Shown: positions 1 to 64,000 of the stretch, piece by piece
How positions within the stretch are numbered: the first letter of the stretch is position 1
How the letters are laid out: the number at the start of each line of letters is the position of its first letter
NCBI GenBank assembly: GCA_964016885.1
Contig: OZ024743.1
Coordinates: 109,740,001-109,804,000 of the forward strand
Origin: Eledone cirrhosa
Lineage: Eukaryota
DNA: 64,000 nucleotides
Direction: 5' to 3'
The notes under the pieces: model-generated
What the model was told of the DNA's origin: nothing
What the model saw: the letters and a program-made list of their open reading frames with translations, nothing else
The model's database searches: none
Program-made: the position numbers and the translations under genes

Positions 1-497
1 GTCGTGATCAAACCACCACCCTTCTTCAAAAACGAAGGAGAGGCGGTTTTCCTTTGCGTGAACGCTATAGCGAAAGAGGTTGTATAGTGGACGAGGTTAA
101 AAGGGCTGAGGTCAGACACCTTTCTCTCCGGCCAACAACTGATTGTTTTTTTCAAATACCACATTGGAAGAAGAATCAGGATGGAGAGAGAGGTGCTGTA
201 CACTAGAAAATGTTATGAAAGGTGGGTGAAAGTAGCGAGAATGGCCCGAGTGAATGGGCCTCCTCTCTATATCAGCCTGTAGGTTGAGGAAAAAGAGGAT
301 GGGAGGAAAGGGGTACTCACTCTTCGTACTCCTGGAGATGTGGGTTGCTCATTTGTTTTCGGCGGTATCTGTTACCCATATGTAATCGATTAATTTATAA
401 ATTGCATTTGTGATAGTATTTTACACGTTTTTATTGTATGTAAACTTTCCCCTTTGTATGTGTCCCCTTCTTTTGTGCCCCTGTGGATAATAAAGAA
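1..497 (+). mobile_element. 3' end of Tx1/L1-clade non-LTR retrotransposon (ORF2 C-terminus + 3'UTR)
   Basis: Close to 15747-16258 (IKPPPFFKNEGEAVFLCV...GPPLYISL*); ends AATAAAGAA followed by (TATC)n. Confidence 0.9.
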
Positions 498-503
498 TCA
501 TAC

Positions 504-504
<1 letters not shown>

Positions 505-563
<59 letters not shown>

Positions 564-576
564 ATATCTATCTATC

Positions 577-607
<31 letters not shown>

Positions 608-608
608 C
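505..608. repeat. (TATC)n/(GATA)n microsatellite between two head-to-tail Tx1 copies
   Basis: Directly visible tetranucleotide array. Confidence 0.95.
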
Positions 609-1195
609 TCTGGGATGGACACATGTTAAACTTGCTCGGTAAGTTTTGTATAAATGTCTTTAAAAATTCGTCATTGTGAACTTATATTTTTCTACCAATT
701 TGTAGAGGGACTGACAGGTCAATTTTTTTATCTGGTCAGTCTCCCAAAATATCGTGCCCCTCAGGGTAAAAACATCCAAAATATTTTCGAAAAAAAATGT
801 ATGCATGCCTACTTGACCAGCAGGTAGTATCAGACATGGACAAAGGAATGCCAACATTATCGCCTCAACATTTAGAAGAGGAATAAGCTTCAGCTGCTTG
901 TAAGCAACTGGACACGCCTGACGTCACAAACGTCACATGTATCCACACACAGAAGGAAGTATGTGTAGCAAACACTAACATCACCACAACCAACAACAAC
1001 AACACAATAAATGAGAAGAACAACAACACAACAAAATAAATCAGTCGCAACACAACGAATGAGACCATCATCACCACCAACAACAAAAATAACAAAATTT
1101 CATTTGCAGCAACAGTTGCTAAGCAACAGGATTTTAAATACTACTCCATGGACATTTCCCAAAAGTCCCAATATTTGTAAGAAGCTTCCAACTAT

Positions 1196-2632
1196 GTGAC
1201 GTTTGAGGGAGACACCCCGCACATACACATACCCCCACTAGTAAGAGAAATGACACAGAAAAAAAAGCTAATTTACAGAACAGTTGACATCATTACCAAA
1301 AAACCCATAACGCTCCCAACAAGCACTATCGAAGCTGCACTAAAATACGTCAAGCCAGACGTGGCATACATCCAAAGAGGTAAACAGTATAGAAGTGTGT
1401 CAGTGCTCTTTAAGAGCAAAATTCTGGCACAACAACACTCGGTTCACCCAATAAAAACGGATCAACACATCTTCCCCACGTACATGGGAAGATGATCCTA
1501 CAAAATAAAAATAACCAGGATCCCAGCAGAGGTCAACATGTGGTCGATCCTACGCTGCATCCTGAAGAAGGATGAGGACACCCTCTTATCTGTAGACAGG
1601 ACAGATCGCCATAACTGGCTTGGAACCTGCATTGAGGTTCTGGTACAAAGGAGGCCAGAGAGAGTTGAGAAAATACTGGACATGATCGTGCTTGAGGAAG
1701 ATGTCATCTCCATTTTAGTGGAGCGGAAAATACCTCAGTGCCATAAGTGTGGGAAAACCACACACTTAAAAGCCATTTGCCCTCTCTTAAACAAACCGAG
1801 GACAAACAAGGTGTTATTACCAACACCAACACCAAAACCCCAACATCAACACTCCCAACCAAACACAACACAAACACCTGCAACATCCACTCCCACATCA
1901 CCAGAGACCAGAGACAACCACACACACAAAATAACACTAAAAAACCCTCCATTACCCCACCCACCCCTGTCAAATACTTCCAAAAATACCTGCACAAACA
2001 CTCCACCACACAACATACCGCTCCCATCTACCCATGATTCAGAAGTCTCAGACACGGGAGCTTCTATATCTCCAAGTGAGAATGAAGAGGAACCCCAAAA
2101 ATCCAAAAAACAAAAAAAGACACTAGAAAGACACAAAATCATCTGCAGAAAACACGCACACACTCAACCCCACCATAAACACACCGCCACAAACGACAAA
2201 CACACCAACAACACAATCACCACCAACACAACCAAACATTTCACCAACAAAACAAACACCACACCACCACAATCACAAACACCAACCACAAAAAGAAAAC
2301 TACAAACAGAAACAGTACACATAAAAAACAAAACACACTACACATACATAAAAACAAAAAACAAAGAACTGGTGGAAACTGTCCGAAAGGACCTCACACT
2401 ACAAACGGAAGGGAAAACCTTCCCCACCAACGACCCACACCCAAACCTCAAACTTATCAGGGTAACAACCCTACAGTATGAAACTTTAAAAGAGAACTTC
2501 CCACATGATGTGGGCCCCCCTTGCCAAAAGCCCCTTAACCGTGTCCTGCTAAAAGGATTCCCTACCTCCCCCAAAACCACCAATCTGGACAGGGAGATCG
2601 AACAACCCGACCTCCAGGAAACGAAAAGTTAA
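1196..2632 (+). pseudogene. Tx1 ORF1 (gag-like, CCHC zinc knuckle, Thr/Pro-rich linker), disrupted
   Basis: CHKCGKTTHLKAIC knuckle; homologous to 12938-13542 (PMYMGRR; CHLCGARDHVRAAC). Confidence 0.8.
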
Positions 2633-2671
2633 GTGTTCCCCCTTTTCTCTCCTTAACTCTTCTTCACCAAC

Positions 2672-5206
2672 ATGGCGACTATACAAGCTGGATATTTGAA
2701 TGTACGTGGCCTTGGAATGTCCTGGAAACAAGGCTAGCTTTTAAATGATCTCAGGTCACATTGTATAGATGTGATAGCCATTACCAAGTCCAGGATTCAC
2801 AACAAGCAGCAGCTAACCCCTATTTTCGATGATTTTTAGATCTACACATCTTTCTGTAGGCCAGGGGTGGGGTGGGGAGTTGCTGTTCTGTTTCGGAAAA
2901 ACTTGGATCTCAAAATACAGACGATTCACTTGGACCCGGAGGCCAGCCTCGTGGTCCTGGACGAGAATGATAGTGAAGCTGGAGCTTTCATACTGGTGGC
3001 CGTATATGCCCCGACTGGTCCATCGCGACCAGAGATCTTCAAGCGTGTGGAGCCATTCCTGGAAACGTCTCGCTCCTTAGTGTTAGTGGTGGACTGGAAT
3101 GGCATCTTAGACGCACGTTGGGAATATGTAGGAGCTTGTGATAATAGAGGGTGGTGTAATAGCCTCAACAATCTCATCAGCAAATTCCAACTGGCTGATA
3201 GATATCGACTAGACTTCCCAATTGCACCACTGTGGACATGGAGCAAGCGCACTGGGTCTTCTAGACCGTATTTAGATAGATTTTTAATTAGACAGAATGA
3301 TAAGGAAACATTAAGCTGTCCACAAATGCACATGGTTGACTATTCAGACAACAAATAAGTCACCTACGTAGTCTACCTAGATAGAACACATAGACAGGGA
3401 CCCTTATACTGGAAGTTAAACATGTCGCTCCCAGCACGTAAGGCCTACAGTAAACGGATTACCACCTTAGTTAAGTGCCAGTTGACGGGGGCGATCGTCA
3501 ACAGCAGATGGTGGAGCTCTCTCTCGAGAGCAATTAGAATAGAATCGATAGCATTTAGCAAGGAAGTAGCTAGCCTTAGAAAAAAACAAAACTAAAAATG
3601 AACTGGTAGCTAAAATAGAAGAGGCACTTAGGAATGGCAGTACAGCTGACGTGCTAGCGGCGAGAACGGCACTAGAACTGGTCTAGTAAAACTGGTTCAA
3701 CCTGAAACACGAAGGTTGTATTGTCAGAAGTAGAGCACGTGCCCTAAGAAACGAGGGAGACAAAGCTGTTAGCTGGGCCCGAGTGGCAGAGGCGAAAAGT
3801 GGCAACAAATCCACAATTCGGTGTTTGCAAGACAAAGATGGACGCATTATACTTGAATCCAAGATATGTGAGCGGATTCCAGCAGCAATTTGCACAACTG
3901 TTCGGGCAAAGCGGTACATCGTGCGAGGTGATGGACTTCAGCTCCTACCTCCACGGCGTACCGCGACTCTCGAGCACGGATGCGGAGAGCTGCGAAATGC
4001 CGATCACATCGGCGGGGGGGGGGGGAATAAAAGATGCCCTAGGCCGCTGCTGGAAACGCAAATCACCCAGTTTAGAGGGTCTACCCTATGAGTTTTACAT
4101 AGGCATGCCAGACTTGTTCTCTGGCGTCCTCAAAGCGGTCTACTGAAACTGGCAGCAGAACGGGAGGATTCCCAGTTCTAGAGGCAAGAGCGTAGTAACG
4201 CTGATCAGGAAAGATGAGAACAAGGGGGATGAGATAAGCAATTTCAGGTCCATAACTCTGCTCAAAACAGAGTTAAAGATTTTGGCGAAGCTGTTAGCAG
4301 CAATGCTGGCGCTTGTCGTCGAGAAGCTGGTAGGGGAAGCCCAAACGTGTGCAATCCCGACCAGGTCCATTCACGACAACCTCCACCTCATGCGATACAT
4401 CATAGAGAGGGTAGGGTGTAAACCTGGCTTTGGTCGAGCTCTGATAAATTTAGATCAATCTAAAGCATTTGATAGGGTCGACTTGGAAGCAGTTCTCAAG
4501 GCGGCCGGCTTCGGTCCTGTCTTCAGAGGCTGGACCGGTGCCATGCACACCAGCATCTGCTCGGCAGTCAAGGTGAATGGCTACCTATCAGAGCCATTCA
4601 AAATCATGCGTTCCATCCGTCAGGGATGCCCTCCTCCTCCATTCTGTATGTACTGACTCTCGAGCCTTACTGCGGAAATTGTTGCAGGGCATCCCGGTCG
4701 AACCAGGAATGCGGAAAGCAGCGTCAGCGTATGCCGACGACATAACCGTAATGGTGTCGAAACCTCGGAAATCAGGGTAACCGCCAATCTATTACAGGAA
4801 TACGAAACGTTGACAGGAGCGAGGCTAAACCCAAACAAGTCTGTCGGTTTGCAACTCGGCACATGGAGAGGTAAACCCATGCCTTCCGACAGTGTCGTTG
4901 GACGTTGGACGGAAGGACCCGTGAAATTGCTCGGGGTCTGGTTCGGTCCAGACCTCCAGGTGGACAAGAACTGGAACAAGGTCACGGCGAAGTTGTTTGC
5001 ACTCACCCAGAAGTGGACTGAGTGCAAACTCTCTTGAAAGGTCGAGCGGAGGTGACAAACACTTACATAGCGCCCGTCATCTACTACCGCTTCGCAGTCG
5101 TATCTTGCCCCCGCGAATACCTTACCAAAATGGAACGCCTACTCTTCAAGTTCCTCTGGAAGAAACAGGCTCCATTGGTGAGGAGATCCATCTGCTGTCA
5201 ACACCC
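2672..5206 (+). pseudogene. Tx1 ORF2 (AP endonuclease + reverse transcriptase), several stops and frameshifts
   Basis: MATIQAGYLNVRGL, VAVYAP, DWN, YLDRFL, YSD (APE); SPSLEGLPYEFY, NFRSITLL, LDQSKAFDRV, IRQGCP, AYADD (RT). Confidence 0.92.
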
Positions 5207-5867
5207 ATATAAAAATAATAATTCAGTGGATGGAATAAGCTAGCGAGGACTAAATTCCGGAGCACTGAAAACATTTTAGTAAGTAAGTTGATTTTTAATT
5301 TTTAAAATTTTCTTATTTTACGTCTTTCATATATTTGTTCTGCATACCCCTGCATAGAACCACATAGGTACTAAGACAACTTATATATTTGCTAGCATGA
5401 GTGTACATCTGTACACATATGTTGGTAGATGTACTAATTCTCTATATTTATCTCCAAATTATTTGTTGAGCAACACTTGCCAAAATTTACTGCTGTATCA
5501 TGGTAGTAGTAGGTTCTTGTCATAATAACACCCCGCTCCTAACTGATTAACCTCAGTGTCACGTGATTGATTCTTTAGAATCTGCCACTGACCAGAGGCA
5601 GTGAAATTTTTTCAGTGCTCCGGAATTTAGTCCTCGCTAGCTTATTCCATCCACTGAATTATTATTTTTATATGGGTTCCTAGTGTCCGCGCATTGCCCG
5701 GGAACTTAGCTGAGAATAGACTCCCTGATGACGTAATGAATTCTCTATAGTTATATTATGTAACTATATTTATCCCATTACAGAAACTAATTAGTTGGAG
5801 TGAAAATTTTAGTAAGTAAGTTGATTTTTAATTTTTAAAATTTTCTTATTTTACGTCTTTCATATAT
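5203..5867 (+). mobile_element. Non-coding HHR-containing unit (533-bp period, terminal direct repeat, 5' inverted segment); PLE pLTR- or retrozyme-like
   Basis: Direct repeat 5273-5334 = 5806-5867; inverted repeat 5203-5271 vs 5609-5677; HHR at 5720-5801. Confidence 0.8.
5720..5801 (+). ncRNA. Type I hammerhead ribozyme with extended stem II
   Basis: ACTCC-CTGATGA-c-GTAATG..(inner hairpin TATAGTTATA/TGTAACTATA)..CATTAC-a-GAAA-CTAATTAG-TT^GGAGT. Confidence 0.82.
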
Positions 5868-6423
5868 ATTGAAAGGAAAACGACCGCCACATAAACCAAA
5901 AAAGAGGTATAAGGATTCCTTGAAAGCCTCTCTGAAAGACGCTAACATCGCTGCTGATACATGGGAGAATATTGCTGCTGATCGTAATAAATGGAGAAAG
6001 ACTGTATATGAGGGAAAAGTTGCCTTTGAGGCATCTCGAATCGCATACGAGAAAGTAAAGCGGGATGTGAGGAAGTGCATTGCTGTTGCACTTCCAGACG
6101 GCGAGGGTCCTCCTATGGTGCTGACATGCAGCGTATGTGCGAGACTCTGCCTAAGCAAAGCTGGACTCGAAAGTCATCTTCGCAGTCATAAAGTAAGACC
6201 AGTGGTTAACTACCAGGCTGCTGTTGGAGATGCTACTCATCATGCCTGCCAAACATGTGGTAGAAAATGTAAATCAGCAGGAGGGCTCTAGCGACATGCA
6301 AAAGTACACGAACTCCAGCCACAGCCGACTATTCCCAGTAAATCTTTTGGTTGCCGACTCTGTGCAAGTCATTTTAGATCATTGGCTGGGCTAAAAAGCC
6401 ACATTCGATCGCAGCGCTGTTAG
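5868..6423 (+). mobile_element. 3' fragment of RTE-clade LINE ORF with three C2H2 zinc fingers
   Basis: GKRPPHKPKKRYKDSLK..WE..AADR.KWR tail typical of RTE; CSVC..H...H, CQTC..(stop)..H, CRLC..H. Confidence 0.8.
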
Positions 6424-6711
6424 TTGCTATCGTGTGTGTGTGTGTGTGTAGATATGCTTATGTGTGTATATATATATGTATATGTATATTATTATTGTTG
6501 TTGTCGTTATTATTATTGTTGTTATTATTATTATTACTATTATTGTTATTAATGTATGTGTGTGTGTATGTGTGTGTGTGTGTGTGTATATATGTGTATG
6601 TGTCTGTGTATGTGTATATATATATATATTTCTTTTTTTTTATTTATTTATTATTATTATTTTTTTTTTCTTTCTCCTCGTGCAATGGCCATACTCGATA
6701 ACGAGAGGGCA

Positions 6712-6742
<31 letters not shown>

Positions 6743-6963
6743 CAATTAAGTTAAAAATGTACATCCATATATGTATACTGAAATACTAGTATGCATATGA
6801 ATACACACACGTATACATATGTAGATTACCAAGTCTTTCACTGGTTACTTTACAGTGAGTATCCAGCTATTCTGTATGTAAACACACAGACAAACCGGTT
6901 TTTAGAGTCATACTGGTTTTTGAGGAAACACCTTTCCTCTATTCTCCAGAAAGCCAGACAAGG

Positions 6964-7008
6964 AATATTGAACTAGTTTCGTTGTTGTTACAACTCATCA
7001 GCAATATT
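6964..7008 (-). ncRNA. Minimal type I hammerhead ribozyme (unit 1)
   Basis: Minus strand: AATATTG-CTGATGA-GTTGT aaca ACAAC-GAAA-CTAG-TT^CAATATT. Confidence 0.9.
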
Positions 7009-7429
7009 TACCTCTCTACCGGCCTTTCTGGAGAATCGTTAAAGAACATATCGTTATATGCTTTTTCTATGAAAATTAGTAGTGGGCAGACTAATTTGCA
7101 TAGAGTGTGAGTACGTACCGGTTCAACGGAGACGATAAAAACAAATAACGAAACGAAATTAAATTTCGTTTCGTTTGAAACTCACTTTTGTATGACTGAC
7201 GCTTAAACAATTAAGTTAAAAATATACATCCATATATGTATACTGAAATACTAGTATGCATATGAATACACACACGTATACATATGTAGATGTACCAAGT
7301 CTTTCACTGGTTACTTTACTGTGAGTATCCAGCTATTCTGTATGTAAACACACAGACAAACCGGTTTTTAGAGTCATACTGGTTTTTGAGGAAACACCTT
7401 TCCTCTATTCTCCAGAAAGCCAGACAAGG

Positions 7430-7474
7430 AATATTGAACTAGTTTCGTTGTTGTTACAACTCATCAGCAATATT
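7430..7474 (-). ncRNA. Minimal type I hammerhead ribozyme (unit 2)
   Basis: Identical to 6964-7008. Confidence 0.9.
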
Positions 7475-7895
7475 TACCTCTCTACCGGCCTTTCTGGAGA
7501 ATCGTAAAAGCACATATCGTTATATGCTTTTTCTATGAAAATTAGTATTGGGCAGACTAATTTGCATAGAGTGTGAGTACGTACCTGTTCAACGGAGACG
7601 ATAAAAACAAATAACGAAACGAAATTAAATTTCGTTTCGTTTGTAACTCACTTTTGTATGACTGACGCTTAAACAATTAAGTTAAAAATGTACATCCATA
7701 TATGTATACTGAAATACTAGTATGCATATGAATACACACACGTATACATATGTAGATGTACCAAGTCTTTCACTGGTTACTTTACTGTGAGTATCCAGCT
7801 ATTCTGTATGTAAACACACAGACAAACCGGTTTTTAGAGTCATACTGGTTTTTGAGGAAACACCTTTCCTCTATTCTCCAGAAAGCCAGACAAGG

Positions 7896-7940
7896 AATAT
7901 TGAACTAGTTTCGTTGTTGTTACAACTCATCAGCAATATT
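7896..7940 (-). ncRNA. Minimal type I hammerhead ribozyme (unit 3)
   Basis: Identical to 6964-7008. Confidence 0.9.
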
Positions 7941-8586
7941 TACCTCTCTACCGGCCTTTCTGGAGAATCGTAAAGGCACATATCGTTATATGCTTTTTCT
8001 ATGAAAATTAGTAGTGGGCAGACTAATTTGCATAGAGTGTGAGTAGGTACCGGTTCAACGGAGACGATAAAAACAAATAACGAAACGAAATTAAATTTCG
8101 TTTCGTTTGTAACTCACTTTTGTATGACTGACGCTTAAACAATTAAGTTAAAAATATACATCCATATATGTATACTGAAATACTAGTATGCATATGAATA
8201 CACACACGTATACATATGTATATGTACATCTACATATGTATACGTGTGTGTATTCATATGCATACTAGTATTTCAGTATACATATGTGGATGTACATTTT
8301 TAACTTAATTGTTTAAGCGTCAGTCATACAAAAGTGAGTTTCAAACGAAACGAAATGTTTACATACAGAATAGCTGGATACTCACAGTAAAGTAACCAGT
8401 GAAAGACTTGGTACATCTACATATGTATACGTGTGTGTATTCATATGCATACTAGTATTTCAGTATACATATATGGATGTACATTTTTAACTTAATTGTT
8501 TAAGCGTCAGTCATACAAAAGTGAGTTACAAACGAAACGAAATTTAATTTCGTTTCGTTATTTGTTTTTATATATATATATATATA

Positions 8587-8749
8587 ACGAAGGAAATGTA
8601 TTAAGGAACCATATGGACCATAACGCACCAAAGTACTCAATACTTAGGGTAGTAGAGTGGGTAATAGGAACGAGTAGGACCCCGACGGCTGAGCTCAAGC
8701 CGTTTCCACGGCTAATTCTGGACTAAACGAAAATGTTTATCCTGGTATA

Positions 8750-8787
<38 letters not shown>

Positions 8788-9121
8788 TAACATTCTCGGT
8801 ATTCTTCTATATTTTTACCCCATATTGTTTTACTTTTTGTTTCGACTTCCTCCCCCTCCCCCTCCCTAGTATACTTCCTTGAACTCCTGCCCTGCTGTAG
8901 TTGGCACTATCAACGCGCGACTGGGTTTCCTCCACCCCTCTCCCGTTTTCTTCTACTGGCAGGTTCAGCTACCCCTTCCTTCCACAAATTGCCATGATAG
9001 AATTATGTGACTCAACAACAGACTTTTGACCAATCCTTTTGACAATCACTTTTACCATATATGGAATTACCCCCTGAGAAGCTCGGCTATTCATATACCA
9101 GGATAAACATGTTCATTTAGT

Positions 9122-9124
<3 letters not shown>
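8587..9124. mobile_element. Rearranged non-coding repeat carrying the two halves of a large HHR
   Basis: 8587-8755 (minus) overlaps in sequence with 9087-9124 (plus); same family at 57905-58046 and 59610-59815. Confidence 0.6.
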
Positions 9125-9155
<31 letters not shown>

Positions 9156-9376
9156 CGAAGTTTAATAAAATTGAAGTTTCGGCTGCAGCCAAGCTAAGAA
9201 AATACAATCAGGAATTATGCATCCAAGCACTCGATGAGCTGTGCTAGGAGTAATAACATACGTTAGATAGCACAAAAATGTGTGGCAGGCAAGCCTAGCC
9301 ACAATACGGAAGCAACGAAAATACTTTTATGTTAAATATATATATATATATTAATTCAAAATATTAAGAAAATAGA

Positions 9377-9443
9377 TATGTTATTACGCATATTTCAGAG
9401 GTACTGGGTTTAGTTCAACAGTACGTCCTCATCAGATAAAATA
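9377..9443 (-). ncRNA. Type I hammerhead ribozyme (GAAATAT family)
   Basis: Minus: TATTTTAT-CTGATGA-GGACGTACTG..CAGTACCTCT-GAAA-TATGCG-TA^ATAACATA; paralog at 61689. Confidence 0.72.
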
Positions 9444-9601
9444 AGATAATGCATGACATACCCTGACATAGTAGATGGTTAAGATTCAGTCATAATTATT
9501 TGATGTATTCATTGAACCTTGTTTAAATTTTAAATATATATATATATATATATATATTAGTTTAGCGAGGTTTTTTTATATGAAATCGTGTGTCGAAACA
9601 G

Positions 9602-9992
9602 ATATTGTTATACTTGGGGAGGGTCATATTTGCGTAATATTGCCAGAATTAATAACAGAACACACTCACTGTTTGGTTGGTTTTCGCTTCTCGCTGTCTT
9701 TTATATCTGCGATCTAACTTACTCGGTCCTCAATGTTGCCATTGACTGACAGACGGTCAAAAATAATACAGATACAATATAGACACAAACACATGTAAAC
9801 TATATATATGTGTTTGTGTCTATATTGTATCTGTATTATTTTTGACCGTCGGTCAGTCAATGGCAACATTGAGGACCAAGTAAGTTAGATCGCAGATATA
9901 AAAGACAGCGAGAAGCGAAAACCAACCAAACAGTGAGTGTGTTCTGTTATTAATTCTGGCAATATTACGCAAATATGACCCTCCCCAAGTAT

Positions 9993-10000
<8 letters not shown>
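9602..10000. repeat. Near-perfect ~190-bp-arm palindrome (fold-back element)
   Basis: 9602-9794 is the reverse complement of 9808-10000 with only a few mismatches. Confidence 0.92.
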
Positions 10001-10031
<31 letters not shown>

Positions 10032-10044
10032 TATATACATATAT

Positions 10045-10365
10045 AAGTTTAAGCAAAGATCGCTGCTTTCACCCTTAACGGGATCTTCTGAAACTAACAA
10101 AGTCAATCTGTGATCGCAGAAGTGAATATTTCACAAAACGTTGCAACCGGAGGAAGACAGGAAGACGATACTTTGATTCGTGGAAACGTTCCCTGGCAAA
10201 GAACGGGAAAAAACGCATATAATACGTCATTATTTAGAGCGGTGAAAAACAATTACACGCAAAGACAGAACCACGTTTTTGCGCTACGGTTCTTATATGT
10301 TTGACATATATTTATCCTTATCGAGCCCTGTTTGGATTTTAGCCTTCAAATGTATTATTATTACT
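10045..10365 (-). mobile_element. Solo PLE pseudo-LTR fragment of the 22166 family, with an oppositely oriented 5'UTR piece
   Basis: 10045-10195 is the reverse complement of about 22256-22406; 10285-10360 matches 22436-22510. Confidence 0.8.
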
Positions 10366-12170
10366 ATATATATATATGGATGTGAACGATATAACCTCTA
10401 TATTTGCGTTCAATTACCTATAAATTTCAGAGTTACCGCGCCGAATTAATATTCAAAGCTGAATTAAGCACGTTGGATAATACTTTCCAACTAACTTTTT
10501 TTTATCAATGCAGGTCGCGTGAATTCCGAATTGCATCCAAGTGAAGAATTTATGGTCTAACAATACATATATATATAAGAAGAAATATCATAGATGAATT
10601 AAACAAACTGCTCATATTTTTGTTTACATAGCTTTCCATTAATACATTATATATTCAAATAAGTTTTTCAATATTCTCAAATATACGTTCAACATAAATA
10701 TCCATATTTAAAAATCTCATTTTTAAACCAACTCAAGAAAGTGAATGCATTAACTTGAAGAATTAATCATCTTCCTTCCTTCCGAAAAACACATTGTGAA
10801 CATGAATAAAGAAACAAGTTATAAATATATTATTTCAATTTTACAAGAGGCAAATTACATAGAATCAGATATAATCCTCCATTAATGTCGATGCATATTA
10901 ATCTCAAATTGAAGCAATTTATATTCTGTTACAATGTCAATGTTCTGCGGAAAAGCAACGGGCATAAACGTTTCTCATTTCTCATCAAGAAACTTAATGA
11001 CAAGCAATTAGAAACTAATATTTCAGTTTTTAATACTTTTTCATTTCAGTAGCGTGACTCGGTATAAATGTAAGACATGTTAAATTCTCTATATAGCAAT
11101 ATATTTCATACAATTTTGAATGACTTATTTCGATAACTTGCGTTACTGATTGACTTACTGAAATATATATTTTTTGTGTGTCCTATAAAAAATTATATAT
11201 CGCCGAAGAGAACGAGAGCAGATGTACAATTGTAATTCGAGGGACACGGTAATGTAAAAATAGTAACATAACAGCGACTCTCCAAATAGTGAAGAAGAAT
11301 TAGACTTGACATTTAGCTAAACAAAACAACAAGAGTATCCACTCAGAATTAATATATTTTATGTAAATACAATATACAAATACAATATGCTAATGTTAAT
11401 TAAATCGTGTACACCCCGAAAGCATACTTTTGTAGACTTATGCTAATTTGAAGCATTATCATATATTTTACATTCACTATAGCTATTACTACAAAAATCC
11501 TTCCGGCGTTTAAATACTTATATATTTTCACATCGGATTCTGTTCTACGGGGAAAGGCTTGCTTACCAAATGTACATTTCATTCACGAAAAGGGGAATAA
11601 AGAAGTATTATCCATATATTCGAGAACCGGTGACATGTTTGCATTTTTGAAATTGTTGATAAATATGGATATAAAAAAAATGTAATAATAATAAAATACA
11701 TAAGCGACAAGGAAATATCTGGCATACGGTGAGGAATGCTATTTCAATTATCCCGATGTTTACTGAAGGTAAGTCCAGTTAGATCATCTAAATAAAGGAT
11801 AGTGCGTCAAAAACTTATAGCTAACGTGTTAATCATTGAATAAAACTGTCAGTTCCAGTTATGGAATAGATTAAGTTATTTTTTTCTGAAAATTGAACGA
11901 AAATACACAGCTCACAATAAATCAAGCAGCACTAAATCTTAACTACCAAATTTTACATTCTCAACCTGGATTTTATACTGAATGTTGACATAAAATCTTA
12001 AATTGTTTGTCCGTATCTGGTTTTAGGCTCCAAGAAACAATAGTTGAAATTCCAATTCCATGTTTCAACTTAATTGTTCCCAATTACTAATGTATATGCG
12101 TACACACCTACACACATGTGTGTACACACCATGTGTACACACCATGTGTACACACCTACACACATGAGTG

Positions 12171-16258
<4,088 letters not shown>

Positions 16259-16273
16259 ATGTATCTATATATC

Positions 16274-16365
<92 letters not shown>

Positions 16366-16770
16366 TAGCCACACGAACCTGTAACAGATCTTGAACAAGC
16401 AAGACATGTGCTTTGAAGGTCTTTTTAAGTAGGGAAAGGCCTTGCACTCGACCAATCCCACTCTCTGAGCATCGGAAACACTATCCGAAAGTGATAACTG
16501 GTCAACATCATCAGATGCTTCCGAAACCACAGATTTTTTGTCAGACCTTCCCTTCTCTTAGAAAGGTTTTTATGACAACAATTGGGGGCCTTTCACTCCC
16601 AGGTGGAAAAAAATAAGTTCTATTTGCATTGCCGTTAACTCTGCTGAGTTCCTCCCTCATTTGCTTCCGGGTCTTGTATTTCATCTTGCAGGATGTCCAA
16701 ATATCACCGTCCTCACCAAGCAAGCTTGGTGGGGTTGCTGGGTTACATGTTACCAGTAGCACACGAGAGT

Positions 16771-16820
<50 letters not shown>

Positions 16821-17233
16821 ATCGAAAATGCAAATGGAGTCTTTTTTTCATACAAATATATATTTATCTGGTTCCTTTACCGCTTTCACAGTTCTTCTGC
16901 TTTTCAAAAGTAGTATTGAGATGGAGAGTTTGTGGTTTTTCTCACATCTGGTTGCTGTTTGAATGTTACTTCTGTTTTGTATGGAAAAAAGTGGCTCGAA
17001 ATGCTAGGTTTTTAGAGAAGAAATTTAGTTGGTGGTTGGTGAATAATTATAATAAATTGCTCGCCTGTTCGCGTTATATTAACCTTCAAGTAAAAAAAGG
17101 CGGGCGGGGAGTGAAGTTTGGTTGGTTGATGCAGTCACGTGAATAAGCACATCAGCTTTCCCGACAGTTTTTGTTTGAATTTCTTTTTACTTAAAAAAGG
17201 GTGGCTCACGAAGGCTTTTTTTTTTATAAATGC

Positions 17234-18408
17234 GATGGGTACAAAAGTCGCTCCAACTTATGCCAACTCATTCATGGCATACTTGGAAGTCCAGATATAT
17301 GAACAGTCCAAATCAAAATACGAATTGAACTTCCCCAAATATTTATCAGAGATTTGGAAACGCTACTTTATGATTGTCTCATTCTTTGGTCTCACACACA
17401 CGATTAACTAAATGATATCAAACATTTAATTAACGGCATCAATAACCACACCCAATTCTCAATGGAATATAACGAAAATCAACTCCTCTTTCTGGACATC
17501 TTAATCATAAAAAAGTCACAAATATTGAAAGTGACATACACAACAAACCAACAGATTCCAAACAATACCTGCTATTCACCTCCAACCATCCAAAGCACAC
17601 GAAGATAAACATCACTTTTAATCTAGCAAGAAGAATTTGCACAATTGTCTCCAATTATGAAACGCGAATAATAGACTTCAAGAATTAAAGAAAATTCTAC
17701 TCGAAAGACAGTACCCACCATTACTAATAAATAAGGGAATAGAAAGGGCTAAAGTATTAGGCATTGACGAATTACGAAAACAGAAACAAATTCAAGGTAC
17801 GTCCAATATTCTATCATATGTCTCAACACAACCCAGGAAATGCGGAAGCTTACAACACTATTCACAACATCCCACTATTGAAACAAGACCTAAGAATGAA
17901 AAAAGCCCTTGAAGCACACACAATAATCAAAAGCAAAAGACAACCAAAATCACTGAAAACATTACTCACCAATGCCAAATTACCTACCACAAACAAACAA
18001 CCAACTGTCAAAAAATGTGGTCGCTCCAATTGTGGAATCTGCACTCACCTCATTGAAGGTAACACGTATACATTTGAATCAGGACAAAATTTTGCTGTAA
18101 AAAATCACTTCACTTGCTCATCAAAAAATCTAGTTCATGCCATTAGATGTAAAGGATGCAATGAAGATTATATAGGACAAACTAACCTCACACTCAGAAA
18201 CAGAATGACAGTTCATCGCCAACAATTACGAGATCCGACCACTAGACAGTTACCACTAAGTGCACAACTAGACATATGCGCAAGTAATAAGACACCCAAA
18301 TTCCAAGTCTTCCCATATTATGTTTTCGCTGACAATACATCAGAACAAATACGAATAAATTAGGAAAATATGTTTATTAAAAAATATAGACCAGCATTAA
18401 ATATAGTT
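17234..18408 (+). pseudogene. PLE RT C-terminal half + GIY-YIG endonuclease, frameshifted
   Basis: ORFs 17139-17411 and 17764-18363; homologous to 50595-51894. Confidence 0.88.
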
Positions 18409-18781
18409 TAATATACATTATGTCAACACCATAACGTGCTAACCATCCAAACAGACACATACACACACACATAACACCTATTTTAGAAAATAAATACCAG
18501 AACTAAATAAACCTTAACATACGTTAATACTTTAACATCTTAGCATGCTAACCCCCTCCCCCCACACACACACTAAACACACAAAACACATAAGCCATTC
18601 CCCCATTTCTACTAACGGAGTCATTTTCCTACACACACACACACACACACAAAATATATATATTCTCTCCATGTTAACCATACTCCCACGCACATACACA
18701 CACACACACATATAACACCCATACTCATAAACACACAACTCCCTCCTCCATTTCTACTAATAGAATCATCTTCCTATACAC

Positions 18782-19338
18782 CATTGGTTCCGAACCAGGG
18801 GGCCATGGCCCACCAGTGGGCCATAGCAATGTATTTGGGGAGACACAAAGTTTCATACATAAAAAAGAAGAGTAGTTTCCTAACATATTTTTTTCTTTTT
18901 CTTGCTTCACATTTTTATATTCAACTTTTTATCAACTTTCTACCTTTTCTAATTATAATTTTCCTTCACCTGATAACTATTTAAATCTGGATATAACAAT
19001 TTATGTTTTAGTAAATAAACTTAGTAAAGAAACTTATTTTTATAACAGCATATATGTTATTTATTTTAGTAAATTTCTCATTTAAAACTGGATATAGAAA
19101 ACAAATAATTACAGAAATCTCATTAATTTGTTCTTTGAAATTAAATAATATACTCTTATTTTAATGTTTTTTGTTGAAAAAGGGTTTATAATGAATTTAA
19201 AATGATTTGATTGAAATAAAAATAAATGCCGAAAAAGTTATATCAAAAATTTTAATTTTTTTTTTTTTGGGGGGGGGGGGCATACTGTTTTGCTATATCA
19301 TTAAGGTGGAATTTATTATAAAAGGTTGGGAACCGCTG
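18782..19338. mobile_element. hAT-type MITE inserted in the PLE 3' region
   Basis: TIRs CATTGGTTCCGAACC / GGTTGGGAACCGCTG; perfect 8-bp TSD CTATACAC at 18774-18781 and 19339-19346. Confidence 0.88.
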
Positions 19339-19346
19339 CTATACAC

Positions 19347-19410
<64 letters not shown>

Positions 19411-20143
19411 GCACACCAGCACACGAATAAACATACATATCTCTACTTTCTTTATTTCAATAGAAAGTCTGAATTTTGATACCCACCACACCAGCCATAT
19501 TCACTGAACCAGAACAATTCTCCTCATCCCGTTTTTCTCGTATATTATCTTTTGTTTGGCACACAATTCTCTAAAAGGTTATAAAACAAATTCCAAAATA
19601 CGGGCGTGAAATTTAATGTACTTGTTCACGTAACAGTCATAATTACATTTATAACCAATCAAATTACATTTATATAAAAAAGACTTCGTGAGCCACCTTT
19701 TTTAAGTAAAAATAAATTCAAACACAAAGCATATACAAACATAAATTCAAACACTGGCGCGAAAGGTGATGTGCTTATTCACGTGACTGCATCAACCAAC
19801 CAAACTTCACTCATATATGAAAAAACAACCTGAGCTGCTGCCGCCCTTTTTTGAAGGCAAATATAATACGAACTTTGTAACGCGAACATGCGCGAAATGT
19901 ATTATACTTATTCAACAACCAACCAAATTACTTCTCTAAAAACCTAGCATTTCGAGCCACTTTTTTCCATACAAAACAGAAGCAACATTCAAGCACCAAC
20001 CAGATGTAAGAAAAATCACAAAACCTCCATCCCAATTCTACTTTTGAAATGCAAAGAACTACGAAAACGGTAAAGGAACCAAATAATTTTTTTTTTTTTT
20101 TATGAAAAAAGACTCCAGTTCCATTTTCGATTTCATGTTTTTT

Positions 20144-20190
<47 letters not shown>

Positions 20191-20821
20191 ATCGAAAATG
20201 CAAATGGAGTCTTTTTTTCATACAAATATATATTTATCTGGTTCCTTTAGCGGTTTCGCAGTTCTTCTGCTTTTTAAAAGTAGAATTGAGATGTAGGGCT
20301 TGTGGTTTTTCTCACATCTGGTTGGTGTTTGAATGTTACTAATGTTTTATATGGAAAAAAGTTGCTCGAAATGCTAGGTTTTTAGAGAAGTAATTTTGTT
20401 GGTTGGTGAATAAGTATAAATTTCGTGCCAGTTTGCGTTAAAAAGTTCTTTTAAATGTATGGCTATCATGCTTTTCAATAAAAAACCGACGTTCTTATCA
20501 ACAATTATACAAATTTAAAATATCTAAAGGAAAGAGAAAAAAGGCATAAGCTATTTGAGGAACACACACTATTTTGTTCACACATATAGTATGATCCAAA
20601 GAATGAATCAAAACATTCGATTATCAACCTAGATTTTGGTAAAGCAACCAAGTCAATTTCTACTCAGTTGTGTGGATAGTTTTAATATCTCTCTCACATT
20701 GTACATAACATTATGTATTAGTTTAGAGGAGGGATATAACATCCCCACATGTTGAAAATATAAACGTTTGACAGCAACTGTAAATCTAATTAGAACAGAG
20801 CTTTATAGTCCTCTGCTGTTT

Positions 20822-20882
<61 letters not shown>

Positions 20883-20887
20883 TTCTT

Positions 20888-20952
<65 letters not shown>

Positions 20953-20991
20953 TTATATGCAGACACAGACACACACACACACACATATATG

Positions 20992-21030
<39 letters not shown>

Positions 21031-21307
21031 GAAAAATATGAAAACATGGCGTGCTGCGTGGTTGCAAATAGGTTACATATGGATAAATTTAGTCCTTCAT
21101 CAGTGATCTTCCAGCCTTCTTTGATATTTTATCGCTTTAAAACCATATACCTCTGGTTGATTCAAGCAACGGCTAAAGAATGTCGTTGGGACACATAAAT
21201 ACGGGGAACGAGCGAGACAGTAAACAAACAAAGATGGTAATGCAACGAAAAGTGAGGAAGAGCGTAAAAGCTGTGGTATTCTGCGTAAACATTTAATCTA
21301 TACTTAT

Positions 21308-21630
21308 AATTGTTTCTACTGTTGGCACAAGGCCAGCAATTTCCCAGTTCATTACTGGTACTTTATTTTATCGCCCCCGTAAGGATGAAAGGGAAAGTTA
21401 ACCCCGACGGGATTTGAACTCAGACTGTAAAGGGACGTAACTATGCTGGAAACCATGGCGTCCGACCATCTACATAAGACCACCAATTACACTAGTGCTT
21501 TATTTTATCCAGCCTGTAATGTTGAAAGGTAAAGCTAACCTCGTCGGGATTTGAACTCAGAACATAGAGAGCTATCACTCTATGCTGCAAAGCATGGTGT
21601 CTGACACTCTACTGATACTGCCAAACCACT
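21308..21630 (-). mobile_element. Two tandem tRNA-derived SINE copies
   Basis: Reverse complement of the 45394 SINE (B box GAGTTCAAATCC; GCCTTTCATCCTTACGGGG domain). Confidence 0.8.
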
Positions 21631-21681
21631 ACACTCTACTAATCATCTGTACTAACAATATTTTCTCTACCGGTTTATATA

Positions 21682-21761
<80 letters not shown>

Positions 21762-22121
21762 CGTGTGTGTGTGTGTGTGTGTACAACCCTTATCGCGCCT
21801 TTTTAGATCTTGGTCTTTCTAGTTATTACTACTATATATATATATATAGAGAGAGTTATATATGGCTAAACTTTTAAGCATGGAACTTCTGGTGTCCTTT
21901 AGTTGAACTCACTTAGACAATATTCATTCCATGCAAGTAATTTTCTAGGTCATATCTCTTAATGAAATTGAGTTTGGCAGATTGTATTTGTTTGTTAAAA
22001 AAAATGTGAAATCCTCTCTTCCAAGTTTTGTAATGTTTATGTTTATGTTTTTTTCTCGTTTATTTAATTATTACTATTAAGAACTTTTCATGTGAATGAA
22101 TATATATATGTATTATACGCA

Positions 22122-22166
<45 letters not shown>

Positions 22167-22354
22167 TAACGGTTAGTACGAACTATACGAGGATATTTTA
22201 CGTCTTGAAGTGGTAGCTAAGTATATGTTATGTTTATGCCATTACTTATTTGTATAGGGAACGTTTCCACGAACCAACGTATCGTCTTCCTGTCTTCCTC
22301 CGGTCGCAACGTTTTTTGAAATATTTACTTTTGCGTTCACAAATTGACTTTTTT

Positions 22355-22405
22355 AGTTTCAGAAGATCCCGTTAAGTGTGAAAGCAGCGATTCTATGCTT
22401 AAACT
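22355..22405 (+). ncRNA. Variant type I HHR in pLTR (core CAGAAGA)
   Basis: AGTTT-CAGAAGA-TCCC gttaa G(T/G)GT-GAAA-GCA..TGC-TT^AAACT; copies at 24956-25006 (+) and 10046-10095 (-). Confidence 0.55.
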
Positions 22406-22558
22406 TTAATCTGTTATTTTAATAAATATTTGTTCTACGGTTCTTATATATTTGATATATATTTATCCTTATCGCGCCCTCTTTGTGTTTTAGTCTTCAA
22501 ATTTATTATTATATCTATTTGGCTCCTTCGGTCGAGGACTCTATTGACTTATATCATC

Positions 22559-24778
22559 ATGCAGAAACACAATCTGAATATTTCTACAAAGAACATACCC
22601 GTACCAAGCAAGAAAACCTACCTAAAACTCCTGATACAGAAAACAGACTCGTTCATTAAAAGGTTGCGTTGGCGTGCCATTTATTTCGATAATCAGGGAA
22701 AAGCAGACATCAAACAGGATGAACTTTGGTTTAAAATCAGTAACTACCCTCCGAGTAACCCAGCATTGCTCCCCTTCGAAAATGACTTGGAACTGATACA
22801 GAGTGTCGAATTTCGGAATAGGAGCAATTCCTTCCTGCAGGACCTGGAGAATAGAATTCGGTCTATTAAGGAGTCTAATGCCGTGCACGTCCACTCCGAC
22901 AAAACTGGCAAACTATATGAAGTGGAGCGCAGTACTTACCATCAACTGCTACATAATGCTGTAACAAAGGATTACCGTAAAACTAATCGGAGCTCAAGGG
23001 CGGTGGATTGGCAGTATCGGTAGAGGGTCGGACGCCATGCTTTCCAGCATAGTTACGTCCCTTTACGATCTGAGTTCAAATCCCGCCGAGGTTGACTTTG
23101 CCTTTCATCCTTACGGGGTCGATAAAATAAAGTACCTATAATGCACTGGCTAATTGCTGGCCTTGTGCCTAAAGTAGAAACAATTAATGATATCAACGAT
23201 GCTGGGTTTAAAATCACCTCTGATCTCAACATCCTGGACCGGTCTGAACCTCCGGACCCTATTTCTCCCCACTTTACACTGAAAGATTACAAATCCAATT
23301 TCCCTAACAACCCTCTATTCGGCTTATTAATCCTACGAAGTCCGATTTAGGTAGACTTAGTAAAGGGATTTTAGATAGAATTATACCTGAAATTAGAAAT
23401 TTGGCACCTCTTGCACTGTGGACCAATTCTTCCGCGGTGATCGATTGGTTCAACGGCATATGCAACAAGGAACATTGCTGTTTTATCCAATTCGACAACA
23501 ATAATTACTACTCCTCCATCACTTTACCACTTCTCCTTAGAGCTATCAATTTCGCTAAATCCCTCACAGTGGTTAAAGATTTCGAAGTTGTTGTCATCCT
23601 CAATGCCCGTAAGTCGGTGATTAATTTCGTCGACTATATTTGGATTACAAAATACAATAGTACCCAATTCGACGTGAGTATGGGCGCCAGCGATTCTGCG
23701 GAGGTTACTGATCTTATCGGCCTTTTCCTTCTTTTCTCTATCAAGGAAGAATTCCCCAACGGGGGCGGTGGTTTGTACCGTGATGACGGTCTTTTGACCA
23801 TGACAAAGTGCGGCTCACGTGCTTGCGACAGTTTCAGAAAAGAACTCACAGCCTTCTTTAGAGGCTTCAAACATTCTGAATGATACGCTTAATTACATCA
23901 GTAAGCATTCTAACCATCCTGTCAGCATAACCAAGAACCTGGTAAGAAAGGTTTCTTTGAGGCTTTCCCCTCTATCTACTAACGAGCATATTTTCAACGA
24001 CCATTCCACATATTACAATGAAGCTCTTGCTGGGAGTGGATTTGTCGATAAGGGAGCATACACAGAGTACGAGAATAGGCCTATGAAAAATAGACGCGAC
24101 GCATTATATGGTATAACTAACCATATAATATGGAGGTGGCCATACCATTAGCTAAGACCTTTTTCTCCCTTATTATGAAGCATTTCCCCCCAGCACATAA
24201 ATATAGTAAACATTTTAATAGAAATAACATTAAAATGTCTTACTCTACGACTCTTAACTTTGCACATAACATCACAGCTTCAAATTTAGCTAAACTACCT
24301 ATCCGTAGGAACGCATGCAACCCTGTAGCTAGTACTAACTGTAATTGTAGGAATTGGGTTGACTGCCCTCTATCCGGGAATTGTATGTTTAGTAAAATTG
24401 TCTACAAATGTAAGGTTGAAACATCCACACACCGTAGGACCTACATAGGGTTAACCGCCAATAGATTCAAGCAGCATCTTTACATGCATACGCATTTTTT
24501 CTTAACCCTTTAAACAGGAATATGACGTCACTTTCAGTTTATATCTGGAGTCTAAAGACTACCACACCCAATGTAAGTTACACTTGGAGATCCTAAATAG
24601 GGCTAGATCGTATAACGGAAATAAAAGACCATGTGACCTCTGCGCCGCTGAGACCCTGGAAATACTCTACGCCAAAGACAACATCTTAAACAAAAAATCT
24701 GAGGCAATTTTGTCTTGTAAACATAAATTGCACAAAGCATTCCTGTATTACAGTCCCACATTACACCCTAACGGATAG
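22559..24778 (+). pseudogene. PLE RT-GIY-YIG ORF disrupted by a SINE insertion, frameshifts and an internal deletion near 23870
   Basis: Consecutive ORF fragments 22430-24778; paralog 36208-37452 has the segment missing here. Confidence 0.88.
22999..23185 (+). mobile_element. tRNA-derived SINE nested in the PLE ORF
   Basis: Near-identical to 45394-45580; A box TGGCAGTATCGG, B box GAGTTCAAATCC. Confidence 0.9.
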
Positions 24779-25014
24779 TACGAACTATACGCGGATAGTT
24801 TACGTCTTTAAGTGGTAGCTAAGTATTTGTTATGTTTATACCATTACTTATTTGTATAGGGAACGTTTCCACGAACCAAAGTATCGTCTGCCAGTCTTCC
24901 TTGGTTGCAACGTTTTTTGAAAGAATTACTTCTGCTTTTACAGATTGAATTTTTTAGTTTCAGAAGATCCCGTTAAGGGTGAAGGCAGCGATTCTTTGCT
25001 TAAATTTTAATCTG

Positions 25015-25083
<69 letters not shown>

Positions 25084-25127
25084 AATAATAGGAGGCTAGA
25101 CTGGTGTAAATCCTTGAACATTTTATT

Positions 25128-25185
25128 ATACTATGATCATTTCAATGACCGGGTTCAGTGTGAATCCGGTGACATCATCACGTAT
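25128..25185 (-). ncRNA. Degenerate type I HHR (C3G)
   Basis: Minus: ATAC-GTGATGA-TGtcACCGGaTTCA cac TGAAcCCGGTCAtt-GAAA-TGATCA-TA^GTAT. Confidence 0.6.
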
Positions 25186-25386
25186 TTCAAAATATAACAT
25201 AGGAATATAACAGATAAAATCCATGGGGCTGAAAATCAGAGAATATATATACATAAGCAAATGGATATTTAATTTGTTGGTAATTCAACAAATATATTTT
25301 TAACACATTCGAAGCACTTGACAGGTTTTCTGGAGTATAATATCAATGATATTAATAAATGGAAACTATATTTATAAAACCATGTT

Positions 25387-25447
25387 TATTGTATTATATA
25401 TATTTCATGGGTAACAATACTTTCGTACCCTCTCATCAGATAAAATA
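25387..25447 (-). ncRNA. Type I HHR (GAAATAT family)
   Basis: Minus: TATTTTAT-CTGATGA-gaGGGTA..TACCCat-GAAA-TATATA-TA^ATACAATA. Confidence 0.7.
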
Positions 25448-25539
25448 CAAAATGTATTTTATAAATAGTGACACACCTAGGAATCAGACCTTAACGGTTC
25501 AAGTTCCGGAACTTGAACCGGAACATTTATTATAATGTT

Positions 25540-25910
<371 letters not shown>

Positions 25911-26002
25911 GTATGTATGTAAAAGGTAAACAGAAATAACAACACAATTGGTTCAGTATATGGAAGGTATATATTAGGTTAACGCTTGATATAGCAGAAT
26001 TA

Positions 26003-26043
26003 GTGTGTTAACGTTTCGTACGCTAGTCCTTCATCAGAATAAA
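26003..26043 (-). ncRNA. Minimal HHR-like core
   Basis: Minus: TATT-CTGATGA-aGGAC tagc GTAC-GAAACGTT-AACAC; decayed paralog at about 34897-34931 (+). Confidence 0.5.
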
Positions 26044-26094
26044 TGATAAATAAAATATATTGAGGGAACAGGCGACGCACGCACGCACACACAC

Positions 26095-26174
<80 letters not shown>

Positions 26175-26300
26175 CCATATATATATTAATATATATATAT
26201 ACACATATATATATATATAAATATATATATGTATATATATATAGATATGATATATATATATATATATATATGTATATATTTATGATATATGTATATATAT

Positions 26301-26417
26301 ATAAGTTGAAATAAAATGAAAACGAAATTTCATTTCTCACTCTTAGTACGGCACTTACTTAAATGTAAGTATGAGTGTATACGTACATACATATATGTAT
26401 ACAGACGTACAGTAGCA

Positions 26418-26463
<46 letters not shown>

Positions 26464-26810
26464 TACATACAGGTACACATACATATATGCACGTATCAGT
26501 TTAGCGGACGCTTATTATAACGCCGCTTTGTTCATTTGTAAACAAACTGAACAGCCTGAATGTTATGCCGTACGGTGTTAAGGCAACCACGTCACCTTTT
26601 TGTTCAACACTGACACAGGAACGATGTACTAGTTTCAAGCTTGTTAGCTATCATCAGCACCGTATACCCATCTGCCAGATAGTTGAACGTTCGAAAGTAT
26701 ATACTTTCCTTATGAAAATTAACGGCTGAGCAGCCTAATTTGCATACCGAGTGAGTTATGTCGGTCAGGCATACCGAGACCGATAAGTTGAAATAAAATG
26801 AAAACGAAAT
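26301..26810 (-). mobile_element. Single 482-bp retrozyme-like monomer with 28-bp terminal redundancy
   Basis: ATAAGTTGAAATAAAATGAAAACGAAAT at 26301 and 26783; contains HHR and octamer; distantly related to the 466-bp repeat. Confidence 0.82.
26621..26663 (-). ncRNA. Minimal type I hammerhead ribozyme
   Basis: Minus: ACGGTG-CTGATGA-tAGCT aaca AGCTt-GAAA-CTAG-TA^CATCGT. Confidence 0.85.
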
Positions 26811-26881
26811 ATATATGCTATATATATGATATATCATATATGATATATATATGATATATAAATATATGATATATAAATATA

Positions 26882-26939
<58 letters not shown>

Positions 26940-27996
26940 GTTTACATATATATATATACATACACATACATATACGTGTTTTGCAACATATATTTTATCT
27001 GGTGATTCTATAGACATGTTTTATGATATATATATATATATATATATTAGAATTAGTATATTGGCTCTAATATAGATGTATACATACGTGCAAATGTATG
27101 TGAAATTCGTATAATATACCATATGTATACGAAAACATATTTGGCAGATTTAGCAATGACTGTTTAATGTTATGACTGAGGTCATCTACCTTCCTCCAAC
27201 AGAAGCAGGGAGAAGCAACCGACAGCGCAGTTTCTGGCCATTTTCCGTTTGCCTGCTGCTGCAACCCACCCTAGCCCCCCTTGCCACTCAAATAAGATAA
27301 ACATATATAGCTTTTCTGTTCATATATATGTGCTGATTAGCCGCATTTGCATATGGAAATTTAGGATTGCTCAGCTTGATTAAGAATTAGAATTACGTTT
27401 TCACTCCAATTGAAACTTCACACGCACGCACACACTGACAAGTACACACACACACACACGCGCATATGCACCCCCCACACACACATATATATGTATATAT
27501 ATATATACGTATGTATATATGTGTGTTTATTTGTGTAGATTTTACGAACCACTTACATCAATACCTACCATTCCCTATTCCACAATGCTTTATGCAACTT
27601 GTAACGCTATTCAGTAAGTGGGTTATTTACTGCAGGATATGTTGTATTACCGATACCTTGAATATTTCAATTAGTACAACAGTTTGTTATTCGAACTATT
27701 GAAGATACGGAATTTCAGGAAATTACAGTGTATTATACTGTGTTTATATTTCTCTCATCATATTAAAACACAATATGAGTGGGAACATTTGAAATTTAGA
27801 GTAAATGATGTTTGAAAAGCAAGAAAGCAAGATTTAAAGATTTATTCGATGAAGTGTCAACCGTAATGTTTATTCGCGTTTAAAGTACGTTAATATCGCC
27901 AGTGGGAAGTTGAAGGGTAAACATTAAACCTTGTCTTATTCTTCGTTCAGCACAAATACAACATTGCAGACATGGTTTTATTATGAGCAATATGCA

Positions 27997-28061
<65 letters not shown>

Positions 28062-28083
28062 TTGTGTGTGTCTGTGTGTGTGG

Positions 28084-28123
<40 letters not shown>

Positions 28124-28682
28124 CCACCTCTGAGCCCAATCCCTAATTCGAATATACAGTTTACCAGTCAAATATTATTCTTAGCACATTGATTGTTGTC
28201 TAGTTGTCTGGACTCCTAACTTTTAACTGTTAACGTCTGAAACTTCGAATTTATCGGGTTGTGAAACTTTAAATATTTTCCATAAGTTATATTAACCATA
28301 GCAGTAGGTAACATTCACGCTTTGGGTGATGGTATGTATATTATCCCGCCATAAACGGATGGCGGCTACAAATGCACTAAAATCTTACTGGTTACAAAAG
28401 CTAGCAGTAAATAAATTTTGGCTGGTTTAAACTCCCACTGACCACATCGAGTTGTCGGCCGAGTTAGGTGGGGATTGATATCTAGAGAGAACAAAGGAGG
28501 TTGGTAGTATTATGGGTGTAGTTGAGTGGTCCGCCACCCACATCCCTGCAACTGCGCAGGGATATCGGGATGACCTGGAAACTAAAAAGGAGCGGACAAT
28601 CAAAGCAAAAAACACACATTATTTTAGTCCGCTTCCTTTCACATAAAATTGCCTCAGAAATGTTACCTTTTAATCAATGTTT

Positions 28683-28733
28683 GCTGTCTGAAGAGATCAC
28701 GGTATTTATCTTCATTGAAATATATATATCGGC
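28683..28733 (+). ncRNA. Possible type I HHR (GAAATAT family), weak stems
   Basis: GCTGT-CTGAAGA-GAT..ATC..-GAAA-TATATA-TA^TCGGC. Confidence 0.4.
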
Positions 28734-28862
28734 CCAATTAATAAAAGACTCTAACATCTTCAACTTCGCCTTTTCATCTTTATTAATATACTCCATCACC
28801 CCTGCTTTTAGGAAGTAATATGACGTTGAGTGCTAGAAGTGAATTGCATCCTTGTATACCGA

Positions 28863-28979
<117 letters not shown>

Positions 28980-29655
28980 TCACATGTTTGTAAGAGGAAT
29001 AATTCAGAGATAACGATTTTATGACAACAGTACTTATTTTATCGACCTCAAATTGATGAAAAAAATGATGAAAGAATTTGAACTCACACGTTAGAGAAAC
29101 ATATATAACTGATTAGTGGAATATTCTGACTCAGCTGTCTCCACTTCCTTACTATAACACATATAAACGAAGCACCATACTTATTTCTGAATAGAAAAAA
29201 AAAAGAAGACGCCATGAATTCTGTATAGTCTAACACGGCATATATATACCAAAGCTACATTACGAGGTAAATATGTATCCCGCCCCAGTTCACAAACGAA
29301 AAGTACCAGTCTCTCTCTTTAAAGAAATTTGTGGCAGATGTATCAACGTGACTCTAGTAAATATTTATTCTTCAAAGTTTGTGTTGAAATAAATATCAAG
29401 ATCCAGACGTTACAGCAGTAATTATCCAGAGGAATAAATTGTTTACATGACTACAGAGGGCATAACAGATTTTGCTTTAAAGATATTATAGTCATCTGCC
29501 AACGAATATGAATATGAAACCTTTGTTTAATACCTGGGAAATTTCTTCTTTAAATCGACATTCTATCTTTCACTCTGCTCATTCTCCTCCGTATCTTAAC
29601 ACGCACACGCACATATACACAGACAGACACAAATACACAAATAAACACACACACG

Positions 29656-29716
<61 letters not shown>

Positions 29717-30169
29717 ATATATGTTTATATGTTTATATATATATATATATATACATAGATAACATATATATGTACGTATATACAAACGCACATACGAATA
29801 AACTCGCACACACTGCAGAAAATAAATTGAATTGTTAGATCTGTAAGATGAGATTTAATTAATTTCCTAAAGAAATAACTTTTATATTCTACAATCGTTG
29901 TTTATATTAGAATACCAAGTGGCTTTTTTCCAGGGTTTTTTTCGTGGCATTCATCATTGTCTTCATCTGTTTTACCGCCTTCCCTTTTCTCTAGTCCTTA
30001 TATTCTATTTCATTGTCACGTCATTACAATTTACTTAGTCGATGAGTGTTTCGAGGAGAAGCCGGATTGGTTTCTCGACACAAAAGCGAACAACTCATAC
30101 TTATAAGAACACACACACAAGTACACTTACAGACACAGAAGTACACACATACATAGATACATACATTCA

Positions 30170-30213
<44 letters not shown>

Positions 30214-30424
30214 TAGGAATGAAAAATGGCGTGCTGCGTTGTGGCGAATGTGATACATATGAATAAAAAAAATAGAGCTAGAAGCCAGGACTATCCATCA
30301 TCAGTGATCTTCTGGCCACCATAGGTATTTCTTCGCATTAAAGATCAGATATCAGATACAGCGATCGCGCTGGCCTGAGGTTTCTGATCTTTAATGCGAA
30401 GAAATACATACATATATAAACACG

Positions 30425-30507
<83 letters not shown>

Positions 30508-33070
30508 ATTGAACAATGGAAGGTAATATCCGTAGTGGTAGAGCACTCAGTCCATGGGACGAGTTATATTACGTAATATTACGAGCTGAGGATCCGCTAA
30601 GGTGAAACAATTGTTCTCGGTATGGTGAACTAACTGTTGTGTAACCACTTCTACATATATATATATATATTTGTGCGTGTGTGTGTGTGTCTGTGTGTAT
30701 GTGTGTGTGTGTAGGCGCAATCATGTTTTTACCCAAATATCGTGACACGTAGGTCAAGTCATTTCCACTTTAGCGTCACGTTTGTTAATGTGAGGTTATG
30801 ATACTTTGGGCATTCAGTTTCCAACGCGCTAATAAAACGGTTCAGTGGTGATCCTTCCTACATAAAAAAAGCATATTAATACATTCTTTGATAATACTAT
30901 ATTGCTTATAGTCATTCGGTTTGTTAGTTGCCGTCTCAACTACAGAAATTACTCTGTTTATGTCTTAAAAATCATACCTGATTCTTGGCTATCGTACACC
31001 AAAGTTCCGTTTTCTCCAGCTATCTCCACTGAACAAAGAATCATTAACTCTCTTGATAAATAACAACTTCAGAAACTGAACCCATGACATAATGACGCTG
31101 CAATACTATATAACCATTTGTCTTTTATGAAAATTAATCAGGCTGGTAATTTCATATTTCCTTATTTGCTATGATATCCATGTGTTTTCTAGGGGACCAT
31201 ATAAATTAATTTGTCATTCTAAATGTTTTTCAGCTTTCAATTAATCGCATTTTGTCTTCAGATCTAATTTTATTGCATCTCTCTTACCTTACGGAACTAG
31301 GTTTTACTTCAGATCTTTATTTCTGCTTTGCATATATATTGCATTGTTTAAAGAGAAAAAAAAGGCTGATTACGTGTTTAAAGGCCATAGAAATTCATTG
31401 TATTAGTGGCTAAGATTGTTTTTTTCCCGCTGCTGGAATCAAGTTTAGTCTCTGTTACCATTAGTAGCTTATTAAGTGAAACACCAATCCTTAATTTCGG
31501 GACCTAATAAGTATCTTACCAAGAGGTTTCGACTCATATCAGTTCCAGGTGCCTTACATATGTTTACTTTCCATGTAGTGTATCTATGACAATCTCTGTT
31601 AATATGGCCTTAAGCGCCCGTCTTTATTCATTCACTGCCATCATTCTTCAGATTTCTGATAATTTTTCTTGGTGTTCATGCTATAAATATTTCAAATTTA
31701 TTTAAAGCTAATTCTTCATTAAATCAGTTGGTACTTAATAAAATCTGTCGACGTGTTCCTTTAAAGAATCTTTATTGTTTTTCGCAGAGCCATTTTCATT
31801 TGGATATAGAGAGGTTGCTCTTTATTAGGCGTTTGTATATTTCAGGAATGTGCTATGTTCTATTTCCATGTACACTCTTACTTTTTCTATCTTTTTTTAG
31901 TTGCATCTTTCTGTCCATATGTATATATTGATTGTTATTCTTTTGTTACTTTCCTATCTATTTGAAAAGAAAAAAAAATTAGGTCAACGACTGTTCCTTG
32001 GATTTCTGAATTTCTTGATAAGTACATCAGAGTTAGTACATCATTTCCTATGTAACCTATATAATTGCTTCTTATATTATGTTATTTAACGTAGAGATAT
32101 ACTGATCTCAAGAGGTCCACAATCATGATTCACGCAATTAAAATATTACAGGTTTGTGCTTGTATGTCCACATCGATAAGCATTCTGTCAATAAATCTGA
32201 TATATGTCAAATTCGAATTAGTTGGTATCAAACTCAACATCATCTTCAACTATCGTATACAATGTGTGATGTTCTTAGATAATTACACGCATGACATTAT
32301 TTTTTAAATATGTAAATAGCCATATAACTATGTATGTTACAATATATTCGAGAATTGAGTGTACGAAATGATTTCATATCAACATCTTTTGATTTGAACA
32401 TTAAAAACTATTTAAGTTCACATGTGTTTAACGATATGGATTTTAATTTTTATGTAGGCTCTGAATAAGCATTTTTTCCCCCTAAAATCCTCAGAAACTA
32501 TAACGCTATCTACCGGTTTAGCTGATGGCAGCCGCGCAATTTCGTTTTATCTTATCTTATTACTGAACATCAGTATTCCTTATTCTTCTTCATTTCAGTG
32601 CATACTTTCACACTCAGATCATTTGATAACAGCATTGCTACAGTGTTATGTACGATGGATTTCACTTATGATATTTTCTGTCGGTTATCATTTTAATTTT
32701 TTTTCTTTGAGAGGTACAAATGTTAAAACACTGAGTTAAATGTCTTGAGATATTTATTTATGCGAATTAATATTCTCAGTGTAACAGACCGGATTTGACT
32801 TTGCTTTTCATGTTCCTGGTTCCAATACAAGACAAAAAGAAAATGTCAACACGAAATTCAAGAGAATCAAATCTATCATCTCCCAAAGTGTCTGCCTTTG
32901 TTTCTTTATATGACACACATTTATTCCGGAATTTATAAAAGGTGTTATATTTATGAGCCCTCAGGTACACACAAGATGATTACAGTGGAACAAAGTTGAA
33001 GCGTTTTCTCATCCTATGTTGTTAACTCTTATTTTTTGACAATCTTCGCAGCTGAATCAATATTATTATT

Positions 33071-33460
33071 AATTGAATTGGCGGTGAATTGGTAGTATCG
33101 GTAGAGGGTTGGACGCCATGCTTTGGCGCATAGAGTTACGGCCCTTGCCATTCTGAGTTCAAATCCCGCCGAGGTTAACTTTGCCTTTCATCCTTATGGG
33201 GTCGATAAAATAAAGTACCAGTAATGTACTGGATAATTGCTGGCCTTGTGCCAAAAGTAGAAACAATTATTAATTGAATTGGCAGTATCGGTAGAGGGTT
33301 GGACGCCATGCTTTCTAGCATAGTTACGTCCCTTTACAGTCTGAGTTCAAATACCGCCGAGGTTAACTTTGCCTTTCATCCTTACGGGGTCGATAAAATA
33401 AAGTACCAGTAATGTACTGGGTATTTGCTGGCCTTGTGCCTAAAGTAGAAACAATTATTA
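33071..33460 (+). mobile_element. Head-to-tail dimer of tRNA-derived SINE
   Basis: Two copies of the 45394 SINE (33080-33270 and 33280-33460). Confidence 0.9.
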
Positions 33461-33720
33461 ATTATACAGATAATAATTTCGTAAACTCTTTTTCAGCTGG
33501 TCTAACTATATCTACAGTAAGCAACGAAAAGTGAGGAAGAAGGAGTCAAGTCCCAAATTTCTATGAATTTAAATTCGGTGAAATTGTGAACGAGAGAGAA
33601 TAAAGACAATCAAACCTGGTTGGAATGTAAGCAAGGAAGGAATTCCGTACAGGTCTAACGGGAGGAAGAAGGGATCTAGTCTGTGATTTCGGTGAACGTA
33701 AGTTCTGTGAAATCGTAGAC

Positions 33721-33830
<110 letters not shown>

Positions 33831-33900
33831 CATGTATGTATATATATACACAATACTATACGTCTGTATACATATATGTATGTAGGTATACATACTTACA

Positions 33901-33936
<36 letters not shown>

Positions 33937-33937
<1 letters not shown>

Positions 33938-34515
33938 TTCGTATCTCCAAAAAAATATGGTTTTAGGAAGCCGTAGCTATGCAAATATCGGGGGGGGGGG
34001 GGGGGCTAACGTCCTATGGCGACGTCTAGCAGAAACAAGGGGTACAACCGTCTATGCATTTCAGGCTTAACTGGCCATCGTCAGGACGGAACCTCCAACC
34101 GCTTGCGACAGCTGGACTAGAAGACAGGCGACAATATATAGTTTTCTCGTCTGTGTAAAAAGGTGATTAATCTCATTTTCATATGAAGCTGCATAAGTTG
34201 GCTCAACTTATAATAACAAATAAATACGATTACGCTTCAAACATAGCTTTATAAAATGTGTATACATATTTCGTATCTCCAAAGAAACACGGTTTTATGG
34301 TAGTTCGTACTATCCGTTAGGGTATAATGTTGGGCTGTAATACAGGAAAGGTTCGTGCAATTTATGTTTAGAAGCCAAAATTGCCTTAGATTTTCTGCTT
34401 AACATGTGGTCTTTGGCGTAGAGTATTTCCAGGGCCTCAGCGGTGCAGATGTCACATGGTCTCTTATTTCCGTTATAAGAGATAGTCTCAGCTCGGATCT
34501 CCCAGTATAACCTAT
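33937..34515 (-). mobile_element. 3' fragment of Naiad-like PLE followed by a ~332-bp HHR-bearing terminal unit
   Basis: 34300-34510 is homologous to 24585-24790 (CDIC..E; HPNG*); direct repeat TTTCGTATCTCCAAA at about 33937 and 34269. Confidence 0.85.
34048..34089 (-). ncRNA. Minimal type I hammerhead ribozyme
   Basis: Minus: CCGTC-CTGACGA-tGGC cagttaa GCCt-GAAA-TGCA-TA^GACGG. Confidence 0.85.
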
Positions 34516-35083
34516 GGATCTCTTATGGTCAGAAACATATACTCTTACAGCTGATACAGACTAATAAAATACACTCCCTTATATTAACATATTTTTGCTC
34601 TTAGATTCGTACCTGCAAGCATACACCCACTCTTATACTTACATATATACACACGATTCCTTAGCTTCGTACGGACGTATAACACGCCAGATCTATACGG
34701 ATGCGCACACGTATAGCTCTATAAACGAAGCGTTTGTTTTTTCATCTTGGGTAGATGCGCTTCATCACCTACTTTTCTAAAAAAGGATATGATACAGGAA
34801 ATGCCTGCATCAACAGTTTTCCACGAGATGGCAACTTGAATAGACCTATTATTTTGCTCTAAAAACCTTTTTTCCGATTCTGCCCTCAATCTTTCTTTTT
34901 ATGAAGGACTAGCGGCCGAAGCGTTAATACCCTTTTCCTGCTATTTCAAGCGTCAAAATAATATATTCCTTCTATATACTGTACCGATTATGTTGTTACT
35001 TCTCTTTACCTTTTCCACACACACATACATCCACTCGCCCACATACACACAAATATATATATATTTATATACATACATACATA

Positions 35084-35146
<63 letters not shown>

Positions 35147-35149
35147 AAA

Positions 35150-35514
35150 ATAATGAAATGAGATTTCATTTCTCACTCTTAGTACGGCTCATACTTAAAT
35201 GTAAGGATGTATACGTACATACATATACGTATACATACGTACAGTAGCATGTATATATATACATGCATGCACATATATATATATATATATATATGTACGT
35301 ACGTGTTTACCGAACATTTATTATAATATTTGGGTTGTTTGTAGACAAACAGCCCGAATTAAGTCGTACAGTGTTCGGCAACCATCGTCGCCCTTTTGAG
35401 CGACGATGGTTGCCCGTTTGGGCAACGATTGTTGCCGAACACTGTACGGCTTAATTCGGGCTGTTTGTTTACAAACAAAATGAACATTATAATAAATGTT
35501 TGGTAAACCCATAC

Positions 35515-35579
<65 letters not shown>

Positions 35580-35645
35580 CATGTATGTATCTATATACAC
35601 AGTACTGTACGCCTGTATACATATATGTATGTACGTATACATACT

Positions 35646-35650
<5 letters not shown>
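35150..35650. repeat. Fold-back of two partial units of the 26301 family
   Basis: About 35296-35392 is inverted against 35424-35520, with nested short palindromes at the centre. Confidence 0.8.
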
Positions 35651-35713
<63 letters not shown>

Positions 35714-35826
35714 AAAATCGACCGTTGTTCTTGGAGGCCATCAGGATATCCTGATGGCCCCCCCAAACAACGCTCAATTTTTTAAAGGGGTACGTCAATG
35801 TCTATTTATAAAACTGTTATATATTG

Positions 35827-35891
35827 TAGTTTGTCTGATGAAGGCATACTATAATGTAACTTGGTATCCTTGAAATATATATAATGAAATA
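35827..35891 (+). ncRNA. Type I HHR (GAAATAT family), weak stem I
   Basis: CTGATGA-AGGcATAC..GTATCCTT-GAAA-TATATA-TA; flanks homologous to 25350-25460 in reverse. Confidence 0.6.
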
Positions 35892-35958
35892 AATATGGTT
35901 TTATGAATATAGTTTCCATTTATTAATATCGTATATATATATATATATATATATATAC

Positions 35959-37650
35959 ATTTCGTATCTCCAAAGAAAACGGTTTTAGGAAGCCGTAGCT
36001 ATGCAAACACCGGGGGTTAACGCCTCCTGTTTTCACCAGCAGAAGCAAGGGGGACAACCGTCTCTGCATTTTAGGCATAACTGGCCATCGTAAGGAGAGT
36101 CCCTCCCACCGCTTGCTAGACTAGAAGATAGGCGAGAATATACAGTTTTCTCGTCTGTATAAATGAGGTGATTAATCTCATTTGCATATGAAGCTGCATC
36201 AGTTGGCTCAACTTATAATAAAAAAGAAATAGCATTTCGTTTCAAGCATACCTGTATACAATTTGTATAAATATTTCGTATCTCCAAAGAAATACGGTTT
36301 TAGGATAGTTGGGTATAATGTGGGGCTGTAATCCAGGAAAGTTTTGTGCAATTTATGTTTACAAGCCGAAATTGCCTCAGAATTTTTGTTTAATATGTGG
36401 TCTTTGGCGTAGCGTATTTCCACGGCTTCAGCAGCGCAGAGGATCTCCCAGTGTAACTTATGTTGGGTGTGGTAGTCTTTTAGACTCCAGATATAAGCTG
36501 AAAGTGACGTTATATACCTTCTTAAAGGTTTAAGAAAAGAATGGGTATGTATGTAAAGACGTTGCTTGAATCTATTGGCGGTTAGCCCTATGTAGGCCCT
36601 ACCGGACATCGGTGTTTCAACCTTACATTTGTAGACAATGTTACTAGAGAGGCATTTCCCGGATAGGGGGCAGTCAACGCGGTTCCTACAATTACAGTTA
36701 GTACTAGCTACAGGGCTGCACGTGTTCCTACGGCTAGGTAATTTAGCTAAATTTGAAGCTGTGATGTTATGTGAAACGTTAGGAGTCGTAGAGTAAGACA
36801 TTTTAATGGTATTTCTATTAAAAGTTTTACTATATTTATGTGCTGGGGGGAAATGCTTCATAATAAGGGAGAGAAAGAACTTAGCTAATGGTTTGGTCAC
36901 CTCCATATTATATGGTGGGTTATACCATATAATGCGTCGGTATCTATTTTTCCTTGGTATATTCTCGTACTCTGTATAAGCTACCTTATCGACAAATCCA
37001 CTCCGAGCAAGTGTTTCATTGTAATATGTGGAATGGTCGTTGAAAATATGCTCGTTTGTAGATAGACGAGAAAGCCTCAAAGAAACGTTTCTTACCAGGT
37101 TCTTGGTTATGCTGGAAGGATGGTTAGGATGCTTACTTATGTAATTAAGCGTGTCATTCGGCTTTCTATAGGGGTAGTGAATACCATTCGAAACATTGAG
37201 GGTAACGTCTAGGTAATTAACGACCGAGAGGTTGGCCTCAACCTTTATGGAGAGGTTGTAGCCTTTAAAGAATGCTGGGAGTTCTTTTATGAAGCTGTCA
37301 CAAGCACATGGGCCGCACTTTGCCATGGTCAAAAGACCGTCATCACGGTACGAACCACCGCCCACGTTTGGGAATCCTTCCTTGATAGAGAAAAGAAGGA
37401 AAAGGCAGATAGGATCAGTAACCTCCGCAGAAACGCTGGCGACCATACTCACGTCTAATGGGGGTACTATTAGATTTTTTTATCCAAATAGATTCGTCGA
37501 AATTAATTACCGACTTACGGGCATTGAGGATGACATCATCTTCAAAATCCTTAACCTCTGTGAGTCTTTTAGCGAAATTGATAGCTCTAAGAATAAGTTA
37601 AGGGTGAAAGCAGCGATTATTTGCTTAAACTTTAATCTGTTATTTTAATA

Positions 37651-37654
<4 letters not shown>
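35959..37654 (-). mobile_element. 5'-truncated Naiad-like PLE with 3' terminal unit and an inverted pLTR fragment at its 5' end
   Basis: ORF 36208-37452 (YRDDGL, YLDVTL, CNCR..CPLSGKC, YIGLT); terminal unit 35959-36305 matches 33937-34300; 37597-37654 matches 22371-22428. Confidence 0.92.
36208..37452 (-). pseudogene. PLE RT (C-terminal half) + GIY-YIG, 5'-truncated, small deletion near the end
   Basis: 414-aa ORF paralogous to 23401-24778. Confidence 0.9.
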
Positions 37655-37741
<87 letters not shown>

Positions 37742-38678
37742 TGATGTACTTAGCTGAATAGATATTATTAAACAGAGAAGATAATAATATCGTATTCTGT
37801 TTTTAAACTGCAGTCAGTTATTACCTTGAAATCTCATAGACTCAGGAACACTCTTTCCACTATGATTTCTCTTAAAATTCAACATGATCAGTGATGCCAA
37901 AAATATGTCAAGGAAGCAAAATTGTAATATAGCAAATAGTTCGGAATCTTTACGATAATATTTATGTCCCAAACATAATTTGGTGTATAAGCTCCACAGA
38001 AATCTAAAACGATTTAGAAAATTTCGAAAATTATATATCAACAGTAATATAAAAAACGCTTTTCAAAATCTACATTACTGGAGTACGAGATAAAATATAC
38101 ACAACCATATCATAATAAAAAGAATGAATTGTTTTCCATGTGAAGTTATGGTATATTGAGTATACATAGATCAACTTTAACTGGGTCATTTAATATGTGT
38201 TTGGAGAAGACAATAATTTGGTGTGGAGCAAGCAAAGTTAACGATTTTAAAACATCACAGATTTTGATATTGTTCACTAGATTTTGCTCCCAAATTATTG
38301 TTTTCTGATTTAGGCACAAAACAAAAAATATTTTTAGGGGAGAGGAAAGTCGATTATTTTGATCCCAGTACATTACTGATACTTTCTGTATCGACCCCAT
38401 AAAGATCGCAGGCAGCAAAGCTAATCGCTAACGATAGTGTTAATACATCACCCTTACTCTCAAATGAATAGAAAGTTCAATTTATATTTTGCTTTTCTTT
38501 AGCTATTTATATCATTTGAAATGATCGGACAATATAATGATGTAACATTTTGCTAATATCTTTTATATGAATTAAGAAATATAAATCTCATTGGAATATA
38601 TACTTTTTAAATCCATATCGTATTAATGACACACACATACACGCGACTCATAGGCACACCCATACACGTACAGGCATG

Positions 38679-38740
<62 letters not shown>

Positions 38741-39023
38741 GGAGAGTGTGTGTGTGTGAGAGAGAGAGGGGGAGAGCGTAAGTATTAGGTAAAATCCCCT
38801 CCGCGACGATAAACTGTTAAAGCTGTCTGGATTTTACCAGGTTCAGTACCACATACTCTCTCTATCCCCCTCTCTCTATATTTCTATTTCTCTCTATTTG
38901 TCTCACACTTTCTCTCACTCTCACTCTCATCTCTTTCTCGTCTCATATATATGTGTTTCTGTATTTGTATATTTGATTGTTTCTTTGTGGGTGTTTTGTG
39001 TTTGTTTGATTGATTGCGTGTGT

Positions 39024-39092
<69 letters not shown>

Positions 39093-40394
39093 GGTGGGTG
39101 TATTTTACTTGTGTTTTTATATCTCTTCGCTCTCTTTATAATATATCATATTTCATTAAACCAGGACTTTCATGTTTACATTCAGTAGAGTCAGTTTATA
39201 TAGCATTTTTAAAGTGTTTAGATATTTAATTTGACAGACTAGATTTACAAGAGAAGATTTAGTAGATTTTTGTTTAAGATTTATCAGAATTTGGTAGAAT
39301 TAGTACAAGTGGAGTCAATAGTACAACGGCATATAAAACTCATTCATAGCCACAAAAATTAAAGTAAAATGTAATTTACACAAAAAATATATATATCAGG
39401 AGATATTGTGATTCAAGGAAAAACGTGTATAACATATATTATACAACGTCATAAATATTCATATAAATATAGCCATGACAAAAAGCGCTCGGTCCACTCC
39501 GTAACGGTGGTGTCGGTGTCAAGACAAAAGCGTCCAGCCTGCTCTCTAAAGTGGTTTGTATCGGTATCATGACAAAATATGCCCTATCTACACTGTAAAT
39601 TGGTCGAGTAGGGGTCTCAAGAAAAAGCATCTAGTACATACTGTAAATTGGGTGGTCGTTAGGGAGATCATGCTGTAGTAGAAAACAAGCCAGAATGAGT
39701 TCTGTATGAGCAGAAATCGGTCAACTGCTCTGACATCTCTCAAAAAGGGCAACTCGTGTAACTAAAAAAAAATGGGTATTAAAAACTGATGATATATATA
39801 TGGTATATCTATAGGACACCACCCCTTGGTTTCAGACGGAAATAGCTTTTTCATCGGTTTCTCTCGTCTTCTATCAACTCTGTTAACCTCTATGCTTCAT
39901 CGAAAAGAAATTCCCCCCGAAAAAAGAGTGTGTAGTAGGTGTCCCCACAAATCACCGTCCTCCTTGGGTTTTCTTTTTATGATTGTTTGTTTTGGCATGT
40001 GTTATCAAAATATGACATACGAATCAGTTGGAAACGAGTAGCTTTCTAGAAAGAGGCATGGGAAGGGTGGATTGAGGATCAGGCTTTCGCAGTCCTACAC
40101 TTCCCTCGAGTTTGGTGGGAATATTTGTTTTTCTTCCCTTTTATCGTGTGCTATCTGACATCCAGGATACTCGAAATCGACATTTTCTCCTTTAAACCAG
40201 AAACTACAACCTGATCCTAACCACAGACAAAAAACTAACCCAACCCTAACCATAACACTAAACTAATCCGAGGAGTAAGGTCGATTACAATAATTTTAGA
40301 AGTCAGTTTAGTTGATAGCATACAAAAAAAAACAAAAAAAAACAACAACAACAGAAAAATCATTGCCACTGAAATCTATGGAAGTTTTCTATAA

Positions 40395-40835
40395 TAATTA
40401 AATATACTGCTGCCACAAGGCCAGCAATTACCCCAATGCTTTACTGGTGCTTTATTTGATCGACCCCGAAATGATGAAAGGAAAAGCTACCCCCGGCGGG
40501 ATTTGAACTCAGAATGTAAAGCCCCATAAATCTATGCTTCAAATCACGGTGTCTGACACTCTACTTATACTGCCAATACACCGCGCTGGGTTGTTTTACA
40601 ATAATGATTTCTTATATAGGCACTAGGCCAGTAATTTTGGTGGAGGGGAAAGTCGATTATACGACCCCAGTGCGTGACTGGTACTTTATTTTATCGACCT
40701 CGTAAGGATATAAAGCAAAGTCAATCTCGAGGGGATTTGAACTCAGAACGTAAATAGCTATAAATCCATGCTTCAAAGCATGGTGTTTGATGCTCTGCCG
40801 ATACTGCCAATACACTGCCCTGGATTGTTCTATAA
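40395..40835 (-). mobile_element. Two tandem tRNA-derived SINE copies
   Basis: GGGATTTGAACTCAG (reverse B box) at about 40498 and 40733, with the TTTATCGACC domain. Confidence 0.8.
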
Positions 40836-41244
40836 TAATGCCATATATTTCAAGTTGAAGTTATTTGAGGTCTACTTCACTCATATAGCAACTCTGCAAC
40901 TGTCCGTGCATCGAGTACTACTTAGATTTGTGGTCTTCCCTGTTTTCGTAATTCATACATGCAATATACATATTTAAAGATAAGATGGAGTAGTAGTTTA
41001 ACAACGGACATAAGAGGAGGAAGTAAACAGAGAGTCATTGAGGTGGTCACAAAATGTATGATAGAAAAACGTTGGCAATCGAATGAAAATGAACAAAAAT
41101 AACACACAAAAAAAAAAAAAGATACAGTGAAAATTATATGGTGCGTGTTTTTCTTTCTATTGGGAATATTGGTAACATGACCATTTTCAAATATAACAAT
41201 ATTGATTTCAACACACTATTTCACATCAATGTTGCAGTATATAT

Positions 41245-41306
<62 letters not shown>

Positions 41307-41417
41307 ATATTGTGTGCATGTGCGTGTATAAATAAATAAATAAATATATAGTATATATATATATATATATATATATTTATTTATTTATTTATTTATTTAT
41401 ACACTCACACACACACA

Positions 41418-41456
<39 letters not shown>

Positions 41457-41459
<3 letters not shown>

Positions 41460-41709
41460 TGGCACAAGTCCAGGTATAGTTGTTTGTTTGTGGAAGGCCA
41501 CCAGTCTCCCCTCTCCACCGATGTTTTCCAGGGCATGGTCAAAGGCCGATACAACTTGGCACCAGTGACATCTCATTTCTACAGCTGAGTAAACTGGAGT
41601 AACGTGAAATAAAGTGTCTTGCCCAATAATACAACGCAAAGCGCAGCCTGAGAATTGAACTCACAACCCCACGATTGAAAGTCCGGTGCTCTAACCACCG
41701 AACCATGCG

Positions 41710-41711
<2 letters not shown>
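41457..41711 (-). mobile_element. tRNA-derived CORE-type SINE
   Basis: Minus: GGCGCATGGTTCGGTGGTTAGAGC (A box), GAGTTCAATTC (B box), TTGGGCAAGACACTT..CTCAGCTGTAGAAATGAG (CORE-like). Confidence 0.75.
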
Positions 41712-41753
<42 letters not shown>

Positions 41754-41762
41754 GGTGTGTGG

Positions 41763-41819
<57 letters not shown>

Positions 41820-41824
41820 TAGAG

Positions 41825-41909
<85 letters not shown>

Positions 41910-42420
41910 AGAGATGTCTTCAGCAATGCAAACATTACAGTATAATCATTTTAGTTTCATGTTATTTCAATGTACAGAAGAGAATATTTAGGAGTGAACA
42001 CTTTTAGAAATCTACAGAAGTTCCTCTAGATGAAGCAATCTGATTTATAACTGTTCTTGTAAACATGAAAGTGGCCATTATGACCAAACTTGTTTCATTG
42101 GTGAAGTTTGTGTTGTGACGACAGATGCATTGAAACACATTTTCATTGAGAACATGTAGAAAAAATTACATTCGACAACATTAGTTCATAAAATTATAAA
42201 TCAATGTAAAATTTCATAGAAACAATGAGCGTATAATTTAAATATATTACTAATAACAGAATATATACCGCAAATTAACCGAGACATAAAACAGCTATGG
42301 AACCTATAATAACCGCAATTTTTCGAAAGTTGAGAAATTTTGAAACAAGAATGTATGATTTTATCACTCTTTCCAGCTAAGTTCTTGACAAATACACTGC
42401 TAGAATGCAGAAATGTGTGT

Positions 42421-42497
<77 letters not shown>

Positions 42498-42695
42498 TGT
42501 GTATGTGTGTGTGTGTGCGTGCGAATGCGTGTGTGTGTGTGTCTGTGTCTGCGTGTTTGTGTGCGTATGTATACTTGCACTCACTAACACAGACACAGAC
42601 AACCACGCATACTCATATGTATATATATATATATACATATATATATATGTATGTGTATGTGCATGTGTGTGTGCGTGTGTATGTGTGTGTGTGCG

Positions 42696-42740
<45 letters not shown>

Positions 42741-42749
42741 GTATTTATG

Positions 42750-42823
<74 letters not shown>

Positions 42824-43538
42824 CATACATATGTGTGTATGATGCATGCATATGTCTGTGCGTGAGTAGACAATATATTTATGTTAAAATCTAGCCTACG
42901 ATGTGGAGTGAAAGTAATATGCGTAAATAACGTGCCGGCATTTTAAACCTTTAAAATGTAACATTTTATCTAATTTTCATTTACTTGCCATAATTCATAT
43001 ATGGGTATCGACACACCGATCCCGCATTTAATGACGTTAATTTCAATTGATCTTCCCACATCAAAGTCAATCCCTAATTAATTCATTTGCTCTCTACACC
43101 AAATATTTGATCGTATTGCTGCGCATTAATTTTGTGCTAAATTATATACCATAAATTATCACATGTATCATATATATCGAAATATGACCTCAACGTCATC
43201 TGCGCGCACACATATAATGATATTAACGTGTATGTAGGTGTATGAATACACGCACATATTTATTCCCATCTATACATGCATATAATATATATATATATAT
43301 TTGCGTTTTCATATATTGCTTTACTGAGATAATTCTTTATTGATAATCCAATTTTCGCGATTTCCCTCTGATCACGAAACTTATATAAAATAATAAATTC
43401 AAGATTTTCTCTACTTTGATATAAGCGTGATTGTGAACCCATATAACTTTGATATGTGAACTTTGATATAAGCATGATTGTGAACCATACTTATGTTTCT
43501 GGGTTTAACCCTTCATCAGTTGGCAGGTGAACGGTAAG

Positions 43539-43582
43539 CTGTATTGATGAAGAGTTATACCCAGAAACATTAGAGTCTACAG
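43539..43582 (+). ncRNA. Type I HHR with GUC site and long stem I (C3U in this copy)
   Basis: CTGTA-TTGATGA-aGAGT tat ACCCa-GAAA-CATTAGAG-TC^TACAG; outer pairing GTGAAC/GTTCAC and TGGCA/TGCCA; inverted core at 43491-43519 keeps CTGATGA. Confidence 0.72.
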
Positions 43583-43752
43583 TTCTGTTCACATGCCAAC
43601 ACAAGAGCGAGCATGAAGGGTTCATTCTACAGAAATGGCTATAAAATTGAGGCTTGTTTGCATAATTGCAAACGAATCGAATGCTATTATTAATATTCGA
43701 AAAACTCAGATTACATTTATTGTATTTAGCCATGTAGAGCGAACATTTTCTT

Positions 43753-43811
<59 letters not shown>

Positions 43812-45393
43812 GGTAAGCATATGTATATATTGAATTGAATTAGTAAACTTGCCATTCTTGGGGCACATATGCTCTATCACTAATTCAATTTCATTTCAAA
43901 TTCTACCGCGACTTCAAACCTTGTGATGCTACGCGCACGCACGCAAGCACGCACACACAAACACACACAAATTAATATATATCTATATATATATTTCTCC
44001 TACTGCTTCTCCTCGTGATGCTGCATGCTTGACCGCTGCAAGACACATAAGTATTATGTACGCAGAGCTTTAGTTTGTTCTTTAGCCTTATATATATATG
44101 TCAATAAAGCCATCACCGCTGAAGTGACTTTTTTTAATATGACACTTCATGTATTTTTGTAATATGCAAGTGATTTTCAGTCAACGTAAAGTGCATTAAA
44201 GGAATTTTAACATCAGGTAGTTTTATAGGTTGAACTCGAAGTAAATTATGTTGGATTTAAGAAAATACAAACGGATATATTTCGCTTTCGTGTTTGACAC
44301 TCGATCCATATGATAATCAGTGAACGTTTAACTCCTTGCAAAATCATGATACATCCTTCTATTTGAAAAATAAAAAAAAGTTTTAAAATATTAGACAGCA
44401 ATAACTACTTCGTAATAGATATTCTTCTTCTCTCTTTTTTAGAGAGTACTAAGATACATTTTGATTCGAAAGTATCTTACAGCTGAATAAACATACGATA
44501 TTTAATATTTAATTTTAGATTTCTTTCGGTGCTTTGAATACATCCATTATATCGCAATCAAAGTTTACTGGATTAAAAAAAAATATAAATTCCTTTATAA
44601 ATAATAAATAAAATAATCATTAAAAATAATTTCGAATCATTTTAAATTACGTATGAAAACTAGAAGAATTTTAAAAAATTGAAATGTTGTGGGTACAGAA
44701 TAATTTATAGTTGGATATCGTGTTATCTTAGAATACTTTAAAACAGAATTTAATAAATATTTAAACAACTCGCTTGACAGTTACACAATAAATTTAACTG
44801 GAGATTTAATCAGCTAAATGTGTTGCACATTGCATTCAAATAAATTCACTTAGACTATTAACAATTCATTAATATAATTTAAAAATATATTTCTATTTAT
44901 TTTTATCTAAATTTAATTTTATTTCAATTGAGTTTCCAAATCGCTGCTAAATTTTAAATTTAAAAAAAAAATGTTACAGGAAATAGCGTATTTTGGATTT
45001 CAGATATTTATCGCAAAGTAATTATGCTTATTGACTTAGTGCTATAGTAAATAGTAACTACACTACATCAACTAAATTGAAACTGGAACATTCAAATGAA
45101 CATAGTCATCATGCATATGTATCTGTTCTGTTACAATTACTACGGATAACTGTATCTGAAGGAATACACATATGCGTACATACTCATTCATACATACATA
45201 TAAACATACACACATACATATATATAGACATACATGCAAACATAATACATACATACATGAATACATAGAGTACATACATTCATACATATATGTATATATA
45301 TATATATAGAGAGAGAGATACATAGATACATACATTCACAACATACATGCATGCATATATAAATCCATTATGTGTTTTAAATAGGTGTTTTAA

Positions 45394-45580
45394 AGGGCGG
45401 TGGATTGGCAGTATCGGTAGAGGGTCGGACGCCATGCTTTCCAGCATAGTTATGTCCCTTTACTATCTGAGTTCAAATCCCGCCGAGGTTGACTTTGCCT
45501 TTCATCCTTACGGGGTCGATCAAATAAAGTACCAGTAATGCACTGGGTAATTTGCTGGCCTTGTGCCTAAAGTAGAAACA
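45394..45580 (+). mobile_element. tRNA-derived SINE with 17-bp TSD
   Basis: TSD ATTATGTGTTTTAAATA at 45367-45383 and 45581-45597; A and B boxes. Confidence 0.92.
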
Positions 45581-45727
45581 ATTATGTGTTTTAAATACAA
45601 CCAGTAATGTGTATGCAAATAATCACGCACATACACGCATTCCTCCAAGTGGGTGTGCATGCATGTTAGTATCAATACATGTAAGTATATATGTGTTATC
45701 AGGCACTCTCTCTATCATCCCACACAC

Positions 45728-45795
<68 letters not shown>

Positions 45796-47044
45796 TTAAT
45801 TATATGAAATTGCTAATTATACATTCCTGATTTACGATACCTAACCGAAAAATCAAATGAAGTAGGATATGTTAATTTGATTATGTAATGTACCTTTTTG
45901 AATTTCAATAATCAAAATTGAATATAATTATTTACTCATTAATTTTAATAATATCATTTTCGGTAAAATTTATTTTAGTGTTTATTTATTTGTCTTTTCT
46001 CTACATTTGATACACTTTGTTTCTTTTTTCCTCCAATATTAGATATATGATTGTGGTATTTTTTAAAATTATTTTTAATTATAAAAATTGATTTGCATCC
46101 GTGTCATGTGTATTTGTTAAGTTTTAATGGATTGACACATCTGTTCTTGTTATAACATTTGAAAGAGAGACTTAAATATGCATTTATAGCCATTATACCG
46201 TAAATCACGTAAAATTAAAAATATTTTTTTAATCAAACATAATTCTGCTTTCAGATCATAGGAAAACGTTTCGTATTTGTAAAAGTTTAAAACAGGTTTG
46301 ACACGTTGTTAATGTTAACTAATTACTGTTTGATATGAAGATTCCTCAAAATTGTTTTATTTTCAATCTAGTTCTAACACACATTCAATATCTCGTAATC
46401 TTTCACACACTTTGCTTCTCTTTTTTTCCATATTTTTCTCTGTCAATGATGACAAATTTTTATGTGACAAATGGCGAACTATTAAATAGTTGAAAATCCA
46501 TCATTCATCTTCTTTGCTTCTTAGTTAAACAACCTCGCTGTCGAACATGGTTAACTGAAATATCGATAATTATTTAGTGCGTTCAATATTTATATAATAT
46601 AAATCCAAATATGTCCGATGTACACAAGGAAGACGAAATATTCGTATATTTGAATACACATCTCTCTCCATGTTGAATGTGATACTTTAGTTAATTAAAC
46701 AAAATAATGTACGGAAACATAGGAATATTGATTCCAATAGTATGGAATAACTCCGGTCTATGCATACAAAAAATCCTTGAAGATCCTGTATGTTTCTTCA
46801 TTAAGGACATAATATACTACGATGTATTCCACTTGAGGTAATTTTGATAGAGCAATATAGGTGAAAGTGTACAATTATCTATCATTAATATGGTGGTGAT
46901 TCCGAGAGGGCTCTGTTTGGAAGAACATTTAATGAAGAGAATAATTAAAGTAAATGTAGAATTATATGTGGAAAGGTAAGTGACTTTTATGAAAGAGATT
47001 TGATAGGTTATCTTCCATCACAGAATATATAGCATCATGATATA

Positions 47045-47089
<45 letters not shown>

Positions 47090-47121
47090 TTGATGATGAT
47101 GATGATGATGATTATGATGAT
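47045..47121. repeat. (ATG)n microsatellite
   Basis: Visible trinucleotide run. Confidence 0.95.
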
Positions 47122-47309
47122 GGTCATGAGACGACAGAGATGTGATCGCTCTTATTTACACTGCAGCTTTGATGTGGACAAGTCAAAGAAAGCGATTGAA
47201 ATTAAATACGTATCTGAGTTAATGAAGTGATTAAACGACACACACACATACATACACATCCACACGCAAACACTTTCATACATACATAAATACATGCATC
47301 CATACATCT

Positions 47310-47875
<566 letters not shown>

Positions 47876-48959
47876 AACAGGTATCCACAGTAAGTTGTGG
47901 AGGTCTATTCTGCATGAAGAACTCGATGTAATCCATATGTTGAAAATGTTGTAGGTTAAGATAAATCCCGGAAAACAATAATACATTAAAAGGAAAACAG
48001 AGTCATGATATAAGTTAAAACAATGAAATCAAAAATCAAGTCATTAGAGATATACTTCACTGCTTTACGATCGTTTCTCCATGATGATAATACATTGTAG
48101 ATATACTCCGCTATTGAGTTATGTAAGGTTAGTTACAGAATATCAGATAAAGAGAATATTTACTTACATGCATATCACCAGCTGTTTTCAAAAGCAATAA
48201 TAATTGTAATCATAATTAGTAGTATGTTTGTATCAGGTCCTTATTTGGAGGTAGTTGAAGAACTAACCAATCAAATTGTTTTCTTCATATGGTGTTAAGA
48301 TGAAAAGTCATACACTTTAGTTGAGGTCAGGACCCTTTGAAAGGAATGGTTGAATGGTGTTAATAGTAGAATTGGCATAAACATATATTAGGAGGAAAGG
48401 AATTGTCAAACTGATAGTTGAATGTATCTGGTATAGTGAAGTTTAAAAGGAATGTAAAAATAAATGATGATTCGTGTTGTATTGAGTTTTTAGGTGAATA
48501 TAAAGTAAGATTATGACTAGGAAAGATAGTAAATTAAATGATGAAAATTATAATAAGATAATGAAATACAGTAATGTGATAATATACAACATAACCAACA
48601 CTATATAGTACGGTGTGGTAAATTGCACTTAGTATAATACAGCATATGTTACGCTCTAAAATACTATCAAGTATGTTTATGTATAAATAATCAAACTCAG
48701 ATAAATACATGTTGGCATAGTTAAAACACATACATTTCCTAGATTACAAAGTGCATATATCCACACTATATATAGAGAGAGGTACAGTTATATTGTATCC
48801 AAACAAAAATATACATACGCACAAATAGATGCAAACCTAAATACACATTTACACATGTGCACAAAATCATATATACACATATTCATACATATCTATATCT
48901 TCACATACACACCTATACCCACATATATACATATATATACATACACACACACACAAATT

Positions 48960-49230
48960 TATATAAATCGTCCTTAGATTTAGTAATTTCCTAGATCTCC
49001 CCTGTACATAATCTACATCCCCTCCTGTTCCCAAGATATGGAGTTCTTTGTAGAATGGTGTTCCACGATAACTTGAAATCTATTTTTTTCTTTTTATATT
49101 TATTTACTGCTTCAGCTAAAGATGTGGTATTAGCTAGTTTAGTTTTGTTGAAACTACAAGAGTGTGCGTAACATCTTTTCTTAAATGTGTTTGATGTAGA
49201 TCCTATATATGTTTTGTTGGAGTCTGATCA
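48960..49230 (-). pseudogene. PLE GIY-YIG C-terminal remnant
   Basis: Minus translation KTYIGSTSNTFKKRCYAHSCSF..TTSLAE and GCRLCTGE. Confidence 0.7.
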
Positions 49231-49590
49231 TAGTTTGTAATCACCGTATACGAAGAACATTTAAATACTATAAACTAATTAAATATTCTAAATAGCAACT
49301 CACTATAATTCTATATAGAGTAACATTTATTAGTACCCCTTTCCCTTAATTATATGCATTCATGCTTATTTTTTACCTTTTAATGTTTTAGCTTCCTTAG
49401 GTTTATGCGTTAATGACTAAAGGCAACAAGGTACACAACCACCCGTAATTGCATGAGTAAATATATATCTATGTATGATATGGAAATATATTTATATGTG
49501 TGTATATATATATATGTGTGTTTGTATGTGTGTATATGTGAGTATATGTGTATGAGTGTTTATATATGAGTGTGTGTACATACACATATA

Positions 49591-52040
<2,450 letters not shown>

Positions 52041-52710
52041 GTGGGTACAGGTGTGTATGTGTAGATATAGATATGTATGGATATGTGTAAATATGATTAT
52101 GTGCACATGTGTAAATGTGTATTTAGTTTTGCATCCATTTGTGCGTATGTATATTTATGGTTGGATATCAATATAATTGTACCTCTCTCTATATATAGTG
52201 TGGATATATGCACTTTGTAATCTATGAAATGTATATGTTTTAACTATGCCAACATGTATTTATCTTAGTTTGATTATTTATACATAAACATACTTGATAG
52301 TATTTTAGAGCGTATCATATGCTGTATTATACACCGTACTATATTGTGTTGGTTATGTTGTATAATATCGCATTACTGCATTTAATTATCTTATTATAAT
52401 TTGCATCTTTTAATATACTATCTTTCCTAGGCATAACCTTAATCTATATTCAGCTTAAAACTCAATACAACACGAATCACCATTTACTTTTACATTCCTT
52501 TTAAACTTCACTATACCAGATACATTCAACTATCAGTTTTTGACAATCCCTTTCCTCCTAATTGATTGTTATGCCAATTCTACTATTAACACCATTCAAC
52601 TATTCCTTTCAAAGGTCATGACCTCCACTAATGTGTATTACTTTTCATCTTAACACCATATGAAAAAAACAATTTGATTGGTTAGTTCTTCAACTACCTC
52701 CAAATAAGGA

Positions 52711-54760
52711 CATGAGAAAATATGTCTATACGTAAATGTGGCAGATAGATGTTATCTTCTGTTAGAACTGGTCTTTGTGTGTGTATGTGTTTGTGAGAGA
52801 GAATAAGTGGAGGTGTAAGCGTGTGTGTGTGTGTGTTGTGTGCGTGCGTGTGTGCGTGTCTGTGTGTGGGTGTGTGTAAATATGGGGCTAGAAGCTATAT
52901 GAAGCTATAAATTGGGTGTTGAGGTCTATTATTGATTGGTGGTTGTGTTATGTCTATAATTAGTGTTTCCTTAATTCTAAGATTGCCGAGATTTCTTTCC
53001 TTAGTTTCTATCCTAACTGTTATGGCTTTGTCGGTGTTTTTTCATTTAACTAGGTGTTTCTTAAATGAGCAAGCGATAGTATTGAGGTGTACTTTTATTC
53101 TTATGTGGAGTGGTCTGGTGGTGCTACCTACGTAGAAGTTGCTGCATTTGTCACACTCTGGTCTGTATACGAGGTAAGCCTGGTGACATACGTCTGTGTT
53201 GTTGATTTGGCAGTTGGCTAACCTGCAGCAGTTGTCATGTCTGGTGGAGTGTCTTTTGGTTAGCTGTCCACGTAGAGAAGGGCCTGAGTGGGCCAGTTGG
53301 ATATCTAGTCCCTCTCGTCTGATAGCCCTGCATATGGCTGTTGTTGTTTCGTCACTGAAGTGTCGGAGCTTCAGGAAGCAAGTGTTAGTGCCTCGGGTGT
53401 GGTGTCCTCCGTTCTTTCTGGCACGGTTTGTGGTGGATGTCGTGTATCCGTTCAGTTTGAGTACTTCCAGGAAATGTGTGGTGTATGTGTCTCGGTCTCT
53501 AGCGTCAATGCATTTGTTCCGGATACGTGTTATTCGTTCCTTCTGTATCCGAACTTAGCGCCGGCTGGGAGGGCCGATCTGAAATGTACGAACAGGTCCC
53601 TGCTGGCGGCTTTTTTATAGAAGCAGGTGTGGATGTTGCCTTCCTCTGTTACCCTGAGTTGGAAGTCCAGTAGGGATAGGGATCCGCGGTCATCGAGGTG
53701 TTCAAGCTGAACTTTATACTGGCATCCATGCTTGAGAATATATTTTATCTGCCTCCTCACGGGATGATGTAAGGATGAGTATGTCTTCTACATATTGGGT
53801 GAAGAAGGTATGGGAATGACAGGTGTTGAAGGCCCGGCATTCTAGCTGGTTCATATAGGTGATGGCCAGTAGGCCCGATAGGTTGAATCCCATGGGTAAT
53901 CCTGTTGTCTGTCTGTATGTGTGGTGGTGGAAGGTGAAGTACGTGTTGTCTACTGTGAAGGACAAAAGCTGGTGTATGTCCGTCGGATGGAGGCCGTAGC
54001 AGTGGATCTCCTCTGCGACCACGCAGTCCGTCAATAAATCGACAGCTGGATGAGCGGGCACTGTAGTGTAGAGGGAGACAACGTCGAGGCTAAAGGCGTA
54101 TCTATTTAGTTTAAGTTGTTCTGGCTGGAGTTGGTGTAGTCTACGTATAACTTCGTCGGAGCTACTGACATGCCAGGGAAAGGTGGAGAGTAGAGGCTTG
54201 AGGACCTGGGAGAGGAGCCAAGAAATTTTGTATAGGGGTCCTTGATAGAGCTTTTAGCCCCGTATTTACACCCCGCCCCCACACACACACGCACACAAAC
54301 ACCCCCCCCACACACACGCTTACACCTCCACTTATTTTCTCTCATACACACACATACACACACAAAGACCAGTTCTAACATGAGATAACATCTATCCCCC
54401 ACATTTACGTATAGACATATCTTCTCACACTCACACCCACACACTCACATACCTACACCTTCATGCATTCTCCCACACACTTAAACAGGCATGTACAAAA
54501 CAAACCCTTTTAAAGTGAGACTACTCTTTATCCACCTAACCTTAACACTTTGACATTAGAGATAGAACAGATACTCTATACCATTTCCTGTCAGCATGAC
54601 TTTTCAAGCTATTTAGAACACTGGTTTAACCGCTTCTACTTCCTTCCGAAGAAGAGATATTATCTCGAAAATAAGGACATTTAAATAAATCTAAGGTAAA
54701 AGACTAATTGTCAACAATATCTTTTGCATTTGGATTCTTTATTGTATGTCCATATCTGCA
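52711..54760 (-). mobile_element. 5'-truncated PLE of a third family, with an inverted copy of its 3' region
   Basis: SLDVVSLYT, YRQTTGLPMG, YVED, LDF, FYVGSTTRPLHIRI; 52713-52925 is inverted against 54235-54426. Confidence 0.88.
54641..54677 (+). ncRNA. Degenerate minimal HHR in the inverted PLE 3' region
   Basis: TCCTT-CCGAAGA-aGAGAT att ATCTC-GAAA-AT-AAGGA; U4C and stem III shortened. Confidence 0.45.
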
Positions 54761-54798
54761 TTGTTTTGGCTTTATTATACATATACAAACGTTTAAAC

Positions 54799-54909
<111 letters not shown>

Positions 54910-55340
54910 TCTGTATATATATATATAACCTGTTAAACGTTGATACTACATGCTTTTACATAGGCAGACATGGTATATTTAGACAATAAATCGTAGGAAT
55001 AGAGCTATATGCCAATTTTATATTGGCAAGAGAAAACAGGCAGAGATTACGGATGGCGACATTTCCAGATTCAATGTTTGATTTAAAGTTTGCGGAAACT
55101 TATATATGCGGTAAACCACGTTAGAACGTCGGATAGAAAGTGTTCCGGCCCTCTGCGCTATTCGCACACTCCGTGCTGAAACCAAGTCTGCCTTTCACCA
55201 ATTTGTTCTTAATTAAATAGTATCTGTTCCGTACAGAGGTCTATTCCTCCTCTCTAACCATATAGACAATCATCCCACAGCTCCTCTATTGTTTTTATCT
55301 GCTTGTCTGGAAAGAAATCCGCTGTGCTTAGACCTGCAGA

Positions 55341-55386
<46 letters not shown>

Positions 55387-55741
55387 TTAGAGAGAGAGAG
55401 AAAGAGACTGAGATAGGGAGTGAGAGAGAGACATGTGTTTTACTCAATATCGCTCTACACCCCACCGTCTCTGTCCCTCTCTGTAATAAGCAGATACAAA
55501 TGGTCTGTTCATTGACATGATATAACGATGAAGCTATAGTAGGAATAGATATTGGAAACGGTGTATGCCATCCGAGACATGATGAATTTAATAAGGCCCA
55601 ATGTTACATTGATATCTTCATGTTTTCATGAACGTGAAACTATCATAGTGTTGTGAGCTATAGAAAACTAGATGTGGTTCAATGAAAGCCTGATGCGTGA
55701 GAATGAGTGAGACCGAGAGAGAAAGAGATAGAGATAGAGAA

Positions 55742-55776
<35 letters not shown>

Positions 55777-57859
55777 CGGGACAGAGAGTTGGAGAGGGAG
55801 ATAAAGAGATAGGTAGTCGAATTAATGTAGTTAATGGTCGTATACAGACATTTCAATACGCCGATAGTTAGAAAGATTAATGAGGTTAAATTGACTACAG
55901 TTTCCGCAATGTATGACTTATGTGAACACGTTCAGATGAGTCGGAAAATTATAGTGCAGAGAAAGAGAAATCGTGTGTGATCAGTGTAATTAGTAAAGCA
56001 ATCAGGTGTTGGAAACGTTCAAGGCAATATACTCGTGAGTACAGTATACATAACTATCTTTCCAAATGACCTGGATAGGAAAGAGATGATGAAATTGGTA
56101 AGAACGACACAGGTGACTAGCCTCTCATTTTGCATGCGCCTGAACGGTGAAGATTACAGCTGACAACCCAAAATATGTGCTCCGTTTAAAGTTCTTAAAG
56201 ATGCAGCCCCTGTTTTTCCACATGCAAATGACTGAATAAAATAACATGATCTAAAATATATATTTACTGATGATATGTACATTGATATAGAATTCAAAAT
56301 TTCCCTATATGTATAGAAACGTATTTCATCATCTTGCTTTCGATTGATGTTTTGGTTTCTAGTCTCGTGTTAATTTGTAGTATGTTGTGGGTTTTTATTT
56401 TCGAAGAGACCCACGCGTCGTCAGTATCAGCTACATATAGTATATTTATAAATGTTTTGCACCGATCGCTTTTGAGCACGCTAAATATTTTTTTCATTCT
56501 GTATAAACTTTACTTTATATTAATTACATTCAAGCATATGTCGTTGTCCTCAATTTTAATTGGATTGGCTAGTGTATTTATATTTGGAATCTCATTCTAA
56601 CTTTAGTTTAGTTGTCTGCATTAGTCAGATTTTACTGCAGAATCATAATAGACACTTAAGAACTTACAAACATACTTAAATACACATTTAGTTTCTTTTC
56701 TAACAGGAACTTCTTTCGTTTCAACTATATTTTGCTATAGTTCTATAAATCAGTGACTGGAACAATTCTACAAAATCCTACGATGCAGAGAGGATGAAAC
56801 AATGATCTGGTTATGGACGTGCGATGTAATATTTTGACTCTTAAGAACAGATTGTATTATATATATATAAAAAAGTATGTTGATAGTCAATATTATAATT
56901 TTGCTGTAGTTAAATTGTTAAATGACTTCCAGAATATTCAAATTGATGGACAGTGGGTAAATGAGTACTAGAATCAAGGCGTCATTTATAAAGAATGTGC
57001 GTATTTGTCATATACAAATACATTGAACAACTACTAATATGCAGGCTTGCTTTTCAAAATATGCATTTTTATTGTAGATTAATCCTTCATGAGGCACCTG
57101 CTTCTAGCGCTTGATTTTTGCTTGCTTTAGAAAACCATCGTAATAATGATTTCTAATTTCGACACAAGGAAAGCAACATTTCAGAGCTGGGTTTGGTTGA
57201 AGAAATTGAACACGATACATTATATGTTATCGACCACTCGACAAATGAAAGGTAAAGTTGAGCTCTGATGAATTTGAATCTGTATCTAATTGCTTTCTAG
57301 TTTTACACGTTTTTTTTTTTATGTAAATACCTTAAAATAAAATTCACATAGAAAGTATGGTCTGCGATACGGATTATTCAAGTAAGCTGGAAATATGTTC
57401 TTCGGATTATGGAAAGATTGCAAACTTCTATAATGTTTAGTTGTTTGTTTACTTAACGGATTAGAAGTGTGCTTAACATTACAGATGGACACACGGCCGG
57501 TCTTTAATTTTTTCTCCGGCATAATGTAATATTATTTTGACAATATATTTTTACTGATGCATGTAGTTACTATTGTTGCTTTGAAATTCAGGACAACTAG
57601 ATTATACTGTTTTAATTTTATATGTCCCTGTATTTTCATACTTACGATTGTGATTTGTAACATTTCATTTCAACCTATGTTTATTCAATAGGAGTTTCAA
57701 CATTGTACAGAAGGGAAGTACGCAATATATGATGAGGTGGGTGAGTATATATTGAACGGTTTTCACAGGACCAATTACATCATTAAGTATTTTGACATCA
57801 TGTATGTACATTTTAACCAAACAATTGTTATATATAAGATAAACACGCGCGGAAATCGC

Positions 57860-57902
<43 letters not shown>

Positions 57903-58062
57903 AAAATGTTTAACCCTGACAGTAGAGCTCAAGCCGTTTTGATGGCTATTTCTGGACTATTTCCTATTACACACTCTACTACCCTAGGTATTGAGTACTC
58001 TGGTGCGTTATGGTCCATCTGGTTCCTTACCACACTTCCTTCGTTACATATACATATATATA

Positions 58063-58114
<52 letters not shown>

Positions 58115-58121
58115 TATATAC

Positions 58122-59570
58122 ACCACCGAGGTGCACTGAGAAAATAGGGTACCCATCAAAGTTTATTGATATGTTCTTTTGACTGCACAACAATATGAAG
58201 GCTTGGGTTGTCTTGAATTGAGAATGAGAATTGCCTATTGAAATCCCAGTTGATAATGGTGTGAAGCAGGGAGATATCTCGTCTCCCACATTGATTTCAA
58301 TACTTTTTACTGTGATGCTGATTTATGCATTCCAGGATTGTGCAAAGGATGTTCTATTGCAAGTTAGAACTACAGGAAGAATCCTTGAACAATGGAAGTT
58401 CAATTTCAAATCCAAGGTGTTCCCAATATCAATAAGAGATCTCCTGTATGCAGACGATGTTGAATTTCTAGCACACTCACAAGATGACATGAAACACAAC
58501 ATGGATTGTTTTACACCCTCTTGTAATTCGTTTGGTATGAACATTAATTTAAAAAAAAACTAAGGTAATGTTCAACTTATCTCCAGCGGAAACTTATATT
58601 AATTCAAATAAAAGGGTGCATGGAAATAGGTTGGGTGTAGATGACACTTGTGTTTACCTGAGAAGTGCATTGTCAAGGGATTTTTCAGTGGATGCAGAAA
58701 TACACCCGTGCATTCAGAAGGCTTCTGTATCCTTCGGAAAAGTTGAAAAGAGAGTGTCGGCAGAGCATGGAATCAATATCAAGACAACGATTAGTGCGTA
58801 CAAGACCTGCATTCTAAGTGCTGTGTTGCGCTCTTCGGAGACGTGGACAGTATATCGTAGACACCTTAATTTGCTTGAATACTTTAATCAAAAGTGTTTA
58901 AAACAAATCCTAAACATAAAATGACAACAGAAATACCTAACACACAATTAATTATAAATGCTGGATGCATGAGCATTGACTATACCATCAAATGCGTTGG
59001 TAAGCCATGTTGTGCGCATGAATAACGACAGACTCCCCAAACGACTATTTCACAGTTAATAGCACACTGGGAAATGCCCTCAGCACAAACCGTGAACAAT
59101 ACATAAAGATTGCATAAAGATCAAACTTAAATACCTACAATTTGAAGTTCAGAACTGGTAAGTGCTTGATTTGAAGAACAGTAAATGGAGAGGACATGTG
59201 GAGGAAGGTTACAGAATGTTTGAAGAGAGAATTCTTCATCAATACAAAACTTAAACGTCAGCTTCGAAAAGGCCACAATATGAAGCTCAATATGAACATA
59301 TGGAGTTGGATTGTTTAGGTGTCTGGTTGTCTACTGTTCTCTAAATCTGGTACAACAATCATTTAAACTCACATAAAAAGCTAAGCGTATGCAGCTCTAT
59401 CCCTTCAATGCTAGGTAAGACAACTTGTGTGGTGTGCAAAGAGATCTACAATCAATATATGGTCTTAAAAGTCACCTAAGCGGACATGAACGGACGTTTG
59501 GTGTTGATGACGGTTCATGGGAGTGCATAGGAAGTCGGCTACCATCTGCAAAGATGAAGCAATCAGCATA
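58122..59570 (+). mobile_element. 5'-truncated, decayed RTE-clade LINE
   Basis: GVKQGDISSPTL, LLYADD, YLRS, SSETWT, C-terminal GLKSHL..H. Confidence 0.9.
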
Positions 59571-59609
59571 TATATTATACATATATATATATATATATAT
59601 ATATATGAA

Positions 59610-59812
59610 TGAGTAGGACCCCGACGGCTGAGCTCAAGCCATTTCGACGGCTAATTCTGGAATAAATCATGATTTAGTCCAGAATTAGCCGTCGAAACGG
59701 CTTGAGCTCAGCCGTCGGGGTTCTACTCGTTCCTATTACCCACTATACTACCCTAAGTATTGAGTACTTTGGTGCGTTATTGTCCATCTGGTTCCTTACC
59801 ACATTTCTCTCG

Positions 59813-59815
<3 letters not shown>
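59610..59815. mobile_element. Fold-back fragment of the 8587 family with a HHR 3' half
   Basis: 59610-59661 is inverted against 59678-59729; TAGCCGTC-GAAA-CGGCT tgagctc AGCCG-TC^GGGG. Confidence 0.7.
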
Positions 59816-59869
<54 letters not shown>

Positions 59870-59872
<3 letters not shown>

Positions 59873-61900
59873 TCAAAATATTAACAAAATAGATATTCTT
59901 GAACAAGAGAAACACATATAATACATACAATAATGCTATAATTGTAGTTTTACCTCCAGTTCAGTGGAGCGAGAGACCAATATTTGTCGACTATTATGGT
60001 TTGTTATATTTATATTTAGATATATATAAAATATATAAGTGCAAATCTAACTTTCTGAGTCCCCAAAACATACCCAAAAATGAGTAAAATATGCAAATGC
60101 ATGAATGATCTACAGTTCAATTATAACCGGTAAATTTACAAGTTAAATATCCAAATTATATATATAAAACAGAGACAGATAAATAAATGTGTTGGGGACC
60201 AGAAAGTTAGATTTGCACTTATATATTTTATATATATCTAGGTATAAATATAACAACCCATAATAGTCGACACATATTGGTCTCACTCTCCATAGAACTG
60301 GAGGTAAAACTACAATTATAGCATTACTAATAATGATTATAATTATTTATTTATTAAATGTATATCGTTTCATTAATACCTATGATAATATCGCTATATA
60401 GTTGTACAAATATGTTTATCTAGTGTAATAACATTATCGTAGTTACATTTATAAATAATTTAGATACTCAAATTACTCTCTATTGTTATAAGTGTTAGAT
60501 ATTCTCTGGAAGTTCGAATTTATATAATGATTATTACTTAATTTAATATTATTTAGCTCCTCTTCTATCACATTCGATGGATATTTTAGAAGTATCTTTT
60601 GTCTACTATATATTAAGACCCTATTACATTTTATACTATATTTTTGAATATTGGGCATTTTTAAGTTTCGCAAACAATTCATTATTTTTCACTTGTTATC
60701 TTTATATTTATTTTGTATCTATCCCCTATCCTTAGGAATCATGTAGTTTTGACTTATATAGTTATAGTATATATCAACTAAATGACCATTTCACAATAAT
60801 TGATATAAAACATTAATTTTTAACAATATTTTTTAACAGTATTTTCAGTAACTTTTTTACTATATTGTATTATTGTATTATGTTATATATATATTTGAAA
60901 GGTATCACCTTAAGTCTTTAGACATTATAATCTTACTGTATTTTTTGATTAACACATATATATATAATAAAAAATTCAGACTTCTTTAAGTTTAATTATA
61001 AGGCACTCAAACTGTAAATCATAAATTCTTTAATAATTATAACTATAATTATTTTATAAATTATATTATATAAACTGTTATCAATATTATAAATAATTTT
61101 GGTAAGGATTACCTCGTGAGGGTATAAAAGCATTATATATTTTCTTTCTAGTGTTTCGTAAATTCTTTAAATTTGATTTCATAACATTTGAATTTTAGAA
61201 ATTAAACTTCATAGTATAATATAATATTAATACAGATACCTATTAACTTTTAAAACCTAAAATATTACTCATTACTCTGAAATAACTTAAATTAAATATT
61301 TTGAATATTAACGGTCAACCAAATAAGTTTCAGCTATATATTGCATATATGGATAATTGTCTATTAACTTGAACATAAATTATTACCTTTTGTCTTTCTC
61401 TCTCTTTTTAATCATCTCTCATTTATTTTATTTTTCGAGGCGCCTACTAACTATAATATCCCATCAGCTGTTTATTCCTCTATGCTTTCCTTTCTTTTCT
61501 CTTTTTTCAGTAGTTTAAAAAAAAATTGATTACTGTTATATTGATGCCATGTATTTTTTAAGCTGTATTACACATTTATTGTTTTATATGTGTTTCTCAT
61601 GTTCGCAATATTATAACTATTGAGTTTTATCATATATTACTCACTACCATCACTGAATCGTAACCATCTACTATGTCATGCATCATCTTATTTTATCTGA
61701 TGAGGACGTACTGTTGAACTTAACTCAGTACCTCTGAAATATGTATAATAAAATATACTTGATCACAAGAATATCTATTTTTTTAATAATTTGAATTAAA
61801 ATTAATAACTCTGGAAAACCTTTTTAACTTTTGAGTGCATCCAATCTATTGTAAAACTCATTCTTTGATATATTCATTGAACCTTGTTTAACTTTTAAAT
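59870..61900. mobile_element. Highly decayed PLE-derived element with internal inverted repeat and HHR
   Basis: 59933-60072 is inverted against 60188-60327; minus-strand KYPSNVIEEELNNI (PLE thumb-like); ends homologous to 9352-9535. Confidence 0.5.
61689..61755 (+). ncRNA. Type I HHR (GAAATAT family)
   Basis: TATTTTAT-CTGATGA-GGACGTACTG..CAGTACCTCT-GAAA-TATGTA-TA^ATAAAATA. Confidence 0.78.
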
Positions 61901-61910
61901 ATATACATAT

Positions 61911-61941
<31 letters not shown>

Positions 61942-62780
61942 CGGGGAGAAATAAAAACAAAAATAAATAAGGAGAGGTAGATCGAGTAATATCTATTATA
62001 CGAGGTGGGAGAGATAGGGGAGGGGTGATATACAGGAGATAGAGTTAAAACAGCCGATATAAGAGTAGAGGGAGGAGAAGAGGAGATATACTTATAAACA
62101 AAAATGATAGTTTTAAAATATTATGTTTCATCAGTCTATCAATTCCTATGAATTATAATGTAAACATCAATATTCATGAATGAGACACATATCAATAATG
62201 CGTGAAAAAATAATGACTATATGTTTAGTTTAAACATTCATAGGTTTATAATCAAAATCTGAGATAAAACCTCAAAAAATACTGGAACACATAAGTATAT
62301 ATGTATTTTCATGAAAAAAAAGAGAAAAGAGAAAGAAAAAGAGAAGGTTACCTCAAATTGACACTATAGACACATGTGAGTTTACATGATCAGCTCTGTA
62401 AATTTGTATTTCACATGGAAATCTTCATTGCGTTAAAAAGATTTTACCATACACATAAGTGTACATACATATATATATACATAAAATATACATTATTAAT
62501 AATAATAATATTCTTGCCCTTTCTTACATGATTATCGTACAAGCATAGAATAGAACAGATATCAATATATTAAAATATTAAAAACGCCAAGAATATTTTC
62601 CTCCCCAGAATATCTAGGGCCGTAATAAAAACACAGTGTGCCCAGCATATCAATCAATCCCTCTAATTTATTTGACAATATTGCCAAGTTCATTCGAAGC
62701 AATCAGAATCAAAAGCAAATAAAACCAAAATTATTCACCAAACCTATTTAGCAGAAATCATTAAAAAAAAACAAACTTTA

Positions 62781-62815
<35 letters not shown>

Positions 62816-62870
62816 CAAGACTGGACTTGAACCATCAAGACAGTTGTCGTATGTCATGCATCGATTCATA

Positions 62871-62936
62871 TATTTTATCTGATGAGGGCGTGCTGAAAAA
62901 ACAGTACAGTATCTCCGAAATATATATAATAAAACA
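62871..62936 (+). ncRNA. Type I HHR (GAAATAT family)
   Basis: TTTTAT-CTGATGA-GGGcGTGCTG..CAGTATCTCC-GAAA-TATATA-TA^ATAAAA. Confidence 0.72.
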
Positions 62937-63027
62937 TATTTTGATTATGTGAACGTATTCATTTATTAAAATTTTGAATAATATATATATATATATGTGT
63001 ATGTGTATAAATGTGTGTGAGTGTATA

Positions 63028-63100
<73 letters not shown>

Positions 63101-63101
63101 T

Positions 63102-63195
<94 letters not shown>

Positions 63196-63821
63196 AACCT
63201 CTGAACAATAAAACTTACACAATATATGTATGTTTATACATACATACACACATTCATACATTGAAGTACATGAACACAAATCCAAATCACAATTACTAGA
63301 GTTCATTGGCAAATTATTGATTCTTTTATCTATATCATTCACACAAGTCTTCATTTTAAATCACCACATTGATCCGCTATCACATATTCATCTCAGCTCA
63401 ATAGTCGCTGCTGCTGATGCTGCTATGATTTTTCATACAATTCGAAGGTTTGAAATTGTCTTGAGCTAAGAATGAGAAACAATTAAACGCGTTATCTCTT
63501 ACTACCTTGTTGCATGCAATCTATTCATATTTTCGATTACAGAATTATATAGTCATATAAGCAAAAGCATTTTAATGCCACATATTTACTCAAGGTTTAA
63601 GACTTGCGACCTTTCTTTATTGCATTGAAAGTCTTTCTTTCTTATACAATTGCTTCCATTAATCCTTAAATTGAATTAGATATCTGTTAAATTTCATTCC
63701 TTTCCGCTTCGCTTCATTTTCTGATAAAATTAGTTCTCTCAAGCTTCAACCTATAACTCCTACACACTTAACTTACAAATCAGCTAGCCAAATACAAACC
63801 TTGCATCGACACATTACCTAG

Positions 63822-63835
63822 GCTGCTGCTGTTGT

Positions 63836-63872
<37 letters not shown>

Positions 63873-63940
63873 GCTGCTGCTCCTGCTGTTGCTGCTGTTG
63901 CTGCTGCTGCTACTGCGTCTGCTGCCACTGATATCACTAC

Positions 63941-63973
<33 letters not shown>

Positions 63974-64000
63974 GTACTGATGAGCATGCTGCTACTACTA
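63822..64000. repeat. Compound (CTA)n/(CTG)n trinucleotide repeat
   Basis: Visible in sequence. Confidence 0.9.

Follow-up and report, generated by a model that had tools for sequence, protein, structure and literature searches.

A short non-coding repeat with a hammerhead motif interrupts a LINE near the start of the window, the stretch of 64,000 nucleotides of Eledone cirrhosa DNA analysed here. The locus raises the question of which kind of element this unit is and which machinery brought it into the LINE. We consider the unit a dispersed copy of a multi-copy, non-coding hammerhead retrozyme, likely reverse-transcribed in trans by a Penelope-like element (PLE), and assign this reading a probability of about 0.8. 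The unit would then be one more animal retrozyme family, of a kind already on record from many animals.

The unit interrupts a Tx1-like LINE

The target is a degenerate L1-group (Tx1-like) LINE on the forward strand (610-5206). It carries an ORF1 with a CCHC knuckle, APE motifs and a reverse transcriptase (RT) domain (RVT_1, E 2e-10; best PDB match L1 ORF2p, E 1e-10) together with many stops, and its database relatives are mostly from Mollusca. The clade names Tx1 and RTE, the latter for the downstream neighbour of the unit, are assigned from sequence motifs and not taken from an RT tree. A second copy of the LINE in the window continues as ..GGLGMP from the position at which the first one breaks off, and the LINE also runs on as ..GGLGMP at the loose ends found at 5206 in all four sequencing runs examined. 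Position 5206 is therefore a true break point, as had been proposed in the preliminary description of this locus. A search of 5207-12170 for the 3′ part of the LINE (about 1.1 kb) resulted in one 23-nt microsatellite-like match and no tblastx match, indicating that the insertion has no target-site duplication (TSD) and that the 3′ part of the LINE is gone. The interrupted LINE sits in a series of related copies with (TATC)n between them: the L1-group (Tx1-like) copies at 1-540, 610-5206 and 12271-16300 are 75-87% alike and bounded by (TATC)n or similar tracts, an apparent case of microsatellite targeting.

Anatomy of the insertion

Self-comparison of the sequence revealed one full 533-nt non-coding monomer (5273-5805, forward strand, GC 34.7%) with a 62-bp terminal redundancy. 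The two copies of this redundancy (5273-5334 and 5806-5867, both on the forward strand) are identical at 62/62 positions with a spacing of 533, and the locus holds 1.12 units with one complete hammerhead. Upstream, the unit is preceded by an inverted copy of its own positions 5609-5677 (5203-5271, reverse strand), which is a perfect reverse complement over 69 nt (69/69) and extends to 74 nt with one mismatch. The outer joint falls on ACCC (5203-5206, forward strand), which is part of both the LINE reading frame (..CCQHP) and the inverted piece and is found once in the reverse complement of the unit; this 4-nt microhomology between target and inverted piece is the likely second priming site. 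The inner junction (5266-5276, forward strand) shows a TGAAAA microhomology with unit positions 5801-5806, which lie +5 to +10 past the predicted ribozyme cut, and an extra C at 5272. At the downstream end, (AT)4 (5862-5869, forward strand) is the remnant of the (AT)n flank of the family. The 533-bp period with its 62-bp direct repeat, the 69-bp inverted internal copy and the ACCC overlap at the LINE joint were thus all described correctly beforehand. The 62-bp and the 69-bp pairs are free of differences (131 paired positions), which points to a young insertion, with the LINE being much older.

A type I hammerhead variant with an extended stem II

The unit contains a type I hammerhead variant (5720-5801, forward strand) with a predicted cut at 5796|5797. 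It consists of a 5-bp stem I, the CUGAUGA box (5725-5731), a 6-bp stem II (5733-5738/5776-5781), GAAA (5783-5786), GUU (5794-5796) and a stem III formed by the 10-nt palindrome at 5786-5795, the latter one in agreement with the earlier account; a distal stem I (5709-5715/5807-5813, forward strand) can form in addition. A strict descriptor, with criteria set after seeing the motif, matched once in the window and in none of 100 doublet-shuffled windows. Folding z-scores were -2.9 for the 82-nt motif and -4.95 for the unit. No Rfam hammerhead model matched 5720-5801 in a local scan (E<=10), and in the Rfam scan of the window the motif had no hammerhead match among the 150 of 197 matches listed.

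The motif had been called canonical, a label that we cannot support. C5732 and A5782 are unpaired and opposed at the base of stem II, one on each side of the G10.1-C11.1 pair, H17 is a U, the weakest NUH base for hammerheads, and the 6 bp of stem II lead into a 37-nt extension (5739-5775, forward strand), whereas a canonical hammerhead has G10.1-C11.1 right next to the core boxes and a helix II of 4 bp closed by a terminal loop. The additional 10-bp hairpin reported for stem II is indeed present, but as a continuation of the stem through a 7x7 internal loop into a hairpin of 9-10 bp and not as a separate branch. The axolotl HHR_Amex2 likewise has mismatched bases (U-U) at the foot of helix II, and mismatches at this position are known in hammerheads (PMC3088659, PMC7229834). 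The hammerhead variants described for PLEs resemble the motif in their 5-bp helix I, longer helix II, palindromic helix III suiting a dimer, unpaired base between positions 9 and 10.1 and G10.1-C11.1 pair (PMC4209133). In contrast to the consensus given in that source, the motif has a second unpaired base (A5782) before GAAA, a helix III lengthened by the 10-nt palindrome and a possible distal stem I. Compared to the metazoan retrozymes described, loop II is replaced by the 37-nt internal loop and hairpin, and the TSD is lacking.

For the monomer, the inactive form is predicted to be lowest in energy (-24.0 vs -21.0 kcal/mol for the active fold), and a double-hammerhead fold of two copies is predicted at -55.0 vs -48.0 kcal/mol for two monomers. 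Aligned locally to the six other hammerhead regions in the window, the motif gave scores of 21-26, which were equalled by 9 to 136 of 200 shuffles, in line with the earlier claim that it is unrelated to the other hammerhead families here.

The unit occurs in a family in public sequencing data

Parts of the window were found in 13 run entries from 9 studies. We examined 4 of the 16 listed runs, namely X1 and X14 from organism A, X4 from organism B and X7 from organism D, with 3340 contigs, 23,704 reads, 117 contigs and 6 contigs aligned, respectively, LINE flanks included. The comparisons below cover 40 of 247 substitutions, 12 of 37 indels, 24 of 464 loose ends and 24 of 3485 pieces. The unit itself is covered at depth in X1, X14 and X4; organism A, in contigs as well as raw reads, and organism B have it in many variant records, and organism D has it in two informative contigs. 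Record 20 of X7 (organism D, 392 nt) joins 5656-5810 to 5282-5473 head-to-tail with a period of about 529 and extends 139 nt beyond the end of the window copy into the next unit, being the sole tandem contig and of low depth (2.4). A joint in X1 (5817->5300) is ambiguous as a tandem junction. A 39-nt match of X7 record 19 at 5269-5307 was discarded as a likely AT-rich chance match. Among the loose ends listed, 38 X1 contigs diverge at 5869 into (AT)n; therefore, the window copy ends at the usual 3′ end of the family, 66-71 nt past the cut. For comparison, 17% of random points in the window have (AT)n within 70 nt.

The unit holds 32 of the 40 substitutions listed (from 247), and none of those listed falls in the core or in stems I and III (5720-5733, 5781-5801). 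By hand estimate, the chance of finding 0/32 in these 35 core positions is about 0.14 for the 40 of 247 listed, so that conservation of the hammerhead core in the family is weakly shown. The substitutions listed within the motif (5746, 5759 and 5777) are all in stem II or its extension and each breaks a predicted pair (3/3); the deletions at 5737 and 5740 fall in the same region (12 of 37 indels listed), and no compensatory change in the stem II extension was present among the listed variants. The stem II insert is covered without gaps, at unchanged length, by X7 records 20 and 21, X4 record 16 and X1 record 8. As the length is kept in three organisms, the extension is characteristic of the family, with its sequence loosely kept. 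With respect to the predicted fold of the unit, 9 of the 32 listed variant sites are unpaired, 8 keep a pair and 15 break one, with two of the 15 forming one possible compensatory pair (5365/5866). By this tally, the predicted fold is without general support from covariation.

A diverged subfamily, which includes X7 record 21, has 5551-5587 and 5682-5784 in common with the unit. The first of these blocks (forward strand) contains a CACGTG E-box and is kept although its flanks differ, with loose ends at 5551 and 5587 in X14, X4 and X7; the upstream one is common to 738 X14 reads and to one contig each in X4 and X7. The block might be a promoter or a protein site, or the mark of an autonomous partner. 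A pattern scan for relatives of the motif yielded none in metagenome_contigs and none in viral_contigs, both of which are poor in animal DNA.

Classification of the unit

The multi-copy occurrence, the head-to-tail junction and the common 3′ end running into (AT)n together argue for a non-autonomous non-LTR retrozyme with a Penelope-type footprint. Features by which retrozymes are recognised are a type I hammerhead (here as a variant), a head-to-tail repeat, a non-coding sequence and a GC content below 50%, all of which we observed. The longest ATG-initiated ORF in the unit has 42 aa, and the ATG inside CUGAUGA is directly followed by a stop. Judged by the features tested, all at sequence level, the unit is a member of the metazoan non-LTR retrozymes, present here as a dispersed copy of a monomer plus tail. 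These likewise have non-coding, AT-rich and self-paired units that span a few hundred bases and carry one type I hammerhead (PMC7229834); they appear in head-to-tail form and as dispersed monomers in genomes that also harbour PLEs (PMC7229834; bioRxiv 10.64898/2026.07.22.740005). With 533 nt, the unit is above the 150-450 bp given in PMC7229834 and inside the 51-972 bp of bioRxiv 10.64898/2026.07.22.740005. Two or more consecutive units with complete hammerheads, which Li et al. call active, are absent from the locus. With one complete hammerhead, the window copy is a monomer derivative in their scheme.

The preliminary description had left open a second identity, a solo pLTR. The unit would then be the pLTR of an autonomous PLE whose ORF was lost, and the 533 period a local deletion product. 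PLE pLTRs do carry such hammerhead variants (PMC4209133), Xenopus retrozymes are homologous to pLTRs (bioRxiv 10.64898/2026.07.22.740005), and the autonomous partner might be represented by the diverged subfamily that has 5551-5587 and 5682-5784 in common with the unit. We nevertheless regard this origin as improbable: the period comprises the whole 533-nt non-coding unit and recurs at nearly equal length (about 529) in organism D (X7 record 20), not as a coding element of about 3 kb, no ATG-initiated ORF exceeds the 42 aa mentioned above, and the PLE ORF regions of the window gave no match to the unit.

Published work already covers type I hammerheads in tandem repeats, inverted 5′ copies, (TA)n targets and TSD-less microhomology joints in LINEs. 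Our literature search returned no description of cephalopod retrozyme families, and other PLE-hammerhead literature may hold similar variants.

Penelope-type traits of the insertion and competing machineries

Two signs at the insertion are of the PLE type: the inverted 5′ copy adjoins the direct copy, and the common internal 3′ end lies next to (AT)n. EN+ PLEs typically show inverted 5′ copies, tails and a (TA)n bias (PMC8557442). In Adineta, a Penelope element sits inside a LINE without a TSD and is joined by microhomology, and inverted pLTRs overlap the direct one by 15 bp (PMC3846280). The insertion studied here resembles these cases in an inverted 5′ copy that overlaps its direct counterpart by a few bases and in the (TA)n bias (PMC8557442; PMC3846280) as well as in the microhomology joint inside a LINE without a TSD (PMC3846280); it differs from EN+ PLEs in having no ORF. 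PLEs have been put forward as likely helpers of type I hammerhead tandem repeats (PMC7229834; bioRxiv 10.64898/2026.07.22.740005). A Neptune-type PLE fragment in the window (50595-52154, reverse strand), with RT, a Cx4Cx2C linker and GIY-YIG (E 1e-8), has no sequence in common with the unit, and no helper ORF in the window is linked to the unit by sequence. Taken together, the copies in three organisms, the head-to-tail junction, the common 3′ end with (AT)n and the 5′ inversion with microhomology bear out the earlier proposal of an independent retrozyme family with a PLE integration signature.

The inversion by itself is not specific to PLEs, as the L1 machinery also produces inversions of the twin-priming type (PMC2837659). 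An L1/Tx1-type protein could have mobilised the RNA, with the inversion resulting from twin priming or from endonuclease-independent break repair with deletion. Microhomology at both junctions, the internal gap and the target loss fit L1 twin priming (PMC2837659), and L1-group LINEs are abundant in the window. The insertion lacks a poly(A) tail and a TSD, though, and has (AT)n flanks instead; the start of reverse transcription is internal, in non-A sequence, and common to copies; and like inversions are found at other hammerhead and PLE elements of the window. We therefore hold an L1-type origin to be very unlikely.

An origin in one event with the downstream neighbour has to be weighed as well. 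The unit is followed by a 5′-cut 3′ fragment of an APE-RT LINE (RTE-like; 5870-6718, forward strand), a neighbour and not part of the unit, which carries C2H2 fingers and then (AT)12. It corresponds to the C-terminus of an APE+RT LINE (three matches, the best with 1050 aa and PF03372/PF14529/PF00078, E 6e-17). The adjoining 3′ fragment reported previously is thereby substantiated as to its LINE origin. Reverse transcription might have begun on an RTE-like RNA and switched template to the retrozyme RNA, making the unit and the fragment one chimeric insertion, and the fragment is in fact 5′-cut exactly at the unit end (5867-5872). Yet the unit ends where the family usually ends, followed by (AT)n in 38 contigs, with no unit-RTE joint among the rows listed; the RTE piece has an (AT)n tract at either end, as a separate insertion into a microsatellite would have; and the LINE is not resumed after the RTE end. 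RTE-like relatives in organisms B and D (X4, X7) continue upstream of 5872, which shows that the piece is 5′-cut and, on the rows listed, not a regular companion of the unit. A chimeric insertion thus has very little probability. Within 5870-6420, the RTE-like C-terminus contains about three C2H2 zinc-finger-like repeats.

Proposed route of insertion and position of the 5′ break points

For the retrozyme, the following route by a PLE may be envisaged. A longer-than-unit transcript or a circle would be bound by a PLE RT/GIY-YIG protein, which would nick AT-rich DNA, and cDNA synthesis would begin at an internal position of the RNA, about 66-71 nt downstream of the ribozyme cut. The RT would then copy one uncut hammerhead and one whole monomer, giving rise to the 62-bp redundancy, and halt 5-10 nt before the preceding cut site is reached. 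With its ACCC end, the other target strand might prime on GGGU at 5674-5677 and copy 69 nt in the opposite direction, before the two cDNAs join at TGAAAA. A comparable start inside the RNA, downstream of the hammerhead and at AT-rich nicks, was observed in vitro for the anole element PAc (PMC11167929); its distance from the hammerhead is 85-92 nt by subtraction from the figures in that source, compared to 66-71 here.

The forward copy starts 5-10 nt past the predicted cut, and exactly one ribozyme was accordingly skipped by the inversion: on a multimeric template, the gap between the inverted and the forward piece (5678-5800) is the upstream ribozyme domain. If stops were spread evenly, about 2% of them would fall 10 nt or less from the cut; the register was noticed post hoc. 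One X1 contig has an opposite-strand joint at 5382/5805 (+9), which would fit another copy with the same register, its orientation not being given. A stall at the stem I helix would account for the start register as well as cleavage would. We also considered a transcription start around 5604-5609 as the point where the inverted piece ends; this idea is unsupported because the other inversion-like joint ends at 5382.

A predicted anti-ribozyme segment

A segment upstream of the hammerhead (5535-5549, forward strand) is predicted to pair with 5787-5801. The predicted duplex has -15.6 kcal/mol, a value that 2 of 1000 shuffles reach. Within the full monomer and the circle, this helix has a predicted probability of 0.94-0.95 and stem I one of 0.01. 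Predicted folds starting at 5560, 5604, 5660 or 5705 gave stem I probabilities of 0.77-1.0, and those from 5500 and 5690 gave 0.64 and 0.12. Two common variants lie in the segment, one at 5535 that strengthens the pairing and one at 5541 that breaks the pair with U17. According to these models, the segment would pair with the ribozyme and lock it in the full monomer. The ribozyme is thus predicted to be weak as a monomer, to work as a double hammerhead via the palindrome, and to be masked by 5535-5549 in the full monomer. The ribozyme block predicted here for the circle has counterparts in plant retrozymes, in viroids and in some circles of mussels according to PMC7229834, which does not report it for the majority of those from animals.

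Both features can be combined in a tentative scheme, to which we give a low probability. The cut by the first ribozyme would define the template's 5′ end, which would place the first-strand cDNA stop 5-10 nt from that cut and make the inversion leave out precisely the ribozyme domain, and the antisense segment 5535-5549 would lock the next ribozyme, so that the RT copies through it and generates the redundancy. PAc behaves differently in vitro: the hammerhead is dispensable for insertion (PMC11167929), and that study describes uncut RNA as the main substrate and no RNA ends at the cut site, whereas the forward copy here begins at the cut site. Of nine dimers of Xenopus retrozymes, eight showed no cleavage in vitro (bioRxiv 10.64898/2026.07.22.740005). 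Should the 5′ break points of the family pile up at the cut site and cleavage be gated by the antisense segment, this family would provide a countable genomic test of self-cleaved RNA as the real template.

Other hammerhead, PLE and palindromic sequences in the window

Beyond the RTE-like piece, a 466-bp tandem array (6739-8571, reverse strand) adjoins its (AT)12 and contains three complete type I hammerheads ending in GUU (Rfam HH9, E 5e-5, below gathering), with nested inversions at 8226-8571. Five further type I hammerhead-like motifs are located at 9381-9439 and 26621-26663 (both reverse strand) and at 35830-35888, 61689-61755 and 62873-62934 (all forward strand), in each of which the basal pair of stem II is weak or mismatched; the regions 9376-9493 and 61649-61756 match at 85%. 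An (AT)n tract lies beside 7/7 hammerheads of the window (34-229 nt away), a signal to which we give no weight, since such a tract is found within 230 nt of 35% of random points. PLE fragments with GIY-YIG are present at 50595-52154 (reverse strand, one stop) and 17480-18360 (forward strand) and are 65% alike. A 399-bp near-perfect palindrome (97%) at 9602-10000 has (AT)n tracts on either side, and long inverted repeats occur at 19870-20448, 35085-35712 and 59834-60422.

Follow-up and report, generated by a model that had tools for sequence, protein, structure and literature searches.

Non-LTR retrozymes of metazoans, described from coral, mussel and axolotl and including newt satellite 2 (Cervera and de la Pena 2020, PMC7229834), are reported to be low-GC, non-coding tandem units that each carry one type I hammerhead with a short palindromic helix III, reach thousands of copies and share their genomes with Penelope-like elements (PLEs). 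That PLEs help retrozymes to spread was suggested there from co-occurrence, and a PLE origin or link has been proposed from terminal homology in Xenopus (bioRxiv 10.64898/2026.07.22.740005). Among the PLEs, tandem and inverted insertions, an optional tail and a bias toward (TA)n are known (PMC8557442). A PLE has been reported to extend both target strands, with two internal reverse transcription (RT) start sites that bound the tail (PMC11167929). Non-autonomous, head-to-tail, PLE-dependent repeats have been described as Chlamys MRC1 (PMC8557442) and as pLTR-related retrozymes of Xenopus (bioRxiv 10.64898/2026.07.22.740005).

Here we analyze an insertion at positions 26301-26810 of a 64-kb stretch of the Eledone cirrhosa genome (the window) that resembles each of these systems. 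Like the retrozymes of PMC7229834, its family, which we call family B, consists of low-GC non-coding tandem units with one type I hammerhead per unit, a short palindromic helix III and thousands of copies in a genome that contains PLEs. It differs from them in having an internal microsatellite, in being known here from DNA sequence, and in lying in (TA)n, where a target duplication is not resolvable. Its 482-bp unit exceeds the ~170-400 nt of the circles reported in PMC7229834 and falls within the 51-972 bp given in bioRxiv 10.64898/2026.07.22.740005. The fixed twin 3' ends and inverted arms described below are unmentioned for retrozymes in the available text of PMC7229834. In these respects family B resembles EN+ PLEs (Poseidon PAc, PMC11167929; Neptune, Naiad and Chlamys, PMC8557442), which are reported with partial tandems, 5' truncation, an inverted 5'-truncated copy, an optional tail at one end and AT-rich or (TA)n targets. 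Unlike those elements, however, it has no open reading frame (ORF), and its tail is about 57-68 nt rather than the published 30-40 bp; its hammerhead is of the full canonical type, whereas the PLE hammerhead is reported as minimal (PMC4209133). Like MRC1 and the Xenopus retrozymes, it appears non-autonomous, head-to-tail and PLE-dependent.

Judged by the sequence features that we tested, family B looks like a non-LTR retrozyme that inserts in the manner of a non-autonomous PLE. We consider it very probable that 26301-26810 is a 5'-truncated retrozyme copy whose insertion into (TA)n was likely performed in trans by a PLE reverse transcriptase with its GIY-YIG nuclease. The element class and its link to PLEs have already been described; what is unusual in family B is how readable the route of spread is, as the insertion footprints of some ten thousand young copies themselves fit PLE chemistry and candidate helpers occur intact in the same genome. 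We found no description of families A-F or of the strict end pairing reported below in the literature searched, a scope that left aside subscription papers, Repbase/Dfam and supplements, and an earlier annotation as PLE or satellite is quite possible.

The insertion at 26301-26810 and its family

The insertion comprises one full family-B unit of 482 bp (26301-26782), whose RNA sense is the minus strand, and a 28-nt stub of the next unit (26783-26810, minus strand). An exact 28-bp direct repeat starts at 26301 and again at 26783, a spacing of 482 bp, and the flanks are (TA)n-rich on both sides (left, 26098-26300; right, 26811-26974; the TA-rich stretches themselves run 26098-26303 and 26809-26974), which confirms the initial annotation of one unit plus a 28-bp terminal repeat embedded in (TA)n. 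We read the stub as the variable point of 5' truncation of the cDNA; the copy is an arm that begins at the outer end E1 and is truncated 28 nt into its second unit. An optional tail with a predicted terminal hairpin occupies 26301-26359 on the minus strand, from E1 (26301) to an inner end, E2 (about 26360). It is followed by a TA/TG microsatellite-like segment (26362-26495) whose length varies between copies, a type I hammerhead with an extended stem I (26609-26678, minus strand; core 26621-26663), and an imperfect inverted repeat (26711-26746, minus strand). The unit contains no ORF of at least 120 aa, and one low-complexity frame overlaps it. Its predicted fold has a z score of -8.9 against 100 dinucleotide shuffles, to which the internal AU repeat contributes.

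Far from being a lone divergent monomer, as it had been taken to be, this copy belongs to a young and very large family, of which it is typical. The exact 43-nt family-B ribozyme has 9,990 matches in the 3.0-Gb, AT- and microsatellite-rich assembly, and a motif common to families A and B has 17,388; the control gave 0 in each case. In a DNA search with the family-B unit, identity was 98-100% in the best 40 of 1,662 candidates. Family-B copies are dispersed, short and non-coding, lack LTRs, and range from single units through short tandems to arrays exceeding 20 units. The previously listed motif GAGAC(C)GATAA needs one correction, as the GAGACC spelling is private to the copy at 26301-26810 (one of 34 listed family-B junction strings).

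The motif order said to be common to the 482-bp unit and a 466-bp unit elsewhere in the window was borne out. The two units are identical at 287 of 508 columns in a global alignment (56.5%), and their alignment scores 277, whereas none of 200 letter shuffles scored above 153; the 466-bp family (family A) is homologous to the 482-bp unit. Its insertion in the window (6742-8571; locus L031) runs for 3.2 units from E2 and continues into an inverted arm that ends at E1. Two relatives from family C are also present in the window, one 5'-truncated and inverted with its ribozyme lost (35140-35657), the other truncated (approximately 25431-25794, plus strand). Genome-wide, further relatives comprise A2, C, D, an older family E and a 310-bp family F. 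Family F is a hammerhead repeat with an ACGCGU palindrome, found inverted in (TA)n and lacking the octamer discussed below (L184:6560-7560; L077-L078).

Long satellite-like arrays are formed by family A 466-bp units (G000:C1:5738423-5751969) and by family C-type 442-bp units (L190-L191; G000:C2 near 383.0 Mb). Spaced matches on C2 proved to be this 442-bp array together with an unrelated repeat (L188-189). A pattern search for additional families returned C/D variants and chance matches, and a second one gave 16 matches, mostly point variants of A (of eight inspected, four were A variants and four were unrelated).

A conserved hammerhead fold

In the family-B hammerhead, read on the minus strand, stem I (26663-26658 with 26626-26621) encloses CUGAUGA (26657-26651), stem II (26650-26637) and GAAACUAGU (26636-26628), and the predicted cut falls between 26627 and 26626. 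Each unit carries a type I hammerhead with an intact core, a feature of retrozymes. The base of stem II is a U·U, its loop is UAACAA, and helix III is the palindrome ACUAGU. The Rfam model Hammerhead_HH9 (RF02275) matches the 26301-26810 copy below threshold, at 18.6 bits (E 0.044; gathering score 52), and the 466-bp copies at 34.7 bits, also below the gathering score; Rfam miRNA matches were microsatellite artefacts. A natural U·U variant is reported among retrozyme hammerheads, and the family-B U·U matches that of axolotl HHR_Amex2 (PMC7229834). A helix III that stays palindromic while its center changes, as described below, is the pattern expected of hammerheads that work as dimers (PMC4209133, PMC7229834). 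As cleavage was reported for just one of nine predicted elements assayed in bioRxiv 10.64898/2026.07.22.740005, activity of the family-B hammerhead should not be assumed.

The initial annotation had read the differences between the 482-bp and 466-bp units as compensatory changes around a GUA cleavage site. In stem I, pairing is indeed kept overall, with one change yielding a G·U. In stem II, the first pair is U·U in family B and G-C in the 466-bp family, which is a break rather than a compensation. The cleavage triplet is GUA in the 482-bp unit, as stated, but GUU in the 466-bp family.

The broader claim of selection on ribozyme structure is supported by pairing kept both among A-D variants and across four deep lineages. 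Among 14 A-D variants, 92.9% of cells pair, compared with 37-46% in slid controls; two-sided change occurs in 8 of 19 pairs, a count that 188 of 500 shuffles match and that, in these related rows, is no excess. When lineages A1, B, E and F were compared through one representative each, 9 of 10 variable pairs stayed paired, a result equaled by none of 200,000 column permutations. Among the variable pairs, pairing fails only at the base of stem II, where the four lineages have G-C, U·U, A·A and U·U, respectively. Helix III is a six-base palindrome in every lineage although its center varies (ACUAGU, ACAUGU, ACGCGU), a change of the kind that a dimeric hammerhead would require. The covariation shows selection on the fold between families, and cleavage by the 26301-26810 copy is a separate matter. 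That mutations are sparser in the ribozyme core (0.47% versus 1.08%) was dropped as evidence because the loci had been selected by ribozyme.

One arm of the imperfect inverted repeat, ATGCAAAT (26738-26745, minus strand), is invariant: it is kept in families A-E and absent from F. Its hairpin partner is changed between A/B and C and lost in E, and this retention of the arm while the partner varies favors a sequence signal over an RNA stem. We take ATGCAAAT to be an octamer, an element that snRNA-type promoters use, and the arm is a possible internal promoter element. Newt satellite 2 has been reported with an snRNA-type promoter (PMC2220036).

Insertion ends and inverted arms

We tallied the ends of 117 distinct insertions (37 A, 34 B and 46 C/D) from which overlapping loci had been removed beforehand, 109 of them with both ends inside the locus. 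A second sample, 40 consecutive places on C1, gave 47 match clusters, some of which were spurious microsatellite matches. The ends on the RNA 3' side fall either at unit positions 1-9 (E1) or at E2, about 55-66 in families B and C and 64-74 in family A, where microhomology with TA makes the precise base ambiguous. E1 and E2 are thus two fixed RNA 3' end sites about 60-70 nt apart, that is, with the tail or without it. (TA)n adjoined 126 of 150 E1 or E2 ends in the main tally and 48 of 56 in the C1 sample; for 5' ends the figures were just 8 of 47 and 4 of 23. The 5' ends and the inversion points are scattered across the unit, with no enrichment at the ribozyme cut site (6 of 153, where 4.4 would be expected). 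A single family-A arm (L049:1183) starts exactly where the ribozyme is predicted to cut, as though synthesis had been primed on a 3' end left by cleavage.

Inverted insertions almost invariably joined one tailed and one tail-less arm. In the main tally, both ends could be classified in 50 inverted insertions, of which 49 paired E1 with E2, one paired E2 with E2, and none paired E1 with E1; the C1 sample gave E1 with E2 in 17 of 17, for a joint total of 66 of 67. Outside this total stand 14 inverted insertions with an unclassifiable end and 2 with two 5' ends in the main tally, and 7 unclassifiable ones in the C1 sample. Another 43 insertions of the main tally are one-armed.

These footprints combine a fixed 3' end with an optional tail, variable 5' truncation, an inverted 5' copy and an AT-rich or microsatellite target, the features of a non-autonomous PLE. 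The initial annotation had overlooked this Penelope-type anatomy of tail and inversion, as well as the prior description of the class as non-LTR retrozymes, and had treated the 28-bp redundancy as diagnostic. Stubs in six other copies, picked as short-stub cases, measure about 2, 25, 36, 48, 48 and 49 nt; since stub length is variable, the redundancy is incidental. The near-absolute pairing of tailed with tail-less arms, together with the single template lineage of both arms (below), constrains models of PLE integration.

Penelope-like elements in the genome

PLE fragments of four families lie within the window itself (17761-18363, 22403-24513, 36208-37479, 50595-52154 and 53042-54253). Intact PLE frames of 775, 777, 784 and 900 aa, with many genomic copies, were found in the assembly along with an older family of about 713 aa; Pfam recognizes RT in all four of the former and GIY-YIG in three of the four. 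We call the 784-, 775- and 777-aa families Neptune-like, a label given by the cysteine linker described in PMC8557442 and not by a tree. Each has two end sites in (TA)n, with a spacing of about 39, 66 and 70 nt, respectively. Of seven whole inverted insertions of autonomous PLEs, six are tail/no-tail pairs and the remaining one is tail-less at both ends. The intact PLEs of this genome show the retrozyme's insertion anatomy, in agreement with the PLE behavior reported in PMC11167929 and PMC8557442.

MRC1 and the Xenopus retrozymes are reported to share terminal sequence with autonomous families. Unlike them, the retrozyme has no such partner here, in that no clear terminal (pLTR) homology to it was seen in the five PLE families (784, 775, 777, 900 and about 713 aa). 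Among 3'-end comparisons, that of family C with the 775-aa PLE gave a score of 40 (p 0.007), a weak hint, and the other five were not significant. Inspection of the three Neptune-like families and the 900-aa family revealed no canonical hammerhead, nor did any of the five families share the retrozyme's own. The model matches at L184, L277, L289 and L296 represent independent insertions of retrozymes in the flanks, and a hammerhead first noticed near a PLE (L184, L185) belongs to another element.

Several features of the PLEs deserve mention in their own right. The three young Neptune-like families carry an upstream ORF of ~409-455 aa that overlaps the RT/GIY-YIG frame (L243:3353-6816, L181:6299-9900, L401:288-3814), and the single such ORF scanned had no Pfam match. 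The 3' UTR of the 775-aa PLE contains repeated motifs just upstream of the next tandem ORF (L225, L226, L229, L243), presumably CCAAT-, E-box- and E2F-like, and on sequence grounds these pseudo-LTR motifs look like a cell-cycle promoter. At L328 (about 2150-2350), the final ~135 nt of the 777-aa PLE, with the tail, directly abut a family-E arm; this single event, present three times, represents either a template switch or a nested insertion.

RNA template and proposed route of insertion

The initial annotation had postulated a tandem or circular RNA template, and this is supported by thousands of copies that run intact across the cleavage site; a read-through count of 129 of 153 arms is inflated by the queries, through the same kind of selection by ribozyme. 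Intact ribozymes are copied although priming lies 260-325 nt downstream of the cut, and the template should therefore be either a ligated circle or an uncut multimer. At polymorphic sites, which are linked, the two arms of an insertion agreed in 61 of 64 comparisons in family B (38.5 expected) and in 266 of 304 in C/D (181.6 expected). As the arms share subfamily variants far above random pairs, we conclude that both derive from one template lineage; fold-back copying or gene conversion would give equally concordant arms. Divergence was 1.32% between phase-matched arms (82/6229), 1.72% between unmatched arms (118/6842), 1.59% between adjacent units and 3.7% between insertions, and the slightly closer phase-matched arms lean away from a pure monomer circle.

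The covarying fold, two fixed 3' ends, scattered 5' ends, tailed/tail-less inverted pairs, concordant arms and the like anatomy of intact PLEs are the observations on which we base a model of PLE-mediated insertion. In this model, the minus strand would be transcribed from tandem arrays, pairs of hammerheads would cut the multimer via the palindromic helix III, and the monomers may be ligated into circles. A PLE protein would then nick both strands of (TA)n and prime internally, at E1 on one strand and at E2 on the other, on a template that keeps the ribozyme site intact, be it circular or an uncut multimer. Either the resulting two cDNAs would join at short microhomologies, or a single arm would be kept, as at 26301-26810.

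One version of this model, a sub-case and not an alternative to it, dispenses with the circle: mobilization would always proceed from an uncut tandem transcript, and the hammerhead would be selected for RNA turnover or for definition of the 5' end. We regard this version as a serious contender, at slightly under even weight. PLE insertion in vitro is reported to be indifferent to hammerhead mutants (PMC11167929), the phase effect between arms, though slight, is in the right direction, and arrays exceeding 20 units are present to serve as sources. Against it, adjacent units are barely more different from each other than opposite arms (1.59% versus 1.32%), and circles are reported to be abundant for the retrozymes of other animals (PMC7229834).

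It is very unlikely that a circular RNA was simply reverse-transcribed from arbitrary points, with no specific helper, into permuted, terminally redundant monomers. Such a process would account for one unit plus a stub at 26301-26810, for arms that cross the cleavage site and extend beyond one unit, and for a divergence within insertions about half of that between them. The circularly permuted starts that the initial annotation had raised were not seen, however; the RNA 3' ends occur at two fixed positions, stub length varies and the E1 with E2 pairing is strict, so that the end tallies already largely refute this reading. Also very unlikely is a DNA-level element, either a fold-back/MITE or a rolling-circle Helentron-type element with inverted ends as transposase signals and the hammerhead as passenger, for while long inverted ends, AT targets and an internal microsatellite are indeed seen in many insertions, these lack the symmetric fixed terminal inverted repeats (TIRs) and constant length of a MITE or TIR transposon, their arms being asymmetric with a tail on one side only, their inversion points and inner junctions variable across the unit, many copies one-armed, the polarity of 5' truncation in agreement with the ribozyme strand, and the ribozyme covarying.

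PLE-mediated insertion also admits a more tentative extension, which we hold to be possible but rather doubtful: that an old, independently evolving hammerhead circular RNA lineage (A-F) acts purely in trans as a parasite of Neptune-like PLEs that have no hammerhead, relying on a convergent U-rich 3' signal and not on shared ancestry. Families A-E would have their own octamer-type promoter, and all two-armed insertions would arise from a dimeric PLE enzyme that primes both strands on one RNA, once per tail end. If so, the integration mechanism of PLEs would be recorded in vivo in the strict tail/no-tail pairing. Family B also offers a compact substrate for testing trans-mobilization in vitro, which makes it useful for mechanism.

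Other repeats in the window

Other hammerhead-like motifs occur in short repeats of the window, at 9393-10029, 25421-25439, 26014-26037, 35835-35875, 43496-43519, 61697-61739 and 62879-62898; these are probably termini or derivatives of other PLEs. A long fold-back lies at 9573-10029. Decayed endonuclease/RT frames are present at 1496-5138 and 13899-15521, which we take to be from LINE-type retrotransposons.

Follow-up and report, generated by a model that had tools for sequence, protein, structure and literature searches.

Metazoan non-LTR retrozymes (PMC7229834) share with the unit that we designate X a monomer of 150–450 bp, a type I hammerhead, a palindromic helix III, a tandem arrangement and the lack of an ORF, and a U-U at the base of helix II of X is likewise found in an axolotl retrozyme described there. 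Unlike those retrozymes, X has one unit fused to the ORF of a Penelope-like element (PLE) and a terminal redundancy of ~30–36 nt lying in (TA)n, and it is known from sequence alone. In the model of Li et al. (10.64898/2026.07.22.740005) animal retrozymes are detached PLE pseudo-LTRs (pLTRs). Our locus has in common with that model the tie between retrozymes and PLE enzymes, and the X hammerhead is clade-typical for a PLE, but X is not homologous to Y, the pLTR of the adjoining ORF, and has no blastn match in 77 Hydra loci.

Two PLE clades bear on the ORF. Naiads, as described in excerpts of Craig et al. 2021, share with it a (TA)n target, pLTRs and inverted pieces but differ in an N-terminal nuclease, DKA, CCHH, a length of 3.4–4.4 kb and the absence of a canonical hammerhead, and the ORF here fits none of these. 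The Hydra clade, which in the excerpts of PMC8557442 includes Hydra-1_Obim of Octopus bimaculoides, shares a C-terminal GIY-YIG nuclease, RW[K/R], DKT, a CxCX5C linker, CxxC and CxH, the absence of CCHH, a unit of <3 kb, a (TA)n target, an inverted 5'-truncated piece and a hammerhead motif near the 3' end with a CUGANGAU...UGAA core. Our ORF family differs from Hydra-1_Obim, in a comparison by eye only, in its N-terminal protein and its hammerhead; the CAGAAGA core of Y is absent from the Hydra cores listed in those excerpts, which make no mention of a retrozyme replacing a pLTR.

The ORF family and its usual end

The window (the whole 64-kb stretch of DNA analysed) holds one ORF family in three copies, A (22166-25020, +), B (37598-36306, -) and C (34514-34301, -), which are 85–89% identical by blastn and end, just as the sequence-only reading had it, in Y (copy A) or in X (copies B and C). 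Copy A and the other Y-type sequence comprise the following features.

22166..22429, +: copy A 5' pseudo-LTR, a 20-nt leader across the ORF stop and then Y
22355-22405: CAGAAGA-core hammerhead motif of the 5' Y
22559..24778, +: copy A ORF, Hydra-clade RT and C-terminal GIY-YIG, with frameshifts and stops
~23003-23185: SINE inside the copy A ORF
24788..25020, +: copy A 3' module Y, ending in (TA)n
24956-25006: hammerhead motif of the 3' Y, in which GAAG replaces GAAA
10019..10194, -: piece of Y type standing alone, its CAGAAGA-core motif (10046-10095) fully paired
10278-10367: 5'-UTR piece head to head with the solo Y-type piece

Judged by its motifs and homologues the ORF is that of a Hydra-clade PLE, with every Hydra mark tested in the ORF present; Pfam searches of three ORF pieces gave chance matches only, with neither RT nor GIY-YIG among them, so that the clade call rests on these motifs and homologues. 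The GIY-YIG nuclease lies C-terminal to the RT in copies A and B (YRDDG, then VYKC...YIGLT), the RT of copy A carries LRWR (the RW[K/R] motif) and SDKT (DKT replacing DKG), the linker CxCX5C is CNCRNRVDC in copy B, and CxxC and CxH, flanking the conserved E and N, are CDLC and CKH in copy A, matching the homologues. CCHH is absent from the ORF in an alignment judged by eye. The pLTR-to-pLTR spacing in copy A is 2602 nt including the 183-nt SINE, giving an element of ~2.4–2.5 kb (<3 kb), and copy A ends in (TA)n as Hydra-clade insertions do. With its C-terminal nuclease, DKT, lack of CCHH and this length, the ORF was wrongly called 'Naiad-like'. The closest database protein is 53% identical across 57% of the query, the remaining ones ≤42%.

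Y is the usual end of this family. Copy A enters Y 9 nt past the stop codon (after 24787), its 5' and 3' Y being identical at 211 of 232 positions, and in public reads ORF ends pass into Y as loose ends at 36311 in 20 and 17 contigs (two runs) and in 355 reads of a third run, with an agreement of 0.91–0.93. Read depths in one run (~2 million in the Y bin, 0.1–0.3 million at the ORF 3' end and 0.01–0.13 million in X) are not copy numbers. The CAGAAGA core occurs in none of 34 other Hydra 3' ends from metagenome loci, and Y matches our hammerhead descriptor only with CAGAAGA permitted, and in one of three full copies. An exact search of metagenome contigs with the 22-nt ORF-end leader gave no matches.

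The X unit and other ORF-less hammerhead repeats

The X-type sequences in the window are as follows.

33936..34300, -: X1, 332-bp unit with terminal repeat 33936-33964 / 34268-34296, 3' end in (TA)n
34175-34182, -: X1 octamer, one mismatch
34048..34089, -: X1 type I hammerhead motif, CUGACGAU core, predicted cleavage after 34053
35959..36305, -: X2, 315-bp unit with terminal repeat 35959-35986 / 36273-36301
36058-36099: decayed hammerhead of X2
36180-36187: exact octamer of X2
27130..27420, -: u27, a diverged solo relative of X with no adjoining ORF and an exact octamer at 27345

The description of X as a terminally redundant unit of ~315–332 bp is borne out by periods of 332 (X1) and 315 (X2), with a terminal repeat of ~30–36 nt in both and 296 of 345 positions identical between them. 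X is a non-coding unit within 150–450 bp, has a GC content of 41–42% (<50%) and carries a type I hammerhead motif. The motifs of X and Y, identified by our own descriptor, are predicted ribozymes; the descriptor gave six matches in the window, the X1 motif among them, and none in each of ten shuffles. It finds the X1 motif intact, as had been read, with a stem I of 5 bp, a stem II of 3 bp and a palindromic stem III, and the X2 core mutated by three changes (CUGA to CUUA, GAAA to AAAA and U16.1 to G). Rfam gave no hammerhead among 150 of 154 matches listed for 21.5–38.5 kb at E up to 5, nor for X1 and the 3' Y at E up to 10. The listed matches for 21.5–38.5 kb are nearly all microsatellite-driven.

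X had also been called unrelated to Y, and in alignment this stands: 12 of 12 comparisons are no better than shuffles (p 0.155–0.905), by which homology between the two is rejected. It does not extend to the hammerheads, since both carry a Hydra-type CU/AGANGAU...UGAA core and a GUUAA loop. Within the window X is seen only as 1.1-mers. Solo and tandem forms, which the sequence-only reading had thought worth seeking, both turned up. The solo relative u27 aligns to X with scores of 104 and 109 against shuffle maxima of 48 and 54, and public reads hold X-to-X joints, as 315-nt go-back joints in contigs of two runs as well as in raw reads, 5 (2 starts) and 18 (3 starts); 26 contigs have a loose end at 36305 that is X-internal sequence. 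Neither X1 nor X2 has a blastn match in the 77 Hydra loci.

Three ORF-less hammerhead repeat families occur in the window, namely X with u27, the repeat Z and a 466-bp tandem repeat. In X1 (with one mismatch), X2, Z and the 466-bp tandem an octamer precedes the hammerhead core, where that core survives, by 88–100 nt, and a TATA-like box comes after the octamer; its chance expectation by octamer alone is 0.02 per 330 nt, and the exact octamer is absent from Y and from all 34 Hydra 3' regions with a hammerhead. The free-standing Z unit (26301-26809; period 482, a 27–28-nt terminal repeat and (TA)n on both sides) has the same anatomy as X. The common octamer and TATA-like box, missing from Hydra pLTRs, suggest that X, Z and the 466-bp tandem are self-transcribed units. 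X itself looks like a free-standing non-LTR retrozyme, in view of its tandem joints, its solo relative and the boxes that it has in common with two other hammerhead repeats. The snRNA-type promoter of newt satellite 2 reportedly includes an octamer. That satellite, as cited from Coats et al. 1994 in an excerpt of PMC2220036, resembles the repeats here in being a tandem repeat with an internal snRNA-type promoter, although it belongs to another phylum and the boxes of X, Z and the 466-bp tandem are putative promoters.

The ORF–X junctions and their flanks

The two X-ended copies and the sequences around them are as follows.

34301..34514, -: copy C, the final 214 nt of the ORF, stop codon and 9-nt leader included
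36306..37598, -: copy B, a 5'-truncated ORF with a 423-codon open frame, carrying deletions of 14 nt over the stop codon and of ~45 nt in the nuclease region
37597..37654, +: inverted 3' piece of Y at the copy B 5' truncation, joined at a GTTAA loop and ending in (TA)n
33828..33900, +: fragment of the Z repeat on the left side of X1, with a sister fragment on the left side of X2
35150..35655: two Z-repeat arms in opposite orientation, 35150-35392 (-) and 35420-35655 (+)
35710..35935: 225-bp insertion that contains a 70-bp palindrome and separates Z from X2, without a counterpart at X1
34515..35027, +: W, the terminal part of another repeat, which carries a decayed hammerhead-like core and meets the copy C 5' truncation head to head

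The proposed physical join of a hammerhead unit to a PLE ORF is seen directly, X standing immediately behind the stop codon. Copies B and C had been read as entering X where A enters Y; copy C does so at exactly that base, but in copy B a stretch of 14 nt is missing, stop codon included, and only the last 5 nt of the common leader are retained, so that the copy B frame runs on for 34 codons into X. Neither a target-site duplication nor a remnant of Y behind X was found at the ORF–X copies, and an insertion with deletion is for this reason not distinguishable from a template jump. The inverted piece of Y noted at the 5' truncation of copy B is indeed present and 95% like 22371-22428. Such an inverted 5'-truncated piece is ordinary PLE insertion anatomy in the excerpts of PMC8557442, and a two-module master element is thus unnecessary to account for it. 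A second ORF-to-inverted-Y joint lies at 36840 (70 reads, 1 start). We dropped the opposite-strand joint 37597/37598 as a recurrence of the copy B junction because copy B is the reference, and Y-Y fold-backs at the same TTAA are the more likely source.

It is probable that B and C are not independent and go back to one origin, as both adjoin the same Z-repeat fragment. The two fragments are identical at 67 of 72 positions, compared with 57–63 matches to three other Z copies, both come after an expanded (TG)n, and they share 6 letters against the B-side partner arm (2 and 2 in the other pairings); the right Z arm (to 35655) shares its terminal base with the fragment beside X1. Against a local copy, Z differs at 5 of 72 positions and X plus ORF at 66 of 477 (Fisher p 0.13), and the shared end may be the regular tail-less end of the Z family. 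Copies B and C are identical at 115 of 132 positions, and to A at 117 and 116 of 132 respectively, with no excess of sites shared by B and C (6, versus 8 and 7 for the other pairs); as they are no closer mutually than to A, any copying of one from the other must have been very early.

The Z sequence bearing on a common origin is only 72 nt and of low complexity. Copy C has its own head-to-head partner in W, as an independent retro-insertion would, and W, 82% like 26043-25908, may be a PLE end.

The private changes of copy B appear neutral and give no sign of a separate selected lineage. At the 33 ORF sites among 40 of 366 listed differences from the read majority, 9 are synonymous (neutral expectation 22–27%), with no signal of purifying selection, and copy A has the majority letter at 28 of the 30 alignable sites where copy B differs. 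The raw reads are RAD-seq, and copy B's own alleles are nearly absent from the runs, so that these may come from another species or miss the locus. Among the joints listed, from which 39 joints, 8 inserts between joints, 4 indels and 1350 loose ends were cut, there is no ORF–X bridge, although joints on single depth-7 contigs do appear there, and no read spanning the loci of the ORF–X junctions was seen among the rows listed. One contig from organism B passes from the ORF end into non-Y sequence with an 8-nt match to X just before the X terminal repeat, which is a weak lead only.

Origin of the ORF–X join

The account that we favour, tentatively and at somewhat short of an even chance, is that the retrozyme X inserted once behind the stop codon, replacing Y, and that the resulting block was then copied 2 kb away. 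X would be an independent retrozyme, likely moved by Hydra-clade Penelope enzymes; the ORF is of that clade and usually ends in Y, X forms head-to-tail joints in public reads, and the window holds a relative of it that has no ORF. Copy B would have begun as a standard insertion (inverted Y piece, 5'-truncated ORF, Y and (TA)n). An X cDNA primed in the (TA)n behind Y would have copied 1.1 rounds of circular or tandem X RNA, which accounts for the terminal repeat of X, and would have joined at the TA|TA step 9 nt past the stop, with Y lost then or soon afterwards. The block from the Z fragment through (TA)n and X to the ORF end would soon have been copied to give C, by DNA duplication or 3' transduction. 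Neutral decay since then is seen in the copy B ORF and presumed for the remainder.

The same single local origin could have arisen in one integration, a possibility if a rather unlikely one, in which the RT copied 1.1 rounds of X and jumped to the ORF RNA at a hairpin at the stop codon, with a Y end priming the other side and C once more a copy made locally. Folding predicts a small hairpin that spans the junction (-3.7 to -5.5 kcal/mol), and its weakness counts against the idea; the 5' truncation of copy A and the 14-nt deletion of copy B start within one base of each other, as at a pause site, and according to excerpts of PMC11167929 a PLE RT starts inside its own RNA at stem-loops with no need for target homology. 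The missing Y remnant also fits, but a jump should enter where synthesis normally starts, at the end of Y, and thereby keep Y, and the 5' end of X overshoots a full round by roughly one tail length, which the free-standing Z unit does too. Quite unlikely, in our estimate, is a real minority subfamily in which a Y-ORF-X master with the retrozyme as 3' module transposed, B and C being copies and the inverted Y of copy B deriving from that same RNA, namely its 5' Y. It would explain the junction base common to B and C, the star-like divergence of A, B and C, the retro-like 5' truncation of copy C with an inverted partner of its own, the canonical core of X1 beside a Y core found in none of 34 other Hydra 3' ends, and the weak 8-nt match in organism B. 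It fits poorly with the common Z flank, 2-kb spacing and same orientation of B and C, with the lack of an ORF–X bridge among the read joints listed, with the neutral pattern of copy B, and with a hammerhead module swap in 0 of 8 close ORF pairs from 46 metagenome Hydra loci. The earlier suggestion that the two X-ended copies reflect a second standing 3' module is not upheld, given their common Z flank and the listing of ORF–Y and X–X joints with no ORF–X bridge.

The survey behind that count took in 77 Hydra loci, 62 with a locatable stop and 46 with enough sequence on both sides, from which 8 pairs passed a shared-word filter; related 3' ends are retained in 7 of the 8, and general module swapping in Hydra elements was rejected on this ground. 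The pair L050/L053 diverges 34 nt past the stop and is not counted as a swap, L050 having no hammerhead there and looking like flank or an assembly loop. We think it very unlikely that X is the pLTR of a sister autonomous Hydra family recombined onto the ORF. Its Hydra-type hammerhead core and the reported homology of retrozymes to pLTRs in Xenopus (10.64898/2026.07.22.740005) speak for this, but X is followed by X and not by UTR or ORF, its octamer box is in none of the 34 Hydra 3' regions, and X1 and X2 lack blastn matches in the 77 loci. An assembly artefact joining repeats is least credible of all: the region abounds in (TA)n and repeats, with no spanning read among the rows listed, yet the junctions agree in position and differ by 13–14% with private indels, which collapse or mis-joining would not yield.

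To return to the proposed insertion of X behind the ORF, the lack of homology of X to Y and the octamer box missing from Hydra pLTRs indicate that the direction here is from retrozyme onto PLE. A bolder version, which we consider doubtful, is that a transposing Hydra master replaced its CAGAAGA-drifted 3' module with a captured retrozyme (canonical hammerhead and octamer-type promoter), possibly in two species; if true, this would be a capture from a non-autonomous RNA circle into an autonomous helper, opposite to the published direction from pLTR to retrozyme. The case for what mobilises animal retrozymes is still built on co-occurrence and on homology to pLTRs. An ORF–X subfamily spread over many loci, if real, would show physically and directly that retrozyme RNA is handled by a PLE enzyme and that ends pass from parasite to helper; one local chimera supports this far less strongly. 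The by-product may outweigh the chimera, as the octamer and TATA-like box common to three ORF-less hammerhead families make the Hydra enzyme a testable helper candidate.

Junctions of the ORF copies with Y and X

Self-comparison of the window located three copies of one Penelope-like element (PLE) ORF family, with a mutual likeness of 85-89%:

Copy A: 22166-25020, plus strand
Copy B: 37598-36306, minus strand
Copy C: 34514-34301, minus strand

The stop codon of copy A lies at 24776-24778, and the sequence common to the copies stops 9 nt past it, at 24787. Beyond this point copy A enters Y, the usual pseudo-LTR (pLTR) module, which is also present at its 5' end (211/232 identical), and at the same base copy C enters X1, its unit of the terminally redundant, hammerhead-bearing repeat X. 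The sequence-only reading had A continue into Y and the other copies into X from one point, and the shared junction base bears this out; copy B likewise enters its X unit, X2, at that base, but its junction is not intact, as 14 nt including the stop codon are gone while the final 5 nt of the leader are retained. The inverted piece of Y claimed at the 5' truncation of B was recovered by self-comparison (58 nt), and X and Y are, as proposed, unrelated, since in 12 of 12 comparisons they did not align above chance.

The ORF had been called Naiad-like. Judged by its motifs, however, the protein of A and B is assigned to the Hydra clade: LRWR, SDKT, CNCRNRVDC, CDLC and CKH occur in this order, either around the RT or behind it, whereas in Naiads the nuclease comes first and the motif is DKA. 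In the available text of Craig et al. (PMC8557442), Hydra is defined by a C-terminal nuclease, RWK, DKT, CxCX5C, CxxC and CxH, and no CCHH, and its elements are <3 kb long with (TA)n targets. Protein searches yielded 186 and 3 relatives, the best sharing 53% identity across 57% of the query, and the family differs, by eye, from the portion of Hydra-1_Obim available. A SINE lies inside the ORF of A at 23003-23185. Other repeats in the window are:

SINE copies (self-comparison): 33080-33457 (two in tandem), 21307-21629, 40414-40824, 45393-45584
Other PLE-like RT and GIY-YIG ORF fragments of a different type (motif only): 17761-18363, 50595-52154, 53042-54253
LINE-like fragments (motif only): 1496-5138, 13899-15521
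Near-identical pair of one repeat beginning at (TA)n, 3.4 kb between: 16828, 20198

Hammerhead motifs and X as a probable repeat of its own

A type I descriptor matched six times in the window but never in 10 shuffles; the sites are X1, one Y copy (10090), the ORF-less repeat Z (26657) and three sites in a 466-bp tandem. Rfam, applied to 21.5-38.5 kb, X1 and the 3' Y, detected no hammerhead. The X1 motif is CCGUC-CUGACGAU-GGC-loop-GCC-UGAA-AUGCAU-A-GACGG and that of X2 is decayed, in keeping with the claim that the former is intact and the latter mutated. The U-U at the stem II base of X1 is the usual Hydra form, found in most rows of file S2 of PMC8557442 as available, and occurs in 14/34 hammerheads behind metagenome Hydra ORFs; a hammerhead stands behind the ORF in 34 of 42 such loci that have 250 nt or more downstream. 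Folded alone, the X1 motif forms stems I and II without stem III, which is the expectation for ribozymes working as dimers (PMC4209133, in the part available). All three full copies of Y, and the read consensus ends as well, have the core CAGAAGA, which occurs in 0/34 of the metagenome hammerheads behind Hydra ORFs.

At 10019-10367 a Y piece and a 5'-UTR piece lie head to head, the former with a different 83-nt segment upstream of its last 175 nt, so the 5' part of Y is itself variable. A short piece resembling the 5' UTR of A (21786-21830) has its (TA)n end at the position corresponding to 10367, roughly 100 nt beyond the usual end of Y, and marks another 3' end site. Strand changes recur at the TTAA of loop II in the Y hammerhead (37597-37598), in 4 and 2 contigs and in 69 reads with 5 starts. 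Ends of another repeat, W, lie at 34515-35027, head to head with copy C, and at 25908-26043; its hammerhead-like core, CUGAUGAAGG...CGAAACG, is of a different type. A CUGAUGA...GAAA motif with stem II paired and without stem I (35835-35875) lies inside a 225-bp insert that also contains a 70-bp palindrome.

The period is 332 bp in X1 and 315 bp in X2; both finish in (TA)n, and their opening 30-36 nt recur at the far end. Four of seven public runs were compared with 35958-37655 at 80% likeness, the raw reads being RAD. Solo or tandem X units, proposed as a check by the sequence-only reading, were found in two forms. Joints going back 315 nt occur in contigs of the runs labelled X1 and X2 (distinct from the X units) and in raw reads (5 with 2 starts, 18 with 3), with a shorter side of 34-41 nt, of which 41 nt exceeds the terminal repeat, and an ORF-less, diverged relative lies at 27130-27420. 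In run X2, 26 contigs pass from 36305 into X-internal sequence. Related features are:

Z: 26301-26809, minus strand, 482-bp unit with a 27-28-nt terminal repeat and (TA)n on both sides
466-bp tandem: 6742-8227, minus strand, 3.2 copies, 98% alike
Shared box (octamer, ~27 nt, TATA-like word) in ORF-less hammerhead repeats: 7094, 7560, 8026, 26738, 27345, 34175, 36180

Z matches X in build (single unit, terminal repeat, flanking (TA)n), has a Hydra-type hammerhead motif with an octamer 88 nt upstream, and is distant kin of the 466-bp unit. Each 466-bp unit holds a fully paired type I motif (cores 7001, 7467, 7933) with the octamer 100 nt upstream, the tandem being a young retrozyme-like array. 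In X, Z and the tandem the octamer stands 88-100 nt before the core with the TATA-like box between; the diverged X relative carries the same box before a decayed core. Exact octamers number 16 in the window against 4 expected and are absent from Y and from 34/34 Hydra 3' regions. The octamer is a component of the snRNA-type promoter of newt satellite 2. The box, a candidate promoter, resembles that promoter as described in the available text of PMC2220036. Tandem joints, the solo relative, the Z-like build and the box together suggest that X behaves as an element of its own, fitting the non-LTR retrozymes (PMC7229834, as far as available).

Origin of the ORF-X joins

The normal end of the ORF is Y: the loose ends at 36311 match Y, with an agreement of 0.91-0.93, in 20 and 17 contigs of runs X1 and X2 and in 355 reads. 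Among the read alignments listed, taken from a longer set with 39 more joints, 8 inserts, 4 indels and 1350 loose ends, and including joints resting on a single contig of depth 7, no joint or insert links the ORF with the 14 nt to X. RAD reads sample few sites, and since the best run has 0.21 of words in common and B's own alleles are almost missing, the runs may be of another species. In one organism-B contig the ORF end is followed by a third sequence, 8 nt of which match the stretch of X immediately ahead of X's terminal repeat. This contig differs from B at 9/132 sites, equal to the B-private count in a three-way comparison (7 plus 2), a match of counts rather than positions which suggests that B and C have no derived ORF sites in common.

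B and C are probably one event, to judge from their flanks. X1 and X2 each end in (TA)n beside a Z fragment; the two fragments are cut at one common base and each follows an expanded (TG)n, and the 225-bp insert, which looks later, lies between fragment and X2 on the B side only. The fragments are identical at 67/72 positions and match three other Z copies at 57-63; relative to the inverted partner arm belonging to the B-side copy, the two have 6 letters in common, and the other pairings 2 each; this evidence is thin, being 72 nt of simple sequence, and the common cut may be a regular Z end. Against one event, B is no nearer C than A (B-C 115, A-B and A-C 117 and 116, of 132), and copy C has its own head-to-head partner, W.

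The common Z flank and the lack of an ORF-X bridge among the alignments listed speak against X as a second standing 3' module. A true Y-ORF-X subfamily seems unlikely to us; 9 of 33 differences of B from the read majority are synonymous, as under neutral decay, and A carries the read letter at 28/30 sites, so B belongs to the mainstream of the ORF rather than to a line under separate selection. A hammerhead module swap was found in 0/8 close pairs of metagenome Hydra ORFs. Nor is a two-module master element needed, as inverted 5' pieces are standard in PLEs and PLE termini move unrelated sequence in trans (PMC3846280, in the text available).

A single origin of the joins is quite likely, and of its two forms we tentatively favour, at somewhat short of even chances, an X insertion followed by early local copying. 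A standard inverted-Y/ORF/Y copy would have received X, primed in (TA)n behind Y; X would have become joined at the TA|TA step that follows the stop codon, Y would have been lost, and the block would then have been copied locally at an early stage. Ranked next, and rather improbable, is a template jump in the course of a single integration, after which the same local copying would have taken place; towards this a hairpin over the junction, the coincidence there of the break points in A and B, and the internal initiation known for a PLE RT (PMC11167929, as available) all point.

Hydra PLEs, their hammerheads, retrozymes and a proposed link between them are already published (Li et al., bioRxiv 10.64898/2026.07.22.740005, in the part available). 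In the literature reachable, with most subscription journals and Repbase outside it, no title or abstract start treats a retrozyme replacing a pLTR or an octamer box common to invertebrate retrozymes; supplements may contain such families. The ORF-X joins represent an unusual chimera, probably local in origin.
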